In this document: positions 1 to 64,000 of the stretch, in pieces
How the letters are laid out: each line of letters starts with the position of its first letter
How positions within the stretch are numbered: position 1 is the stretch's first letter
Position numbers and translations under genes: made by a program
NCBI GenBank assembly: GCA_965240325.2
Contig: OZ251238.1
Location: forward strand, 62,001-126,000
Direction of reading: 5' to 3'
Length of the DNA stretch: 64,000 bases
From: Rebecca billardiae RCC1528
Lineage: Eukaryota > Protista > Haptophyta
The notes under the pieces: model-generated
The model's input: only the letters and a program-made list of their open reading frames with translations
Database searches by the model: none
What the model was told of the DNA's origin: nothing

Positions 1-3000
1 CCATCGCCGGCACCGGCAGCCTCGCCGCTGCCACCGCCGTCCCCGCCGCCATCGCCGCCGCCGAGCCCGCCGCCATCACCACCGCCTTCGCCGCCGCCCT
101 CTCCGCTGCCCAGCCCGCCTCCGTCGCCACCGCCGTCGCCGCCACCGGCAGCCTCGCCGCTGCCACCACCGTCGCCGCCGCCATCGCCGCCGCCGAGCCC
201 GCCGCCATCACCACCGCCTTCGCCGCCGCCCTCGCCGCCGCCCTCGCCGCCGCCGAGCCCGCCTCCGTCGCCACCGCCGTCGCCGCCACCGGCGGCCTCG
301 CCGCTGCCACCACCGTCGCCGCCGCCATCGCCGCCGCCGAGCCCGCCGCCATCACCACCGCCTTCGCCGCCGCCCTCCCCGCCGCCCTCGCCGCCGCCGA
401 GCCCGCCTCCGTCGCCACCGCCATCGCCGCCACCGGCAGCCTCGCCGCTGCCACCGCCGTCCCCGCCGCCGTCGCCGCCGCCGAGCCCGCCGCCATCACC
501 ACCGCCTTCGCCTCCTCCGAGCCCACCGCCGCCAGTCCCACCGCCCTCGCCGCCCCCTAGCCCTCCGCCCAGCCCGCCGCCGTCGCCACCGCCGGCACCG
601 CCACCGCCACCGAGGGCGCAGCCCTTCCCACCGCCGAGCCCACCTGCGCCGCCGCCCAGCCCTCCGCCGAGCCCGCCGCCGCAGCCGCCGCCGAGCCCGC
701 CCCCGGCGTCACCTCCGCTGCCACCGCCCTCGCCACCGCCGAGCCCACCGCCGCCGGCGCCGCCGCCGTCCCCTCCTCCACAGCCGCCGCCGAGCCCGCC
801 ACCGACGCAGCCGCCGTCCCCGCCACCCTCGCCGCCACCTTCGCCGCCGCCCAGCCCGCCTCCGACGCCACCGCCATCGCCACCACCGTCGCCGCCACCG
901 GCAGCCTCGCCGCTGCCACCACCGTCTCCGCCGCCGTCGCCGCCGCCGAGCCCGCCGCCATCACCACCGCCCTCGCCGCCGCCCTCCCCGCCGCCCTCGC
1001 CGCCGCCGAGCCCGCCTCCGTCGCCACCGCCGTCGCCGCCACCGGCAGCCTCGCCGCTGCCACCACCGTCGCCGCCGCCATCGCCGCCGCCGAGCCCGCC
1101 GCCATCACCACCGCCTTCGCCGCCGCCCTCCCCGCCGCCCTCGCCGCCGCCGAGCCCGCCTCCGTCGCCACCGCCATCGCCGCCACCGGCAGCCTCGCCG
1201 CTGCCACCGCCGTCCCCGCCGCCGTCGCCGCCGCCGAGCCCGCCGCCATCACCACCGCCTTCGCCGCCGCCCTCCCCGCCGCCCTCGCCGCCGCCGAGCC
1301 CGCCTCCGTCGCCACCACCATCGCCGCCACCGGCAGCCTCGCCGCTTCCACCACCGTCGCCGCCGCCATCGCCGCCGCCGAGCCCGCCTCCGTCGCCACC
1401 GCCATCGCCGCCACCGGCAGCCTCGCCGCTGCCACCACCGTCCCCGCCGCCATCGCCGCCGCCGAGCCAGCCGCCATCACCACCGCCTTCGCCGCCGCCC
1501 TCTCCGCCGCCGAGCCCGCCTCCGTCGCCACCGCCGTCGCCGCCACCGGCAGCCTCGCCGCTGCCACCGCCGTCCCCGCCACCATCGCCGCCGCCAAGCC
1601 CGCCGCCATCACCACCGCCCTCGCCGCCGCCCTCTCGGCCGCCCTCTCCGCCGCCGAGCCCGCCTCCGTCGCCACCGCCATCGCCGCCACCGGCAGCCTC
1701 GCCGCTTCCACCACCGTCCCCGCCGCCGTCGCCGCCGCCGAGCCCGCCGCCATCACCACCGCCTTCGCCTCCTCCGAGCCCACCGCCGCCAGTCCCACCG
1801 CCCTCGCCGCCCCCTAGCCCTCCGCCCAGCCCGCCGCCGTCGCCACCGCCGGCACCGCCACCGCCACCGAGGGCGCAGCCCTTCCCACCGCCGAGCCCAC
1901 CTGCGCCGCCGCCCAGCCCTCCGCCGAGCCCGCCGCCGCAGCCGCCGCCGAGCCCGCCCCCGGCGTTACCTCCGCTGCCACCGCCCTCGCCACCGCCGAG
2001 CCCACCGCCGCCGGCGCCGCCGCCGTCCCCTCCTCCACAGCCGCCGCCGAGCCCGCCTCCGTCGCCGCCGCCATCGCCACCACCGTCGCCGCCACCGGCA
2101 GCCTCGCCGCTGCCACCACCGTCTCCGCCGCCATCGCCGCCGCCGAGCCCGCCGCCATCACCAGCGCCCTCGCCGCCGCCCTCGCCGCCGCCCTTGCCGC
2201 CGCCGAGCCCGCCTCCGTCGCCACCGCCGTCGCCGCCACCGGCAGCCTCGCCGCTGCCACCACCGTCTCCGCCGCCATCGCCGCCGCCGAGCCCGCCGCC
2301 ATCACCACCGCCTTCGCCGCCGCCCTCCCCGCCGCCCTCGCCGCCGCCGAGCCCGCCTCCGTCGCCACCGCCATCGCCGCCACCGGCAGCCTCGCCGCTG
2401 CCACCGCCGTCCCCGCCGCCGTCGCCGCCGCCGAGCCCGCCGCCATCACCACCGCCTTCGCCTCCTCCGAGCCCACCGCCGCCAGTCCCACCGCCCTCGC
2501 CGCCCCCTAGCCCTCCGCCCAGCCCGCCGCCGTCGCCACCGCCGGCACCGCCACCGCCACCGAGGGCGCAGCCCTTCCCACCGCCGAGCCCACCTGCGCC
2601 GCCGCCCAGCCCTCCGCCGAGCCCGCCGCCGCAGCCGCCGCCGAGCCCGCCCCCGGTGTCACCTCCGCTGCCACCGCCCTCGCCACCGCCGAGCCCACCG
2701 CCGCCGGCGCCGCCGCCGTCCCCTCCTCCACAGCCGCCGCCGAGCCCGCCACCGACGCAGCCGCCGTCCCCGCCACCCTCGCCGCCACCTTCGCCGCCGC
2801 CCAGCCCGCCCCCGACGCCACCGCCATCGCCACCACCGTCGCCGCCACCGGCAGCCTCGCCGCTGCCACCACCGTCTCCGCCGCCATCGCCGCTGCCGAG
2901 CCCGCCGCCATCACCACCGCCCTCGCCGCCGCCGTCGCCGCCGCCCTCGCCGCCGCCGAGCCCGCCTCCGTCGCCACCGCCGTCGCCGCCACCGGCAGCC

Positions 3001-6000
3001 TCGCCGCTGCCACCGCCGTCCCCGCCGCCATCGCCGCTGCCGAGCCCGCCGCCATCACCACCGCCCTCGCCGCCGCCCTCGCCGCCGCCCTCTCGGCCGC
3101 CCTCGCCGCCGCCGAGCCCGCCTCCGTCGCCACCGCCGTCGCCGCCACCGGCAGCCTCGCCGCTGCCACCACCGTCGCCGCCGCCATCGGCGCCGCCGAG
3201 CCAGCCGCCATCACCACCGCCTTCGCCGCCGCCCTCTCCGCCGCCATCGCCGCCGCCGAGCCCGCCGCCATCACCACCGCCCTCGCCGCCGCCCTCCCCG
3301 CCGCCCTCGCCGCCGCCGAGCCCGCCTCCGTCGCCACCGCCATCGCCGCCACCGGCAGCCTCGCCGCTGCCACCGCCGTCCCCGCCGCCATCGGCGCCGC
3401 CGAGCCAGCCGCCATCACCACCGCCTTCGCCGCCGCCCTCTCCGCCGCCATCGCCGCCGCCGAGCCCGCCGCCATCACCACCGCCCTCGCCGCCACCGGC
3501 AGCCTCGCCGCTGCCACCGCCGTCCCCGCCGCCATCGCCGCCGCCGAGCCAGCCGCCATCACCACCGCCTTCGCCGCCGCCCTCTCCGCCGCCATCGCCG
3601 CCGCCGAGCCCGCCGCCATCACCACCGCCCTCGCCGCCACCGGCAGCCTCGCCGCTGCCACCGCCGTCCCCGCCGCCATCGCCGCCGCCGAGCCAGCCGC
3701 CATCACCACCGCCTTCGTCGCCGCCCTCTCCGCCGCCCTCGCCGCCGCCGAGCCCGCCTCCGTCGCCACCGCCGTCGCCGCCACCGGCAGCCTCGCCGCT
3801 GCCACCGCCGTCCCCGCCGCCGTCGCCGCCGCCGAGCCCGCCGCCATCACCACCGCCTTCGCCTCCTCCGAGCCCACCGCCGCCAGTCCCACCGCCCTCG
3901 CCGCCCCCTAGCCCTCCGCCCAGCCCGCCGCCGTCGCCACCGCCGGCACCGCCACCGCCACCGAGGGCGCAGCCCTTCCCACCGCCGAGCCCACCTGCGC
4001 CGCCGCCCAGCCCTCCGCCGAGCCCGCCGCCGCAGCCGCCGCCGAGCCCGCCCCCGGTGTCACCTCCGCTGCCACCGCCCTCGCCACCGCCGAGCCCACC
4101 GCCGCCGGCGCCGCCGCCGTCCCCTCCTCCACAGCCGCCGCCGAGCCCGCCACCGACGCAGCCGCCGTCCCCGCCACCCTCGCCGCCACCTTCGCCGCCG
4201 CCCAGCCCGCCTCCGACGCCACCGCCATCGCCACCACCGTCGCCGCCACCGGCAGCCTCGCCGCTGCCACCACCGTCTCAGCCGCCGTCGCCGCCGCCGA
4301 GCCCGCCGCCATCACCACCGCCTTCGCCGCCGCCCTCTCCGCCGCCCTCGCCGCCGCCGAGACCGCCTCCGTCGCCACCGCCGTCGCCGCCACCGGCAGC
4401 CTCGCCGCTGCCACCGCCGTCCCCGCCGCCATCGCCGCTGCCGAGCCCGCCGCCATCACCACCGCCCTCGCCGCCGCCGTCGCCGCCGCCCTCGCCGCCG
4501 CCGAGCCCGCCTCCGTCGCCACCGCCGTCGCCGCCACCGGCAGCCTCGCCGCTGCCACCGCCGTCCCCGCCGCCATCGCCGCTGCCGAGCCCGCCGCCAT
4601 CACCACCGCCCTCGCCGCCGCCCTCGCCGCCGCCCTCTCGGCCGCCCTCGCCGCCGCCGAGCCCGCCTCCGTCGCCACCGCCGTCGCCGCCACCGGCAGC
4701 CTCGCCGCTGCCACCACCGTCGCCGCCGCCATCGGCGCCGCCGAGCCAGCCGCCATCACCACCGCCTTCGCCGCCGCCCTCTCCGCCGCCATCGCCGCCG
4801 CCGAGCCCGCCGCCATCACCACCGCCCTCGCCGCCACCGGCAGCCTCGCCGCTGCCACCGCCGTCCCCGCCGCCATCGCCGCCGCCGAGCCAGCCGCCAT
4901 CACCACCGCCTTCGCCGCCGCCCTCTCCGCCGCCCTCGCCGCCGCCGAGCCCGCCTCCGTCGCCACCGCCGTCGCCGCCACCGGCAGCCTCGCCGCTGCC
5001 ACCGCCGTCCCCGCCGCCATCGCCGCCGCCGAGCCAGCCGCCATCACCACCGCCTTCGCCGCCGCCCTCTCCGCCGCCCTCGCCGCCGCCGAGCCCGCCT
5101 CCGTTGCCACCGCCGTCGCCGCCACCGGCAGCCTCGCCGCTGCCACCGCCGTCCCCGCCGCCGTCGCCGCCGCCGAGCCCGCCGCCATCACCACCGCCTT
5201 CGCCTCCTCCGAGCCCACCGCCGCCAGTCCCACCGCCCTCGCCGCCCCCTAGCCCTCCGCCCAGCCCGCCGCCGTCGCCACCGCCGGCACCGCCACCGCC
5301 ACCGAGGGCGCAGCCCTTCCCACCGCCGAGCCCACCTGCGCCGCCGCCCAGCCCTCCGCCGAGCCCGCCGCCGCAGCCGCCGCCGAGCCCGCCCCCGGCG
5401 TTACCTCCGCTGCCACCGCCCTCGCCACCGCCGAGCCCACCGCCGCCGGCGCCGCCGCCGTCCCCTCCTCCACAGCCGCCGCCAAGCCCGCCACCGACGC
5501 AGCCGCCGTCCCCGCCGCCCTCGCCGCCACCTTCGCCGCCGCCCTCGCCGCCGCCGAGCCCGCCTCCGTCGCCACCGCCGTCGCCGCCACCGGCAGCCTC
5601 GCCGCTGCCACCGCCGTCCCCGCCGCCATCGGCGCCGCCGAGCCAGCCGCCATCACCACCGCCTTCGCCGCCGCCCTCTCCGCCGCCATCGCCGCCGCCG
5701 AGCCCGCCGCCATCACCACCGCCCTCGCCGCCACCGGCAGCCTCGCCGCTGCCACCGCCGTCCCCGCCGCCATCGCCGCCGCCGAGCCCGCCGCCATCAC
5801 CACCGCCTTCGCAGCCGCCCTCTCCGCCTCCCTCGCCGCCGCCGAGCCCGCCTCCGTCGCCACCGCCATCGCCGCCACCGGCAGCCTCGCCGCTGCCACC
5901 ACCGTCGCCGCCGCCATCGCCGCCGCCGAGCCAGCCGCCATCACCACCGCCTTCGCCGCCGCCCTCTCCGCCGCCATCGCCGCCGCCGAGCCCGCCGCCA

Positions 6001-9000
6001 TCACCACCGCCCTCGCCGCCACCGGCAGCCTCGCCGCTGCCACCGCCGTCCCCGCCGCCATCGCCGCCGCCGAGCCAGCCGCCATCACCACCGCCTTCGT
6101 CGCCGCCCTCTCCGCCGCCCTCGCCGCCGCCGAGCCCGCCTCCGTCGCCACCGCCGTCGCCGCCACCGGCAGCCTCGCCGCTGCCACCGCCGTCCCCGCC
6201 GCCGTCGCCGCCGCCGAGCCCGCCGCCATCACCACCGCCTTCGCCTCCTCCGAGCCCACCGCCGCCAGTCCCACCGCCCTCGCCGCCCCCTAGCCCTCCG
6301 CCCAGCCCGCCGCCGTCGCCACCGCCGGCACCGCCACCGCCACCGAGGGCGCAGCCCTTCCCACCGCCGAGCCCACCTGCGCCGCCGCCCAGCCCTCCGC
6401 CGAGCCCGCCGCCGCAGCCGCCGCCGAGCCCGCCCCCGGTGTCACCTCCGCTGCCACCGCCCTCGCCACCGCCGAGCCCACCGCCGCCGGCGCCGCCGCC
6501 GTCCCCTCCTCCACAGCCGCCGCCGAGCCCGCCACCGACGCAGCCGCCGTCCCCGCCACCCTCGCCGCCACCTTCGCCGCCGCCCAGCCCGCCTCCGACG
6601 CCACCGCCATCGCCACCACCGTCGCCGCCACCGGCAGCCTCGCCGCTGCCACCACCGTCTCAGCCGCCGTCGCCGCCGCCGAGCCCGCCGCCATCACCAC
6701 CGCCTTCGCCGCCGCCCTCTCCGCCGCCCTCGCCGCCGCCGAGACCGCCTCCGTCGCCACCGCCGTCGCCGCCACCGGCAGCCTCGCCGCTGCCACCGCC
6801 GTCCCCGCCGCCATCGCCGCTGCCGAGCCCGCCGCCATCACCACCGCCCTCGCCGCCGCCGTCGCCGCCGCCCTCGCCGCCGCCGAGCCCGCCTCCGTCG
6901 CCACCGCCGTCGCCGCCACCGGCAGCCTCGCCGCTGCCACCGCCGTCCCCGCCGCCATCGCCGCTGCCGAGCCCGCCGCCATCACCACCGCCCTCGCCGC
7001 CGCCCTCGCCGCCGCCCTCTCGGCCGCCCTCGCCGCCGCCGAGCCCGCCTCCGTCGCCACCGCCGTCGCCGCCACCGGCAGCCTCGCCGCTGCCACCACC
7101 GTCGCCGCCGCCATCGGCGCCGCCGAGCCAGCCGCCATCACCACCGCCTTCGCCGCCGCCCTCTCCGCCGCCATCGCCGCCGCCGAGCCCGCCGCCATCA
7201 CCACCGCCCTCGCCGCCACCGGCAGCCTCGCCGCTGCCACCGCCGTCCCCGCCGCCATCGCCGCCGCCGAGCCAGCCGCCATCACCACCGCCTTCGCCGC
7301 CGCCCTCTCCGCCGCCCTCGCCGCCGCCGAGCCCGCCTCCGTCGCCACCGCCGTCGCCGCCACCGGCAGCCTCGCCGCTGCCACCGCCGTCCCCGCCGCC
7401 ATCGCCGCCGCCGAGCCAGCCGCCATCACCACCGCCTTCGCCGCCGCCCTCTCCGCCGCCCTCGCCGCCGCCGAGCCCGCCTCCGTTGCCACCGCCGTCG
7501 CCGCCACCGGCAGCCTCGCCGCTGCCACCGCCGTCCCCGCCGCCGTCGCCGCCGCCGAGCCCGCCGCCATCACCACCGCCTTCGCCTCCTCCGAGCCCAC
7601 CGCCGCCAGTCCCACCGCCCTCGCCGCCCCCTAGCCCTCCGCCCAGCCCGCCGCCGTCGCCACCGCCGGCACCGCCACCGCCACCGAGGGCGCAGCCCTT
7701 CCCACCGCCGAGCCCACCTGCGCCGCCGCCCAGCCCTCCGCCGAGCCCGCCGCCGCAGCCGCCGCCGAGCCCGCCCCCGGCGTTACCTCCGCTGCCACCG
7801 CCCTCGCCACCGCCGAGCCCACCGCCGCCGGCGCCGCCGCCGTCCCCTCCTCCACAGCCGCCGCCAAGCCCGCCACCGACGCAGCCGCCGTCCCCGCCGC
7901 CCTCGCCGCCACCTTCGCCGCCGCCCTCGCCGCCGCCGAGCCCGCCTCCGTCGCCACCGCCGTCGCCGCCACCGGCAGCCTCGCCGCTGCCACCGCCGTC
8001 CCCGCCGCCATCGGCGCCGCCGAGCCAGCCGCCATCACCACCGCCTTCGCCGCCGCCCTCTCCGCCGCCATCGCCGCCGCCGAGCCCGCCGCCATCACCA
8101 CCGCCCTCGCCGCCACCGGCAGCCTCGCCGCTGCCACCGCCGTCCCCGCCGCCATCGCCGCCGCCGAGCCCGCCGCCATCACCACCGCCTTCGCAGCCGC
8201 CCTCTCCGCCTCCCTCGCCGCCGCCGAGCCCGCCTCCGTCGCCACCGCCATCGCCGCCACCGGCAGCCTCGCCGCTGCCACCACCGTCGCCGCCGCCATC
8301 GCCGCCGCCGAGCCCGCCGCCATCACCACCGCCCTCGCCGCCGCCCTCGCCGCCGCCCTCGCCACCGCCGAGCCCGCCTCCGTCGCCACCGCCATCGCCG
8401 CCACCGGCAGCTTCGCCGCTGCCACCGCCGTCCCCGCCGCCATTGCCGCCGCCGAGCCCGCCGCCATCACCACCGCCCTCGCCTCCTCCGAGCCCACCGC
8501 CGCCAGTCCCACCGCCCTCGCCGCCCCCTAGCCCTCCGCCCAGCCCGCCGCCGTCGCCACCGCCGGCACCGCCACCGCCACCGAGGGCGCAGCCCTTCCC
8601 ACCGCCGAGCCCACCTGCGCCGCCGCCCAGCCCTCCGCCGAGCCCGCCGCCGCAGCCGCCGCCGAGCCCGCCACCGGCGTCACCTCCGCTGCCACCGCCC
8701 TCGCCACCGCCGAGCCCACCGCCGCCGGCGCCGCCGCCGTCCCCTCCTCCACAGCCGCCGCCGAGCCCGCCACCGACGCAGCCGCCGTCCCCGCCACCCT
8801 CGCCGCCACCTTCGCCGCCGCCCAGCCCGCCTCCGACGCCACCGCCATCGCCACCACCGTCGCCGCCACCGGCAGCCTCGCCGCTGCCACCACCGTCTCC
8901 GCCGCCGTCGCCGCTGCCGAGCCCGCCGCCATCACCACCGCCGTCGCCGCCGCCCTCTCGGCCGCCCTCGCCGCCGCCGAGGCCGCCTCCCTCGCCACCG

Positions 9001-9060
9001 CCATCGCCGCCACCGGCAGCCTCGCCGCTGCCACCGCCGTCCCCGCCGCCGTCGCCGCCG
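1..9060 (+). repeat. Coding tandem array A: PAASPLPPPS(PPPS)n subunits punctuated by a block containing PPRAQPF
   Basis: A marker CTAG (in CCCCCTAGCCC) recurs at about 557, 1814, 2507, 3908, 5249, 6290, 7631 and 8528 (spacings 1257, 693, 1401, 1341, 1041, 1341, 897, all multiples of 3). Antisense shadow ORFs 3908..5233 and 6290..7615 translate identically. Confidence 0.9.
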
Positions 9061-12000
9061 CCGCCCACGCCACCGCCCTCGCCGCCGCCAAGCCCGCCGC
9101 CGAGCCCGCCGCCGGCGCCACCACCGCCACCACGCGGCCTGCCGTTCCCGCCGCCCAGCCCACCCGCGCCTCCGCCCAGCCGGCCTCCGGGCGCGCCGCC
9201 CAGCCCGCCGCCCCTGCCGCCGCCGTCGCCACCGCCCGTGCCGCCTCCGTCGCCGCCGCCGAGCCCGAGCCCGCCGCCTCCTACGCCGCCGCCGTCGCCG
9301 CCACCATCGCCGCCGCCCTCTCCACCGCCCTCGCCGCCGCCGAGCCCGCCACCGTCGCTGCCCGTGCCGCCGCCCTCGCCGCCGCCCTCACCGCCGCCCT
9401 CACGGCTGCCCTCGCCGCCGCCTGCGCCGCCACCCTCGCCGCCACCCACTCCGCCGCCTTCTCCGCCGCCGGCTCCGCCGCCGAGCCCGCCGCCGTCGCC
9501 GCCCCCGGCGACGCCGTCGCCACCGCCGTCGCCGCCACCCGCGCCGCCGCCGTCGCCGCCGCCCAGCCCACCGCCCTCGCCGCCTCCGAGCCCACCGCTG
9601 CCACCGCCATCGCCTCCGCCAAGCCCGCCGCCGCCGCTGCCGCCGCCCACGCCGCCGCCCTCGCCGCCGCCAAGCCCGCCGCCGAGCCCGCCGCCGGCGC
9701 CACCACCGCCACCACGCGGCCTGCCGTTCCCGCCGCCCAGCCCGCCCGCGCCTCCGCCCAGCCCGCCTCCGGGCGCGCCGCCCAGCCCGCCGCCCCTGCT
9801 GCCGCCGTCGCCTCCGCCCGTGCCGCCGCCGTCGCCACCGCCGAGCCCGCCGCCCCCTACGCCGCCGCCGTCGCCGCCACCATCGCCGCCGCCCTCACCA
9901 CCGCCCTCGCCGCCGCCGAGCCCGCCACCGCCGCTGCCCGCGCCGCCGCCGTCGCCGCCGCCCTCACCGCCGCCCTCACCGCCGCCCTCGCCGCCGCCTG
10001 CGCCGCCACCCTCGCCGCCACCCACTCCGCCGCCTTCTCCACCGCCGGCTCCGCCGCCGAGCCCGCCGCCGTCGCCGCCCCCGGCGACGCCGTCGCCACC
10101 GCCGTCGCCGCCACCCGCGCAGCCGCCGTCGCCGCCGCCCAGCCCACCGCCGTCGCCGCCTCCGAGCCCACCGTTGCCACCGCCATCGCCGCCGCCAAGC
10201 CCGCCGCCGCCGCTGCCGCCGCCCACGCCGCCGCCCTCGCCGCCGCCAAGCCCGCCGCCGAGCCCGCCGCCGGCGCCACCACCGCCACCACGCGGCCTGC
10301 CGTTCCCGCCGCCCAGCCCGCCCGCGCCTCCGCCCAGCCCGCCTCCGGGCGCGCCGCCCAGCCCGCCGCCCCTGCCGCCGCCGTCGCCACCGCCCGTGCC
10401 GCCGCCGTCGCCACCGCCGAGCCCGCCGCCGCCTACGCCGCCGCCGTCGCCGCCACCATCGCCGCCGCCCTCACCACCGCCCTCGCCGCCGCCGAGCCCG
10501 CCACCGCCGCTGCCCGCGCCGCCGCCGTCGCCGCCGCCCTCACCGCCGCCCTCACCGCCGCCCTCGCCGCCGCCTGCGCCGCCACCCTCGCCGCCACCCA
10601 CTCCGCCGCCTTCTCCGCCGCCGGCTCCGCCGCCGAGCCCGCCGCCGTCGCCGCCCCCGGCGACGCCGTCGCCACCGCCGTCGCCGCCACCCGCGCCGCC
10701 GCCGTCGCCGCCGCCCAGCCCACCGCCGTCGCCGCCTCCGAGCCCACCGCAGCCACCGCCATCGCCGCCGCCAAGCCCGCCGCCGCCGCTGCCGCCGCCC
10801 TCGCCGCCGCCCTCGCCGCCGCCAAGCCCGCCGCCGAGCCCGCCGCCGGCGCCACCACCGCCACCACGCGGCCTGCCGTTCCCGCCGCCCAGCCCGCCCG
10901 CGCCTCCGCCCAGCCCGCCTCCGGGCGCGCCGCCCAGCCCGCCGCCCCTGCCGCCGCCGTCGCCACCGCCCGTGCCGCCGCCGTCGCCACCGCCGAGCCC
11001 GCCGCCGCCTACGCCGCCGCCGTCGCCGCCACCATCGCCGCCGCCCTCACCACCGCCCTCGCCGCCGCCGAGCCCGCCACCGCCGCTGCCCGCGCCGCCG
11101 CCGTCGCCGCCGCCCTCACCGCCGCCCTCACCGCCGCCCTCGCCGCCGCCTGCGCCGCCACCCTCGCCGCCACCCACTCCGCCGCCTTCTCCGCCGCCGG
11201 CTCCGCCGCCGAGCCCGCCGCCGTCGCCGCCCCCGGCGACGCCGTCGCCACCGCCGTCGCCGCCACCCGCGCCGCCGCCGTCGCCGCCGCCCAGCCCACC
11301 GCCCTCGCCGCCTCCGAGCCCACCGCAGCCACCGCCATCGCCGCCGCCAAGCCCGCCGCCGCCGCTGCCGCCGCCCACGCCGCCGCCCTCGCCGCCGCCA
11401 AGCCCGCCGCCGAGCCCGCCGCCGGCGCCACCACCGCCACCACGCGGCCTGCCGTTCCCGCCGCCCAGCCCGCCCGCGCCTCCGCCCAGCCCGCCTCCGG
11501 GCGCGCCGCCCAGCCTGCCGCCCCTGCCGCCGCCGTCGCCTCCGCCCGTGCCGACGCCGTCGCCTCCGCCGAGCCCGCCGCCTCCTACGCCGCCGCCGTC
11601 GCCGCCACCATCACCGCCGCCCTCGCCACCGCCCTCGCCGCCGCCGAGCCCGCCACCGCCGCTGCCCGCGCCGCCGCCCTCACCACCGCCCTCACCGCCG
11701 CCCTCACCGCCGCCCTCGCCGCCGCCTGCGCCGCCACCCTCGCCGCCACCCACTCCGCCGCCTTCTCCGCCGCCGGCTCCGCCGCCGAGCCCGCCGCCGT
11801 CGCCGCCCCCGGCGACGCCGTCGCCACCGCCGTCGCCGCCACCCGCGCCGCCGCCGTCGCCGCCGCCCAGCCCACCGCCCTCGCCGCCTCCGAGCCCACC
11901 GTTGCCACCGCCATCGCCGCCGCCAAGCCCGCCGCCGCCGCTGCCGCCGCCCACGCCGCCGCCCTCGCCGCCGCCAAGCCCGCCGCCGAGCCCGCCGCCG

Positions 12001-15000
12001 GCGCCACCACCGCCACCACGCGGCCTGCCGTTCCCGCCGCCCAGCCCGCCCGCGCCTCCGCCCAGCCCGCCTCCGGGCGCGCCGCCCAGCCCGCCGCCCC
12101 TGCCGCCGCCGTCGCCTCCGCCCGTGCCGCCGCCGTCGCCTCCGCCGAGCCCGCCGCCTCCCACGCCGCCGCCGTCGCCGCCACCATCACCGCCGCCCTC
12201 GCCACCGCCCTCGCCGCCGCCGAGCCCGCCACCGCCGCTGCCCGCGCCGCCGCCCTCACCACCTCCCTCACCGCCGCCCTCACCGCCGCCCTCGCCGCCG
12301 CCTGCGCCGCCACCCTCGCCGCCACCCACTCCGCCGCCTTCTCCACCGCCGGCTCCGCCGCCGAGCCCGCCGCCGTCGCCGCCCCCGGCGACGCCGTCGC
12401 CACCGCCGTCGCCGCCACCCGCGCCGCCGCCGTCGCCGCCGCCCAGCCCACCACCCTCGCCGCCTCCGAGCCCACCGCTGCCACCGCCATCGCCGCCGCC
12501 AAGCCCGCCGCCACCGCTGCCGCCGCCCACGCCACCGCCATCTCCGCCGCCGGCTCCGCCACCGAGCCCGCCGCCGTCGCCGCCCCCGGCGACGCCGTCG
12601 CCACCGCCGTCGCCGCCACCTGCGCCGCCGCCGTCGCCGCCGCCCAGCCCACCGCCCTCGCCGCCTCCGAGCCCACCGCAGCCACCGCCATCGCTGCCGC
12701 CAAGCCCGCCGCCGCCGCTGCCGCAGCCCACGCCACCGCCCTCGCCGCCGCCAAGCCCGCCGCCGAGCCCGCCGCCGGCGCCACCACCGCCACCACGCGG
12801 CCTGCCGTTCCCGCCGCCCAGCCCGCCCGCGCCTCCGCCCAGCCCGCCTCCGGGCGCGCCGCCCAGCCCGCCGCCCCTGCCGCCGCCGTCGCCTCCGCCC
12901 GTGCCGCCGCCGTCGCCTCCGCCGAGCCCGCCGCCTCCTACGCCGCCGCCGTCGCCGCCACCATCACCGCCGCCCTCTCCACCGCCCTCGCCGCCGCCGA
13001 GCCCGCCACCGCCGCTGCCCGCGCCGCCGCCGTCGCCGCCGCCCTCACCGCCGCCCTCACCGCCGCCCTCGCCGCCGCCTGCGCCGCCACCCTCGCAGCC
13101 ACCCACTCCGCCGCCTTCTCCGCCGCCGGCTCCGCCGCCGAGCCCGCCGCCGTCGCCGCCCCCGGCGACGCCGTCGCCACCGCCGTCGCCGCCACCCGCG
13201 CCGCCGCCGTCGCCGCCGCCCAGCCCACCGCCGTCGCCGCCTCCGAGCCCACCGCGGCCACCGCCATCGCCGCCGCCAAGCCCGCCGCCGCCGCTGCCGC
13301 CGCCCACGCCACCGCCCTCGCCGCCGCCAAGCCCGCCGCCGAGCCCGCCGCCGGCGCCACCACCGCCACCACGCGGCCTGCCGTTCCCGCCGCCCAGCCC
13401 GCCCGCGCCTCCGCCCAGCCCGCCTCCGGGCGCGCCGCCCAGCCCGCCGCCCCTGCCGCCGCCGTCGCCTCCGCCCGTGCCGCCGCGGTCGCCTCCGCCG
13501 AGCCCGCCGCCTCCTACGCCGCCGCCGTCGCCGCCACCATCACCGCCGCCCTCGCCACCGCCCTCGCCGCCGCCGAGCCCGCCACCGCCGCTGCCCGCGC
13601 CGCCGCCCTCACCACCGCCCTCACCACCGCCCTCACCGCCGCCCTCGCCGCCGCCTGCGCCGCCACCCTCGCCGCCACCCACTCCGCCGCCTTCTCCGCC
13701 GCCGGCTCCGCCGCCGAGCCCGCCGCCGTCGCCGCCCCCGGCGACGCCGTCGCCACCGCCGTCGCCGCCACCCGCGCCGCCGCCGTCGCCGCCGCCCAGC
13801 CCACCGCCGTCGCCGCCTCCGAGCCCACCGTTGCCACCGCCATCGCCGCCGCCAAGCCCGCCGCCACCGCTGCCGCCGCCCACGCCGCCGCCATCTCCGC
13901 CGCCGGCTCCGCCGCCGAGCCCGCCGCCGTCGCCGCCCCCGGCGACGCCGTCGCCACCGCCGTCGCCGCCACCTGCGCCGCCGCCGTCGCCGCCGCCCAG
14001 CCCACCGCCCTCGCCGCCTCCGAGCCCACCGCTGCCACCGCCATCGCCGCCGCCAAGCCCGCCGCCGCCGCTGCCGCCGCCCACGCCGCCGCCCTCGCCG
14101 CCGCCAAGCCCGCCGCCGAGCCCGCCGCCGGCGCCACCACCGCCACCACGCGGCCTGCCGTTCCCGCCGCCCAGCCCGCCCGCGCCTCCGCCCAGCCCGC
14201 CTCCGGGCGCGCCGCCCGGCCCGCCGCCCCTGCCGCCGCCATCGCCTCCGCCCGTGCCGCCGCCGTCGCCTCCGCCGAGCCCGCCGCCTCCTACGCCGCC
14301 GCCGTCGCCGCCACCATCGCCGCCGCCCTCGCCACCGCCCTCGCCGCCGCCGAGCCCGCCACCGCCGCTGCCCGCGCCGCCGCCCTCACCACCGCCCTCA
14401 CCGCCGCCCTCACCGCCGCCCTCGCCGCCGCCTGCGCCGGCACCCTCGCCGCCACCCACTCCGCCGCCTTCTCCGCCGCCGGCTCCGCCGCCGAGCCCGC
14501 CGCCGTCGCCGCCCCCGGCGACGCCGTCGCCACCGCCGTCGCCGCCACCCGCGCCGCCGCCGTCGCCGCCGCCCAGCCCACCGCCGTCGCCGCCTCCGAG
14601 CCCACCGTTGCCACCGCCATCGCCGCCGCCAAGCCCGCCACCGCCGCTGCCTCCGCCTACGCCGCCGCCCTCGCCGCCGCCAAGCCCGCCGCCGACGCCG
14701 CCGGCGCCACCACCGCCACCACGCGGCCTGCCGTTCCCGCCGCCCAGCCCGCCCGCGCCTCCGCCCAGCCCGCCTCCGGGCGCGCCGCCCAGCCCGCCGC
14801 CCCTGCCGCCGCCGTCGCCTCCGCCCGTGCCGCCGCCGTCGCCTCCGCCGAGCCCGCCGCCTCCTACGCCGCCGCCGTCGCCGCCACCATCGCCGCCGCC
14901 CTCGCCACCGCCCTCGCCGCCGCCGAGCCCGCCACCGCCGCTGCCCGCGCCGCCGCCCTCACCACCGCCCTCACCGCCGCCCTCACCGCCGCCCTCGCCG

Positions 15001-18000
15001 CCGCCTGCGCCGGCACCCTCGCCGCCACCCACTCCGCCGCCTTCTCCGCCGCCGGCTCCGCCGCCGAGCCCGCCGCCGTCGCCGCCCCCGGCGACGCCGT
15101 CGCCACCGCCGTCGCCGCCACCTGCGCCGCCGCCGTCGCCGCCGCCCAGCCCACCGCCGTCGCCACCTCCGAGCCCACCGCTGCCAGCGCCATCGCCGCC
15201 GCCAAGCCCGCCGCCACCGCTGCCGCCGCCCACGCCGCCGCCATCTCCGCCGCCGGCTCCGCCGCCGAGCCCGCCGCCGTCGCCGCCCCCGGCGACGCCG
15301 TCGCCACCGCCGTCGCCGCCACCTGCGCCGCCGCCGTCGCCGCCGCCCAGCCCACCGCCCTCGCCGCCTCCGAGCCCACCGCTGCCACCGCCATCGCCGC
15401 CGCCAAGCCCGCCGCCGCCGCTGCCGCCGCCCACGCCGCCGCCCTCGCCGCCGCCCAGCCCGCCGCCGAGCCCGCCGCCGGCGCCACCACCGCCACCACG
15501 CGGCCTGCCGTTCCCGCCGCCCAGCCCGCCCGCGCCTCCGCCCAGCCCGCCTCCGGGCGCGCCGCCCAGCCTGCCGCCCCTGCCGCCGCCGTCGCCACCG
15601 CCCGTGCCGCCGCCGTCGCCACCGCCGAGCCCGCCGCCGCCTACGCCGCCGCCGTCGCCGCCACCATCGCCGCCGCCCTCACCACCGCCCTCGCCGCCGC
15701 CGAGCCCGCCACCGCCGCTGCCCGCGCCGCCGCCGTCGCCGCCGCCCTCACCGCCGCCCTCACCGCCGCCCTCGCCGCCGCCTGCGCCGCCACCCTCGCC
15801 GCCACCCACTCCGCCGCCTTCTCCGCCGCCGGCTCCGCCGCCGAGCCCGCCGCCGTCGCCGCCCCCGGCGACGCCGTCGCCACCGCCGTCGCCGCCACCC
15901 GCGCCGCCGCCGTCGCCGCCGCCCAGCCCACCGCCCTCGCCGCCTCCGAGCCCACCGCAGCCACCGCCATCGCCGCCGCCAAGCCCGGCGCCGCCGCTGC
16001 CGCCGCCCACGCCACCGCCCTCGCCGCCGCCAAGCCCGCCGCCGAGCCCGCCGCCGGCGCCACCACCGCCACCACGCGGCCTGCCGTTCCCGCCGCCCAG
16101 CCCGCCCGTGCCTCCGCCCAGCCCGCCTCCGGGCGCGCCGCCCAGCCCGCCGCCCCTGCCGCCGCCGTCGCCTCCGCCCGTGCCGCCGCCGTCGCCTCCG
16201 CCGAGCCCGCCGCCTCCTACGCCGCCGCCGTCGCCGCCACCATCGCCGCCGCCCTCGCCACCGCCCTCGCCGCCACCGAGCCCGCCACCGCCGCTGCCCG
16301 CGCCGCCGCCGTCGCCGCCGCCCTCACCGCCGCCGTCGCCGCCGCCCTCGCCGCCGCCTGCGCTGCCACCCTCGCCGCCACCCACTCCGCCGCCATCTCC
16401 GCCGCCGGCTCCGCCGCCGAGCCCGCCGCCGTCGCCGCCCCCGGCGACGCCGTCGCCACCGCCGTCGCCGCCACCTGCGCCGCCGCCGTCGCCGCCGCCC
16501 AGCCCACCGCCCTCGCCGCCTCCGAGCCCACCGCTGCCACCGCCATCGCCGCCGCCAAGCCCGCCGCCGCCGCTGCCGCCGCCCACGCCGCCGCCCTCGC
16601 CGCCGCCCAGCCCGCCGCCGAGCCCGCCGCCGGCGCCACCACCGCCACCACGCGGCCTGCCGTTCCCGCCGCCCAGCCCGCCCGCGCCTCCGCCCAGCCC
16701 GCCTCCGGGCGCGCCGCCCAGCCTGCCGCCCCTGCCGCCGCCGTCGCCACCGCCCGTGCCGCCGCCGTCGCCACCGCCGAGCCCGCCGCCGCCTACGCCG
16801 CCGCCGTCGCCGCCACCATCGCCGCCGCCCTCACCACCGCCCTCGCCGCCGCCGAGCCCGCCACCGCCGCTGCCCGCGCCGCCGCCCTCACCACCGCCCT
16901 CACCGCCGCCCTCACCGCCGCCCTCGCCGCCGCCTGCGCCGGCACCCTCGCCGCCACCCACTCCGCCGCCTTCTCCGCCGCCGGCTCCGCCGCCGAGCCC
17001 GCCGCCGTCGCCGCCCCCGGCGACGCCGTCGCCACCGCCGTCGCCGCCACCTGCGCCGCCGCCGTCGCCGCCGCCCAGCCCACCGCCGTCGCCACCTCCG
17101 AGCCCACCGCTGCCACCGCCATCGCCGCCGCCAAGCCCGCCGCCACCGCTGCCGCCGCCCACGCCGCCGCCATCTCCGCCGCCGGCTCCGCCGCCGAGCC
17201 CGCCGCCGTCGCCGCCCCCGGCGACGCCGTCGCCACCGCCGTCGCCGCCACCTGCGCCGCCGCCGTCGCCGCCGCCCAGCCCACCGCCCTCGCCGCCTCC
17301 GAGCCCACCGCTGCCACCGCCATCGCCGCCGCCAAGCCCGCCGCCGCCGCTGCCGCCGCCCACGCCGCCGCCCTCGCCGCCGCCCAGCCCGCCGCCGAGC
17401 CCGCCGCCGGCGCCACCACCGCCACCACGCGGCCTGCCGTTCCCGCCGCCCAGCCCGCCCGCGCCTCCGCCCAGCCCGCCTCCGGGCGCGCCGCCCAGCC
17501 TGCCGCCCCTGCCGCCGCCGTCGCCTCCGCCCGTGCCGCCGCCGTCGCCTCCGCCGAGCCCGCCGCCTCCTACGCCGCCGCCGTCGCCGCCACCATCGCC
17601 GCCGCCCTCGCCACCGCCCTCGCCGCCACCGAGCCCGCCACCGCCGCTGCCCGCGCCGCCGCCGTCGCCGCCGCCCTCACCGCCGCCGTCGCCGCCGCCC
17701 TCGCCGCCGCCTGCGCTGCCACCCTCGCCGCCACCCACTCCGCCGCCATCTCCGCCGCCGGCTCCGCCGCCGAGCCCGCCGCCGTCGCCGCCCCCTGCGA
17801 CGCCGTCGCCACCGCCGTCGCCGCCACCTGCGCCGCCGCCATCGCCGCCGCCCAGCCCACCGCCCTCGCCGCCTCCGAGCCCACCGCAGCCACCGCCATC
17901 GCCGCCGCCAAGCCCGGCGCCGCCGCTGCCGCCGCCCACGCCACCGCCCTCGCCGCCGCCAAGCCCGCCGCCGAGCCCGCCGCCGGCGCCACCACCGCCA

Positions 18001-21000
18001 CCACGCGGCCTGCCGTTCCCGCCGCCCAGCCCGCCCGCGCCTCCGCCCAGCCCGCCTCCGGGCGCGCCGCCCAGCCCGCCGCCCCTGCCGCCGCCGTCGC
18101 CTCCGCCCGTGCCGCCGCCGTCGCCTCCGCCGAGCCCGCCGCCTCCTACGCCGCGGCCGTCGCCGCCACCATCGCCGCCGCCCTCGCCACCGCCCTCGCC
18201 GCCGCCGAGCCCGCCACCGCCGCTGCCCGCGCCGCCGCCCTCACCACCGCCCTCACCGCCGCCCTCACCGCCGCCCTCGCCGCCGCCTGCGCCGGCACCC
18301 TCGCCGCCACCCACTCCGCCGCCTTCTCCGCCGCCGGCTCCGCCGCCGAGCCCGCCGCCGTCGCCGCCCCCGGCGACGCCGTCGCCACCGCCGTCGCCGC
18401 CACCCGCGCCGCCGCCGTCGCCGCCGCCCAGCCCACCGCCCTCGCCGCCTCCGAGCCCACCGTTGCCACCGCCATCGCCGCCGCCAAGCCCGCCGCCGCC
18501 GCTGCCGCCGCCCACGCCGCCGCCCTCGCCGCCGCCAAGCCCGCCGCCGAGCCCGCCGCCGGCGCCACCACCGCCACCACGCGGCCTGCCGTTCCCGCCG
18601 CCCAGCCCGCCCGCGCCTCCGCCCAGCCCGCCCCCGGGCGCGCCGCCCAGCCCGCCGCCCCTGCCGCCACCATCGCCTCTGCCCGTGCCGCCGCCCTCGC
18701 CGCCGCCCTCGCCTCCGCCCTCGCCACCGCCTGGCCTGCCGCCGGTGCCGCCGCCGAGCCCACCGCCGGCGCCGCTGCCGGCGCCGCCTCCCAGCCCGCC
18801 GCCGAGCCCGCCGCCCTCACCGCCGCCGAGCCCACCGCCCTCCCCACCGCCCACGCCGCCGCCTCCGCCGCGGGCGCAGCCATTCGCGCCGCCCAGCCCG
18901 CCTGCGCCGCCCCCTAGCCCGCCGCCAACGCAGCCGCCGTCGCCGCCGCCGAGCTCACCGCCGCCGGCACGACCGCCTGCACCGCCGCCTTCGCCGCCGC
19001 CCCGCTCGCCTCCGAGCCCCCCGCCTGCCCCGCCGCCAGCGCCGCCACCGTCCCCTTCGCCTGGCCCGCCGCCGAGGCCGCCGCCCGCAGCGCCGCCCTC
19101 GCCGCCGCCGACGGCATCGCCGTCCCCGCCGCCCTGGCCGCCGCCGGGGCCGCCGCCGAGCCCGCCGCCCGCCGCGCCACCGCCCTCGCCAACGCCCTCG
19201 CCACCGCCGGTGCCTCCGCCGCCGCCGCGCGCCGAGCCGTTCCCGCCGCCGAGCCCGCCTGCGCCGCTGCCCAGCCCACCGCCATCGCCACCGCCGGCAC
19301 CTCCGCCGAGCCCGCCGCCGCCCGCGCCGCCGCCTTTGCCGCCGCCGGGCCCGCCGCCGCTTCCGCCGCCGAGCCCGCCACCCTCACCGCCGCCGAGCCC
19401 GCTGCCGTCGCCCCCGCCCTCGCCGCCGCCAGCGCCCCCGCCGGCGCCGCCGCCGAGCCCGCCTCCATCGCCACCGCCATCGCCGCCACCGGCAGCCTCG
19501 CCCCTGCCACCACCGTCCCCGCCGCCATCGCCACCGCCGAGCCCGCCGCCGGGCGCGCCGCCGGGCCCGCCACCGCCGCCGCGCCCGCCGCCCTCGCCGC
19601 CGCCGCGCCCGCCGCCCTCGCCGCCGCCGCGCGCGCCGCCCGCGCCACCGCCGCCGCCCGCGCCGCCGCCCGCGCGGCCGCCGCGCCCGCCGCCCTCGCC
19701 GCCGCCGCTCGCGCGGCCGCCGCCGCGCGCGCCGCCGAGCGCGCCGCCCTCGCCACCGCCCTCGCCGCCGCCGAGCCCGCCGCCGAGCCCGCTGCCCAGC
19801 CCGCCGCCCTCGCCGCCGCCGAGCCCGCCGCCGCGCGCGCCGCCCGCGCCGCCGCCGTCGCCGCCGCCGCCGCTGCCGCCGCCGTCGCCGCCGCCGCCGC
19901 CGCGCACCGAGCCGTTCCCGCCGCCCTCGCCGCCCTCGCCGCCGCCCTCGCGCCCGCCCTCGCCGCCGCCCTCGCCGCCGCCGCCCTCGCCGCCGCCCTC
20001 CCCGCCGCCCGTCCGCTCCGCGCGCGGCCGCGCGTACGACGGCTACCTCTCGGCCTGCGCCGTGTACGCCGACCTGGACGGCGACGGCGCGCACGACGCC
20101 GCGGCCGAGCCGTGGGCGCTCACCGACGCGGAGGGCGCGTACGAGCTGCTGCCGCTGGCGGGGAGCGGCGTGGGCGTGGCGGAGTGGAACGCGCTGCTCG
20201 CGAGCGCGCACGTGCGGCTGCTCCCCGCCGCCGACGCCGTCGCCGCCGGCCTCGTGAGCGCGCAGGCGGGCGCGCCGTGCATCGACGCCGCCTCGTCGCT
20301 GCCGCTCGCCGCGCCGCTGGCCGGCGCCGCCGCCGGCTCCGTGCTCTCGCCGCTCACGACGATGCGGCTCGAGCTCGCGGCGCGGCTGGGCGGGAACGTG
20401 AGCGCGGCGGACGGCGTGCTCGAGTCCGCGCTCGGCCTCTCCGGCGAGCTCTCCCGCGTGGGCTCGTCCCTGGGCGAGTTCGACCCGTACGGCACGCTGG
20501 CGGCGGGGGAGGGCGGAGCCGGGGGCGGCACAGCGTGGGGCGTGCGCGCGCGCGTGTCCAGGCTGGTGATCGCGCGCGTGGTGCAGCTCGCGAGCCTGGT
20601 GGAGCACGTCGCCACGTTCGTCGACGGCGTGCGCGCCTCGGACGCCGCCCTCATCGCCCCCGCCGAGTCGGGCGCCGCCTCGAGCGTCTCGCAGATCGGG
20701 CGTCGCTCGTACGGCCGACTGGCCGAGCTGCTGCTGCTGCCGCCCACAGAGGAGGGCGGCGAGGGCGGCGGGGCGGGGAACGGGACGGAGCCGAGCGAAG
20801 CGGAGGGCGGCGCCACGCGCCTCTCCGCGCAGAGCACGCCGCGCGCGCTGATCACCACCTTCCTCTCCGCCAGCCCGCCCGCGGGCAGCGCGGCGCGCGC
20901 GGCGCTGGCTGCCTCGCGCGCGCAGGCGGCTGCCGCGCTGATCGCCGGCGTGGGCGGCACTCTCGAGGCGCTCGCCGTGGCGGAGGCGGCGTTCGGCGGG

Positions 21001-21573
21001 CCCGAGGCGGCGGGGCTGAGCGACTACGCCTCCGCCATCGCCACCATCGGCTCCGTCGCCCGCGCCGCGCAGTCCGACGGCTCGCTGGCCTCGGCCGCGT
21101 TCGCCAACCTGAGCGCCGCCGAGGGCGCGCTGCCCAACAGCAGCGCGCTGCTGGCGCAGCTGGGAGGCGTGGTGGCCTCGGCCAACCGCGCGCTGCGGAG
21201 GGAGTCGCCGCCGCCCGCGCCGCCCAGCGCGCCGCCGCCGCCGCCGCCGCCCGCGCCGCCCGGCCCCGAGCCCGCCGCCGCCGCCGTCGTCACCCCGGGC
21301 AGCGCCGTCTCCGCCGTGAGCGTCGAGGCGGCCGCGCTGCCGCCGAGCGCGGCGCTGGCGCTGGCGCTGGGCGGCACATGCTGCGGCGCGTGCGCGCTCT
21401 TCGGCTGCGTGCTCGCGCTGCGCCGGCGGAAGGCGGCGCGCAAGGCGAGGACCGAGGTGCTGCCCGATGCCGCCGCCGGCGCCGAGGCCGCGCCCACCGA
21501 CGCCGCGCTCTCGCCGCCCCGGCGGCTGCTCGGCGCGCAGCCGAGTGCCGCGGCCGCCGCGCCGCCCGGCACG

Positions 21574-21622
<49 letters not shown>

Positions 21623-23454
21623 ACGGCGCGCAGCGGGCGTCGCCCCGCAGGCCGCCCGCCGCCGCCGCCACCCCCGCGGCGTCGTCGCCGGGGCGTCTGG
21701 CGCGCGCGCTGCGCGGCACGCCCGCGCTCGCGCCCATCCACGCGGAGGAGTGCGCACGCACGCCGAGCGCACACGCACCAACCGTGCGCGGCGGCGCGGG
21801 CGCGCCGCCGGCCGCGTCGCGCAGCCGCTCGACCGCCGAGCTCGAGCGCGCGGAGGCGGCGCTGGGCGGGGCGGAGGGGCTGGAGGCGGAGGCGCTCGAG
21901 CCCACCGAGCAGCGCGCGTGCGCCGACCGCGTGCTCCCCCGCCGCACCGCCGCCGCCACCGCCGCCACCGCCCTGCCCTCGCCTCCGCAGCTGCTGTCCG
22001 ACGCGCGCGCCCGCGCCGCCGCCTCGCTCGCGGCGCGCGAGTCCGCCAACCTCGCCGCGCTCGCGTCGCAGCGGCGCGCGGAGGACGCCGCGCGCGCGGC
22101 GGCGGCGGGGACGAGCGTGCACGACGCGCCCGCCTTCAAGCCCAGCGCCGACGGCCTCAACCGCTCGCGCGCGCGCGCGCCGCCCGCGTGGGGCGAGGAG
22201 GGCGCGCGCCGCGGCCGCGTGCGCGCGCCCTCGCCCGCGGCGCGCGCGCACGCGAATCGCGCGAGCTCGCTCGTGCACGCGGGGGCGCAGCAGCGGCAGC
22301 AGCAGCGGCAGCAGCAGCAGCAGCAGGCGCAGCAGCAGCAGGCGCAGCAGGGCGGTGCCGCGGGGATGCGCTCGCGCTCCGCCTCGCCGCCACGCCGCAC
22401 GCCCACGCCCACCGCCACCGGCGGCGGCGGCGGCGGCGCGGCGGGCGGCGGGCGCGGCGGCGGTGCTCGCGCCTCGTCTGTGGGCGGCGCGCCGCGCGCC
22501 GCCGACTCCAAGCGCGCCGCCGCGGCGCTCAGCGCCAGCGAGCGCGCCGCGCGCACCGAGCGGCTGCGTGCGGCGCTCGGCGCGCACGAGCAGCGCCGGC
22601 GCCAGGGCCGCCACGCCGCCACGCCGCACCAGCCGCCGCCGCCGCAACCGTCGCAACCGCCGCCGCCGCCGCCGCCGCCGCCCGAGCGCGCGCGCTCGGT
22701 CGAGCCGGCCGCGCGCGCGGCCGCGCGCGCGCCCGCCGACGGGAGCGCGCCGCGGCCGAGCACGGCGGGCGACGGCAACGCCGGCAGCACCGTGTCGACC
22801 ACGCCCGGCTTCGGCCTCGCGCTTGCGCCGCGCTCGCTCGAGCGCGACTTTGTGCGCAGCGCGGCGCACGCGCCCGCAGGCGCGCTGCGCAGCCGCGCGC
22901 CGCCGCCCGCGGGCGCGCTGCGCGGCGCGGCGCGTGCCGCCGCGCCGCCGCCGCCGCCCGCGCCGGGCAGCCTCGAAGGGCCGCAGCCGGCGCAGGAGGC
23001 GCCAAGTAGCTCGGCCGTGCGGCGCGCGCGCGCGCTGCGAGCCCTCGCCGCCGCCGAGGCCGAGTTCGCCGCCGCCGAGGACGGCGCGGACGGCGCGGAC
23101 GGCGGCGGCGCGTCTGCGGGCGGCGCGGGCGGCGGCGGCCTGCCGTCGGCCGCGCGCAGGCGGCGCTCCCGCCCCGAGCCGCCGCACTCCGAGACGGCGC
23201 TCGGCGGCGTGAGCGGTGGGAGCACGGCGCCGCCGCCGCCAGCCGGCGCTGGCGCCGCGCCCGGCGAGGACGCGCCGTCTGGCCGGGTCCGGCTGCAGAA
23301 CCGGCCGCCGCCGCCGATGCGGCACGGCTCCAGCCGGCGCGCGCGTGCGCTGCAGCGCGCCTGGGCGCCCGCCGCCGCGGCCGAGCGCGACGGGTCGGCG
23401 CCGCCGCCACCGCCGCCGCCGGCCGACGGTGCTGCGCCGCCGCCGCGACAGTAG
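1..23454 (+). CDS. Giant extensin/pherophorin-like Pro-rich (SPPP) type I membrane glycoprotein, 5'-truncated by the window (at least 7,817 aa)
   Basis: Frame 1 reads PSPAPAASPLPPPS from base 1 and is continuous with track ORF 2194..23454, whose TTG start is only an internal Leu. SPPP repeats run to 20010, then a globular region, a hydrophobic helix followed by RRRK, a low-complexity tail and TAG at 23452-23454. Confidence 0.85.
9061..18720 (+). repeat. Coding tandem array B: about 16 copies of a 576-bp (192-aa) unit marked by PPRGLPF, with 777-bp variants
   Basis: The RGLPF marker occurs at about 9133, 9715, 10291, 10867, 11443, 12019, 12796, 13372, 14149, 14722, 15499, 16075, 16651, 17428, 18004 and 18580. 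Spacing is mostly 576, four times 777 (576+201), once 573 and once 582. Confidence 0.9.
20011..21200 (+). other. Extracellular globular region of the giant protein, with a bacterial surface-protein-like (SdrD B/Cna-B-like) module and a DxDxDG Ca-binding loop
   Basis: GRAYDGYLSACAVYADLDGDGAHDAAAEPWALTDAEGAYEL followed by LSPLTT resembles the DGY..GA.VF.D.N.NG..D..EP...TD..G.F / TPLTT pattern of bacterial secreted proteins (recognised by eye). Confidence 0.6.
21349..21420 (+). other. Predicted transmembrane helix of the giant protein
   Basis: The 24-aa uncharged stretch AALALALGGTCCGACALFGCVLAL is immediately followed by RRRKAARK (positive-inside rule). Confidence 0.75.
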
Positions 23455-23574
23455 GCGTGGTCCGGGCGGCGTGCCCGCGCGCGTGCCGCCGCTCCGCGCG
23501 GCACGGCCGCGAGCGTCGTCGAGCGCGCTGATGCCGCGCCGCCGCGTGGCGCCATGGCCGGACCAAGGAAGAGC

Positions 23575-23710
23575 GCCATGAATATTAAATCAATAACTTC
23601 GAAAAATAATAGCCAGACTCTCCGTAGGTCCGGAACGGGTTTACCCGGAGCGATAGATAGCACTACGCTTACGCCGGTACGACGACGCGCTGCTAGCTTA
23701 TTCAAACGCG
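23575..23710 (+). promoter_or_regulatory. AT-enriched island upstream of the SEL1/MYND gene (probable promoter or 3'-end region)
   Basis: Abrupt drop in GC (ATGAATATTAAATCAATAACTTCGAAAAATAATAG) between two GC-rich CDSs. Confidence 0.4.
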
Positions 23711-23772
23711 CCGGGCCAACGGTCGCCTCGCGCGCTCGCTTCACCTCACCTGTTCGTAGTCGCAGCTCGACG

Positions 23773-25022
23773 ATGTGCCCCGACGGCGTGGACGCGGCGC
23801 TGTACGAGCACGCGAGCCGCGGCGAAGCGGCCGCGCAGTGCGAGCTGGGCGAGGCGCTGCTCGCGCTCGGCGCCGCGCACGCGGCCGAGGCCGCGCGCTG
23901 GTTCCGCGCCGGCGCCGAGTCCGGGCACGGCCGGTGCGCGCTCCTGCTCTCGCGCGCGCTCGCGGCCGGCGACGGCGTGGCGCGCGACAAGCAGCGCGCG
24001 GTGCAGTGGCTGCGCCGCGCGGCGGAGGCGGAGGACCCGGAGGCGCTCTTCGAGCTGAGCGGGCTCGTCGACGGCCCCGGCTCCCCGCCCGCCTCGCTCA
24101 GCAGCGCGCGCGCGTACGAGCTGGCGCTCCGCTCGGCGCAGCTCGGGCACGCGCCCGCGATGAGCGTCGTCGCCGTGGCGTACGACTCGGGGATGGGCGC
24201 GCTGCCGCAGTCGGACCGGCTGGCGGTGGAGTGGTACACCAAGGCGGCCGAGCGCGGCGTGGCCTCCGCCGCGTACAACCTCGGCTGCGCGTACAAGAGC
24301 GGGCAGCACGTGAAGGCGGACGGCCGCGCCGCGCTGCGCTGGTGGACGCAGGCGGCCGAGGGCGGCCACGCGATGGCGATGCGCTCCGTGGGCCTCGCGC
24401 TGGTGGAGGGCGAGGGCGCGGAGGCCGACCCCGCGGAGGGCGTGCGCTGGATGCGCAAGGCCTCCCGCCGCGGCGACACGCGCGCCACCTTCCTCCTCGC
24501 GCACTGGCTCTCCTCGGGCGAGAAGGCGCACCAAGGCGTGCTCCCGGACCCGGACGAGGCGGAGCGCCTCTTCGCGCGGCTGGGCGGGCTGGGCGGGGAG
24601 GGCGGGGTCATGGGCGCGATGCTCGGCATCATCGGCAGCGGCATGCTCGGCGGCGGCCCCGCGCCCGTCGACCCGCGCAAGCAGGCGCGCGCGCGCGCGC
24701 GCGCGGCGGCGGCGCGGAGAACGCGCGCCCAAACGGCGAGGGCGCCGCGCCGCCGCCCGGCTGCGGCTGCCTGCACTGCGGCGCAGCGGGCTCGGCCGAG
24801 GCGCCGCTCAAGGCGTGCGCGCGGTGCCACTCGGCGCGCTTCTGCAGCCGCGAGTGCCAGAAGGCCGCGTGGAAGGCGCACAAGCGCGAGTGCGCCGCGC
24901 GCGTGCAGGAGGCGAGCGCGCAGGCCCAACTCGCGCGCGAGTCCGCCGCGCGCGGCGAGGACGCGCCCGAGGCGCGCCTCGCGCGCGAGTTTGCGCAGGC
25001 GTTCCGCGGCATGCGCGCGTGA
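23773..25022 (+). CDS. SEL1-like repeat protein with C-terminal MYND zinc finger; frame break near 24685-24719
   Basis: From ATG 23773 there are about six SEL1 repeats (AVQWLRRAAEAEDPEALFELS, AVEWYTKAAERGVASAAYNLGCAY, GVRWMRKASRRGDTRATFLLA). The MYND motif CLHC...CARC...FCSRECQKAAWKAHKREC lies in the frame of track ORF 23775..25022. Confidence 0.8.
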
Positions 25023-25491
25023 GCGAGGCGGCGCGCCGCGCCCCGAGCTCGACGGCCGGCGCCGATGTGGCCCGCCGCCCGCTCGCAGCGCTGCCCTTGC
25101 AGCGGCAGCTGCTGTGCGCGCCGCGGCCGCAAAAGCCCGCCGCCGCGACTTCCCAACCAAGTTCGGCAAGGTCCAGCCTCAGCCGGCCAGCCGCGCAGGC
25201 CCCGCGCAGCCTGACGCGCTGAGGCTCAGCACGCACCACTGAATCGTTCCCTACGCGTACAGCACCAGTGGCGGCGTCCGCCGCAGCCTGCGCGCGAGAG
25301 TGAGACTGAGATTCTCTCTCTGAGTGACTAGAACTGAGATGAGTGATGAGAATGAGCCCGCTGACGGCAGGGCGGGCCGCGTCGCTTGCCCGCAGCCCCG
25401 CACTGCGGCGTGGCGCGAAGAAGGCCGACGGTCGAAGGCGGTCCGAATAAACGAAAATGCTTAAGTAATGCGCCGCCCGACAAGCAGCAGC

Positions 25492-26418
25492 ATGGCTGAC
25501 GACCACGGCGACCCCCCGCCAGCCTGCCGCTTCTTCGCGCGCGGGTACTGCCGGAACGGCGAGCGCTGCGCGTACCGGCACGAGCGGCCGGCGGCCGAGC
25601 CCGCCGCGGCGGCATCGCCCGCGCCCGAGCCCCAGCCGCTCGTCCTCTCCTGGCCGCGCTGGGCGCTGCTGCCGCTCGAGGCGGAGGAGGGCCTGCTGCG
25701 CGTGCTGCTGCACTGGCCCAACGAGCGCGGCATGATGAGGGACCAGCCGGAGTGGCGCGTGCGCAAGCTGGCGCACGCGGTGCGCCGCGTGGGCGCGCTC
25801 TCCACGCTGCAGGCCACCTCGCTGCGCCGCCACCACATCCGCGCCGCCCACCCGTACGTGCCGAGCGCGCGGCTCGGGCTGGGCGCGGACGCAGACATCC
25901 GCGCCGCCGCGACGCTCTTCGAGGAGGCGCTCGGGCGGCACCTGGCGCAGGCGGGCGTGGTGTACGAGGACGAGCCGGCGCAGCGGCGCCGAGGCGGCGC
26001 CGCGCAGCCGGGCGGCACGCCCGACTTCCTGCTGCGCGCGCCGCTCCGGCTGCGGCTGGGCGCGCGCGGCGTCGGCGTCGGCGTCGGCGACGCCGCCGAC
26101 GCCGCCGCGACGGAGGGCGCGGAGGGTGCGGAGGAGGTGCGCGTACACTGGCTCGACGCGAAGCACTTCTACGGCGCGTCGACGATCGAGGACGACGGCA
26201 GGTCCGCCGTCGGCAAGCTCTGCGCCACCGGCACACGATACAACGCGCACTTTGGGCGCGGCGCGTTTGTGTTTGCGCACGGCTGCGGCGCAGCGCTGTG
26301 CGCGAGGCTCGAGGCGCTCGGCGTGTGCGTGCTCGACGCGCGCCCGCTCGACGTCAGCGCGGTGCGCGCGCAGCAGCGCACGTGGTGTGCGGACGCGCGG
26401 GGGAACATCCTGCCATGA
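25492..26418 (+). CDS. CCCH zinc finger fused to a TPD-domain (CDIN1/C15orf41-like) PD-(D/E)xK nuclease, about 308 aa
   Basis: N-terminal CRFFARGYCRNGERCAYRH is C-x7-C-x5-C-x3-H. GTPDFLL (~26014), VHWLDAKHFYG (~26145) and YNAHFGRGAFVFAHG parallel the CDIN1 motifs KTPDF, IHWIESKASFG and YWNRFGPG. An alternative in-frame ATG is at 25468. Confidence 0.75.
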   Translation: MADDHGDPPPACRFFARGYCRNGERCAYRHERPAAEPAAAASPAPEPQPLVLSWPRWALLPLEAEEGLLRVLLHWPNERGMMRDQPEWRVRKLAHAVRRVGALSTLQATSLRRHHIRAAHPYVPSARLGLGADADIRAAATLFEEALGRHLAQAGVVYEDEPAQRRRGGAAQPGGTPDFLLRAPLRLRLGARGVGVGVGDAADAAATEGAEGAEEVRVHWLDAKHFYGASTIEDDGRSAVGKLCATGTRYNAHFGRGAFVFAHGCGAALCARLEALGVCVLDARPLDVSAVRAQQRTWCADARGNILP

Positions 26419-27088
26419 CGGCGCGCGACGACCTCTGGCTTGTGCCGACGTTCTCACTTGTCGTCGTGCCCCCCGGTCAGCGGCTCAGGCCCAGGGGCGC
26501 TGTGTCCGCGGGCCGCAGCCGGCTACGGGCCGCGCTAGTCTCCGCCAACATCACGCGACGACTAGCAGTCGTAATTACACGCGATATGGTTGTATATAAC
26601 CGCTCGGTTATGCGGGTAAAACTCACCGGTAGCTAGCCCTCATATGAGGGCGGGCAGTGGCAGCCCGAGGGTGAGGGTGGCGGCTACGCCGTACGCGCGG
26701 TGCCTGAACGGATGACTTCCTGAGACCTGACTGAGTCTGCGAAACCGGGAACGGACTGACCGGGGTGGCACTCACGGCGGCTTCCGGCGCGCCGAACCGG
26801 GCGGCAGTTCCGCCGGGGCGCCCCGAGCTGAGCTAGCCAGGCCCGTCGACTGGGGTGGCCCAGTGGGTGGCGGCGCGGATCCGCGCAGCAGCTTGGCAAC
26901 TGCTTGGCACGCGGCCAAGCGATGGCGCGCGTCTCTGCGCGCACTCGCTGGCTGCACCCGCGCGGCTCGGCGGCCGGCGTGGCTGATCACTGATCAGGCT
27001 GATGCTCGATGCGGGTCACCGCGCGGCACTGATGGTGCAGTGGTGGCAGTGGTGGCTGCCCCTCCTAGCAGTCCTAGCTGGGAGAATT

Positions 27089-29138
27089 CACAGTAGTTAA
27101 GAAATCGATTTTCGGCGTTACCGTAACCCGTCCGCACTTCCGCCCAGTGGGGATGCGGGGGATTTTTTTTCATGCCGCGTTCGCGGCACTTCGCGCCGCC
27201 ACAGTGGAGAAAGATCGGGCCGCCAGCCGTTTGAGCATGGTCGGTTGTGAGCACGCCCATTCGAATCGATGGCGCGCTCCGAGCGGCGGGCATGCGCGCA
27301 TGTGTGCCGCGAGGGGGGCTGCGAGGCGTCGGCCGGCTTGCCAAGGCGGTTCCCCGGGGCGGCGTCACCCTCGCCCGCCCCTCCTCGCCCACCCTCGCCC
27401 CACGGGCGGCCACACGTGAGCTGTTAAGATGAGTTCACGGGGGCCGCGCGGCACGCGCGCGGAGAGGCGAGGAAGTGGTGTTTCGCGGAAAAACGCTCTG
27501 TAGCATTGTGCTCAACCCATGTGGGCACCCGCTCCACAAGTTTGCGGTGCGCCAAACCGCACACAGCGGCCTGAGCAGCTCCCAGACTGAGTTTCGCTCT
27601 TGAAGCCTGTTTTTGGGCCAGATCTTGGTGTGGATGTAGCGCGGCGAGGAGGCGCCGGGCGCGCGCCCGAGCTGCGTGCTGGCACTCGTCATGACCCATA
27701 GGCATCGTCCGTCGCGAACGACCCGGCTCGCCTCGACCTCTCCGACCCGCCGGGCAGCCACGACCGAGCGCGCAGCCAACGGTGTCCAAACAGAGGCTTC
27801 TCAGACCGCGTGGGATGGGCATAGGCGCGAGAGAGGGCGCCCAGCGCGCTCTTGAGATGCACAGGAGCACGCGCTGGTGCGTATAGAACCATCCCATCAC
27901 GATCGCCCCGACCTGGCGCGCCCTATCTGGCCCGTCAGGCTGCCCGCGCCGCCGCCGCCGCGCCACGCCGCCGCCATGCCGCCGCCGCACGGCGGGCACG
28001 TGGGTAAATCTGTATTGAACAAGTACAGAATTTCCGGTGCGGCCCTCTTTTGGGCGGCAAGGTTGGTCTGGTCGACACCTGCCGCGCGGCATGGGCCACG
28101 GCGCGGCGAGGTGGCGGCTGGCGCACCGCGGCGCGGGCGGGATGGCTCGAGGACACCACCGCCCCGCCTCCCACGCCACGCCGTGCGCGTGCGCCGTGCT
28201 CTCGTTGCGTACCGAATTTCCTGCGGCGAGCGACGTCACACAGCGCGACCATGCCATCGCGCGACGAGGTGCGTTCAGCTCAGCGATTTGTCGTATTTGT
28301 TGAATACATGCGGGTACGAATCGGACGCACGACGCCCTCGACGCACACGTCGAGAGCCACGCGCGCGGCGTGGACTGGCACGCGACGCGGAGATGGCGGG
28401 CGCGGTGCCGCGGGCGCGCGACTGGTCTAGAACAGCACAATGAAGCGCGGGACGGCGCCGCGCGCGTGGGCTCGCTGCCGTCTCCTCGCAGTCGAATATT
28501 TCTGTGCACCCTCCTACCAGGTCAGTCGACCGACTTGCACGCGGCATGCGAGCACTGCGTGCGGGGAGGAGTGTGACATGGCAGGCTGTGGCGAGGTGGA
28601 TGGCCGTGCAGGAGTATGCTAGGAAGGGCCGCTCCCGCGCTCGCGCGGTGCCTCGCGCACGCCTCGTCGAGGACGAGCGTGTTTGAATGGCTCCGGGGAG
28701 GCCTGAGACTTCGCTTGTTCACAGCAGCGCGCGACAGGTGCACACAACGAAGGTGACGACCAGGCACTCCGGCGAGGGCGGCTGTGCTGGCAGCAGACTG
28801 CCTTTGGAGTAAGATGCGCGCCATCTTACGCGCCGCTTCGCCTCGCTGCATCGCCGCACTGAGCAGCAGGGCTCCACGCTCACGAATGGCTCACCACGAG
28901 CTACGTGACCGGCCAGCCGCGTGCAACCCGGCGAGGCAGAGAGGGGCGGAGGGATGGGGAGGCTGGGTGGGATGTGGCAGTCCCATGCCCGGGGCCTTCG
29001 CCAGGCGCCTGCGCGGCCACCGTAGCGTCTTCTGTGCGCTCGTGCGGCCCGCGCGATAATTTCCCCGATCGAAAATCGGCTCGCGTGTAGTCGGACGGGT
29101 TACGATATTCCGATCCGCGCCCGTTTTTGTTCACTGTG
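27089..29138. mobile_element. Putative non-autonomous DNA transposon with CACAGT termini and bipartite terminal inverted repeats
   Basis: Left end CACAGTA (27089) with CGTAACCCGTCCG (27122-27134). Right end CGGACGGGTTACG (29092-29104) with CACTGTG (29132-29138). TT flanks both sides. The interior has lower GC and no convincing CDS. Confidence 0.5.
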
Positions 29139-29486
29139 TTGCGCTTAAACGGCGGCGAGTCGTAGTACAGTTACGCGCCGACTATATAGCCATCAGTAGC
29201 GCGCTGACTACAGCACGGTCAGATGACATCGGCGCCGCGTGACGACGGGCGCGCGGGTGCGTGCGCATCAGTGATGCTGCTGATGGCGATGCGCGCGTGT
29301 CCGCGAGACGTGATGAATATCATCGTCGCCTGATCGCGCGCGCGCCAGGATGAAGCGACTGCAGCAGCAGGCGGGCCCGATGCGGATTGCGGGAGCGGAT
29401 GGCACGCGCGGCGCACGCTTGGTTGTGCTGGCGGTCGTCGTCCGCGCGCTCGGCGCGCCGGCGGCGCCGCGCGCGCCTGGCGCCGC

Positions 29487-30010
29487 CTACTGCGGCGCTC
29501 GCACGAGCGTGTCGCGCAGCGAGGGCACGCGGTGCGCGTGCACGCGCGGCCCCGCGCGCGCGCCGAGCAGCGCGCGCGGCACGGCGGCGGGCTCGGCGGT
29601 GGCGCCGAGCGGCGGCGGCGGCGCGCGGCGCTGCTGTCCGCCCGGCTTTGGCAGCACCTGCCCGCCCACCGGCACGTCGTAGCGCTCCACCTCGGTGGTG
29701 ATCCTCACCGCCGCGCCCGCCGCGCCCAGGTCGATCGGGTACGCGGCGCGCAGCTCGACCTCGATGCGCGCGCACATGCCGGGCGCGACCGGGCCGCGCG
29801 GGCCCGCGGTGACGAGCACGTCCGCGAGCGGCTGCGCCGCCGTGCGCGCGAGCGCCGCGCTGCGCGCCGGCGGCGGCGGCGGCGCGAGCGGCCCCTCCTC
29901 CGCGTCCGAGTCGTCGCTCAGCAGCGCGGCGGGCGCGGCCGCGAGCGCGGCGAGCGCGGGCGGCGTGGCGGCGGGCTCGGCGGCCGCGGGCGGCGCGGCG
30001 GGCGGCTCGG

Positions 30011-30041
<31 letters not shown>

Positions 30042-33000
30042 GGCGCGCGCGGCGAGCGCGGCGGCGGCCGCCTCGGCCTCGGCCGCGCGCGACGCCGCGG
30101 CCGCCACCTCCGCGGCCGCCGCCTCGGCCGCCGCGCCGCGCGGCGTGAGCTCGCCGCCCACCGCGACGCTGAAGCGCTGCGGCAGCGCGGACACGTTCCG
30201 CACGCCCAGGCTCAGCCGGTACGTTGCGCCCGCCTGCACGGAGCCAAAGTCGAGGGCGGCGGGCTCGACGATCAGCGCCTGGCGGTGGCGCGCGCGCGCG
30301 GCAGAGGGGGCGCGCGGCGGGCGCGCGGCAGGCGGGAGCGTGAGCGGCGCGCGCGCTCGCGCTCGCGCTCGGCCGCGCGTTGGCGCTGGGTGTGCGTGTG
30401 CGTGTGTGCGTGTGCGTGTGTGTGTGTGTGTGTGCGTGTGCGTGTGCGTGTGTGTGTGTGTGCGTGTGTGTGTGCGTGTGGGCGTGTGTGCGTGTGGCGT
30501 TGGCGCGCACCCTAGGCACTGCGCCGTACTGGCCGGAGCGCGCGACCGCGCGGATGCCGCGCTTGACGGGCAGCTCGAGCTGCAGCGCGCGCTCGTGCAG
30601 CCCCACAGGCACCGCGCGCACGACGGCGGCGGCGTGCTGCATGCGCGCGTGCCGCTGCTGTCCGTACACGTCGAGGGGCGTGCGCACTGGCGGGCCCTGC
30701 GCGGCACACAGCAACACCACGCGCACCGCAGCAACACGGGGGGGGCGGGGCGGGCGCGGCCGCGCGGCGTGGCGTGGCGCGGCTCAGCACGCGCGGCCAG
30801 GTCGCAGGGCGCGCGGTGTGCACGCGTGCGCGTGTGTGCGTGCCCGCGCGTGCGCGCGCTGCTCCCTCTCACCAGGTAGGACACGGCGAGCGCGTGCGCC
30901 AGCGCCGCCTCCTGCGCCGCCCCGTGCGCGGCCGCGCGCGCGAGCGCCGCCGAGTGCGCGCCCAGCGCGCCCTCCGCCTCCGCGCCGCCCGCCTCGTACT
31001 GCCCGATCGAGAGGTCGAGGGAGGAGCGGTGCTGCTGCGCGCCCTCCTCCTCGCCCCCGCCCTCCGCCCCCGCGCGGTCCCTGTGGTGCTGCGGCCCCTC
31101 CCTCGCCATGCGCGCCACCATGGCGTCCAGCGACGGGCTGCGCTGCTGCCCGACCTCGGCGCCCGCGTGGACGTGCGCCGCGCTGCCGCCCAGCCCGTCC
31201 GTGCCCTCGAGCCACAGCCCGTCCTCGCCCTCCTCGCCCTCCTCCGCGCTGAGCGGCAGCTGGTCCTCCGACTCGTCGTCGGAGAGCACGGCGGGCGGGT
31301 GCCCCGCCTGGCCGTACAGGCCGAGCGGGCCGCCGCCCTCGAGGCGCGCGCGCTCGCCCGCCGTCAGGTCGACGGCCGAGCCGCTGTGCAGCGCGCCGCC
31401 GCCGCGCGCCTCCTGCGCCTGCCGCTGCCGCAGCAGCTCGCTGAGCTGCGTGTCGGAGTAGCTGGACAGCGGGACCTCGCCCACGCCCACAGCGGGGAGG
31501 GCGCCCCACCAGTACCCGCCTGAACGCGGGCGGCGCGCGCGCGCACGCACGCACGCGCACGCACGCGCGCGCACACGCGCATGCACACGCACGCGCGGCA
31601 GTGCTGAGTGCCAGCGCCACAGCGCCAGCGCCACAGCGCCCCGAAAGCGGACGCGAAGGGAGGGGCGCGCGCGGAGCGAGGGGCCCGCGCGGTGCGCGCA
31701 CCGCGGTGCGAGGGCGCGTCCGCCGCCTTGACCGGCCTGCGCGCGAGCGCGTCCGCCGCCTCGTCCGCCTCCGCCTGCGCGCGCAGCGCCGCCTCCACCG
31801 CCACGCGCTGCGCCTCGAGCAGCGCCTCGGCTGCGCACCGCACCGCACCGCGGCGCGGCGCGGCGCAGCGCAGCATGCACGCACGCGCGGGGGCGCGCGC
31901 AGCTCAGCACGGGGGCGGGGGGCGGGGGCCACGGCAGCGGCGGGGCGCGCGTGCCCGCGGTGTGCGCCCGGCGCGGTGGCGGTGTGGCGGTGTGCCGCAC
32001 CTTCGCGCTCCGCCTGCAGCGCTGCGGCCGCCTCGGAGGCCGCGCTGGCCAGCGTCTCGTCCAGCGACGGCTCGGCCGCGGGCGCGGGCGCGGGCGGGCG
32101 CTGCGCGCGCAGCTGTGCCGCCAGCGCGCGCGCCGCCTCCGCCTCCTGCTTGGAGCGCGCGTCCTGCTGCTGCGCGCGCTCCGCACGCAGCGCCTCGAGC
32201 GCGCGGTGCCGCTCAAACCGCGCCTGCGCACACACAAGCGCACACACAAGCGCACAAGCACGCGCGCGCACGCGCGCGCGCGGAGGGCGGTGCGCGTGAG
32301 CGGCGGCGCGCGCGCTGCACGGTCGGTCCGCGCGCTTGCGCTGTGTGTGCGCTGTGTGTGTGCAGCGTGTGCGCAGCGTGTGCGCAGCGTGCGCTGTGTG
32401 TGCAGTGCGTGCGCCGTGTGTGCGCTGTGTGCGCCGTGTGTGCAGTGCGCGCGGTGCGCGCGCCGTGTGCGCGCGCCCCGCTCACCATGTCTGCAGCCTG
32501 CCTCGCGCGCTCGGCCGGGGTGAGCGGCTGCGTGCGAAGGAGGCGGCGGTAGTGCATCGCGCGCCCGGCGTAGAGCGGCGGCGGGCGCCGCCCCGCGAGC
32601 TGCCTCGCCAGCGCGTCCGCGCCGAGCGCCTCCGCCGCCTCGGCCGACAGCCCCCAGTGTGTGCGCGCGTGCGCGGCCGCGTGCGCGGGCGGCAGCGCCG
32701 CGCCCTCCGCCTCGATCTCGCGCGCGCGCTCAGCCCAGTCCTTGGCGAGGCAGCTCACGTGCGACGCGCGCGGGTTGTCCAGCGCGCCCACGCCCGAGTC
32801 CACGCCCGTCTCCACCACCTCGCCCAGCCCCTCCGCCGCCGCCCTCCGCGCGCCGTGCCAGAACGCCTCGAGCGCGTGCGCGGGCAGCAGCTCAGTCACG
32901 CCGCCGCCGCGCGCGCACACAAACAGACGCGGCGCGTGCGAGCCGCCGTGCTGCAGCGAGCGCTCGAGGATGGCGATCTCGTCGAGCGGCGGCAGCAGCG

Positions 33001-36000
33001 ACGCGCGCGCCCACGCGCACGGGCCCGCCTCCGCGCCCGCCGGCGCGCCCTCGCCCTCGCCCTCGCCCCCCCCCGCGGCCGCGCCCTCTGCCGTCGCCGT
33101 GGCTGCTGCCGGTGCGAGCTTGCGTGCTTGCGCCGCGCGCGCGTCCTCGAGCGCATCGGCGAGGCGCACCTCAAAGGCGCGGCCGTGCGGGTCGACGGTG
33201 GCGAGCGCGCACGGCCCCTCGAGCTGCGCCGTGTACGCGCCCCTGCGCACCCCGTCGTAGCCCTCCTCCCACTCGTAGTCCGCCTTGGCGCCCAGCGCCA
33301 CGCGCGCGGGCAGCAGCAGCGCGCCGCGCACGCCGCCGCGCCAGCACAGCTGCAGGCTGTCGCCCGCGCGCGTGGTGGCGCGCAGGACAGCCGTGCCCGC
33401 GTCGACGTCGAGCTCGCGCGTGGGCAGCACCAGCCGCGGCGGCGGCGGCGCCTCGCCGCCCTCCTCCTCCCGCGCCCCCGCGCCCGCGGGCAGGGTCGCG
33501 CTCAGCGCCACCCCGGCCGCGCCCACCACCGTCACCGTGCGGCTGCCCAGCTGCTGCCACACGTCAGGCAGGCCGGGCGCGCGCACGAGCAGCGCGCCGA
33601 CGCGGAGGGCAGAGCGCGCGGCGGAGGCGGAGGCGCAGACGCGCGTGCCGTCGGGGAACGCGACGCAGCGCGCGCCGTCCGCCCCCACCGTGCACACCAC
33701 GCCGTCCGCGCGCGCAGACACCGTCGCCCCGCTCGGCACATGCAGCGCGGACGCGCCCGCGAGCGCGCCCAAGCGCGCCGCGTCCGCCGCGTCGGCGGCC
33801 GCGCCGGCGGGCTCGGTGGCGGCGCTGGCGGCGCTGGGCGCGAGCGCGCTGCCGCCGAGCGCCGACGCCTCGTCGTCGTCCGCCGCGCCCTCGCCGCCGC
33901 CCGCCTCGGCGAGCAGGCCGGCCGCGGCCGCGCGCCACACGAGCGAGCCGCCGCGGCCGTCCGCGCGCGTCGTGTGCGCGCGCACGTCGCCGCCCCAGAG
34001 GACCTCGCGCCACGCCTCGGCCGCGTGCTTGGCCGACTCGGCCGTGCGCTCGAACGTCACGCCGCCGTCCGCGCGCACGAGCACGCACAGGCCGTCCGCG
34101 CCCACGAGGCTGAGCCCCGCGTGCCCGCACGCGGGAGCCTCGGCACCGCCGCCGCCGCCGTCGTCGTCGTCGCCGCCGCCGCCGGGCGCGTGCGGCGGCG
34201 GGCGCGTGTGCGCGAGGAGGGTGGCGCCCTCCGCCTCGAGGACGAGCAGCGCCTCGGCGCGCGGCTCGCCGCCCTCGCCCAGCTCGCACGTCGCGTGCAA
34301 CGTCGCGCTGTCCGCGTGCGGCAGCGCCACGGTCGCGCGCGCGCACCGCAGCGCCGGCAGCGCGGCCGCGCGCAGCAGCGCGCCGTCCGCGGGGAAGAGG
34401 CGCGCCTCGTGCGCGCAGCCCGCGGGGCCGGCGGCGGCGGTGAGGCCGCGCGCGGCGGCGGGCGGCAGGCGGTAGAGCGTGCCGCCCGGCGGCGGCGCGG
34501 GTGGCGCGGGCGGCGCGGGCGGCGGCTTGGGCGGCGGCGCGGCGGCGGGCGCGGCGGCGGCGCCGTCCGCGCCGTCCGCGCCGGCGGCGGCGGGCGGCGC
34601 GGGCGGCGCGCCGTCCGCGCCGCCGTCCGCGCCGCCGCCGCCGCCGCCGCGGTGCGCGTACGCCGGGTCGGGGTGCGCGCGCGCGTACGCGTCCCACTGC
34701 GCCAGGTTGCGCCACAGCCGCGGCCCGAGCGGGTGCGCCACCGCCGCCACCTCGCGCCTGCCCGGCGGCATGGGCGTGTGCAGCGCCAGCGCCGCGCAGT
34801 CGAGCTCCGGCAGGTACCGCACGAGCGGCACCGGGCGCGCGCCGTGCGCGAGCGCCGAGACGAGCACGTGCGCGGCGGTCTCGGCAGCGTGCGGCTCGGC
34901 ATACTCGCGGTCGTTGAACCGGCGCATCCGCGGCAGCGCCGGCGCCTCCGCCTCGCCCGCGTCCGTCCCGCCGCCCCAGCCCGGCGCGTCGGCGCCGCCG
35001 CCGTCCGCGGCCGCGGCCGCCTCGTCCTCCGCCGCCTCGCGCGCCTCCGCCTGCGCCTCGTCCTCGGCGGCGAGCTCGGCGAGGCTGACGCGCGGCGGCG
35101 CGGCGCGCGGCACGGGCGCGTCGGGCAGCAGCGGGTCCGCCGCCTCGACCAGCTCCTCGCACGCGCCCACCACCAGCGCCGCGTCCTGCTGCGACGGCTC
35201 GAAGCGGCCGAAGCCGTGCCGCAGCGCAGCCTCGGCCGCGCGCGCCGCCGCGGGCCACACGCCGCGCGCGCACCCGTCGACGGCCGCGCCGCCGAGCGTG
35301 CCCGGCGGCGCGGCCATCGCGTCGCGGCCGGGCGCGCGCGCCAGCGCGTACACGCAGCGCTCCGCCTCGAGCACCGCCGCCGCCGCCGCCTCGTCCTCGC
35401 GCGCCGGCGGCAGCTGCGCATACGGCGGCAGCCGGGTGAGCGCGCGCGCCGTGCCGTGCGCACTCCCCACCAGCGCCACGCCGGCCGAGGCGACGCCGCG
35501 CGCGCGGAGGGCGGCGGCGGTGGGCGCGTCGAGCGCCGAGGGCGGCGGCGCGCCCGCCGCCGCCGCCACCGCGCCCAGCGGCGCCGCGCCCAGCGCCGCG
35601 CCCGTCCGCCCCAGGAAGGCCGCCACCGCCTCCGCCTCGTCCGCGCGCGCCGCGGCCGCCGCGCCGCGCGCGTGCTGCGCGGTGGCGGTGCGCTCGACCT
35701 GCGCGCACAGCGCGTGCAGCACGGAAGCGACGCCGAGGCCGACGCCGCGCGCCGACGCGCGCGCGAGCGTCGCCTCGTACACCTCCATCGCCGGCCGCGC
35801 CGCCGCCGCCGCCGGCGCGGCGGGCGCGCCGTCCAAGCCCGCGGCCGCGGAGCCCGCCGCGCCGCCATCTGCGCCGCCGGCCGCGCCGCCGGCCGCGTCG
35901 CCGCCCGTGTGTGCGGCGGTGTGTGCGCGGTGCTCGCCCAGCTCGACGATGCGCACGGCGGCGCACCACGCCTGGTACTGCGCCGCGCGCGCCGCAGCCG

Positions 36001-36583
36001 CGCACAGTGCCACGCCAACCGCCGCGGTGAGCGCGCGCAGGCTCAGCCACTCCGACGGCGGCACCGGCGGCGCGCCGCGCGCGGACGGCGCGCGGCCGCT
36101 CTCGGCGGCGGCCGCGGGCGCGGCCGCGGCGGCGGCGGCGGCCGCAGCCTTCTCCGCGCGCTCGGCGCGCAGCGCTGCCTCGAGCTCCGGCGGCAGCTCG
36201 CGCAGCCGCACCACGCGCAGCGACGCCGCGTGCGCCGCGCCCGCCGCCGCGCCCCCCTCCCCCTTCGCCAGCGCGTCCAGCGCGCCGAACACGGCCGGCT
36301 CCGGCCGCTCGGGCGCCGCGGCTCCGTGCGGCAGCGCGCCGCCCGCCGCCTCCTCCTCGCCGCCCTCGGCGGACGCGGCGGCGCTGGCGCCGTGCGCGGG
36401 CGCGTCGGCCGGCGTGCTGCTCGGCTTGATCGAGGCGCGCTTGTTGCCGCCGCCCTTCTCGCCCTTCTCCGCGCCGCCGCCGCCGCCGCCGCCACCGCCG
36501 CCGCCACCGCCGCCCTTGGGCGCGCCGCCCTTGGGCGCGCCGCCGCCGCCGCCGCCGCCCTTGCTGGCCGTCGAGCCGCGCGG

Positions 36584-36627
<44 letters not shown>

Positions 36628-36917
36628 TCTCTTCGGTGTGCGCGTACACCTCGGGGTGCGCCTCGGCGTACGCCACCACGCCCGCGGGCGGCGCGACGCA
36701 CAGCGCTAGCTCGAGCGTCGCCCCCGCCTCCGCCAGCGCCGCCACGTCCTCCTCCCCTGCGGGGAAGGCCTCGCCCGTCAGCACCACCAGCCGAGAGTAC
36801 GGCGCGGGCAGGAGGGCGGGCGGGGCGAGGGCGGCGGAGAAGTCGAGGAGGGGGCCCTCGGCGGACGCGGCGGCGGCGGCGGCTACCGCCGCGCCGCCCT
36901 TCCCGCCGCCGCCCTTC

Positions 36918-36965
<48 letters not shown>

Positions 36966-37297
36966 GTTGGTGGGCCGGTCGGTCCGTCGTCCGCCGCGAT
37001 CCGCTCGGCCACGAGGCGCGCGATGAGCGCGGCGGGCGGGCGCGGCGGCTTGCCCGAGCCGTCCGCGTTCTCGGGCTTGTTCGCGTACGCCTTCATCTCC
37101 TGGCCGAGCGCCGAGTCCTTCCGCTCCATCTCCGCCGCCAGCAGCGCGTCCACGTCCAGCCGGCGCAGCGGCGGGAAGCGGCCGCGCGCGCTCAGCGCGT
37201 CGAGCGCGGCGAGCGCGGGCGCGGCGGAGAAGCCGGCGACGGCGCCGACGTACGTCACGTACGCGCCACCGCGCGCGCCGCCCGGCTCGTCCGTCAT
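29487..37297 (-). CDS. SPAG17: Flagellar central-pair projection protein PF6/SPAG17, 6 exons, about 2,262 aa
   Basis: Predicted exons 37297-32486, 32223-32001, 31830-31702, 31519-30873, 30696-30511 and 30278-29487; all GT-AG, phases compatible, total 6,789 nt. Motifs include HAPRLFVCARGGGVTELL, LDVYGQQR, LELPVKR and a C-terminal PapD-like domain (PAALDFGSVQAGATYRLSLGVRNVS...GPVAPGMCARIEVELRA). Confidence 0.8.
30390..30495. repeat. Imperfect (TG)n/(TGCG)n microsatellite in SPAG17 intron 5
   Basis: Directly visible; lies inside predicted intron 30279-30510. Confidence 0.9.
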
Positions 37298-37479
37298 GGC
37301 CCTGTGCGTGTTGCGCGTGCGCGCGCTGGGCTGTGGGCTGTGCGCGAGCTGTTACGCCGTGGGGCGCCCTGCTTGCCACTGCTGGCGCCCAGCGTGCGCA
37401 GCGGGGCGCACTGGCGCAGCGCGTGAACGGGCCCAGCTGCAGCGGCGGCGGTTTTTCGGCGGCACCGCCCGGCGCCCGG

Positions 37480-37575
37480 GCGTTTAATCTTTATTCGGCC
37501 GCTCCGGTTTGAAAGAAATCCGAGAGCCGATTTTTTCAGCAACGTCGTCGTCCCTTTCTTTTTGATCGATGGATA
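37480..37575 (-). promoter_or_regulatory. AT-enriched island between the PUM3 stop and the SPAG17 start
   Basis: Short AT-rich patch with T runs in the 351-bp intergenic gap. Confidence 0.35.
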
Positions 37576-37648
37576 CCGATCGTCTGGCCTCGGCTCTTCT
37601 TCTCGCCCGCACGATGGCGGCCCCGCGCGCGCTCCGCACGCGCCGCCC

Positions 37649-40600
37649 TCACGCCGCCTCGTCGAGCGCGCGGCAGAGCGCCGCGCAGCCCGGGCCCGAC
37701 GCGCCCGCGAGCAGCGCCGCGCCGCCCTTCCCCGCCGCCCCGCCGCGCAGCAGCGCCGCCGCGCCCTCCGCCGTGCCCTCCGCCTCGAGCAGCGCGAGGC
37801 ACACCCACGCGCCGCCGTGCGCGGCCGCGTGGCACAGCCCGCCGCACGGCGCGCGCAGCGCGCGCGCGCGCTCGAGCGCGAGCGCGCCGAACGCGCGCGC
37901 GCTCGCGTCGTTGCCTTGGCACAGCCTGCGCCGCCGCCGGCGCGCGCGGGGGGGGGCGGGGGGCATGCGTCGCGCGCGTGAGCGGCGCGGCGCGGCGCGG
38001 CGCGGCGCGGCGCGCGCGCGGCGCGGGCGCGCGCGCGCTGCTTGTCGTCCGCCGCGCGCACCGCTTGAGCACGCGGCCGACGGTGGCGTCCGCGGCGAAG
38101 CGCGGCACGTGCGTCGGGCTCTCCGCCTCGGCCGCCTTCGCGCCCTTCTTCTTGCCCGCGCCCTTCCCCGCCCCCTCCCCCTTGAGCTGCGTCGGCTTGA
38201 ACGCGGCGCCCAGCACCGCGGCCGCCGCCTCGGCCCACGCGCCGTCCGCGCACCCCGGCGCGTCGGGCTCGCGCGGGTTGGGCGCGTGCAGCGTGGAGAG
38301 CGCCTGCTCGACGACGAGCGAGCCCGTCCGGTGGCCCACCAGCTCCGCCGCGCGCGCCGCCACCTCGGCGAGCAGCGGCGCGCGCAGTGCGGCGCGCAGC
38401 TCCGCCCTGCGCGTGGGCGCGTCCTTCTTGCCGCCCAGCGCGGCCGGTGGCGCGGACGCGCCCACGCCCGCGGCCGCGTCCGCCGCGGCCTCGGCGGCGG
38501 CGCTCGCGCGCAGCTCGAGCCGCGCCTGCGCCACCGGCCGCAGCTCGGGCGGCAGCCGGCGCGCCAGCCACGTGTCCGCCCCGTCCGCGCCGCCGCCCTC
38601 GGGCGTGCACGGCGCGCCGCGCTCGGCTGCGCGCGCGCGCGCGGGCGCGTGCTGCGCCTCGGGCGGCAGCAGCGCCAGCAGCAGCCGGTGGCCGTGCGCG
38701 TGCAGCGCGAGCTCGCCCAGCGCGCCGCTCAGCTCGGAGAGCACCGACTGCGCGGGGCGCGGGGGAGGCGGGCGCGGCGTGAGGCCGCCGCTGCCGCTGC
38801 CGCCGCGCGTGTGCGTGCGCTTGGCGCGTGCGCGCGCGCGTGCGCGCGCGCGTGCAGCGCCGTGCAGCGCCGTGCCTTTGCGAGGAGGACGGTGTCGTCG
38901 GTGTTGTCGCACAGCGCGCACAGCACCGCGCAGCCGTACAGCTCCTCGGCCGCCTTGCGCACCAGCCCCTTCAGCGCGCGCACCAACGCCTTGCGCTCCT
39001 GAGGGGGCGCGCGCGCACACGCGCGCGCACACACACGCGCACGCGCACGGCAGCGGCAGCGGTGCCGTGGCGGAGGTCAGCGCGGGGCTGGCGGGGCGCG
39101 CGGGGTGTGCGCGGGGTGTGCGCGGGGTGTGCGCGCCGTGCGCGCACCTTGGGCCCGGCGAGCACGATGGCGCGCGCGACGGCGGTCGCCCCGTGAGGCG
39201 TGTGCAGCACAGGCGGCGCCGCCGCCAGCAGCGGCGGCACGAGCTCCGCGCGCTGCGCCGCGGAGCCGAGCAGCAGCACCTCGCAGCACGCGCGCAGGGC
39301 GAGCGCGGTGCCCAGCGTGCCCTTGTCCGCGCACCGCGTGCACACTGCGCAGCGCGCCGCGCACGCGCACGCACGCCGTGGCAGCGCGGGGCGGAGGGCG
39401 CGCGGCTCGGACCGAGCGCGCGCGGCGCGCGCGCGGATGTGCGGTGCGGTGCGGTGCGGTGCGCACCGTCTGCGAGCTGCGAGAGGACGGCGGCGCGCCG
39501 CTGCCGCTCGGCCGCGCTGGTGGCGGGCAGCGCGCGCACGCTCTCCGCGCCGCCCCCCTCCGCCGCCGCGCCGAACAGCCGGAACTCGCGCCCCCACAGC
39601 TGCGCGTACATGCGCTGCCGCAGCTGTGAGGGCGCCACGTCCGCATACGCGTGCTCGAGCACAGCGCACCCAAACCTGCGCGCGCGGGAGGGGGGTGCGT
39701 TTGCGTGCGTGTGCGTGTGCGTGTGCGGGGGGCGGGGCGTGAGCCTTCGCCACGCAGCACGCAGCACGCGGGCCGCGCGCTGCGCCGCGCCCACGCGCCC
39801 TGCGCCCACGCGCCCTGCGCCCACCTGTGCGTCAGCAGCTCGGGCGTGTGCGGCAGCAGCGCGCCCGCCACCGCCTGCCGCCCACCCTTGGGCCCGTGCC
39901 GCAGCAGCGCGAGCGCGACGTGGTGCCCGTACTGCGAGCGGCACAGCTCGAGCATGTGCGCGCTCAGCGCGCGGAGGACCTGCGCGCGGTGCTCGTCGGA
40001 GCCGTGCTTGATGCACGCCTGCGCACGCACGCGTGCCACGCACGCGCGTGTGTGTGTGCGTGCGTGTGTGTGCGTGTGTGCGCGCACGCGGTAGGCCGTA
40101 GGGGCGGTGGGGGGGCGGGGTGAGGCGGGGCGGGCGGGGGGCACGCACGGCGGCGCTCTCTCCCGCGAGGCGCACACACGCACACACGCACACACACACA
40201 CACACACGCTGTGCGCACACACACACGCGCACACGCACCTGCACAACCCGCGCTGCGTCATGCTTGGCGCACACGGCGGCGAGCACGTCGTCCATCGCGC
40301 CGAGCGCCTCGGAGACGAGGCGCAGCTTCTCGGCCTCCTCCGTGCGCGACGAGCGCAGCGTCTCCCACAGCGGCAGCACCGCGCGCACCACCGCCGCCTT
40401 CTGACGCGGCCCGGCGGTGCCGCCGCCCGCGCCGCCCTCGGCCGGCGGCGGGCGCGCGCGCTTGGAAGGGCGGCCGTCCGCGCCGGCGCCGGCGGGCGGG
40501 GCCGGCTTGCGCTTGGGCGCGCCCGGCTTGGGCGCGCCCGGCTTCCCCGGCTTCCCCGCGCCCGGCTTGCGCGGCGCCGGCTTGCGCGCGGGCTTGGCCG

Positions 40601-40775
40601 CGGCCGCGCCGCCGTCCGCCGCCGCGTCGGCGCCGGCGCCGCCGTGTGCGCCGTCGGCGAAGAGCGCGTGCTTGGTGCGCGACGCGCGGCTGGGGCCGTC
40701 GCCCGGGCCCTTCTTGCCCGAAGGCTTGTCGCGGCCGAAGCGCGTGTCGCGCCGCGCCTGCCTCGCCTTGCCCAT
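37649..40775 (-). CDS. PUM3: Nucleolar Pumilio-family protein PUM3/Puf6 (PUF-like repeats plus CPL domain), 7 exons, about 740 aa
   Basis: Predicted exons 40775-40239, 40018-39825, 39675-39467, 39344-39148, 38998-38876, 38747-38062 and 37925-37649 (2,223 nt). Lys-rich N-terminus; motifs LWETLR, KHDAARVVQACIKHG, LCRSQYGHH, HTPHGATAV, KERKALVRALK, DDTVLLAKSVLSEL and KKDAPTRRAEL. Confidence 0.88.
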
Positions 40776-41159
40776 GCGGCGCTGACGATGCGCGCGGCCC
40801 TGGGCACACGCGTCGGGACGGCTGCAGCAGCACGCGGCCGCCCACGATGCGGCCGGACCGGGCGCGAGGCCGCCGCGCGGCAGTCCGGGCACGCCCGCCC
40901 CCGAGCAAAGAAATACTTTCCGAGCAGTACTAGTACTACTGTGGACGCTCGTTTTAAATTCCCCTTTATAACGGGCTCCGGGTGATCAGACTGGCGGCCG
41001 AAGCCTCCAGCCCTACCCTGGCCAGCCCCCAACCAACCACCACCCTCACCCAACCTCAAACCACTGACCGATACACCGAGTGCCTTGACACCACTCCGCT
41101 GTGGACCCTTCCTATATTTCTTTGCCTGCACCGAGGCAGGGGAGGTGCAGCGCATCAGC
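40776..41159. promoter_or_regulatory. Probable bidirectional promoter between PUM3 and the sulfotransferase
   Basis: Head-to-head genes 384 bp apart. The AT-enriched core contains TTTTAAAT, TTTATAA (~40965) and the palindrome AGTACTAGTACT. Confidence 0.5.
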
Positions 41160-42311
41160 ATGGCCGGCCGCGCGCCGCGCTCGGCGCGCCGCCTGGCGCG
41201 CCTGGCGGCGCCGCTCCTGCTGTGCGCGTCCGCCGGGCGCAGCACCGCGGCGCAGCCGCCGCCGCCCGCCGCCGCCGCCGCTCCCAACGCCAGCGCCGCC
41301 ACCAAGAACCCGCCGGCCGCGTTCGCGGGCGTGCTCGACAGGCGGCTCGGCCGCCGCCAGTGGAACGTCGGCTGGCAGGGCGCGATCATGCTGCCCGCGC
41401 ACCGGCTCGTGGTGTGCGCGCCGCCGAAGACGGGCTCGACCATGCTGATGTGGCTCATGCTGCGCGTCCTCGGCCACCTCCCCCCCGAGCAGATCTGCCG
41501 CCCCGAGCTGCACGCGCCCGAGCACGTGCGCGCGTACCTCGCGAAGCACCCGTTCGGCGCCGCGCTCGTGTGGAACTTTGCGGAGGCGGGCGCGCCGAAG
41601 GCGGTGAAGGCGTGGGTGCACGGCGCGTGGGCCGGCGCGCTGCCCATGCGCGCCGCCCCCTTCCCCCTCGTCGCCGCCGCCTTCTCCTCCCCCAACTGGA
41701 CGACGGCCGCGCAGCTGCGGGACCCGTGGTGGCGCGCCGTCTCCTCGTACCGCTACCAGCTGCAGTCCGGGAGCAGCCGCGTGAAGTGGGCCATGGACCC
41801 GGACAAGGCGGCGGACTTCCTCTTCTTCACGCGGCGCGGGAAGGGCAAGCAGCACCACGCCGGCCCCATGGTCGCCTTCTGCGCGCTGCACCAGCCGCTG
41901 CGGTACGACGCGGCCATCGACATTGACGCGGACGCGCACGGGCTGCGCGCGCGCTGGGCGGAGGTGCTGGGGAACCTCGGGCTGGACGCGGCCGCGCTGC
42001 TCGACACGGGGTGGGAGAAGTGCACGCGCGACGGCTCGCCCGCCCTCTTCGCGCCCAACGCCCGCGTCAACGCCGGCCTCGACCAGCCCGCCTCCTCCCT
42101 GCGCCGCGCGGAGCGGCAGGCCGCCATCGACCGCGCGCTGTGCACGCCGCAGACGAGCGCGGCGGTCGCGCGCCGCTTCGCCGACGACTACGCGATGCTG
42201 CGCAGGCAGGGGATGGTGCTGGCCTCCACGCCGCACAGGTGCGTGCACGGTGGTGGCACGCGCGCGCCGACGCCGCGCGCTGAGCCGCGCCGCGGGCCTC
42301 CGGCGGGCTGA
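41160..42311 (+). CDS. Secretory-pathway sulfotransferase (Sulfotransfer_2/CHST-like), about 383 aa
   Basis: Signal peptide-like N-terminus (RLARLAAPLLLCASA), 5'-PSB loop LVVCAPPKTGSTML, 3'-PB motif LRDPWWRAVSSY and C-terminal FADDY. Confidence 0.8.
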   Translation: MAGRAPRSARRLARLAAPLLLCASAGRSTAAQPPPPAAAAAPNASAATKNPPAAFAGVLDRRLGRRQWNVGWQGAIMLPAHRLVVCAPPKTGSTMLMWLMLRVLGHLPPEQICRPELHAPEHVRAYLAKHPFGAALVWNFAEAGAPKAVKAWVHGAWAGALPMRAAPFPLVAAAFSSPNWTTAAQLRDPWWRAVSSYRYQLQSGSSRVKWAMDPDKAADFLFFTRRGKGKQHHAGPMVAFCALHQPLRYDAAIDIDADAHGLRARWAEVLGNLGLDAAALLDTGWEKCTRDGSPALFAPNARVNAGLDQPASSLRRAERQAAIDRALCTPQTSAAVARRFADDYAMLRRQGMVLASTPHRCVHGGGTRAPTPRAEPRRGPPAG

Positions 42312-42710
42312 GGGCCACGGCCGGCATCCGCCATGCGCCACGCGGCGCCATCGTCGGGCATTGACTCACTCAGTCACTCAGTCAGGCATCAGCCGACGGC
42401 CGCGGACTGCCGCCGCCGCCGGTCCGGGCCGCGGGCCAGCAGGCGTGGGCTAGCTGTCTGGGCGCTGTGCCGCGCGCCGCCGCGGCCGACGAACTGCGGA
42501 CGGGCGTCGCCAGCGCGCACCGCCACCATCGCGCCGTCGCCACGTCGCGCTCGGCAGCCCTGCAGGCCTGCAGCCAGCCGCACTGCTGGGGCGGCGGGCG
42601 GGCGTCAGGCGGCGCGCGGCGACGGGGCACTCATCGTCACTATGGCGCGCGCTGCACGACGAGCACATCATCGCGTCGCGTCGTCGTCATCATCATCGAT
42701 CGTCGCGCGT

Positions 42711-42746
42711 AATATTATTATTATATATATATATATATATATTATA
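42711..42746. repeat. (TAT)n/(TA)10 microsatellite
   Basis: AATATTATTATTATATATATATATATATATATTATA, the most AT-rich spot in the window. Confidence 0.9.
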
Positions 42747-44459
42747 CTCAGCATCGGCATATCTATATATCGTCATTATTAATAAGTGCTACTATCAGCA
42801 CGCGCGCGCCCGATTCGAAGATCGGCGCGGATGATCTGAATCGACGCCATCGACGGCGCGGACGACGGCGGATGATGGCCCGCGGTGCAGGGCGGAGCGC
42901 CGTAGCGTGGAGCCCCACCGGGGGCCCTCACTACGTTGTCAAAAAGATCTTTTGATCAAAGAAAAGGGGACGGGGGATACGATTTTTAGGGTTGTTGGAG
43001 GGTGAGTTTTCGATTTTTTGATGAGTGAGGGGTACGGTACAATATGCTGTCCATCCCAAGCTTAAAGGCCGCGCCCGGGTCATTTCGCGTATGTCGTTGG
43101 ACGGCCGTCACATTGTCAGTAAACGAATCTGCGCCATTGTGGTAATGCCCGGGGCCGGACTCCGCCCAGCACCAGACAACAGTGATCCACTCCGGACTGG
43201 GCGGTCCGGCGATCGCTCCCGCGATGAGTCGATGACCAGTGGACCTCTCGACCCAGTCAACGCCGGCGACGCGGCGCGGGCGCGCAAGACAGATCAGAAA
43301 TCCTGATTCCTGGACGCGCACGCGAACCGGCTCGGCATGCGGAACGCGTTGATGCGCTTGGGGACGCACGACATCGGGCCGTTCTGAAACGACACCGGGC
43401 GAAACTCTACCGCGTGCACGCGCGGACCGGCGGACCGCAGGCCGCGGCGTGACGACTGCGACACTGCGCGACGCGAAGGAGCAGGTGCTGGCGCCGCAGA
43501 TGGCGGTGCGGGCGTTCTGCCCGAGCTGCAACAACCCGCTGCTCTCGGGCCAGGTGCATCAGCGCATCCAGGACCGCCGCTGCCACGTGCTAACCAAGGT
43601 GGTGGGCAAGTTGCGTGCGCAAGACACTGCTACGCGACCGTGATTGTGACACAGTGGCGCAGCTGGCGCGCGCGCACGACCGCGTGACGGCACGCGGAGT
43701 CGGTTTTGCGTGCTTCTGACGGCTGGGCTGGGTTCCGGGACATATTTGTGGGTGCCTTCGCAAGCGCCTCGCTCGTCAGACACCTAAATCGCATAGTTGT
43801 CGAAAATCACAAATCAGTGGGCTGCTGTCATGGACCCCCTACCGGGACGGACTATGTCACGTCGCGGCTGACGAGTGGTCCGCCGAGGCGCAGTGCCCGT
43901 GGGACCGGCGGCGGGGGGCCCGACTACGAGTACAGGCCAAGGATTCCGTATCCCGACTCATCTCCTGATGACTGACTCCTGGCCCGAGTGCACCGCAGCA
44001 TCCATGCAACATCATATGCCAGATTTGCTCTGCTAAAACGGACCAAATGTTTTCTTCGTTCGGCCTCGCGGCTCGCCGGCCGGGCCTAAAGACTCAGCGG
44101 GGGGCTCAGCCCCCCTGCGCCCCCCGCGCCTGCGCGGCGGGCGGACCGCCTAGCTAAGAAATAACTGAGTGACTCCGTAGACGGTCGGGCTACTACCGCG
44201 ATTGGCTGCTAAGAATATATAAAGAAACCGAGACGACTAGCGCCGTGACATATCTCTGACTTCTTATTGCGCCCGCGATCGATTGCCTGCTGTAAGTATA
44301 GCGACCGGACATGCAACGCCAACGCGATATGCGATGACGCGCGCGATATATAGCGCGGTGATATGATCGCGCGATGACGACGACGCGTCGTCGTTCCTGG
44401 TAATTAGTCATCATCGCGACCGCATGAATACTCGGCGACGACCGTACCGGTATTGCTCA

Positions 44460-45290
44460 GAAATACTGATGCTGGCGGACTAGCCATACAGGCGGGGTCT
44501 CAACAATATTAATTGTCACATATTCTGACTGAGCTGCACGCCACTGCTCACCCTGCCCCCCTGGGCTGATCCAGGCGGCCCCCACGGCCCGTGCACGCCG
44601 GTTTCGACCCAGCGCGTCAGCCCCAGCGCGCGTGGGCTGGAGTTGGGCACACCAGCAGGTCACACGGCTGCAGGCGTACAGCCTGTCGCAGCTGGCCAGA
44701 TCCTGCCGCAGGCTTGTCGTCACTGGTCGCGGGCAGTGTGCCCACACAGACCAGGCCTAAATTGTGCTTGGCACTGGATCTGGTACCCCCTAGGGTGGGC
44801 TGCATGCCACCTGGGGGGAAGCGCATGGGATGCAGCTGCTGTGGCACAGTGCCCAATCCCGCACGGTCCCCACCTGCGCAAGGACCTGTCGGGTCAGCTC
44901 CCCTGCACTGGGAGGCCAGCAGCAGCACCCGCTGACACACCCCGAGGGTAGTGGCCAGCCACCCGACTTGAGGGGGCTGGAGTGGGGCTGGTGCAGCCAA
45001 GAGCTCTGCAGCCTAGCTGCTGGTGGCTGGCCTGCATGGATTTTCAAGCTGACCTGACCCACAGCTGCCTGCCGCACCCCTCGCTGCACCCACCTGCTGG
45101 GCTGCTGCACATGCGCACTCTGGATGGCGCACCACAGCCCAGCATGGAGAGCTCGGGCTAAGCAGCTACCCATCACTCTCGTCAGAATGGCCAGGCGGGA
45201 TGAGTGGGCTGTGCTAGACCACAATCCACATCTAGCCAGGCAATCAAGCTAGTGCTCACAGCATATATGCCTGTCCAGTGCGTGGCACAA
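44460..45290. other. CpG-depleted, TpG/CpA-rich tract, possibly a decayed methylated repeat
   Basis: Stretches such as GCTGCTGGTGGCTGGCCTGCATGG and CCAGGCCTAAATTGTGCTTGGCACTGG have very few CG, unlike the rest of the window. No credible ORF. Confidence 0.5.
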
Positions 45291-45394
45291 ATATAACAGC
45301 AGATCGATCGATATACTACGACAGCTATATATACTTGTTGAGACCCCTGTAGAGAGTAGTGGCCTGGGCCGAGCTGACCGGGGCCGTGCGGCGC

Positions 45395-45445
45395 TCAGTC
45401 GCCCGAAGAGTCATCGTGCGCAGAGTCGTCGGCCGAGCAGTTGCT

Positions 45446-45479
<34 letters not shown>

Positions 45480-48400
45480 GAGGATGCTTGGAGGTCGAGC
45501 AGCAGCGAGTGCGGACGGGCCGCCTCGCCCTCAGAGCCGCGCTGCGGTGCGCCCTCCGCCGCGCAGCTGCGGCGCGCGGCCGCGATGCACACGGGCGCCG
45601 CGTGCCACCACTCCGCACCCTCCTCCGCCTCCGCACCCTCCGCCTCCGCACCCTCCGCCTCCGCACCCTCCTCCGCCTCCGCACCCTCTGCCTCCGCACC
45701 CTCCGCCTCCGCACCCTCCGCCTCTCCCTCCGGCTGCGGCCGCGGCGCGCGCGGCGCGCGCGCGCGCGCGGCGGGCAGCAGCACGCTGCCCAGCGGCGGC
45801 GCGTCCGGCTCGTCCGCCGCGCACAGCAGCGGCACCGCCAGACTCGCGCAGCCGGCGGACGCGTGCGCGCCGCGCGCGCCGCCGCCGCCGCGCGACAGCC
45901 ACGCGAGCACCGCGCCGTGCAGCGGCTGCGCGCACCCGCCGCGCCGCGCGCGTGGCGCGCAGAGCGCGAGCGGCGGCGCCGCGCAGCCCGGCGCGGCGGG
46001 TGCGCACGGCGCGAGCCGTGCGCCGAGCAGCACCGCGCCGCGCACGCCGAACGCGCAGCGCGCGGCGGCCGCCCGCTCGGCCTCCGCGCCCGCGTGCTGC
46101 TGCGCGCCCGCGAGCTCCCCCGCGTCCGTGCGCAGCAGCGCGAGGCTCAGCTCGTCCGGCCGCACGCCGAGCGCGGCCGCGGCGCGCGCGCGGCTCGCGC
46201 CGAGCAGCGCGTGCGGGCACAGCAGCCGGCCGAGGGCCACGCCGCACACGGCGCCGCCGGACGCGCCTGCGGCGGCGTCGGCGGCGCGCGTGGCCGCGGC
46301 GAGCGCGGCGCCGACGGCGGGCTCGGTGGCCGGCGGCGCCGGCGGCGGCGTCGCGAGCGCGCCGTGCGCGCCGCCCGGCTCGATCAGCGCGCAGCCCGCG
46401 TGCGCGCGGCCGCACAGCTCGGCCACCCACGCGCCCAGCGGCGCGGCGCCGCCCCACTCGCACGGCGCGCGCCACGCGGGCGGGGCGGCGTCGGCGCGGA
46501 CGGCGCGCAGCGCGGCCAGGCCGGCCGCGCACAGCGGCGCGCCGGCCGCCGCCGCGTCCGCCGCGTCCGCCGCCTCGCGCAGCCCGGCGGCGGCGGCGCC
46601 GAGCGCGGCGTCGCGCGCGGCCGCCTCGCGCGCGAGCCAGCGCGCGCTCGGCGCGTCCGCCGCGCGCCCGGCCGCGAGCAGCAGCGGCGCGAGGTCCGGC
46701 TCGGACTCCGCGCCGGGCGCGTGCGCGCCGCCGGCGCCGTCGGGCGCGCGCAGCGCGGCGCGCGCCGCGCGCGAGCGCGCCGCCGCCGCCTCGAGCGCCG
46801 CGCACAGCGCGCGCGCGCGCGAGGCCGCCTCGGCCGCGCCCGGCGCGCCGCCGCCGTCCGCCTCGGCGCCGCCGCCCGCACCCGCCTCGCTCGCCTCCGC
46901 CGCCGCCTCCGCCGCCGCCGCCTCCTCCGCCGCGCCGACCGGCAGCGCGGGCCGCAGGTCGGCGAGGCCGTGCAGCAGCTGCCGCACGCGCTGCCGCGCG
47001 GCCGCGCGCGCGGCCGAGGCTGGCAGCAGCGCCGCGGCGGCGGCGTCGGCATCGTCCGCGCCCGCGGCCGCCTCGGCGGCGGCGCGCGCCCACGCGGCCG
47101 CGTGCCGCAGCGCCGCGGCGCCCGCGCCGCCGCCCGCGCCGGGCCCGGCGGCGGGCTCGGCGGCGGCGCGCGGCGGCAGCACGCCCGCACCCACGAGCGC
47201 CGCATCCGCCGCGGGCCCGACGCACTCGCGCACCAGCCGGCGCAGCGCCGCGCCGTGCTGCTGCGCGCCCGCGCCGTGGGCTGCGCCGCCCCCGCCGTAC
47301 ACGCCGCCGCCCGCCAGCTCGGCGCGCAGCGCGGCCCACGCGCACGCGCCGCCCTCCTCCGCGCCGCCGCCGCCGCCGCCGTCGCCGTGTGCGCGCAGGT
47401 GCGCGCGCGCGGCGCCGAGCGCGGCGCGCAGCTCGGCCGCGCCCCAGCCCTCCACGCCGCCCGCAGCCGCGCCGCGTGTGCGCAGCAGCAGCTGCGCGCG
47501 GCAGCCGCCCGCGGCGTGCAGCCTGCGCGCGCGCCGAGAAGCAAGCAACGGCGCACGCGGCCGGCGCGGCGGGTGTGAGGGCGGGCGGGGGCGGGTGCCG
47601 CCACCGCGGCCGCGCGCGCGGCGGTCGACGCGCGCACGCACACACACGCACACGCGCACACGCACACACGCACACACGCGCACGCACGCACGAACACGCG
47701 CACACGCACACGCGCACACACGCGCACACACACGCACACACACACACACGCACACGCGCACCTGCAGATCTGCACGGCGAGGCGCGCCGCCTGCTCCGAC
47801 GGCGCTGCGCCCAGCCACGCGCCCGCCTCCGCCAGCGCCGCGCGCAGGGCTGCGCCGAGCCCGAGGCTGTGCGGAGGGCACAGGCTGAGCCGCACGCAGC
47901 TGCGCAGCAGGCAGGGCGGCAGCGGGGCCGGGCCGTGCGGCTGCAGTGCGCACAGCAGCAGCAGACGGCTGCCTGGCGCCCACGGGCCTGCGGCGCACGG
48001 CGCACAGCGCACAGCGCACACGGGCGGCGCGGGGGCAGGGCGGGTGGGCGCGCGGACGCGCGCGGTGCGGTGCGGTGTGCGCTGTGCGGTGTGTGGTGTG
48101 CGGTGTGCTGTGTGCTGTGTGTGGTGTGCGGTGTGCGGTGTGTGCTGTGTGCTGTGTGCTGTGTGCTGTGTGGTGCGCGGCTGGGCCCCACCTGCGTCCA
48201 GCTCCGCTGTGAGCGCGCGCAGCCAGGTGGGGGGCGCGCTGTGCGCGTCGAGCAGCAGCGCCCAGCGGTTGGCGCCCTCGCGCGCGCCCCGCACCGCCGC
48301 GCTCGCCGCCTCGAGCGCGCCCGCGCCGCCGCCGAGCCCCAGTACGCTCAGGCTCACGCCGTGCGAACCCGCGGCCGCCGCGACCGCCGCGCACACGTCG

Positions 48401-51269
48401 GCCGCGCCGCCTTCGCCGCCGTCCTCGCCCTGCGCGGGCAGCAGGAGCGCGAGCGGCGCGCCGGCGGGGGCGGCGCGGAGCGCGGCGGCAAGGAGCTCCG
48501 GCGCCGTGCGCGCGCCCAGCGCCGCCGCGAGCGCGCCCGCCGCGCTGCCCTCCTCGCGCGCGCCGCCCGCGCGGCGCGCGTCCGCGCGGCCGCCGAGCGC
48601 TGCGAGCGCGAGCGCGCGCGCGCACTGCAGCGCGTGCGCCGTGGGGTTGAGCGCGCAGCCGAGCAGCAGCGTCGCCCACGCGCTGCCCGCCTCCTCCACG
48701 CACGCGCCGCTCAGGCCGTGCGCCGCCGCCGCCGCCGCGCCGCCGACGCGCACGCGCGGCGGCGGCGCCGCGCCGCCGAGCGCGGCCGCCCAGCGCGCGG
48801 GCGCGGCGCGCGCGCTCTCGCGCAGCGCGCCGCACAGCTCGGGGCGCGCCGCGCCCAGCAGCGCGCGCAGCCGCAGCTCGGCGCGGCGCGCGGCGGCGCG
48901 GCGCGGCGCGCCGAGCGCCGCGCGCACCTCCGGCGGCAGCGCCGGCAGCGCCACCGCCGCCGCCGCCGCGCCCTCGGCGCCGCCTCCGCGCGCGCCCAGC
49001 AGCCACCGCCACTCGGCGGCGGAGGGCGCGGCGCGCGTGCCGCGCAGCGCGCCCAGCGCGACGCCCAGCGCGGCGGTGAGCCGGTGGCGCGGGAGGCAGC
49101 CGAGCGCGGCGTCGCGCGCGGCGGCGCGCAGCGTCGCGCGCGCGAGCGCGCCCGCGCGCTCGGCGCGCGCCGCCGCGCCGCCGTCCGCGTCGGCCGCGCC
49201 GCCGCCGTCCGCGCCGCCGCCGGCCGCGCCGCCGCCGCCGCCGCCGCCGCCGGCCGCCGGCCGCGCGCGCTCGGCGGCCGGCGGCGGCAGCGCGGCGGCG
49301 GCGGCGCGCAGCGTGGCCTCGAGCGCGGGCAGCGCGTGCGCGTACGCGGGGTGCAGCGCGCACAGCGCCGACGCGCCGCCGTGCGCCGCCGCCGCCGCCG
49401 CGGCCACCGCCGCGTACGGCGCGGCCGCCGCGTCGCACGCGTCCGCGCGCGCCTGCGCCGCGCGCGCCTTTGCGGCGACCGCGCGCGCGTCCGCCTGCAG
49501 CCGGCCGAGCGCGGCGAGCAGCGCGGCGTCGTCGAGGAGCGAGGCGCGCGCCGCGCCGGCGGCGGGCTCCGCCTCCGCCCCGCCCGCCGCGTACGCCCCG
49601 TCCCACCCGCCCCACCCGCCGCCGCCCCACCCGCCGCCGCCGTCGGGCGCGAGCGCGTCCGCCGCCGCCAGCCGCTGCAGCATGGCCGCCCGCGCGGTGC
49701 GCACCGAGCCGAGCGCGCACCCCAGCTCGGCGCGCGCAGACGCGCGCGCGGCCGCGAGGCGCGGCGCGTCGGCGCGCAGCGCGAGCGCGAGCAGGTGCGC
49801 CTCGAGCGCGCCGTCGGACAGCGCGCAGTCCACCACCGCCACGCGCGCGCACAGCTCGGCGCACAGCGCGCCCACGCCGCCGCGCGCCGCCGAGCACAGC
49901 AGCAGCCGCGCGCCGGCGGAGGGCGCCAGCCGCGCGCCGCCCGGCCACAGCCGGCCGCGCGGGCGGCACGCGGCGGCGGCGGCGCGCGCGGCGGCGGCGA
50001 GGGCCGCGTCCGCCTCCGCCACGTCGAGCCCGCCGCCGCCCTCGCCCTCCGCGCCGCCGCCCTCCTCCTCCTCCGCGCCGCCCCAGCCCGCGCGCGCGCC
50101 CCCGCCGCCGCCGCCGCGCGGCTCGGGGTGCGCCTCGTCCGCGCCGTGTGCGAGCAGCGGCAGCAGCGCCGCCTCGAGCAGCGGCAGCGCGCAGCGGGGC
50201 AGGCCGTGGGCGCACTCGAGGAGCACCACGCCGCCGTAGCGCAGCGCGGCGGAGACCGCGGCGGCCCACGCGCGCGGCGGCGCCGCGGCGTTGGCGCGCG
50301 TCAGCCGCGCCGCGCCGCCGCCCGCGCCGCCCGCGCCGCCCGCGCCGCCCGCGCCGCCCGCGCCGCCGCGGCCGCGCAGCGCGCCGCCGCCGTCGGCGAG
50401 CGCGGCGGCGAGCCACGCGACGACGGCGCCGCTCGGGTCGAGCAGCAGCGGCGGCCGCTCGGAGCGCGTGGCCACCAGCGCGCACACCGCCGCGCCGCCC
50501 GCGGGCGGCGGCGGCGGCTCGGCGCCCGGCGCGCGCGCGCGCGCGTGCGCGTGCGCACCCGCCGCCTCCGCCTCCGCCGCCGCCGCCGCCTCCTCCGCAC
50601 ACGGCAGCCCGGCCGCCGCCCAGCCGCGCAGCTCGGCGGCGGGCACGCAGCGGCGCACGAGCTCGGCGGGCGTGGGCGGCGGCGGCGGCGGCCCCGCCGC
50701 CGCCGCGCCGCCGCCCGCGCCCTCCTCCGCCCCCTCCGGCGGCCCCTGCGCGCCGCCGAGGGCCGCCCCGCGCAGGCTGTGCGGCACGCCCGCCGCCTCC
50801 AGCGCCGCCTCCGCGCCGCGCACGAGCTCGGCGCGCGCGCGCGCCCGCAGCGGGCCGGCGTGCGCGAGGAGGACGGCGCACGCGAGCGCGTCGCCCGCGA
50901 GCGCGCGCTGCGCGCCCGCGCACGCGCCCGCCGCCGCGATCCACCGCGCGCCGTGCTCGCGCAGCCCGCCGAGCAGCGCGCGCGCGCGCGCCACGCGCGC
51001 GCGCGCGACCTCGGCCGCCGCTCGCTCGCGGTGCGCCGCCGCCACGCGCGCCGCGTAAGCGTCGCGCGCGGCGCGGATGGCGGCGGCGTGGCGCGCGGCG
51101 TCGGCGTGCGCGCGCGCGAGGCCGGCCGACGCGGCCGCCGCCTCCGCCTCGAGCACCGCCGCGCGCGCGCCGCCGCCGCCGCCGCCGCCGATGGCGCCGC
51201 CGACCGAGGCCGCGCGCGCGCGCGCGCCCAACCCCAGCGGGTGCGGCGGCTGCGGCGCACACGCCGGCT

Positions 51270-51303
<34 letters not shown>

Positions 51304-51889
51304 GGCCGCGCCGCCGCCGCCGCCGCCGGGCGCGCGCGCGCGCTCGAGCTCGGAGCGCGCGGTGCGCAGCTGCGCGGAGAGCCGCTCGGCCTCGGCGCGC
51401 GCGCGCTCCGCCCCCGCCTGCGCGCGCGCCAGCTCGTCCAGCTGCGCCGCCGCCGCCGCCTCGCCGCCGCCGAGCGCGCGCTCGCGCGCTCGCAGCGCGC
51501 GGCCGAGCGCGCGCGCGTCTCGGCACGCGCGCGCGAGCGCGTGGCAGCCGCCGACGAGGCGCGCGCGCGCGGCGGCGTGCTCGCGCGCGGCGGCGGCGTA
51601 CGTCGCGTCGAACGCGACGAGCAGCTCGAGCAGCGCGCGCGGCGACGCCGCGCACGCGCTCGCCGGCCCGGCGCGCGCGCACGCGAGCAGGTGCGCGCGC
51701 GCGGCCGCGCCCGCGAGCGCGTCCGCGCGCAGCGCCTCGGCCTCGCGCGCCTCCTCCGCCTCGGCGCCGTCGAAGAGGGAGCGCGCGACCTCGCGCGCCT
51801 CCTCGGAGAGCGCGCCGTCCACGCCGGCGTGCCGCGCCGCGCCGCCGCCGCCCTCGTCGCCCGACGACTCGGACGAGGACCAACCGCCA

Positions 51890-51923
<34 letters not shown>

Positions 51924-54132
51924 ACGCCGCGGCGGCGGCGGCGGCGCCGCCCTTGCGAGCGGCGGCGGCGGCGGCGGCGGTGCGCAGCGGCGCGGCGGCG
52001 AGCGCGGCGGGCGCGGCCTCGCGCGGCGGCGTGGGCTGCTGCGGCTGCGCCTCCGCCGCCATCGCCGCCTCCGCCGCCGCCGCCTCCGCCGCCGCCTCCG
52101 CCGCGCGCTCCCCGAGCGCATCCGCCGCCCTGTCGTCAGCCAGCACGCGCCGCAGCGTGCGGCCGAGCGCGCGCTGGCACAGATGCACCGCCGCCTCGGC
52201 GCGCCAGGGCGGCAGGTGCACGAGCGCGGCGCAGCGGCCGAGCGCGGGCGAGAGCAGCGAGAGCGCCGCGCCCACGCCGCCGCCGCCGCCCTCCTCCTCG
52301 CCCCCCGCCGTGCACAGCGTCAGCACCACGCTCACGTGCGCGCACACTGCGCGCCGCAGCAGCAGCGCGGCGCCGGCCGCGCCGGCGCCGGCCGCGCCCT
52401 CCGAGCCGCCCGCACCCGCGCCGCCGGCCGCGGCGCCGTCGGCGTCCGCGGCGGCGTCGGCGGCGGCGTCGGCGGCGGCCGTGGCTGCTGCTGCCGCCGC
52501 GGCGGCGGCGGCGGCGGCGGCGGCGGTCTGCGCGGCGGACGACGACGCGCGCCGCCCGCCCCCGTCGTGCGCCGCGGCGGCGCGCGCGCCGTGTGCCGCG
52601 GCGCGCGCGGCCCTGGCGTGCGCGGCGCGCTGCCGTGCAGCTGCTGCGTCTCGCCGTCGGCGAGCAGCGGGCCGAGCGCCTCGAGGGCGTGGGGCGGCAG
52701 GGCGTGCGCGCCGGTGAGCAGCAGCGCGGTGCGCTGCCGCCGCGCCGCCGCGTCGCACGCCACCTCCGCCACCGCGCACAGCCACGCGCCCACCGCGCCC
52801 GCCTCTGCGTCGGTGCGGCCGGGCGCGCGCAGCCGCAGCACGCGGCAGCCCGCGTCCGCGGCGGCGAGCCGCGCGAGCGACGCCTTGCCCGAGCACGGCG
52901 GGCCGCAGAGGGCGAGGTGAGAGCCGCCGCCCGGCGCCGTCGGCGTCTGCGCGCACAGCAGCCGGCGCAGCCGCAGCAGCGCGAGCGTCGCGCCGTCATG
53001 CAGCAGCAGCGGGCAGCGCGCGCTCCGCGCGTCGTCGTCCGCGCCGTCCGCCACGCCGCCGCCCGGCGCCGCGCCGCCGCCAAACCCGCCGGCGCTCGCG
53101 CCGGCGCCGCCGGGCGTGGGCGGCAGCGGCGTGGCGGGCAGCTCGGCGAGGCCGGCGCCCAGCTCCGCCCCGCCCTCCGCCGCGCCCTCCGCCTCCGCCG
53201 CCAGCGCCTCCGCCGCCGCGTCAAAGTGCGCGCGCGCCTCGGCCAGCTCCAGCCGTGCGTACGCGCCCCGGGGCACGCCCTCCGCGCCGCCCTGCTCGCC
53301 CGGTGGCAGCAGCGCCTCCTCGAGGGTGGAGCGCGCGGAGAGGGCGGAGACGGTGGAGGCGGAGGAGGCGCGGCCGAGGGAGGGCGGCGGCGGGTGGAGC
53401 AGCGCGAGCGACGCCGCGCGCCGCCGCAGCGGCGAGCCCTCGCGCGCCGCGTGCGAGCGCGCCAGCAGCGGCTGGTGGGAGAGCGCGGGCGGCACGCGCG
53501 CAGAGCAGCCCCCGCCGCTGCCGCCGCCGCACCCGCCGCGCTCGGGCGAGTGCGGCGGCGCGACGGCGAGGTGCGGCGGCGGCGCGGCGGCGGGCGCGGC
53601 GGCGGGTGCGCCGAGTGCCAGCGGCGGCGGCAGCCGCAGGCTGGGCGGCGGCAGCGCGCGCTGCCCTGGGCTGCCGTGCGGCGCGCAGCCGAGCGGGCTC
53701 GCCGCCGCCGAGCCGCCGCCGCCGCCCGAGCCGCGGCTGCGGCGGCGCGGCGGCGACGCGCCGCGCGCGGCGCTGAGCGCGCGGCTGAAGAGCGGCGGCT
53801 CGGCGGCGGCGCCGAGCCAGCCGCGCTCGCACGCGGGCACCGCCGCGCACAGCGCCGCGCAGATCGCCTCCGCCGCGGCCGCTCCCAGCCCCTCGTCGGG
53901 GCCGAGCGGGTCTGCGAGTGTGCGCGCGCCTTCGTGCGCACACAGGCGGCACAGCGCGCCCACCGCGCCGCCGCCCGCCGCGGCGGCCGCGGCGGCGGCG
54001 GCCGCGGCGGTGCCGCCGGGCGTGGGCGGCGGCTGCGCGTGCGCGTGCAGCGCGTGCGCGTCGATCGCGACGCGCAGCGCACACGCCCAGCGCGCGAGGT
54101 CGCGCGGCGCGCACAGCGCCCAGCCCGCGGCC

Positions 54133-54184
<52 letters not shown>

Positions 54185-55455
54185 CGCCGTCGGCGAGCGC
54201 GCGCACCGCGCCGTGCGCCGCCGCCATCGCGCAGCCCAGCGCGTCCGCGAGCTCGGCGCACGCGGGCGGCGCGCGCGCGAGCGCGGCGCGCAGCAGCGCG
54301 CCGCCGAGCGCGCCGAGCGCCGCCTCGGACGGCGCGCCCACGTGCAGCTGCGCAAACGCGGCGGCCAGGCGCGGCGGCAGCGGGCGGCGGCCGGGCTCGG
54401 CGCGCGGCCGCGCGCACGCGAGCACGCGCAGCCGCCGCGCGCGCGCCCACGCCCAGCCCGCGCCGTGCGCGGCCGGGGCCGCGCCGCCGCCGCCCGCCGC
54501 CGCCGCCGCCGCCGCGGCCGCGCGCCAGTGCGCGCTCGCCAGCTCGGCCGGCGGCAGCCACAGGCCGCGCGCGCACAGCAGCTGGCGCAGCGCGGCGTGT
54601 GCGCCGGAGGGCGCGTGCGGCTGCGGCTGCTGCGGCGGCTGCTGCGGCTGCGGCTGCGCGGGCAGGTTGAGGTCGTCGACCAGCAGCACCACCCAGCACG
54701 CACCACCCGCGCCCGCGCCCGCCTCCGCGCCACCCGCACCCCCGGACCCGCCGCCGCCGCGCGCGCGCCGCGCGCCGCGCGCGCGCGCGCCCGGCGGCGG
54801 GCGCGGCAGCAGCTGCGCGGCGCCGTCGCGCGGCGCGCGCGCCGCCGCGCACGCGCGCAGCAGCGCGCACCCCACCGCGCCCGCGCCCGTGCCCGCGCCC
54901 AGCCGCAGCACGCTGCGCGCCGCGCGCGGGCACGCGCGCGCCGCCGCGTGCGCGGCCGCCACCCGCTTCGCTGCGCCGCGCGGCCCGACGAGCAGCGCGG
55001 GGCAGCGCGCGAGGAGCAGCGCGCCGCACAGCCGGCGCACGGCCTCGGTGGCAGCGGTGGGCACGCACAGCGTGCCCGCGCACGCGGCGCGCAGCGCGCC
55101 CGCCTCCGCGTCGCGCAGCGCGCGCGGCGGCGGCGGCGGCGGCGGCGCGCCCGCGCACGGCGCGCCCGGCAGCCACGCCCACGCGCCGCAGCCCGGCTCC
55201 AGCCACGCGCACTCGAGCGGCAGCCCGGGCGGCGGCGCTGCCTCGCGCGGCACGAGCGCGCACAGCTCCGCGCCCAGCCGCGCGCGCGCGCGTGCTGGCA
55301 GCTGGCCGCCCATGCCCCACAGCGCGCACAGCAGCACCCAGCGCGCGCAGAAGGCGGACGCGAGCGCGTGCGCGCGCTCGTGCGCGGCCGCGGCCGCCGC
55401 CGCCTCCGCCTCCGCCTCGTCGTCCGAGCCGCCGCCGTCGCCGCCGCCGAGGGCG

Positions 55456-55488
<33 letters not shown>

Positions 55489-58400
55489 GCGTCGGCGCCG
55501 GCCGGCGGCGCGCGGCCGCGCGCGCCCGCCGCGCCCGCCGCGCCGCGCTGCGACTTGCGCGCGGCTGGGCGCTCGCCTCGCGCACGCTGCGCCCCTCGCG
55601 CGTGCTGCGCGATCAGCGCGCGCAGCCCGGACGAGAGCAGCGCGAGGAAGGTGCGCAGCAGCGCGGGCGGCGCGCACTCTGCGGCGAGCTCGCGCGCGCC
55701 GCCGCCCGCCGCGTGCTCCGCCGCCGCGTCGAGCGCCAGCGCGAGCGCGCGCAGGGCCACGGACGAGGCGTGCATCTGCGCGGGCACCTCAAAGGAGCCG
55801 CCGCCCCCAAGCGCGGCCTCGGCGGCGGAGAGCGCGGCGCGGTCCCCGACCAGCAGCGGCGCGAGCGCGCGCGCGCACGCGGCCTGCAGCGCGCACGGCG
55901 CCCCCGCCGCGCGCGGCCCGCCGCCGCCGCCGCCGCCGCCGCCGTCGAGGTCGGAGGAGCGGCGGCGCGCGCTGCCGCGGCGCGCGCTGCCCTCGCGCGA
56001 GCCGCCGCCAAACCCGCCGACGCCGCCGCCCGCGGCCGCCGCGCCCGCGGCCGCGGCGGCAAAGGCCACGCCGCCGCCACCGCCGCGGCCGCGGCCGCGC
56101 CCCTGCCCGTACGCGCGGCGTGTGCGCACGCCCACCTCGCCCACGTCCGCGCCGACCGCGCACCGAGCGCCGCCCGGCCGCGCGCACACGCCGCCGCCTT
56201 GGCCGCCCTCCGCCTCCGCGTCCGACTGGTCCGACGTGTCGTCCTCGTCCTCCGCCTCCGCCTCGGAGGACGCGGTGGACGGCGCGGAGGAGGAGGAGGC
56301 GGAGGAGGCGGAGGCGGAGCCCCCCGCCAGGTGCCCCGCGTCGGCGGGCCGCGCGCCGCCGCCCGCCGCGCCGGCCGCCGCCGCGCTCGCGCCGCCGGCC
56401 GCGCCGCCGCCGAGCGGCGGCGCGGCCGGCGGCGCGCGCGGCAGCGTCGCGCGCGCGGCGGCGCGCGGCGCGGGCGCGAGCGCGCGCGCCGCGAGCAGCC
56501 GGCAGTAGCGCAGCAGCCGCGCGGCGGGCGGCACCGCTTCCTCCCCCACGTGGCACAGCCCGCACGCCAACAGCGCCGCGGGCGCCGCGTGCGCCGCGCT
56601 GTCGGTCTCGAGGAGCAGCGCCACGGCGCGCGGCACGCGCACGCTGCCGCCGCGCGGGTCGCACAGCAGCTGCCCGCCCCACGGCCACGCGCCCGGCCCC
56701 AGTCCCTCGAGCGAGCGCGCGTCGAGCGAGCCGTCGACGCAGAGCCACCACGGCTGCGGGCGCGCGCGCGCGCCGCCGCGCCGCGCGCGCCGCGCCACCG
56801 CGCCGCCGCGCGCGCCCGCCGCCGCGCTCGGCGTCGGCCGCTCGGCGGCGGCTGCGGTGCGGCGGCGCGTGCGCGCGCCCACAGCCGTGCGCGGCGCGCG
56901 CGCGCCGCCGTGCGCATCCGGCGGCTGCAGGCCGAGCGGGCTGCCGCCGCGCGCGCCGTCGGCGGCGGCGGCGCGCGTGCCGAGCGCGCGGAAGCTAGCG
57001 GCGCCCGCCGCGCCCCCCTCCGCGCCCGCGCCCTCGTCCTCGCCGCCGTCCGCGTCGCTGCCGCTGCCGCCGCCGCTGCCGCCACCGCTGCCGCTGCCGC
57101 CGCCGCTGCCGCCGCCGCTGCCGCTGCCGCCGCCGCTGCCGCCGCCGCTGCCGCTGCCGCTGCCGCTGCCGCCGCCGCTGCCGCTGCCGCTGCCGCCGCC
57201 GCGCGCCGCCTCGTCCGCCTCGCTGGCCGAGTCGGAGCGCTCGGAGCTCGGCGCGTCGGAGCGCTCGGAGCTCGGCGCGTCGGCGGCCGCGGCCGCGCGC
57301 CGCCGCTGCTGCTGCTGCTGCTGCTGCTGCTTTGCCGCTGCGCGCAGCAGCGCGGGCAGCAGGCCCTCATCCCACTCGCCGCTGCCGTCGGCGCGCGCGC
57401 AGCCGAGCCACGCGCCGCCGCCGCCGTCGAGCGCGTGCGCGTCCACTGTCGCGCACGCGCCGCGCGCGCGCCGCCGCGCGCACAGCGCGCCGAGCAGCGT
57501 GCGCCACAGCGCGCTCTTGCCCGAGCGCGGCGGCCCCAGCAGCAGCACGCAGCGGCGCGCGCGCAGCAGCTCGTGCAGCGCCACGCCACAGCCCACCCAC
57601 TCGCGCAGCGGCAGCGGCGCGCACGCGCGGCCCGCGCACGCGCCCTCGAGCGCGCGCGCCACGCGGCCGCACCGCCCGCGCAGCGGCGGCGCGCCGGGTG
57701 CGGGCGCGGGTGCGGGCGGTGCGTGCGGCGGTGCTGGGTGCCGTGGCAGCGGCCGCGGCAGCGGCCGTGGCAGCAGCGCGTCGAGCAGGGCGGCGCACTC
57801 GGCAGCCGCGCACGGCCCTCGGTGCTCGGCCGGCGGCGCGCACCGCTCGAGCGCCTCGCGCAGCGCGGCGCACTCTTCGGCCATCGAATCAGCCGCGCCC
57901 TCGGCGCCGCCGCCCTCGGCGCCGCCGCCCTCGGCGCCGCCGCCCTCCTCGCTGCCCGAGTCGGCGGCGCTGCCGCTGCCGCCGCTGCCGTCGTCCGAGC
58001 AGCCGCCGCCGCCGCCGCCGCCGCCGCCGCTGCTGCTGCTGCTGCTGCTGCTCAGCCCGAGCGAGCGCCCGCCCCGCGCCTCCGCCTCGGCGCCGCGCGC
58101 CGCGCGCCGCCGCCGCGCGCGCGCCGCGCCGAGCGCCGCGCCCGCCTCCCGCGCGAGCGCGGCCAGCAGCGCGCCGCCCAGCGCGCACGCGCCGCCGCCC
58201 GCGGGCGCGCACCCGCCGTGCAGCTCGGCGGCGTGCGCGAGCGCGCAGCACAGCCGGCGGCCGAGCGCCGCGCCGTGCGCGAAGCCGGCCGCGCCCAGCG
58301 CCGCGGCGGCGAGCGCGGCCGCGTCCGGCGCGCGCACGTGCACGGGCCGCAGGTACGCGGCCAGCGAGGGTGGCAGCAGCGCGCGAGCGCACGCGCCGCG

Positions 58401-58507
58401 CCCGCCGCCGGCCGCGGGCAGCGCTGCGGCGGTGGGTGCGGCGCCGTGCGTGTGCGGCAGGAGCGTGAGCACGAGGGCGGCGTGGCGCAGCGGCGCGCCC
58501 TCCGCGC

Positions 58508-58546
<39 letters not shown>

Positions 58547-61227
58547 GCGGCGCGGCGCGCTGCGCGTCGGCGAGCGCGCGCGCGGCGGCGCCGAGCGCGC
58601 CGAGCGCGGCCGGGCCCAGCGCGTGCGCGCCGCACAGCACAGCCCAGCAGCCGCGCGCGCGCGCGCCCGCGACGGCGCGCTCGACGGCGGCCGCGGCGGT
58701 CGCGCCGCCGCAGTGCAGCACGCTCGCCGGCCGGCCGAGCGCCGCGGCGAGCTCGAGCACCGCGGTGCGCTTGCCGCAGCCCGCCGCGCCGCGCAGCGCG
58801 GGGTGCGCGCGCGCGCGCAGCGCGCTCGCGAGCGCGAGCTGCGCGCGGCCGCACTCGGCGCTCGGCAGCGCGCGGCCCGCGCCGAGCGGCGTGGGCTCCC
58901 AGCGGTGCGGCCCCTCCCACGCGCCGAGCGCGCACGTCACGCCGCCGCCCGGCGCGAGCTCGCACCGCAGCGTCGCCGCCCACTCGAAGCAGCGCGGCCC
59001 GCTCGCCGCGCACGCGCGCGCCAGCACCGCGGCCGCGTCGCGCAGCGCCACGAGCTCGGCGCCGGCCGCGCGCACGGCGGCGCGCGCGGCGCGGTCGGTG
59101 GTGGTGGGCGCGTGCGGCGCGGGCGCGGTGCTGTCGCGCGCGTGCGGGGCGAGCGGCGCGGCGGGCCCGGCGCCGAGCGCGCCGAGCGCCGCGCCCACGC
59201 GCGCGCCCACCGCGCCTACCGCTCCGCGCGCCTCCGGCCCACCGCCCGCGCTGCGCGCGCCCAGCGCCGCGCCCAGCTGCGCGGTGGCGGCGGCGCGCAG
59301 CGCCAGCGCCCAGAGCTGCGCGGGCGGAGGGGGGCGGCGCGCGCAGCCGGGCGCGGCGCGCGCGGCGGCGTGGAGCGCGGCCGCGCCGCGGCCCTCGGGC
59401 GCGCCGAGCAGCGCGGCGGCCGCGCCCACCGCGGCCGGCGCCGCCTCGCGCAGCCCCGCGCGCAGCGCCGCGTCGAGCGCGCCCAGCCACGCCCACGGCG
59501 GCTGCGCGGCGCGCGCGCGCACGGGCGTGGCGAGGGGCAGCAGCTCGGCGTCGTGCGTGCGCGCGCAGAGCACGAGCCAGCGCGCGCCCTCGGCGTCGGC
59601 ACCGCCGGCGGCCTCGTCGGCGGCCTCGCCCGCGCCCGCCGCCTCCGCGCCGCGGCCGCGCGCGGCGGCCGCGTGCGCCGCGGCCGCGTCGGGCTGCGCG
59701 GCGACGCCGAGCGCCGCGACCCCGCCCCACAGCGAGCTGAGCGCCCACGGCCCGAGCTCGGCGGGGGGGCGGGTCGAGGCGCTCGCGCCCAGCTCGAGGA
59801 GCTGCGCGTCGTCCAGCGCGTGCAGCCGCGCCCACTGCCCGCGGCACGCCGCCGCGTGCGCGCCCAGCGCCGCGCGCGCGCCGTCGAGCGCGCGCGCCGC
59901 TCGCTCGAGCCGCTCGCGCGCGGCCGGCAGCGCGAGCGCGCCGCCGCACGTGGGCGCGCGCGCGAGCGCGGCGCAGAGCGAGCGCAGCTCGGCGTCCGCG
60001 GCGGCGAAGGGCGCGCGCGCGGCGGGCGGCACCGCCGCGCCGCCCGCCGCGCCGCCGCCGCCGCGCCGCCGCGCGACCCCCGCCGCGCCGCCGCCGCCGC
60101 CGCCGCCGCCGCCTTGGCCGCCGCCTTCTCCGAGCATGGGCGCGAGCGCGGCCGCGTGGCTCTGCGCGTGCCGCCACGCCTCGAGGAGGGCGCGCAGGCG
60201 TTCGAGGGCGGCGAGGAGCGCGGCGCGCTCGCGCGCGTGCGGGCGCACGCCCGGCGCGCCGCCGAGCGCGTGCGCCGCCGCGAGCGCCTCGCCCGTCACG
60301 CCGAGCGCCGCGCCGAGGCCGCAGACGCGCGGCGGGCCGCCGCACCCGCCGCCGCCGGCGCGCCGGCGCGCGCGCCAGCCGCCGCCGCCGCCCGCGGCGT
60401 CGCCGCCCTCGGCGGCGTCGGCGTCGTCGTCGGCGTCGTCGTCGTCGGCGTACGCGACGCGCAGCGGGCACGCCTCCGCGCCCTCGCGCAGCGCGCGCAG
60501 CTCCGCCTCCGCGCCCGCCTCCGCGCGCGCGCGCGCCACGAGGGCGCGCACGGCGCCCTCGGCGGCGCCGAGCGCGGCCGCGCCGCCGCCGCGCAGCAGC
60601 CGGCCGAGCGGCGTGGCGGCGGGCGGCGGGCCGCGCGGCGGGCCGGGGAGGGCGAGCGGCGCGAGCGGCCCCGCGCGCAGCGCGGCCCAGTGCCGCGGGC
60701 GCAGCGCGTCCGCGCGCAGCTCGCCGAGCGCGGCGAGCGCCGCCGCCGCGTGCGCGAGCTCCGCGCCCAGCGCGCGCGCCGCGCCCCCCTCGCGCGCGCG
60801 CGCCGGCAGCGCGCGCAGCGCCGCGCCCGCCTCGTCCGCCTCGGCGCGCGCCTTGCGCGGGACGAGGCCGCCCCACGGCTGCGCGCGCAGCGCCGCGAGC
60901 CGCTCCGCCGCGCCGCCGAGCTGCGCCCACGCCGCGCGCTGCGCCGCCGCGTCCGCCGCGAGCGCGCGCACGGACGCGGCCGCCGCGCGCAGCGCGGCCG
61001 CGCCGCCCTCGCCGCCGACGGCGCCGCCGCCGACGCCGCCGCCGTCGGCGTCGGCGTCGTCGGCGAAGGGCGCGGGCGCGGCGAGCTCGGCCGCCGCCTC
61101 CTGCGCCGCCGCGAGCGCCGCGCCGAGCGCGTCCGCCGCGCCCTCGAGCGTGCCGAGCGCGCCGAGCGCCGCGGCGGGCGTGCGCGCGCGCGGCGGCGCG
61201 GCGCGCGCGGCGCCGCCGGCCGACGGC

Positions 61228-61268
<41 letters not shown>

Positions 61269-62521
61269 GCCGCCGTCGGCGGCGGGCTCGGCGTGCGGCG
61301 GGTGCGGCGCGTACGCGTCCGGCCGCGCGGCGGGCCACCACTCCGCGCAGAACACCGCGCACAGCTCGCACAGCGCCGCCGCGCGCGCGCCGTGCGCCGC
61401 GCGCAGCCGCTGCCAGCCCGCGGCCAGCGCGCGCGCCTCCGCCTCCGCGCCGCCAAGCAGGGCGCGCGCGGCGGCGCGCGCGGCCGCGGCGGCGTCGTCC
61501 GCGGCGGCGGCGGCGGCGGGCGGCTCGGCGGGCGGCGGGTGGTGCGGCTGCGCCGCGCGCGCGTGCGCCAGCGCCGCCGCCGCCGCGGGCAGGCTCTCCT
61601 CCAGCCAGCGCCGCGCGCGGGCGCGCGCGGCGCGCGCGGCGCGCAGCGCGCGCAGCAGCGCCGCCCACGGCGCGCCCAGCGCGGCCGCAGCGCCGCCCGC
61701 GCCGCCGTCGGCGGCGGCGGCGGAGGCGGCGGCGGCGGCGGGCGCGGCGCGGCCCGCCGCGGCGGCGGCGAGCTCGGGCGGCAGCGCCGGCGGCGGCGCG
61801 CACAGCGCGGCCAGCGCCGCCGCCGCGCCGCCGCCGCCGAGCGCCTCGGCCTCGCGCGCGGCCGCGTCGGCGACGGCGCGCGCGCGCGCGGCCGCGAGCG
61901 CGCGCGCGCCGCCGCCGAGCGCGGCGGCCCACGCGGCGGCGCGCGCGGCGGCGGCGGCGTCCGCGCCCGCCGTGTCGAGCGCGAGCACGCCGAGCCGCTG
62001 CGCGCCCGCCGCCGCCGCCGCCGCGCGCGCGCCGCCGCCGCCGGTTCGGCCGTCGAGCGCGCGGCGCGTGCCGCCGAGTGCGCGCAGCGCGGCCGCGCGC
62101 GCCGCGAGCGCGGCATCGGCCGCCGCGTCGTCCGCGCCCGCCGCCTCGGCGTGGGCGAGGGCGGCGGCGGCGGCGGCGGCGGCGGGCGGCGCGCGCCACA
62201 GCGGCGCGCGCGCCGCCGCCCACGCCGCCGCCGCGCCCTCCGCGCGCCGCACCGCCGCGTCGGCCGCGCCGAGCGCCGCGGCGAGCGCGCCCGCCGCGTC
62301 CGCGCACGCGGCCGCGAGCGCGCCGCCGTGCTCGGCGGCGGCGCCGCGCGCGCCGAGCGCGGCGGCGGCGGCGCGCGGGCCGCGGAGCACCCACCAGTGC
62401 CGCGCCGGCCGCGCGCCGCCGTCCGCGCGCTCGCACTCGCACGCCGCCGCGCACGCCGCGCGCACCGCCGCCCAGAGCTGCGCGCGCACACACGGCGCGC
62501 TCGGCCACAGCGCCGCGCACA

Positions 62522-62555
<34 letters not shown>

Positions 62556-63807
62556 CTCGGAGACGCGGAGGCGGACGCGCGCGCGCGGCGCGGCGTGGGC
62601 CTGCGGCGGCAGCGCGGCCGGGCTGCCCCGCCCGCTCCCGCCGCCGCCGGCAGCAGCGCCGCCACCACCGCCGCCGCCCGGCGCCGCCGCCCACGCGCGC
62701 AGCGCGCGCGCCGCGCGCCTCGCGAGCGCCGCGGCTAAGCGCGCGTCCGCAGCCGCGGCGTAGGCGGCGGCGCCCGCCACGTTGGCGGCGGCGACGCGCT
62801 CGACGGCGGCGCGCGCGGCGGCGGCGGCGGCGCGCGCGGTGGCGGCGGCGCACGCCCCGCCCCGCCCCTCGCCGCCCTCCTCCTCCGCCGCCGCCGCCGC
62901 CTCCTCCTCCCCGCCGCCGCCGCCGCCGCCCTCCGCGTCCGCGCGCGCGTCCGCTCCGTCGATGGCCGCCAGCGCGCGCGCCAGCGCCGCCTCTGCGCCG
63001 AGCAGCTCGCGAGAGGCGGCGGCGTACGCGACGAGCGCGCGGCGGAGGCGCGCGGCGCACGCGCGCAGCGCCGCCGCGTCCGTCGGGCCCGCGCCCGCCG
63101 CCGCGCGCACCGCCGCGTGCGCCGCCGCCGCGTGCGGGCGCAGGTGGCGGCGCAGCGGCGGCGGCACGCGCGCGACGGCGGCCGCGCGCGCGTCGAGCGC
63201 GCCGCCGAGCTCGGCGGCGGCGGCGGCGAGCGGCGCCCACTCGGCGGCGGCGGCGGCGAGGGCGCGCGGCACGCCGCCCTCCGGCGCGCCCGCCCCCGCC
63301 GGCGCGTACCCCAGCCGCCCCAGCGCCTCCGCCTCGGCGGGCAGCGCCAGCAGCAGCGGCGGCAGCGCGGGGCACAGCCGCAGCCGCGCGCGGCCGCCGC
63401 CGCCGCGCGCGCGCGCCGCCGAGCCGCCACCGCCACCGTCCGCGCGCGCCCCCGCCGCCGCCTCGGCGGCGGCGCCGTCGGCAGTGCCGCCGGCCGCCGC
63501 GCCGGCGCTGCGCGCCGGCGGCGCGAGCTCGAGCACGGCGAGCGCCCGGCCGCGCGGCGGCGCCGCCAGCTCGCGCGCGGCCGCGGCCGCCCACGCGCCC
63601 ACGAGCGCCGCCGCGCGCGCGGCCGCGGCGGCGCGCAGCGCGGCCGCGTCGGCGAGCACGGCGCGCGCGGCGGCGTGCGCGCCGCACGACTCGCCGAGCG
63701 CGGCGCGCACGAGGCGCGCGCCCAGCTCGCCGCGCGCGCCGAGCGCGCGCGCGCGGCACACCGCCGCCGCCACCGGCGGCCAGCCGCGCGCGCCGCCCAC
63801 CGCGGCC

Positions 63808-63845
<38 letters not shown>

Positions 63846-64000
63846 CTCGGCGGCGGCGCCGCGGCCGAGCGCGGCGCGCGCGCGCCCGACCTCGGCGGCG
63901 GCGGCGCGGAGGAGCGCGCCCTCCGCGTCGGGCAGCGCGGCGCGCACGGCCGGGCGGCCGAGCGCGCCCGCCGCGCGCGCCAGCGCGCGCGCGCGCGCGC
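45395..64000 (-). CDS. Highly divergent dynein heavy chain-like protein, 5'-truncated (about 6,050 aa in window), with an apparent frameshift near 52630 and two introns
   Basis: Dynein landmarks occur in order: linker FEWAATLR; AAA1 GAAGCGKRT and LPPSLAAYLRPVHVRAPD; AAA2 GPPRSGKS, GEWDEGLL and WLCVDGSLD; AAA3 GPRGAAKR and LVDDLNLP; AAA4 HLALCGPPCSGKASLARLAA; stalk LLGGLREHGARW; AAA5 RPPLLLDPSG; AAA6 WALLLDAH; and GGVYGG. Introns 48191-47988 and 47761-47523; TGA at 45395. Confidence 0.85.
45446..45730 (-). repeat. Coding acidic repeats at the dynein-like C-terminus: (GAC)n poly-Asp and a 15/18-bp EAE(E)GA repeat
   Basis: About 11 GTC triplets at 45446-45478 and CTCCGCACCCTCCGC-like units at about 45610-45730. 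Confidence 0.8.
47630..48175. repeat. (CA)n and (TG)n-type microsatellites in the two introns of the dynein-like gene
   Basis: CA-rich run at 47630-47760 and GTGCTGT/GTGCG repeats at 48060-48175. Confidence 0.85.
57055..57330 (-). repeat. Coding Gly-Ser repeat and poly-Gln inserted within AAA2 of the dynein-like protein
   Basis: About 48 aa of GGGSGSGS repeats, a duplicated SSERSD and Q9, lying between GEWDEGLL and WLCVDG. Confidence 0.85.

Follow-up and report, generated by a model that had tools for sequence, protein, structure and literature searches.

The dynein stalk is usually seen as nothing more than the connection through which the ATPase ring is coupled to the microtubule-binding head. 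Non-motile dyneins and dyneins with aberrant stalks are already known in animals. For instance, DNAHX (dynein-X) and DNHD1 are non-motile animal dynein heavy chains (DHCs), oversized and with many disordered insertions, whose AAA1 is non-catalytic and proposed to be locked in a nucleotide-bound state, whose microtubule binding is impaired and for which structural or assembly roles, not force generation, have been proposed; DNAHX has been reported from particular animal lineages and is derived from the outer-arm alpha chain (PMC11785096). The class-12 dyneins of choanoflagellates and metazoans (Holozoa) have a stalk without the typical microtubule-binding site and without a coiled coil (Kollmar 2016; PMC5100056). 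In the published record, they alone provide a precedent for a DHC that lacks a normal microtubule-binding domain (MTBD). Human DNAH12 has also been presented as "lacking the MTBD", and hence as acting via partners (PMC11949491), but we reject it as a true precedent because a 151-residue MTBD query matches the 3,960-residue DNAH12 chains of solved axonemes end to end (2614-2756, E ~4e-12).

Here we describe a DHC gene of the haptophyte Rebecca billardiae RCC1528 that can be set beside these systems. Likened by description, it shares with DNAHX and DNHD1 an AAA1 that appears non-catalytic, together with many disordered insertions. DNAHX keeps its MTBD, albeit disrupted by insertion, on a kinked stalk, and DNHD1 is depicted with one, whereas the MTBD is absent here and the stalk is predicted to be straight, with two uninterrupted helices. 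The class-12 dyneins, again compared by description, lack the typical microtubule-binding site as this gene does, but the coiled coil is retained only here, and those dyneins are holozoan. As compared to canonical axonemal and cytoplasmic DHCs, the modules that can be recognised follow a common order and the Walker A Lys is retained in AAA1-AAA4; however, the canonical chains have an MTBD and an AAA1 Walker B Asp-Glu, and this gene is without both. It is ~1.4x the usual DHC length, on account of low-complexity inserts, and its identity to any DHC is 20-30%.

Results

Locus and gene extent

The window (the whole 64-kb stretch of DNA that was analysed) contains a dynein heavy chain gene on the (-) strand that runs from 45398 to upstream of 63947, with ~6,000 codons, in surroundings of 85-90% GC. 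All six frames are open over kilobases in DNA of 88% GC, so open frames are uninformative here. The dynein frame quoted throughout is that of the (-) strand with its codon phase set from 52995, and exons were analysed one by one. The gene is laid out as follows:

52631-63947, (-) strand, coding phase A: a tail of ~1,000 residues, linker, AAA1, AAA2, AAA3 and the first half of AAA4 (ordered Pfam matches, DYNC1H1, phase track)
52540-52660, (-) strand, change from phase A to phase B (offset 2) within AAA4 (phase track)
47988-48191, (-) strand, GT-AG intron of 204 nt, CA-rich in its 5' part and TG-rich at its 3' end (sequence; codon periodicity lost)
47762-47987, (-) strand, short exon in phase B, with a motif that we take to be AAA6-like (phase track, sequence)
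47523-47761, (-) strand, GT-AG intron of 239 nt, TG-rich (sequence)
45395-47522, (-) strand, last exon, phase C: C-terminal region, acidic tail and stop codon at 45397-45395 (phase track)

Phase A gives Pfam matches in the order DHC_N2, AAA_6, AAA_5, AAA_7, AAA, as compared to the canonical DHC set of DHC_N2, AAA_6, AAA_5, AAA_7, AAA_8, MT, AAA_9, Dynein_heavy and Dynein_C; its pieces are colinear with human DYNC1H1 (phmmer), and the codon phase is unchanged from 64000 to 52720. There is no ATG in the first 1,270 codons of phase A, which places the 5' end of the gene outside the window. Within the ambiguous-phase stretch at 52540-52660 the GT-AG candidates of length 3n+2 are all 50-62 nt long, and this phase change may reflect a mini-intron, an assembly indel of 1 nt or a genuine frameshift. 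Pfam or PDB searches returned no matches for the C-terminal exon or for the stretch preceding the first intron, while a comparison of the last exon with the Dynein_C region of three DHCs weakly matched the expected motifs (hhalign, E 0.017, probability 2.7%). Two further long (-) strand frames gave no Pfam matches.

Linker and AAA modules

The motor modules were recognised at the following positions:

60468-60932, (-) strand, linker (DHC_N2) match (PF08393, 28.3 bits, below the cut-off of 31.9)
58638-58847, (-) strand, AAA1 core (PF12774, 46.2 bits vs a cut-off of 25.2; DYNC1H1 alignment)
57474-57548, (-) strand, AAA2 P-loop with GxxxxGKS intact (PF07728, 23.5 bits, above cut-off)
54948-55073, (-) strand, AAA3 P-loop region, degenerate (PF12775, 19.5 bits, sub-threshold)
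52800-52913, (-) strand, AAA4 P-loop (PF00004, 20.4 bits, sub-threshold)
49660-49860, (-) strand, AAA5 (AAA_9) match (PF12781, 24.9 bits, E 1.2e-5, below the cut-off of 27.4)

The AAA modules that can be recognised follow the canonical order, with AAA1 and AAA2 above the Pfam cut-off, AAA3-AAA5 below it with recognisable P-loops, and AAA6 identified from motifs only. In the linker, DYNC1H1 1327-1416 aligns colinearly with residues 1001-1090, a segment that includes one of the nine Lys residues of the protein. The Walker A Lys of AAA1 is present (codon 58772-58770), and its Walker B has Cys-Gly in place of the Asp-Glu of canonical dyneins, DYNC1H1 included. In AAA3 an Ala replaces the Gly that precedes the P-loop Lys, with the Lys itself and a downstream Walker B DD-x-N retained; in AAA4 the Walker A Lys is retained with an Ala next to it, and the Walker B acid is gone. 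Since the AAA1 P-loop Lys is kept and both Walker B acids are lost, ATP is likely to be bound at this main site but probably not hydrolysed. The same Cys-Gly independently strengthens the claim of the sequence-only reading that the protein cannot walk, which had been argued from the loss of the MTBD and is supported by that loss as well.

A coiled-coil stalk with a Gly/Ala/Pro tip

Between AAA4 and AAA5 the gene encodes a stalk in three parts:

51340-51648, (-) strand, end of the AAA4 lid and stalk arm CC1 (CC1 profile), the helix extending to the Pro codon 51330-51328
51169-51330, (-) strand, stalk tip: a Gly/Ala/Pro loop of ~54 residues replacing the MTBD (composition, repeats, profile, AlphaFold, GC3)
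50779-51168, (-) strand, stalk arm CC2, to the Trp codon 50943-50941, and the base entering AAA5 (CC2 profile, PF12777, phmmer)

With HMMs made from the stalks of 9-11 canonical DHCs, the query gene excluded, CC1 was matched at 33.9 bits (E 8e-10, HMM 3-105 of 119, 51648-51340) and CC2 with its base at 71.4 bits (E 1.5e-21, HMM 7-133 of 133, 51159-50779), in agreement with the earlier statement that both coils are present. The Pfam MT profile (PF12777), proposed at that time as a check, was matched in its CC2 part alone (227-336 of 344); the CC2/base region also matches Chlamydomonas and human DHCs (phmmer), and the alignments retain the invariant stalk-base columns (L, L, R-W, G, G, R). There is thus statistical support, at the level of sequence profiles, for reading CC1 and CC2 as dynein stalk arms and as something beyond mere Ala/Arg-rich helices.

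With the gene's own landmarks, the CC1 side, which begins with the base Gly and extends to the Pro codon 51330-51328, is 74 residues long, and the CC2 side, which starts at codon 51168 and reaches the base Trp at 50943, is 75 residues long, near-canonical values when set against the 83 and 78 residues to the conserved prolines in canonical DHCs. In the nine reference DHCs the spacing is 83, 124-152 and 78 residues, for a total of 285-313 between the stalk-base landmarks as compared to 203 here, i.e., a shortfall of 82-110 residues. The low-complexity residues at the tip number 41-54, as opposed to the ~125-150 of a globular MTBD between the conserved prolines. Canonical DHC stalk alignments agree that the stalk has been kept without the MTBD, and the interval 51170-51330, to which the sequence-only reading had assigned a short Gly/Ala/Pro stretch, is exactly the linker between the arms (53-54 residues). 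Its description of the MTBD as "cleanly lost" holds for the loss and slightly overstates the cleanness, given that CC1 has also lost ~9-13 residues beside the conserved Pro, and CC2 ~3-6.

Of the 54 residues in the loop, 43 are Ala, Gly or Pro (19 A, 18 G, 6 P), with two Arg and one Glu, and the underlying DNA consists of (GGC)n, (GCC)n and (GGC)n runs that flank ~70 nt of unique sequence. GC3 is 0.96-1.0 in the dynein frame right across the loop, which indicates that the loop reads in frame with no obvious intron; an intron at this position is thus unlikely, and its removal would leave the tip shorter still. The idea that the MTBD lies in a different frame or in an exon close by was rejected on the basis of a profile search of all six frames of the 64-kb window, which gave no MTBD match (best E 4; positive control P0003, 1.4e-25). 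Structure prediction, another of the checks proposed earlier, likewise did not fold the segment as an MTBD: AlphaFold with and without an alignment returned two confident helices (54-156 and 209-314, pLDDT 85-96) and a disordered loop (159-209, pLDDT 34-44; 34-49 at the tip), and a globular tip is absent from both models. A Foldseek search with the stalk model found generic coiled-coil hairpins only, none at E <= 0.001. Taken together, the observed tip composition, the profile searches and the models support the reading that the MTBD has been lost while the coiled-coil stalk was retained.

Discussion

We consider it reasonably probable (about 0.6) that this locus is a real, lineage-specific orphan DHC of at least ~6,000 residues in which the MTBD has been deleted and the AAA1 Walker B lost, leaving a non-motile pseudo-motor. 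Such a protein would have its modules in the order tail, linker, AAA1-AAA4, antiparallel coiled-coil stalk, AAA5, AAA6 and C-terminal region. The MTBD would have been deleted together with the adjoining ends of CC1 and CC2, and a disordered 54-residue Gly/Ala/Pro loop, encoded mainly by GGC/GCC triplets, would have taken its place. A stalk of this kind would be unable to grip a microtubule, and with ATP at AAA1 probably bound and not hydrolysed the chain may serve as a structural or regulatory subunit that has the shape of a dynein, stays nucleotide-bound and is anchored by its tail. The stalk might then be used as a rigid spacer or, alternatively, as the contact for a partner, e.g., the stalk of another dynein. 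More speculative, and in our judgement possible at best, is the fuller proposal that the protein is expressed and selectively maintained as a flagellar (or haptonemal) component, locked in a nucleotide-bound state, with the bare stalk of canonical length serving as a strut.

The alternative that survives best, though we think it improbable, is a ghost gene or young pseudogene, i.e., a duplicated dynein in decay from which no protein is made; the deleted MTBD, the dead AAA1 and the spread of triplet repeats would then be symptoms. The phase change at 52660-52540 without an intron of ordinary length would fit this, as would the degenerate catalytic motifs of AAA1, AAA3 and AAA4, and open frames carry no information to the contrary at 88% GC. 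That an exhaustive search with AAA4-stalk-AAA5 among 1.84 billion representative proteins found no close orthologue points the same way. It gave 16 weak matches, those examined all being fragments of canonical DHCs; the best of the database matches, at 26-39% identity, come from DHC fragments of a generic kind. A word search with the linker-AAA2 region gave nothing at E <= 1e-5. DNHD1 has likewise been discussed as a ghost gene or pseudogene (PMC8754002). The composition of the whole protein is extreme (A+G+L+R+P = 75%; K+N+I+M+Y+F ~1%), which fits relaxed constraint across much of its length. Against decay, however, the phase changes just twice in 18.5 kb, once at the GT-AG introns, and it holds for 11.3, 4.2 and 2 kb despite ~160 repeat arrays. 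The period of the high-identity arrays is a multiple of three in exons, as against 7, 8, 14 and 22 in introns. The invariant residues of the stalk base are also retained, and so is the P-loop Lys at all four sites, even though Lys has otherwise nearly vanished from the protein (nine in ~6,000 residues, of which four are the Walker A lysines of AAA1-AAA4 and a fifth is the conserved linker Lys). The P-loop lysines and the constant reading phase together lead us to favour a constrained gene over a wreck.

It is also conceivable, but doubtful, that the tip binds microtubules or some other partner via the short unique segment of the loop and so represents a new kind of stalk tip. The conserved stalk lengths suggest that the position of the tip still matters, and in one MAFFT alignment a Pro-Pro in the loop fell under the conserved Pro-Pro column of the MTBD; this match was gone in a larger alignment, and the loop is ~80% A/G/P with two Arg and one Glu, is predicted to be disordered and does not score with the MTBD profile, all of which speaks against this reading. 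An assembly artefact, in which MTBD-coding DNA collapsed or fell out amid the GGC/GCC runs when the genome was assembled, is the least probable of the readings weighed here: such DNA is hard to sequence, and the loop has a (GCC)n run on either side, at 51168-51190 and 51310-51328, the two nearly identical, and an inverted (CGG)n run inside, but the ~70 nt of unique sequence, which has no MTBD similarity, would not survive a collapse between the flanking runs, neither the frame nor the GC3 periodicity is interrupted at the site, and the trimmed ends of CC1 and CC2 resemble an evolutionary deletion.

Returning to the orphan pseudo-motor, a dynein that has discarded its head while the two arms of its stalk keep a near-canonical length would represent a natural dissection of stalk function. 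If the bare stalk is indeed maintained, this would be the first DHC shown to carry a stalk of canonical length as a strut with no microtubule-binding head, and the stalk would have a function of its own (for instance spacing, phi-particle-like stalk-stalk pairing or docking) that is separate from track binding. The class of non-motile dyneins represented by DNAHX and DNHD1 would also extend from animals to a distant algal lineage. The few lysines that survive in this protein also illustrate how functional constraint can be recognised in extremely GC-rich genomes, in which open frames are uninformative: the rare AT-rich codons that remain mark functionally important sites.

A dynein heavy chain gene in very GC-rich DNA

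GC content is 66-90% across the window and 85-90% in its 46-64 kb part, and since such DNA rarely contains a stop codon, leaving each of the six frames open over kilobases, the length of an open reading frame is uninformative. Homology, codon periodicity and predicted structure form the basis of our results, and the dynein exons were analysed one by one. On two long minus-strand frames the Pfam matches follow the canonical dynein order.

Pfam matches in the dynein heavy chain (DHC) gene
DHC_N2, minus strand, 28.3 bits, below cut-off
AAA_6, minus strand, 46.2 bits, above cut-off
AAA_5, minus strand, 23.5 bits, above cut-off
AAA_7, generic AAA P-loop and AAA_9, minus strand, below cut-off, in canonical order

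When solved structures were searched with phmmer, human DYNC1H1 gave colinear pieces over the linker domain, AAA1, AAA2 and the AAA3 lid, and the second stalk arm (CC2) together with AAA5 aligned to axonemal heavy chains from Chlamydomonas, trypanosomatids and humans. Judged from its sequence, the dynein gene at this locus is real. The codon-phase track (GC3 minus GC2) divides it into three coding phases.

Coding phases and introns
64000-52720, minus strand, phase A (codon-phase track)
52480-48280, with the short exon 47987-47762 (226 nt), minus strand, phase B (codon-phase track)
48191-47988, minus strand, GT-AG intron of 204 nt, upstream of the 226-nt dynein-phase exon
47761-47523, minus strand, GT-AG intron of 239 nt, downstream of that exon
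47560-45520, minus strand, phase C (codon-phase track)

The CA-rich/TG-rich stretch at 47523-48191 thus consists of two GT-AG introns around one exon, which explains the change from phase B to phase C. Between phases A and B (52660-52540) the coding phase shifts by 2 within AAA4, where the only candidate GT-AG introns whose length would account for the shift span 50-62 nt, none longer; this change may reflect a true frameshift, a mini-intron or an assembly error (a 1-nt indel in a G5 run). A stop codon (45397-45395), preceded by an acidic tail, ends the gene, and as phase A has no ATG among its first 1,270 codons the 5' end of the gene lies outside the window, which holds about 6,000 of its codons (summed over exons).

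A stalk without a microtubule-binding domain

The sequence-only reading held that both coiled-coil arms of the stalk, CC1 and CC2, are present with a short Gly/Ala/Pro segment between them, and that the microtubule-binding domain (MTBD) normally found there has been lost. We aligned the translation of 51801-50695 with eleven reference stalk regions, taken from canonical DHC fragments found by an exhaustive protein search; the Pfam MT domain was present in all eight references scanned, essentially at full length in six. Spacing is invariant in both arms of the nine whole-stalk references: CC1 measures 83 residues between the basal Gly (G-L motif) and its conserved proline, and CC2 measures 78 residues between its own conserved proline and the basal Trp. 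The MTBD between the two prolines occupies 124-152 residues. The base-to-base landmarks are 203 residues apart in the dynein gene, as compared to 285-313 in the references.

Stalk features, from the gene's own landmarks
ending at Pro codon 51330-51328, minus strand, CC1, 74 residues
between CC1 and CC2, minus strand, tip linker, 53-54 residues
starting at codon 51168, minus strand, CC2, 75 residues

Profiles built from the references alone confirmed both arms: CC1 matched at 51648-51340 (E 8e-10), ending 14 positions before the profile end, and CC2 plus base at 51159-50779 (E 1.5e-21), beginning at profile position 7. Across all 421 stop-to-stop pieces of the six-frame window translation, searched at maximum sensitivity, the best E value for the MTBD profile was 4; as a positive control the same profile reached E 1.4e-25 on a partial MTBD left out of its building. 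The Pfam MT model likewise matched the CC2 part alone (positions 227-336 of 344). The tip linker comprises 19 Ala, 18 Gly, 6 Pro and 11 further residues, encoded on the coding strand as a (GGC)n run, a (GCC)n run, some 70 nt that are unique and a second (GGC)n run, with GC3 at 0.98-1.0 in frame throughout. Its Pro-Pro was matched to the conserved MTBD Pro-Pro in one MAFFT alignment; a larger alignment did not reproduce this match, so we take it as chance.

From the single sequence and from an alignment alike, AlphaFold2 predicted two helices, one up to residue 156 and the other starting at 209 (pLDDT 85-96), separated by a disordered stretch at 159-209 (pLDDT 34-44 in the alignment run), and Foldseek matched antiparallel coiled-coil hairpins only. 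The sequence-only reading had named a predicted MTBD fold of the segment as evidence against itself; no such fold is predicted, and loss of the MTBD with the stalk kept is supported. Both arms are near canonical length, which suggests that stalk length still matters.

A living or a decayed gene

Alternatively, the gene might be a ghost gene or young pseudogene, which we consider unlikely. The unexplained phase change at 52660-52540 and the degenerate motifs would fit such decay, as would the search of 1.84 billion representative proteins, which yielded no close relative (best match 48.8 bits). However, codon phase is continuous over 11.3, 4.2 and 2 kb despite some 160 repeat arrays (TRF), and high-identity arrays have periods divisible by three in exons and of 7, 8, 14 and 22 in introns. 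The most telling evidence of constraint is amino-acid composition and lysine placement. Over the whole gene (45398-63947) Ala makes up 33%, Gly 16%, Leu and Arg 10% each, Lys, Asn, Ile and Met about 0.1% each, and K, N, I, M, Y and F together about 1% of some 6,000 residues. Nine lysines are left, four of which are the Walker A lysines of AAA1, AAA2, AAA3 and AAA4, an arrangement with a chance probability of about 5e-12 by our arithmetic (Lys frequency 0.0015); a fifth is a linker-domain lysine aligned with human DYNC1H1, and one of the six Asn lies in the conserved D-D-x-N of AAA3. The P-loop lysines show that residues binding the nucleotide were spared as GC pressure stripped the protein of nearly all its other lysines, and the few surviving residues, clustered at canonical functional sites, can serve as a signal of constraint where a genome is ultra-GC.

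Possible function and relation to known dyneins

AAA1 of this MTBD-less dynein keeps Walker A, and its Walker B Asp-Glu is replaced by Cys-Gly. We infer that the ring would bind ATP at AAA1 without turnover, a condition corresponding to the low-affinity, pre-powerstroke state in canonical dynein, and that the protein would be unable to step and would be a subunit with a structural or regulatory role. This agrees with the logic proposed for sea-urchin DNAHX, whose non-conserved AAA1 is proposed to be locked in ATP binding, with impaired microtubule binding and, in phi particles, stalk-mediated pairing to a second heavy chain (PMC11785096).

DNAHX and DNHD1 are established examples of non-motile or aberrant dyneins (PMC11785096, PMC8754002), and Kollmar described taxon-restricted classes and 75 unclassified "orphans" (PMC5100056); the gene probably belongs with the non-motile orphan dyneins, a kind already known. 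Class 12 (Holozoa) is without a typical microtubule-binding site and also without the coiled coil (PMC5100056); by that class description ours is the reverse case, as it keeps the coiled coil. Our literature search, of incomplete coverage, found no description of a heavy chain with the stalk preserved and the MTBD absent. DNAH12 has been described as lacking the MTBD (PMC11949491), a statement that conflicts with a full-length match of our MTBD query at 2614-2756 of the 3,960-residue DNAH12 chains 8j07_g1 and 9fqr_PW from solved axonemes; DNAH12 is therefore ruled out as a precedent.

Other observations

P0007, a protein from the database search, is a DHC fragment of 3,309 residues, canonical apart from an intein-type Hint/homing-endonuclease domain (PF05203, E 4e-16, residues 88-491) located after the end of AAA1 and before AAA2; it is without an intact GxxxxGK[ST] P-loop. 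Elsewhere in the window, a tandem array of about 20 kb (30-20009) consists of some 1,660 copies of the 12-nt unit GCCGCCGCCGTC (68% matches). Its GC skew is -0.4 throughout, and from 9043 on it shows a higher-order period of 201 nt; it could be a satellite, or its minus strand could encode a giant repeat protein rich in Gly and Asp.

Follow-up and report, generated by a model that had tools for sequence, protein, structure and literature searches.

The window analysed here, the whole 64,000-nucleotide stretch of a Rebecca billardiae RCC1528 contig, carries on its minus strand a dynein heavy chain-like gene that is partial, its 5′ portion extending beyond the window. The main features of the gene as a whole are:

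45395–64000, minus strand: dynein heavy chain-like gene, partial (ordered dynein motifs ending at the stop at 45395)
52581–64000, minus strand: single unbroken coding stretch comprising tail, linker and AAA1 to the AAA4 Walker B box (codon-phase GC, ordered Pfam matches)
60468–60932, minus strand: linker, DHC_N2 match, residues 1006–1160 (28.3 bits, E 1e-6, cut-off of 31.9 not reached)
52400–52580, minus strand: (GCC)n-type low-complexity zone with a 2-nt shift in coding phase

The minus-strand frame 52332–64000 is 87% GC and holds an ORF at 52332–63947, upstream of which (63948–63998) the frame remains open; no Met was found in ORF residues 1–1270, the 5′ end lying outside the window. As every one of the six reading frames is open at this GC content, the absence of stop codons is uninformative. 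Codon-phase GC amounts to 0.90/0.75/0.97 across 11.6 kb, next to neighboring non-coding DNA of about 0.6 GC, and the pattern is strong and uniform across more than 17 kb of exons, well above flanking non-coding GC. Below 45500, GC drops from about 0.85 to 0.6. The homology blocks from linker to AAA4 share one frame throughout and stay in it past at least 29 insertions that measure 10 residues or longer. Many of these insertions are triplet repeats, in which frame is kept by mechanism and not by selection, and the protein is 31% Ala. The phase shift at 52400–52580, where no obvious GT-AG intron was found at the phase change, could reflect an intron that escaped recognition, an assembly error of one base or a genuine frameshift. 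In the exons downstream, AAA4, stalk, AAA5, AAA6 and C-terminal motifs are still recognizable as far as the stop; CA/TG-rich introns and more exons follow the AAA6 strand.

Pfam AAA_6 matches the translation with 46.2 bits (E 4e-12, cut-off 25.2), covering just profile positions 20–89 of 327, and matches to DHC_N2, AAA_6, AAA_5, AAA_7 and AAA are correctly ordered, several of them below their cut-offs. Searches with phmmer against PDB dyneins gave E values as low as 6e-10, a custom HMM built from 30 canonical dyneins matched with E 1.7e-13 from Walker A to Walker B, and the linker scored 21 bits against cytoplasmic dynein 1. Pfam and direct reading together return the dynein plan, with linker, six AAA modules in order, stalk and C-terminal domain. 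These matches lie well beyond chance and make the gene a genuine homologue of dynein heavy chains. No orthologue turned up among 1.84 billion representative proteins, the best match having 33% identity and 70 bits.

The dynein power stroke and dynein motility depend on ATP hydrolysis in AAA1. The initial annotation had predicted this site to be catalytically dead from five motifs, all of which we recovered by direct reading of the DNA where it had placed them, on the minus strand and in the frame of the ORF; they are listed here together with one conserved AAA1 block:

58764–58790, minus strand: AAA1 Walker A, GAAGCGKRT (phmmer, MAFFT, HMM)
58617–58652, minus strand: AAA1 Walker B box, GCWAVLCGAHAL (phmmer, MAFFT, HMM)
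58455–58469, minus strand: AAA1 sensor I strand, LTLLP (MAFFT, and position before the aligned block)
58323–58379, minus strand: conserved AAA1 block, LLPPSLAAYLRPVHVRAPD, canonical ELPxNLKALFRPVAMxxPD (phmmer; HMM 15 bits with high posterior probability)
58164–58184, minus strand: sensor II region, ALGGALL, canonical FGLRALK (MAFFT column and spacing)
56559–56585, minus strand: AAA2 arginine-finger segment, APAALLACG (phmmer, MAFFT)

The claim that Walker A is kept holds in part: phmmer, MAFFT and HMM alike align GAAGCGKRT to GPAGTGKTE, with GxxGxGK intact and the Lys present, but the Mg-binding Thr/Ser that should follow is Arg (GKRT). The four losses reported alongside it were all borne out. 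In Walker B the same three methods set GCWAVLCGAHAL against canonical GAWGCFDEFNRL, with Asp replaced by Cys and Glu by Gly. Sensor I reads LTLLP against canonical TMNP in the MAFFT alignment, Asn being replaced by Leu with Thr and Pro retained; its position is anchored by the aligned GR..LP..L...RP..V..PD block that comes after it, and the strand is followed by a 19-residue insertion. Sensor II, the weakest of the motif assignments, shows Arg replaced by Gly in MAFFT about 47 residues past PD, the distance usual in canonical dyneins. The HMM gave no significant alignment in this region; residues 1905–1932 contain no Arg at all, so that the sensor II Arg is missing whatever the register. The AAA2 arginine finger reads APAALLACG against canonical SPATVSRCG in phmmer and MAFFT, with Arg replaced by Ala. 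No hydrophobic strand in AAA1 is followed by an acidic residue, and between Walker A and sensor I Asp and Glu occur only in "LADAQ" and "AEGAP". Of the residues that serve the AAA1 site in motile dyneins, the Walker A Lys alone remains, the other six being substituted (sensor II by MAFFT and spacing). The proposal of a pseudo-ATPase is upheld in that AAA1 lacks all the residues that hydrolysis is known to require (the Walker A Thr among them) and the P-loop lysines remain, a combination that fits a nucleotide-binding, non-hydrolyzing module.

The remaining modules and the stalk contain the following:

57513–57545, minus strand: AAA2 Walker A, LLLGPPRSGKS, canonical form (Pfam, phmmer, MAFFT)
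56778–57329, minus strand: AAA2 low-complexity insertions (poly-Q, Ser/Asp-rich, (GGS)n), residues 2207–2390
56718–56750, minus strand: AAA2 Walker B-like strand, WWLCVDGSLDA, canonical WIxxDGxxDA (phmmer)
54963–54995, minus strand: AAA3 Walker A, LLVGPRGAAKR, Lys kept, last Gly replaced by Ala and Thr by Arg (Pfam, MAFFT)
54660–54692, minus strand: AAA3 Walker B, VVLLVDDLNLP, Asp-Asp replacing Asp-Glu (MAFFT)
52878–52916, minus strand: AAA4 Walker A, LALCGPPCSGKAS, Lys kept (Pfam, MAFFT)
52698–52727, minus strand: AAA4 Walker B-like strand, ALLLTGAHAL, acidic residue gone
51142–51351, minus strand: stalk tip, about 55 low-complexity Gly/Ala/Pro residues between two stalk helices (direct reading)
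49660–49860, minus strand: AAA5, weak Pfam AAA_9 match (19.6 bits, under cut-off)
48241–48270, minus strand: AAA6 strand, NRWALLLDAH (direct reading)

By their motifs, AAA3 and AAA4 are likewise partly degenerate, and AAA2 looks canonical. The AAA6 strand presumably corresponds to the canonical motif GxWVxLQNCH. At the stalk tip, where a microtubule-binding domain of about 125 residues is expected, neither a Pfam MT match nor direct reading returned one.

With only seven Lys in 3871 residues, four are the P-loop lysines of AAA1, AAA2, AAA3 and AAA4, and one of the only two Asn in the ORF sits in the AAA3 Walker B box. We then counted the columns conserved in at least 85% of the 30 canonical dyneins. 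Conserved Lys columns are retained in three of nine cases, precisely the P-loop lysines of AAA1, AAA2 and AAA3. Most of the conserved Arg (14/19) and Glu (8/11) are retained, which argues that the catalytic losses were not forced by GC pressure; the conserved Arg and Glu that were lost include the Walker B Glu, the sensor II Arg and the arginine finger. AAA1 is the least-retained module, with 43% of its conserved columns against 57–68% for linker, AAA3 and AAA4, and retention overall is 51%, next to 55% for fish DNHD1.

The explanation we favor, and consider probable on the residue pattern, is an extremely diverged dynein heavy chain gene that is maintained by selection and whose product would be unable to act as a motor. 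This product may still fold as a dynein-like AAA+ ring, could hold nucleotide structurally without turnover, as lysine retention, the one pointer to this step, suggests, and might act statically, as a scaffold or a regulatory partner that, for instance, pairs with other dynein chains or holds them, a role proposed likewise for the animal proteins DNAHX and DNHD1. The reading next in likelihood, and one we regard as rather unlikely, is that the gene is a pseudogene in decay. It would then descend from a dynein (perhaps the cytoplasmic dynein 1 of the lineage, or a duplicate) that has drifted under strong GC-biased substitution and seems intact only since 87% GC prevents stops. Decay would be in keeping with the six open frames, the alteration of half of the strongly conserved dynein positions, a tree branch of 4.6–5.0 changes per site, the plentiful low-complexity expansions, the phase change at 52400–52580 and the lack of relatives among the representative proteins searched. 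Against it stand the uniform codon-phase GC, which far exceeds that of the flanking non-coding DNA, the single frame shared from linker to AAA4, and the survival of four of the seven Lys precisely at the P-loops and of one of the two Asn in the AAA3 box, which neutral drift would not have spared. Conserved-column retention, moreover, is close to that of fish DNHD1, and DNHD1 function has been demonstrated in mammals. From its sequence, then, the gene looks maintained rather than decayed.

A kinship with DNHD1, which the initial annotation had raised next to convergence, found no support as a specific relationship. In its strongest form this kinship would make the gene an orthologue of animal DNHD1 (Kollmar class 11), or a lineage that branched off early from it, with a dead AAA1 inherited from a shared ancestor and not convergent, which we hold to be improbable. 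The class is reported only from metazoans (Kollmar 2016, PMC5100056). Vertebrate DNHD1 is over-represented among the matches, and DNHD1 sequences slightly outscore canonical dyneins, though in the AAA1 core only (30–37 against 10–25 bits); outside AAA1 cytoplasmic dynein 1 is the best match, and in most segments DNHD1 takes a place between 13th and 39th among 40. GKRT is common to our gene and two sequences of the DNHD1-like group (P0094, P0016), but it does not qualify as a shared derived trait, since DNHD1 sequences differ in what follows the Walker A Lys (T, M, R, K, Q, S). Relaxed positions overlap (45–49 of 71–76), whereas identical derived residues, mainly Phe to Leu, are no more frequent with DNHD1 than with other, unrelated orphans. 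Grouping with DNHD1 is absent from all three trees: two linker-to-AAA4 trees place the gene outside the axonemal plus DNHD1 clade (support 99 and 100), as sister to DHC1 in one (support 91) and at a node adjoining DHC1 in the other, and the AAA1–AAA2 tree pairs it with a dinoflagellate orphan, the cytoplasmic dynein placement thus not being stable. A DNHD1 clade withstands an AU test under LG+G4 (p 0.42), and convergence is therefore favored yet unproven; the resemblance would then stem from relaxation of the same motor-critical positions after loss of motility. By sequence, the gene is an "orphan" among dynein heavy chains, extremely diverged.

A working ATPase or motor, with non-canonical catalytic residues or an AAA3-driven cycle, would draw on the acidic pair (DD) and P-loop Lys of AAA3 and on the lysines retained at four sites, but is highly improbable given that AAA1, whose hydrolysis dynein motility requires, has no acidic residue after any hydrophobic strand, that AAA3 Walker A is degenerate (GPRGAAKR) and the AAA4 Walker B gone, and that the microtubule-binding domain is absent.

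Returning to a maintained, non-motile dynein, we put forward, tentatively and with slightly less than even confidence, that a protist lineage independently evolved and maintains by selection a nucleotide-holding, "dynein-shaped" scaffold, which would have lost the motor ATPase along with the microtubule-binding domain, with the ring, the linker, the stalk helices and the P-loop lysines at four sites all retained. Non-motile dyneins would then have a separate origin outside animals, possibly from a cytoplasmic-type dynein. Non-motile dyneins as such are already published, namely DNHD1 and DNAHX; recognition of these heavy chains is very recent (DNAHX in 2025, DNHD1 on reassessment following infertility genetics), and the reports of them come from animals. 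If true, the protist case would make retirement of a dynein into a static AAA+ scaffold a recurrent outcome. The gene is also more degenerate than either, being without Walker B, sensors, arginine finger and microtubule-binding domain. Extreme GC pressure would here act as a natural mutagenesis screen, in which the remaining Lys and Asn mark residues that the protein still needs and provide a direct, testable list of sites for a non-motor role.

Among known systems, cytoplasmic dynein 1 scores highest locally in linker, AAA2, AAA3 and AAA5, shows the highest identity (25% over 1351 MAFFT columns) and is the sister or adjoining group in the two linker-to-AAA4 trees, not in the AAA1–AAA2 tree; similarity to its tail is not detectable. 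Unlike cytoplasmic dynein 1, our gene has lost the AAA1 catalytic residues beyond the Walker A Lys, and the microtubule-binding domain. DNHD1 resembles it in full-length heavy chain architecture with many disordered insertions, in an AAA1 without Walker B catalytic residues and sensor I, in a non-canonical residue after the Walker A Lys and, for the fish protein, in keeping 43% of the AAA1 conserved columns. It differs in that the AAA2 arginine finger is kept in two of three aligned full-length DNHD1 sequences, in being metazoan-only and in its position in the linker-to-AAA4 trees, and our gene differs from it in having no microtubule-binding domain and 31% Ala at 87% GC. DNAHX, a non-motile dynein of sea urchin sperm, has its origin in the outer-arm alpha chain and reportedly does not occur in protists. 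It still holds ATP in AAA1 by cryo-EM despite a Walker A Thr-to-Val change, has a characteristic AAA4 small-domain insertion and, as proposed, would keep its ATP unhydrolyzed and partner other dyneins (bioRxiv 10.1101/2025.01.18.633724). Compared by description, both have many insertions and a degenerate AAA1, altered at the Walker A Thr and in sensors I and II, and microtubule binding is impaired in DNAHX. Walker B, however, is preserved in DNAHX, as is a microtubule-binding domain in modified form; our gene, moreover, lies outside the axonemal clade in the linker-to-AAA4 trees, in whose set no DNAHX sequence was identified. No haptophyte orphan or aberrant dynein with a fully dead AAA1 was found in the literature searched. 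Orphan and aberrant dynein classes are described from protists, such as class 12, which is without typical stalk or MTBD (Kollmar 2016, PMC5100056). These are, like our gene, taxonomically restricted and long-branched, with altered motor domains, a likeness drawn without their ATP sites, which that study did not analyze. Class 12 also has no typical microtubule-binding site, but in that class the coiled coil is absent, whereas the gene in the window keeps both stalk helices.

Extreme GC content, at 0.85–0.90 across the region of the dynein heavy chain-like gene, keeps ORFs thousands of codons long open in all six frames at this locus, and open frames thus carry no evidential weight here; our reading of the gene was based on homology, codon phase and residue patterns. 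The frame of the main minus-strand ORF (52332-63947, 3871 residues) stays open up to the window edge, with the 5′ end of the gene lying beyond it. Homology searches were performed with single ORF pieces, each as query, and trees were built from the uninterrupted ORF only. Judged by these searches, the ORF product is a dynein heavy chain despite its composition of 31% Ala, 16.5% Gly, 10% Arg, 10% Leu and 8% Pro. Pfam AAA_6 matches at 46.2 bits (cut-off 25.2), with weaker DHC_N2, AAA_5, AAA_7 and AAA matches in the right order, phmmer matches many solved dynein structures (E 6e-10 to 1e-6) and an ESM Atlas feature search returns dynein clusters exclusively. With an HMM derived from 30 canonical dyneins, the stretch spanning Walker A and Walker B gives E 1.7e-13 and the GR..LP..L...RP....PD block after Walker B gives E 4e-7. 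AAA3–AAA4 yields only marginal dynein matches in the PDB (E 0.006), mixed with linker-peptide noise. Downstream pieces supply the remainder of AAA4, both stalk helices, AAA5 (a weak AAA_9 match), the AAA6 strand and C-terminal motifs, followed by a stop at 45395. Dynein C-termini are not matched significantly by the C-terminal exon, whose short motifs are recognizable by eye only. No Pfam match to a microtubule-binding domain was obtained, and the domain is absent from the stalk-tip translation as read directly.

Whether this is a maintained gene or a pseudogene was weighed on the same material. Many of the insertions (at least 29 of 10 residues or more, next to seven deletions of 3 or more) are triplet repeats, which would preserve the frame without selection, and at 52400-52580 the phase shifts by 2 nt within (GCC)n-type sequence that holds no convincing GT-AG intron: an intron length of 2 mod 3 is needed, GT..AG pairs give only 19 nt or 69 nt, and the 69-nt candidate would also cut out a conserved block. 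An intron with unusual ends, a 1-base error in the assembly or a genuine frameshift could each account for this shift. Against the pseudogene reading, GC by codon phase is uniform at 0.90/0.75/0.97 along 11.6 kb, compared with about 0.6 in the noncoding DNA nearby, downstream exons show the same pattern in shifted phase, and the homology blocks from linker to AAA4 all share one frame. Codon-phase GC, in-frame homology blocks and downstream motifs up to the stop at 45395 thus argue for a maintained gene. Between conserved AAA6 blocks, the minus-strand translation at 47700-48200 is CA-rich and then TG-rich (HTAHSTQHT..., CVCVCV...), which fits introns. Elsewhere in the window, about 20 kb (25-20009) consists of degenerate (GCC)n-type tandem repeat with periods of 9, 12, 21 and 201, at 83–88% GC and a constant GC skew of −0.42, and neighboring ORFs carry the following Pfam matches.

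Pfam matches in neighboring ORFs
23554-25242, plus strand, Sel1 repeats, 98 bits
29487-32261, minus strand, 'Flagellar-associated PapD-like', 32.7 bits
37536-40892, minus strand, CPL/NUC119 domain, 24.7 bits

The initial annotation had proposed that AAA1 is catalytically dead, and on reading the DNA directly all five motif strings that it quoted were found in place in ORF 52332-63947 (minus strand). Motifs were paired with their canonical counterparts by phmmer, a 39-sequence MAFFT alignment and an HMM, which agree.

Catalytic motifs of AAA1, window gene and canonical form
Walker A: GAAGCGKRT; canonical GPAGTGKTE; Lys retained, Arg in place of the Mg-binding Thr
Walker B: GCWAVLCGAHAL; canonical GAWGCFDEFNRL; Cys in place of Asp, Gly in place of Glu
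Sensor I: LTLLP; canonical TMNP; Leu in place of Asn
AAA2 Arg finger: APAALLACG; canonical SPATVSRCG; Ala in place of Arg

As can be seen, the proposed losses of the Walker B acids, of the sensor I Asn and of the AAA2 Arg finger are borne out by the alignments, whereas the statement that Walker A is kept holds for the Lys and fails for the Mg-binding Thr. Loss of sensor II appears the least secure of the assignments: its Arg column falls on residue 1924, a Gly, by MAFFT and by canonical spacing after PD, the HMM stops short of it, and residues 1905-1932 of the sensor II region contain no Arg. An alternative Walker B within AAA1 was ruled out, there being no hydrophobic strand with an acidic residue after it; from Walker A to sensor I the only acidic residues are those in 'LADAQ' and 'AEGAP'. 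AAA2 looks canonical (GPPRSGKS; VDGSLDA), AAA3 combines a degenerate Walker A (GPRGAAKR) with DD in Walker B, and AAA4 keeps GKAS and has lost the Walker B acid. The Walker B boxes of AAA1 (58617-58652, LCGAHALGPAALGALG) and AAA4 (52698-52727, LTGAHALPPHALEALG) have GAHAL in common, but the string is offset differently from the canonical acids in each. Either a short gene conversion or convergent change driven by GC pressure (Asn to His, Gln to His) may lie behind this.

We rejected the idea that GC pressure caused the catalytic losses: codons for Arg, Asp and Glu are GC-rich, so composition fails to explain the loss of these residues, and Arg and Glu are otherwise kept at about 74%. Of 193 columns from linker to AAA4 that reach 85% conservation or more across 30 canonical dyneins, 95 are kept in the window gene, including 14/19 for Arg and 8/11 for Glu, and the lost Arg and Glu columns include precisely the Glu of Walker B and the Arg residues of sensor II and of the Arg finger. 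Residues encoded by AT-rich codons have mostly disappeared (Phe kept in 2/15, Asn in 1/8, Tyr in 0/7 and Lys in 3/9), and each of the three Lys columns that survive is a P-loop lysine (of AAA1, AAA2 and AAA3, respectively). Seven Lys occur in the 3871-residue ORF, four of them in the P-loops of AAA1 to AAA4, and one of its two Asn lies in the AAA3 box DDLNLP. Retention is lowest in AAA1, at 43% of 72 conserved columns compared with 57–68% in linker, AAA3 and AAA4; a fish DNHD1, of an animal dynein class with degenerate AAA1, equals this AAA1 value.

A word-index protein search with residues 1640-1880 gave no matches, and an exhaustive HMMER search of 1.84 billion representative proteins with AAA1–AAA2 gave 185 at E ≤0.001, the best at 70 bits and 33% identity; no orthologue close enough for dN/dS was found among these representatives. 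For the AAA1 core the top-scoring relatives are dyneins with degenerate AAA1 of their own, vertebrate DNHD1 scoring 30–37 bits versus 10–25 for canonical dyneins. The top scorer, environmental fragment P0008 (56 bits, 37% identity), has Walker A GPAATGKGS and Walker B GAWAVLQEANCL, and the exons that follow on its contig retain sensor I SLNP and sensor II DWGLR. This contig (environmental DNA pieces L001 1504-2639 and L002 9-476), at 64–66% GC, thus encodes a dynein with half-degenerate AAA1. Another environmental piece (L003 484-12470) encodes a dynein of about 4000 residues, split over two gene calls, with LSQANG as AAA1 Walker B and Pfam MT, AAA_9 and Dynein_C domains retained; by sequence it is a further degenerate-AAA1 dynein, but with a microtubule-binding domain. 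Outside AAA1, cytoplasmic dynein 1 from Pythium, Salpingoeca, a fungus and Plasmodium scores best locally.

Three trees and where each puts the window gene (support in parentheses)
1351 columns, LG+G4: groups with cytoplasmic dynein 1 as its sister (91) and falls outside the axonemal+DNHD1 side (99)
25 rows, LG+C20 mixture: at the node adjoining cytoplasmic dynein 1, outside axonemal+DNHD1 (100)
AAA1–AAA2 only, 482 columns: paired with the Gymnodinium orphan dynein P0052 (97)

The window gene deviates in composition and has a branch of 4.6–5.0 changes per site. The suggested relationship to DNHD1 found no backing: the gene stands apart from DNHD1 in the trees, and the 7–9 identical derived residues common to both, mostly Phe to Leu, are no excess over the 5–10 shared with unrelated orphans, although, under LG+G4, a joint clade is not rejected in an AU test (p 0.42). 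GKRT as a trait inherited in common with DNHD1 was rejected, this residue being variable within DNHD1. Sets of relaxed positions overlap above chance with P0052, DNHD1 and a further comparison protein, P0135, which convergent relaxation at motor-critical sites would explain. P0052, a Gymnodinium smaydae transcript of 4157 aa, has 49 changed conserved positions and retains Walker B, sensor II and Arg finger despite the pairing; 40 of the 49 coincide with changed positions in the window gene, where about 24 would be expected. We conclude that the window gene is best classed as an 'orphan', with the DNHD1 relationship unsupported.

The residue losses and retentions in the window gene are demonstrated; its product most probably adopts the fold of a dynein-like ring, which would bind nucleotide at up to four P-loops without hydrolysis at AAA1, and its stalk would be unable to bind microtubules. 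From the two incapacities together would follow a role as static scaffold or as partner of other dynein chains. Non-motile dyneins with degenerate AAA1 are a kind already known. Kollmar (2016, PMC5100056) distinguished 17 dynein classes and 75 orphans from scattered protists, with DNHD1 a metazoan-specific class and one class without a typical microtubule-binding site, ATP sites being outside the scope of that paper by its own statement, and a debate on DNHD1 as a 'ghost gene' is recorded in the consensus nomenclature paper (PMC8754002). According to Chai et al. (2025, bioRxiv 10.1101/2025.01.18.633724), DNHD1 is without Walker B residues, and DNAHX of sea urchin sperm, absent from protists, is a non-motile dynein that retains ATP in a degenerate AAA1. 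What is new in the window gene is a protist member predicted to be without any AAA1 catalytic residue and without a microtubule-binding domain.
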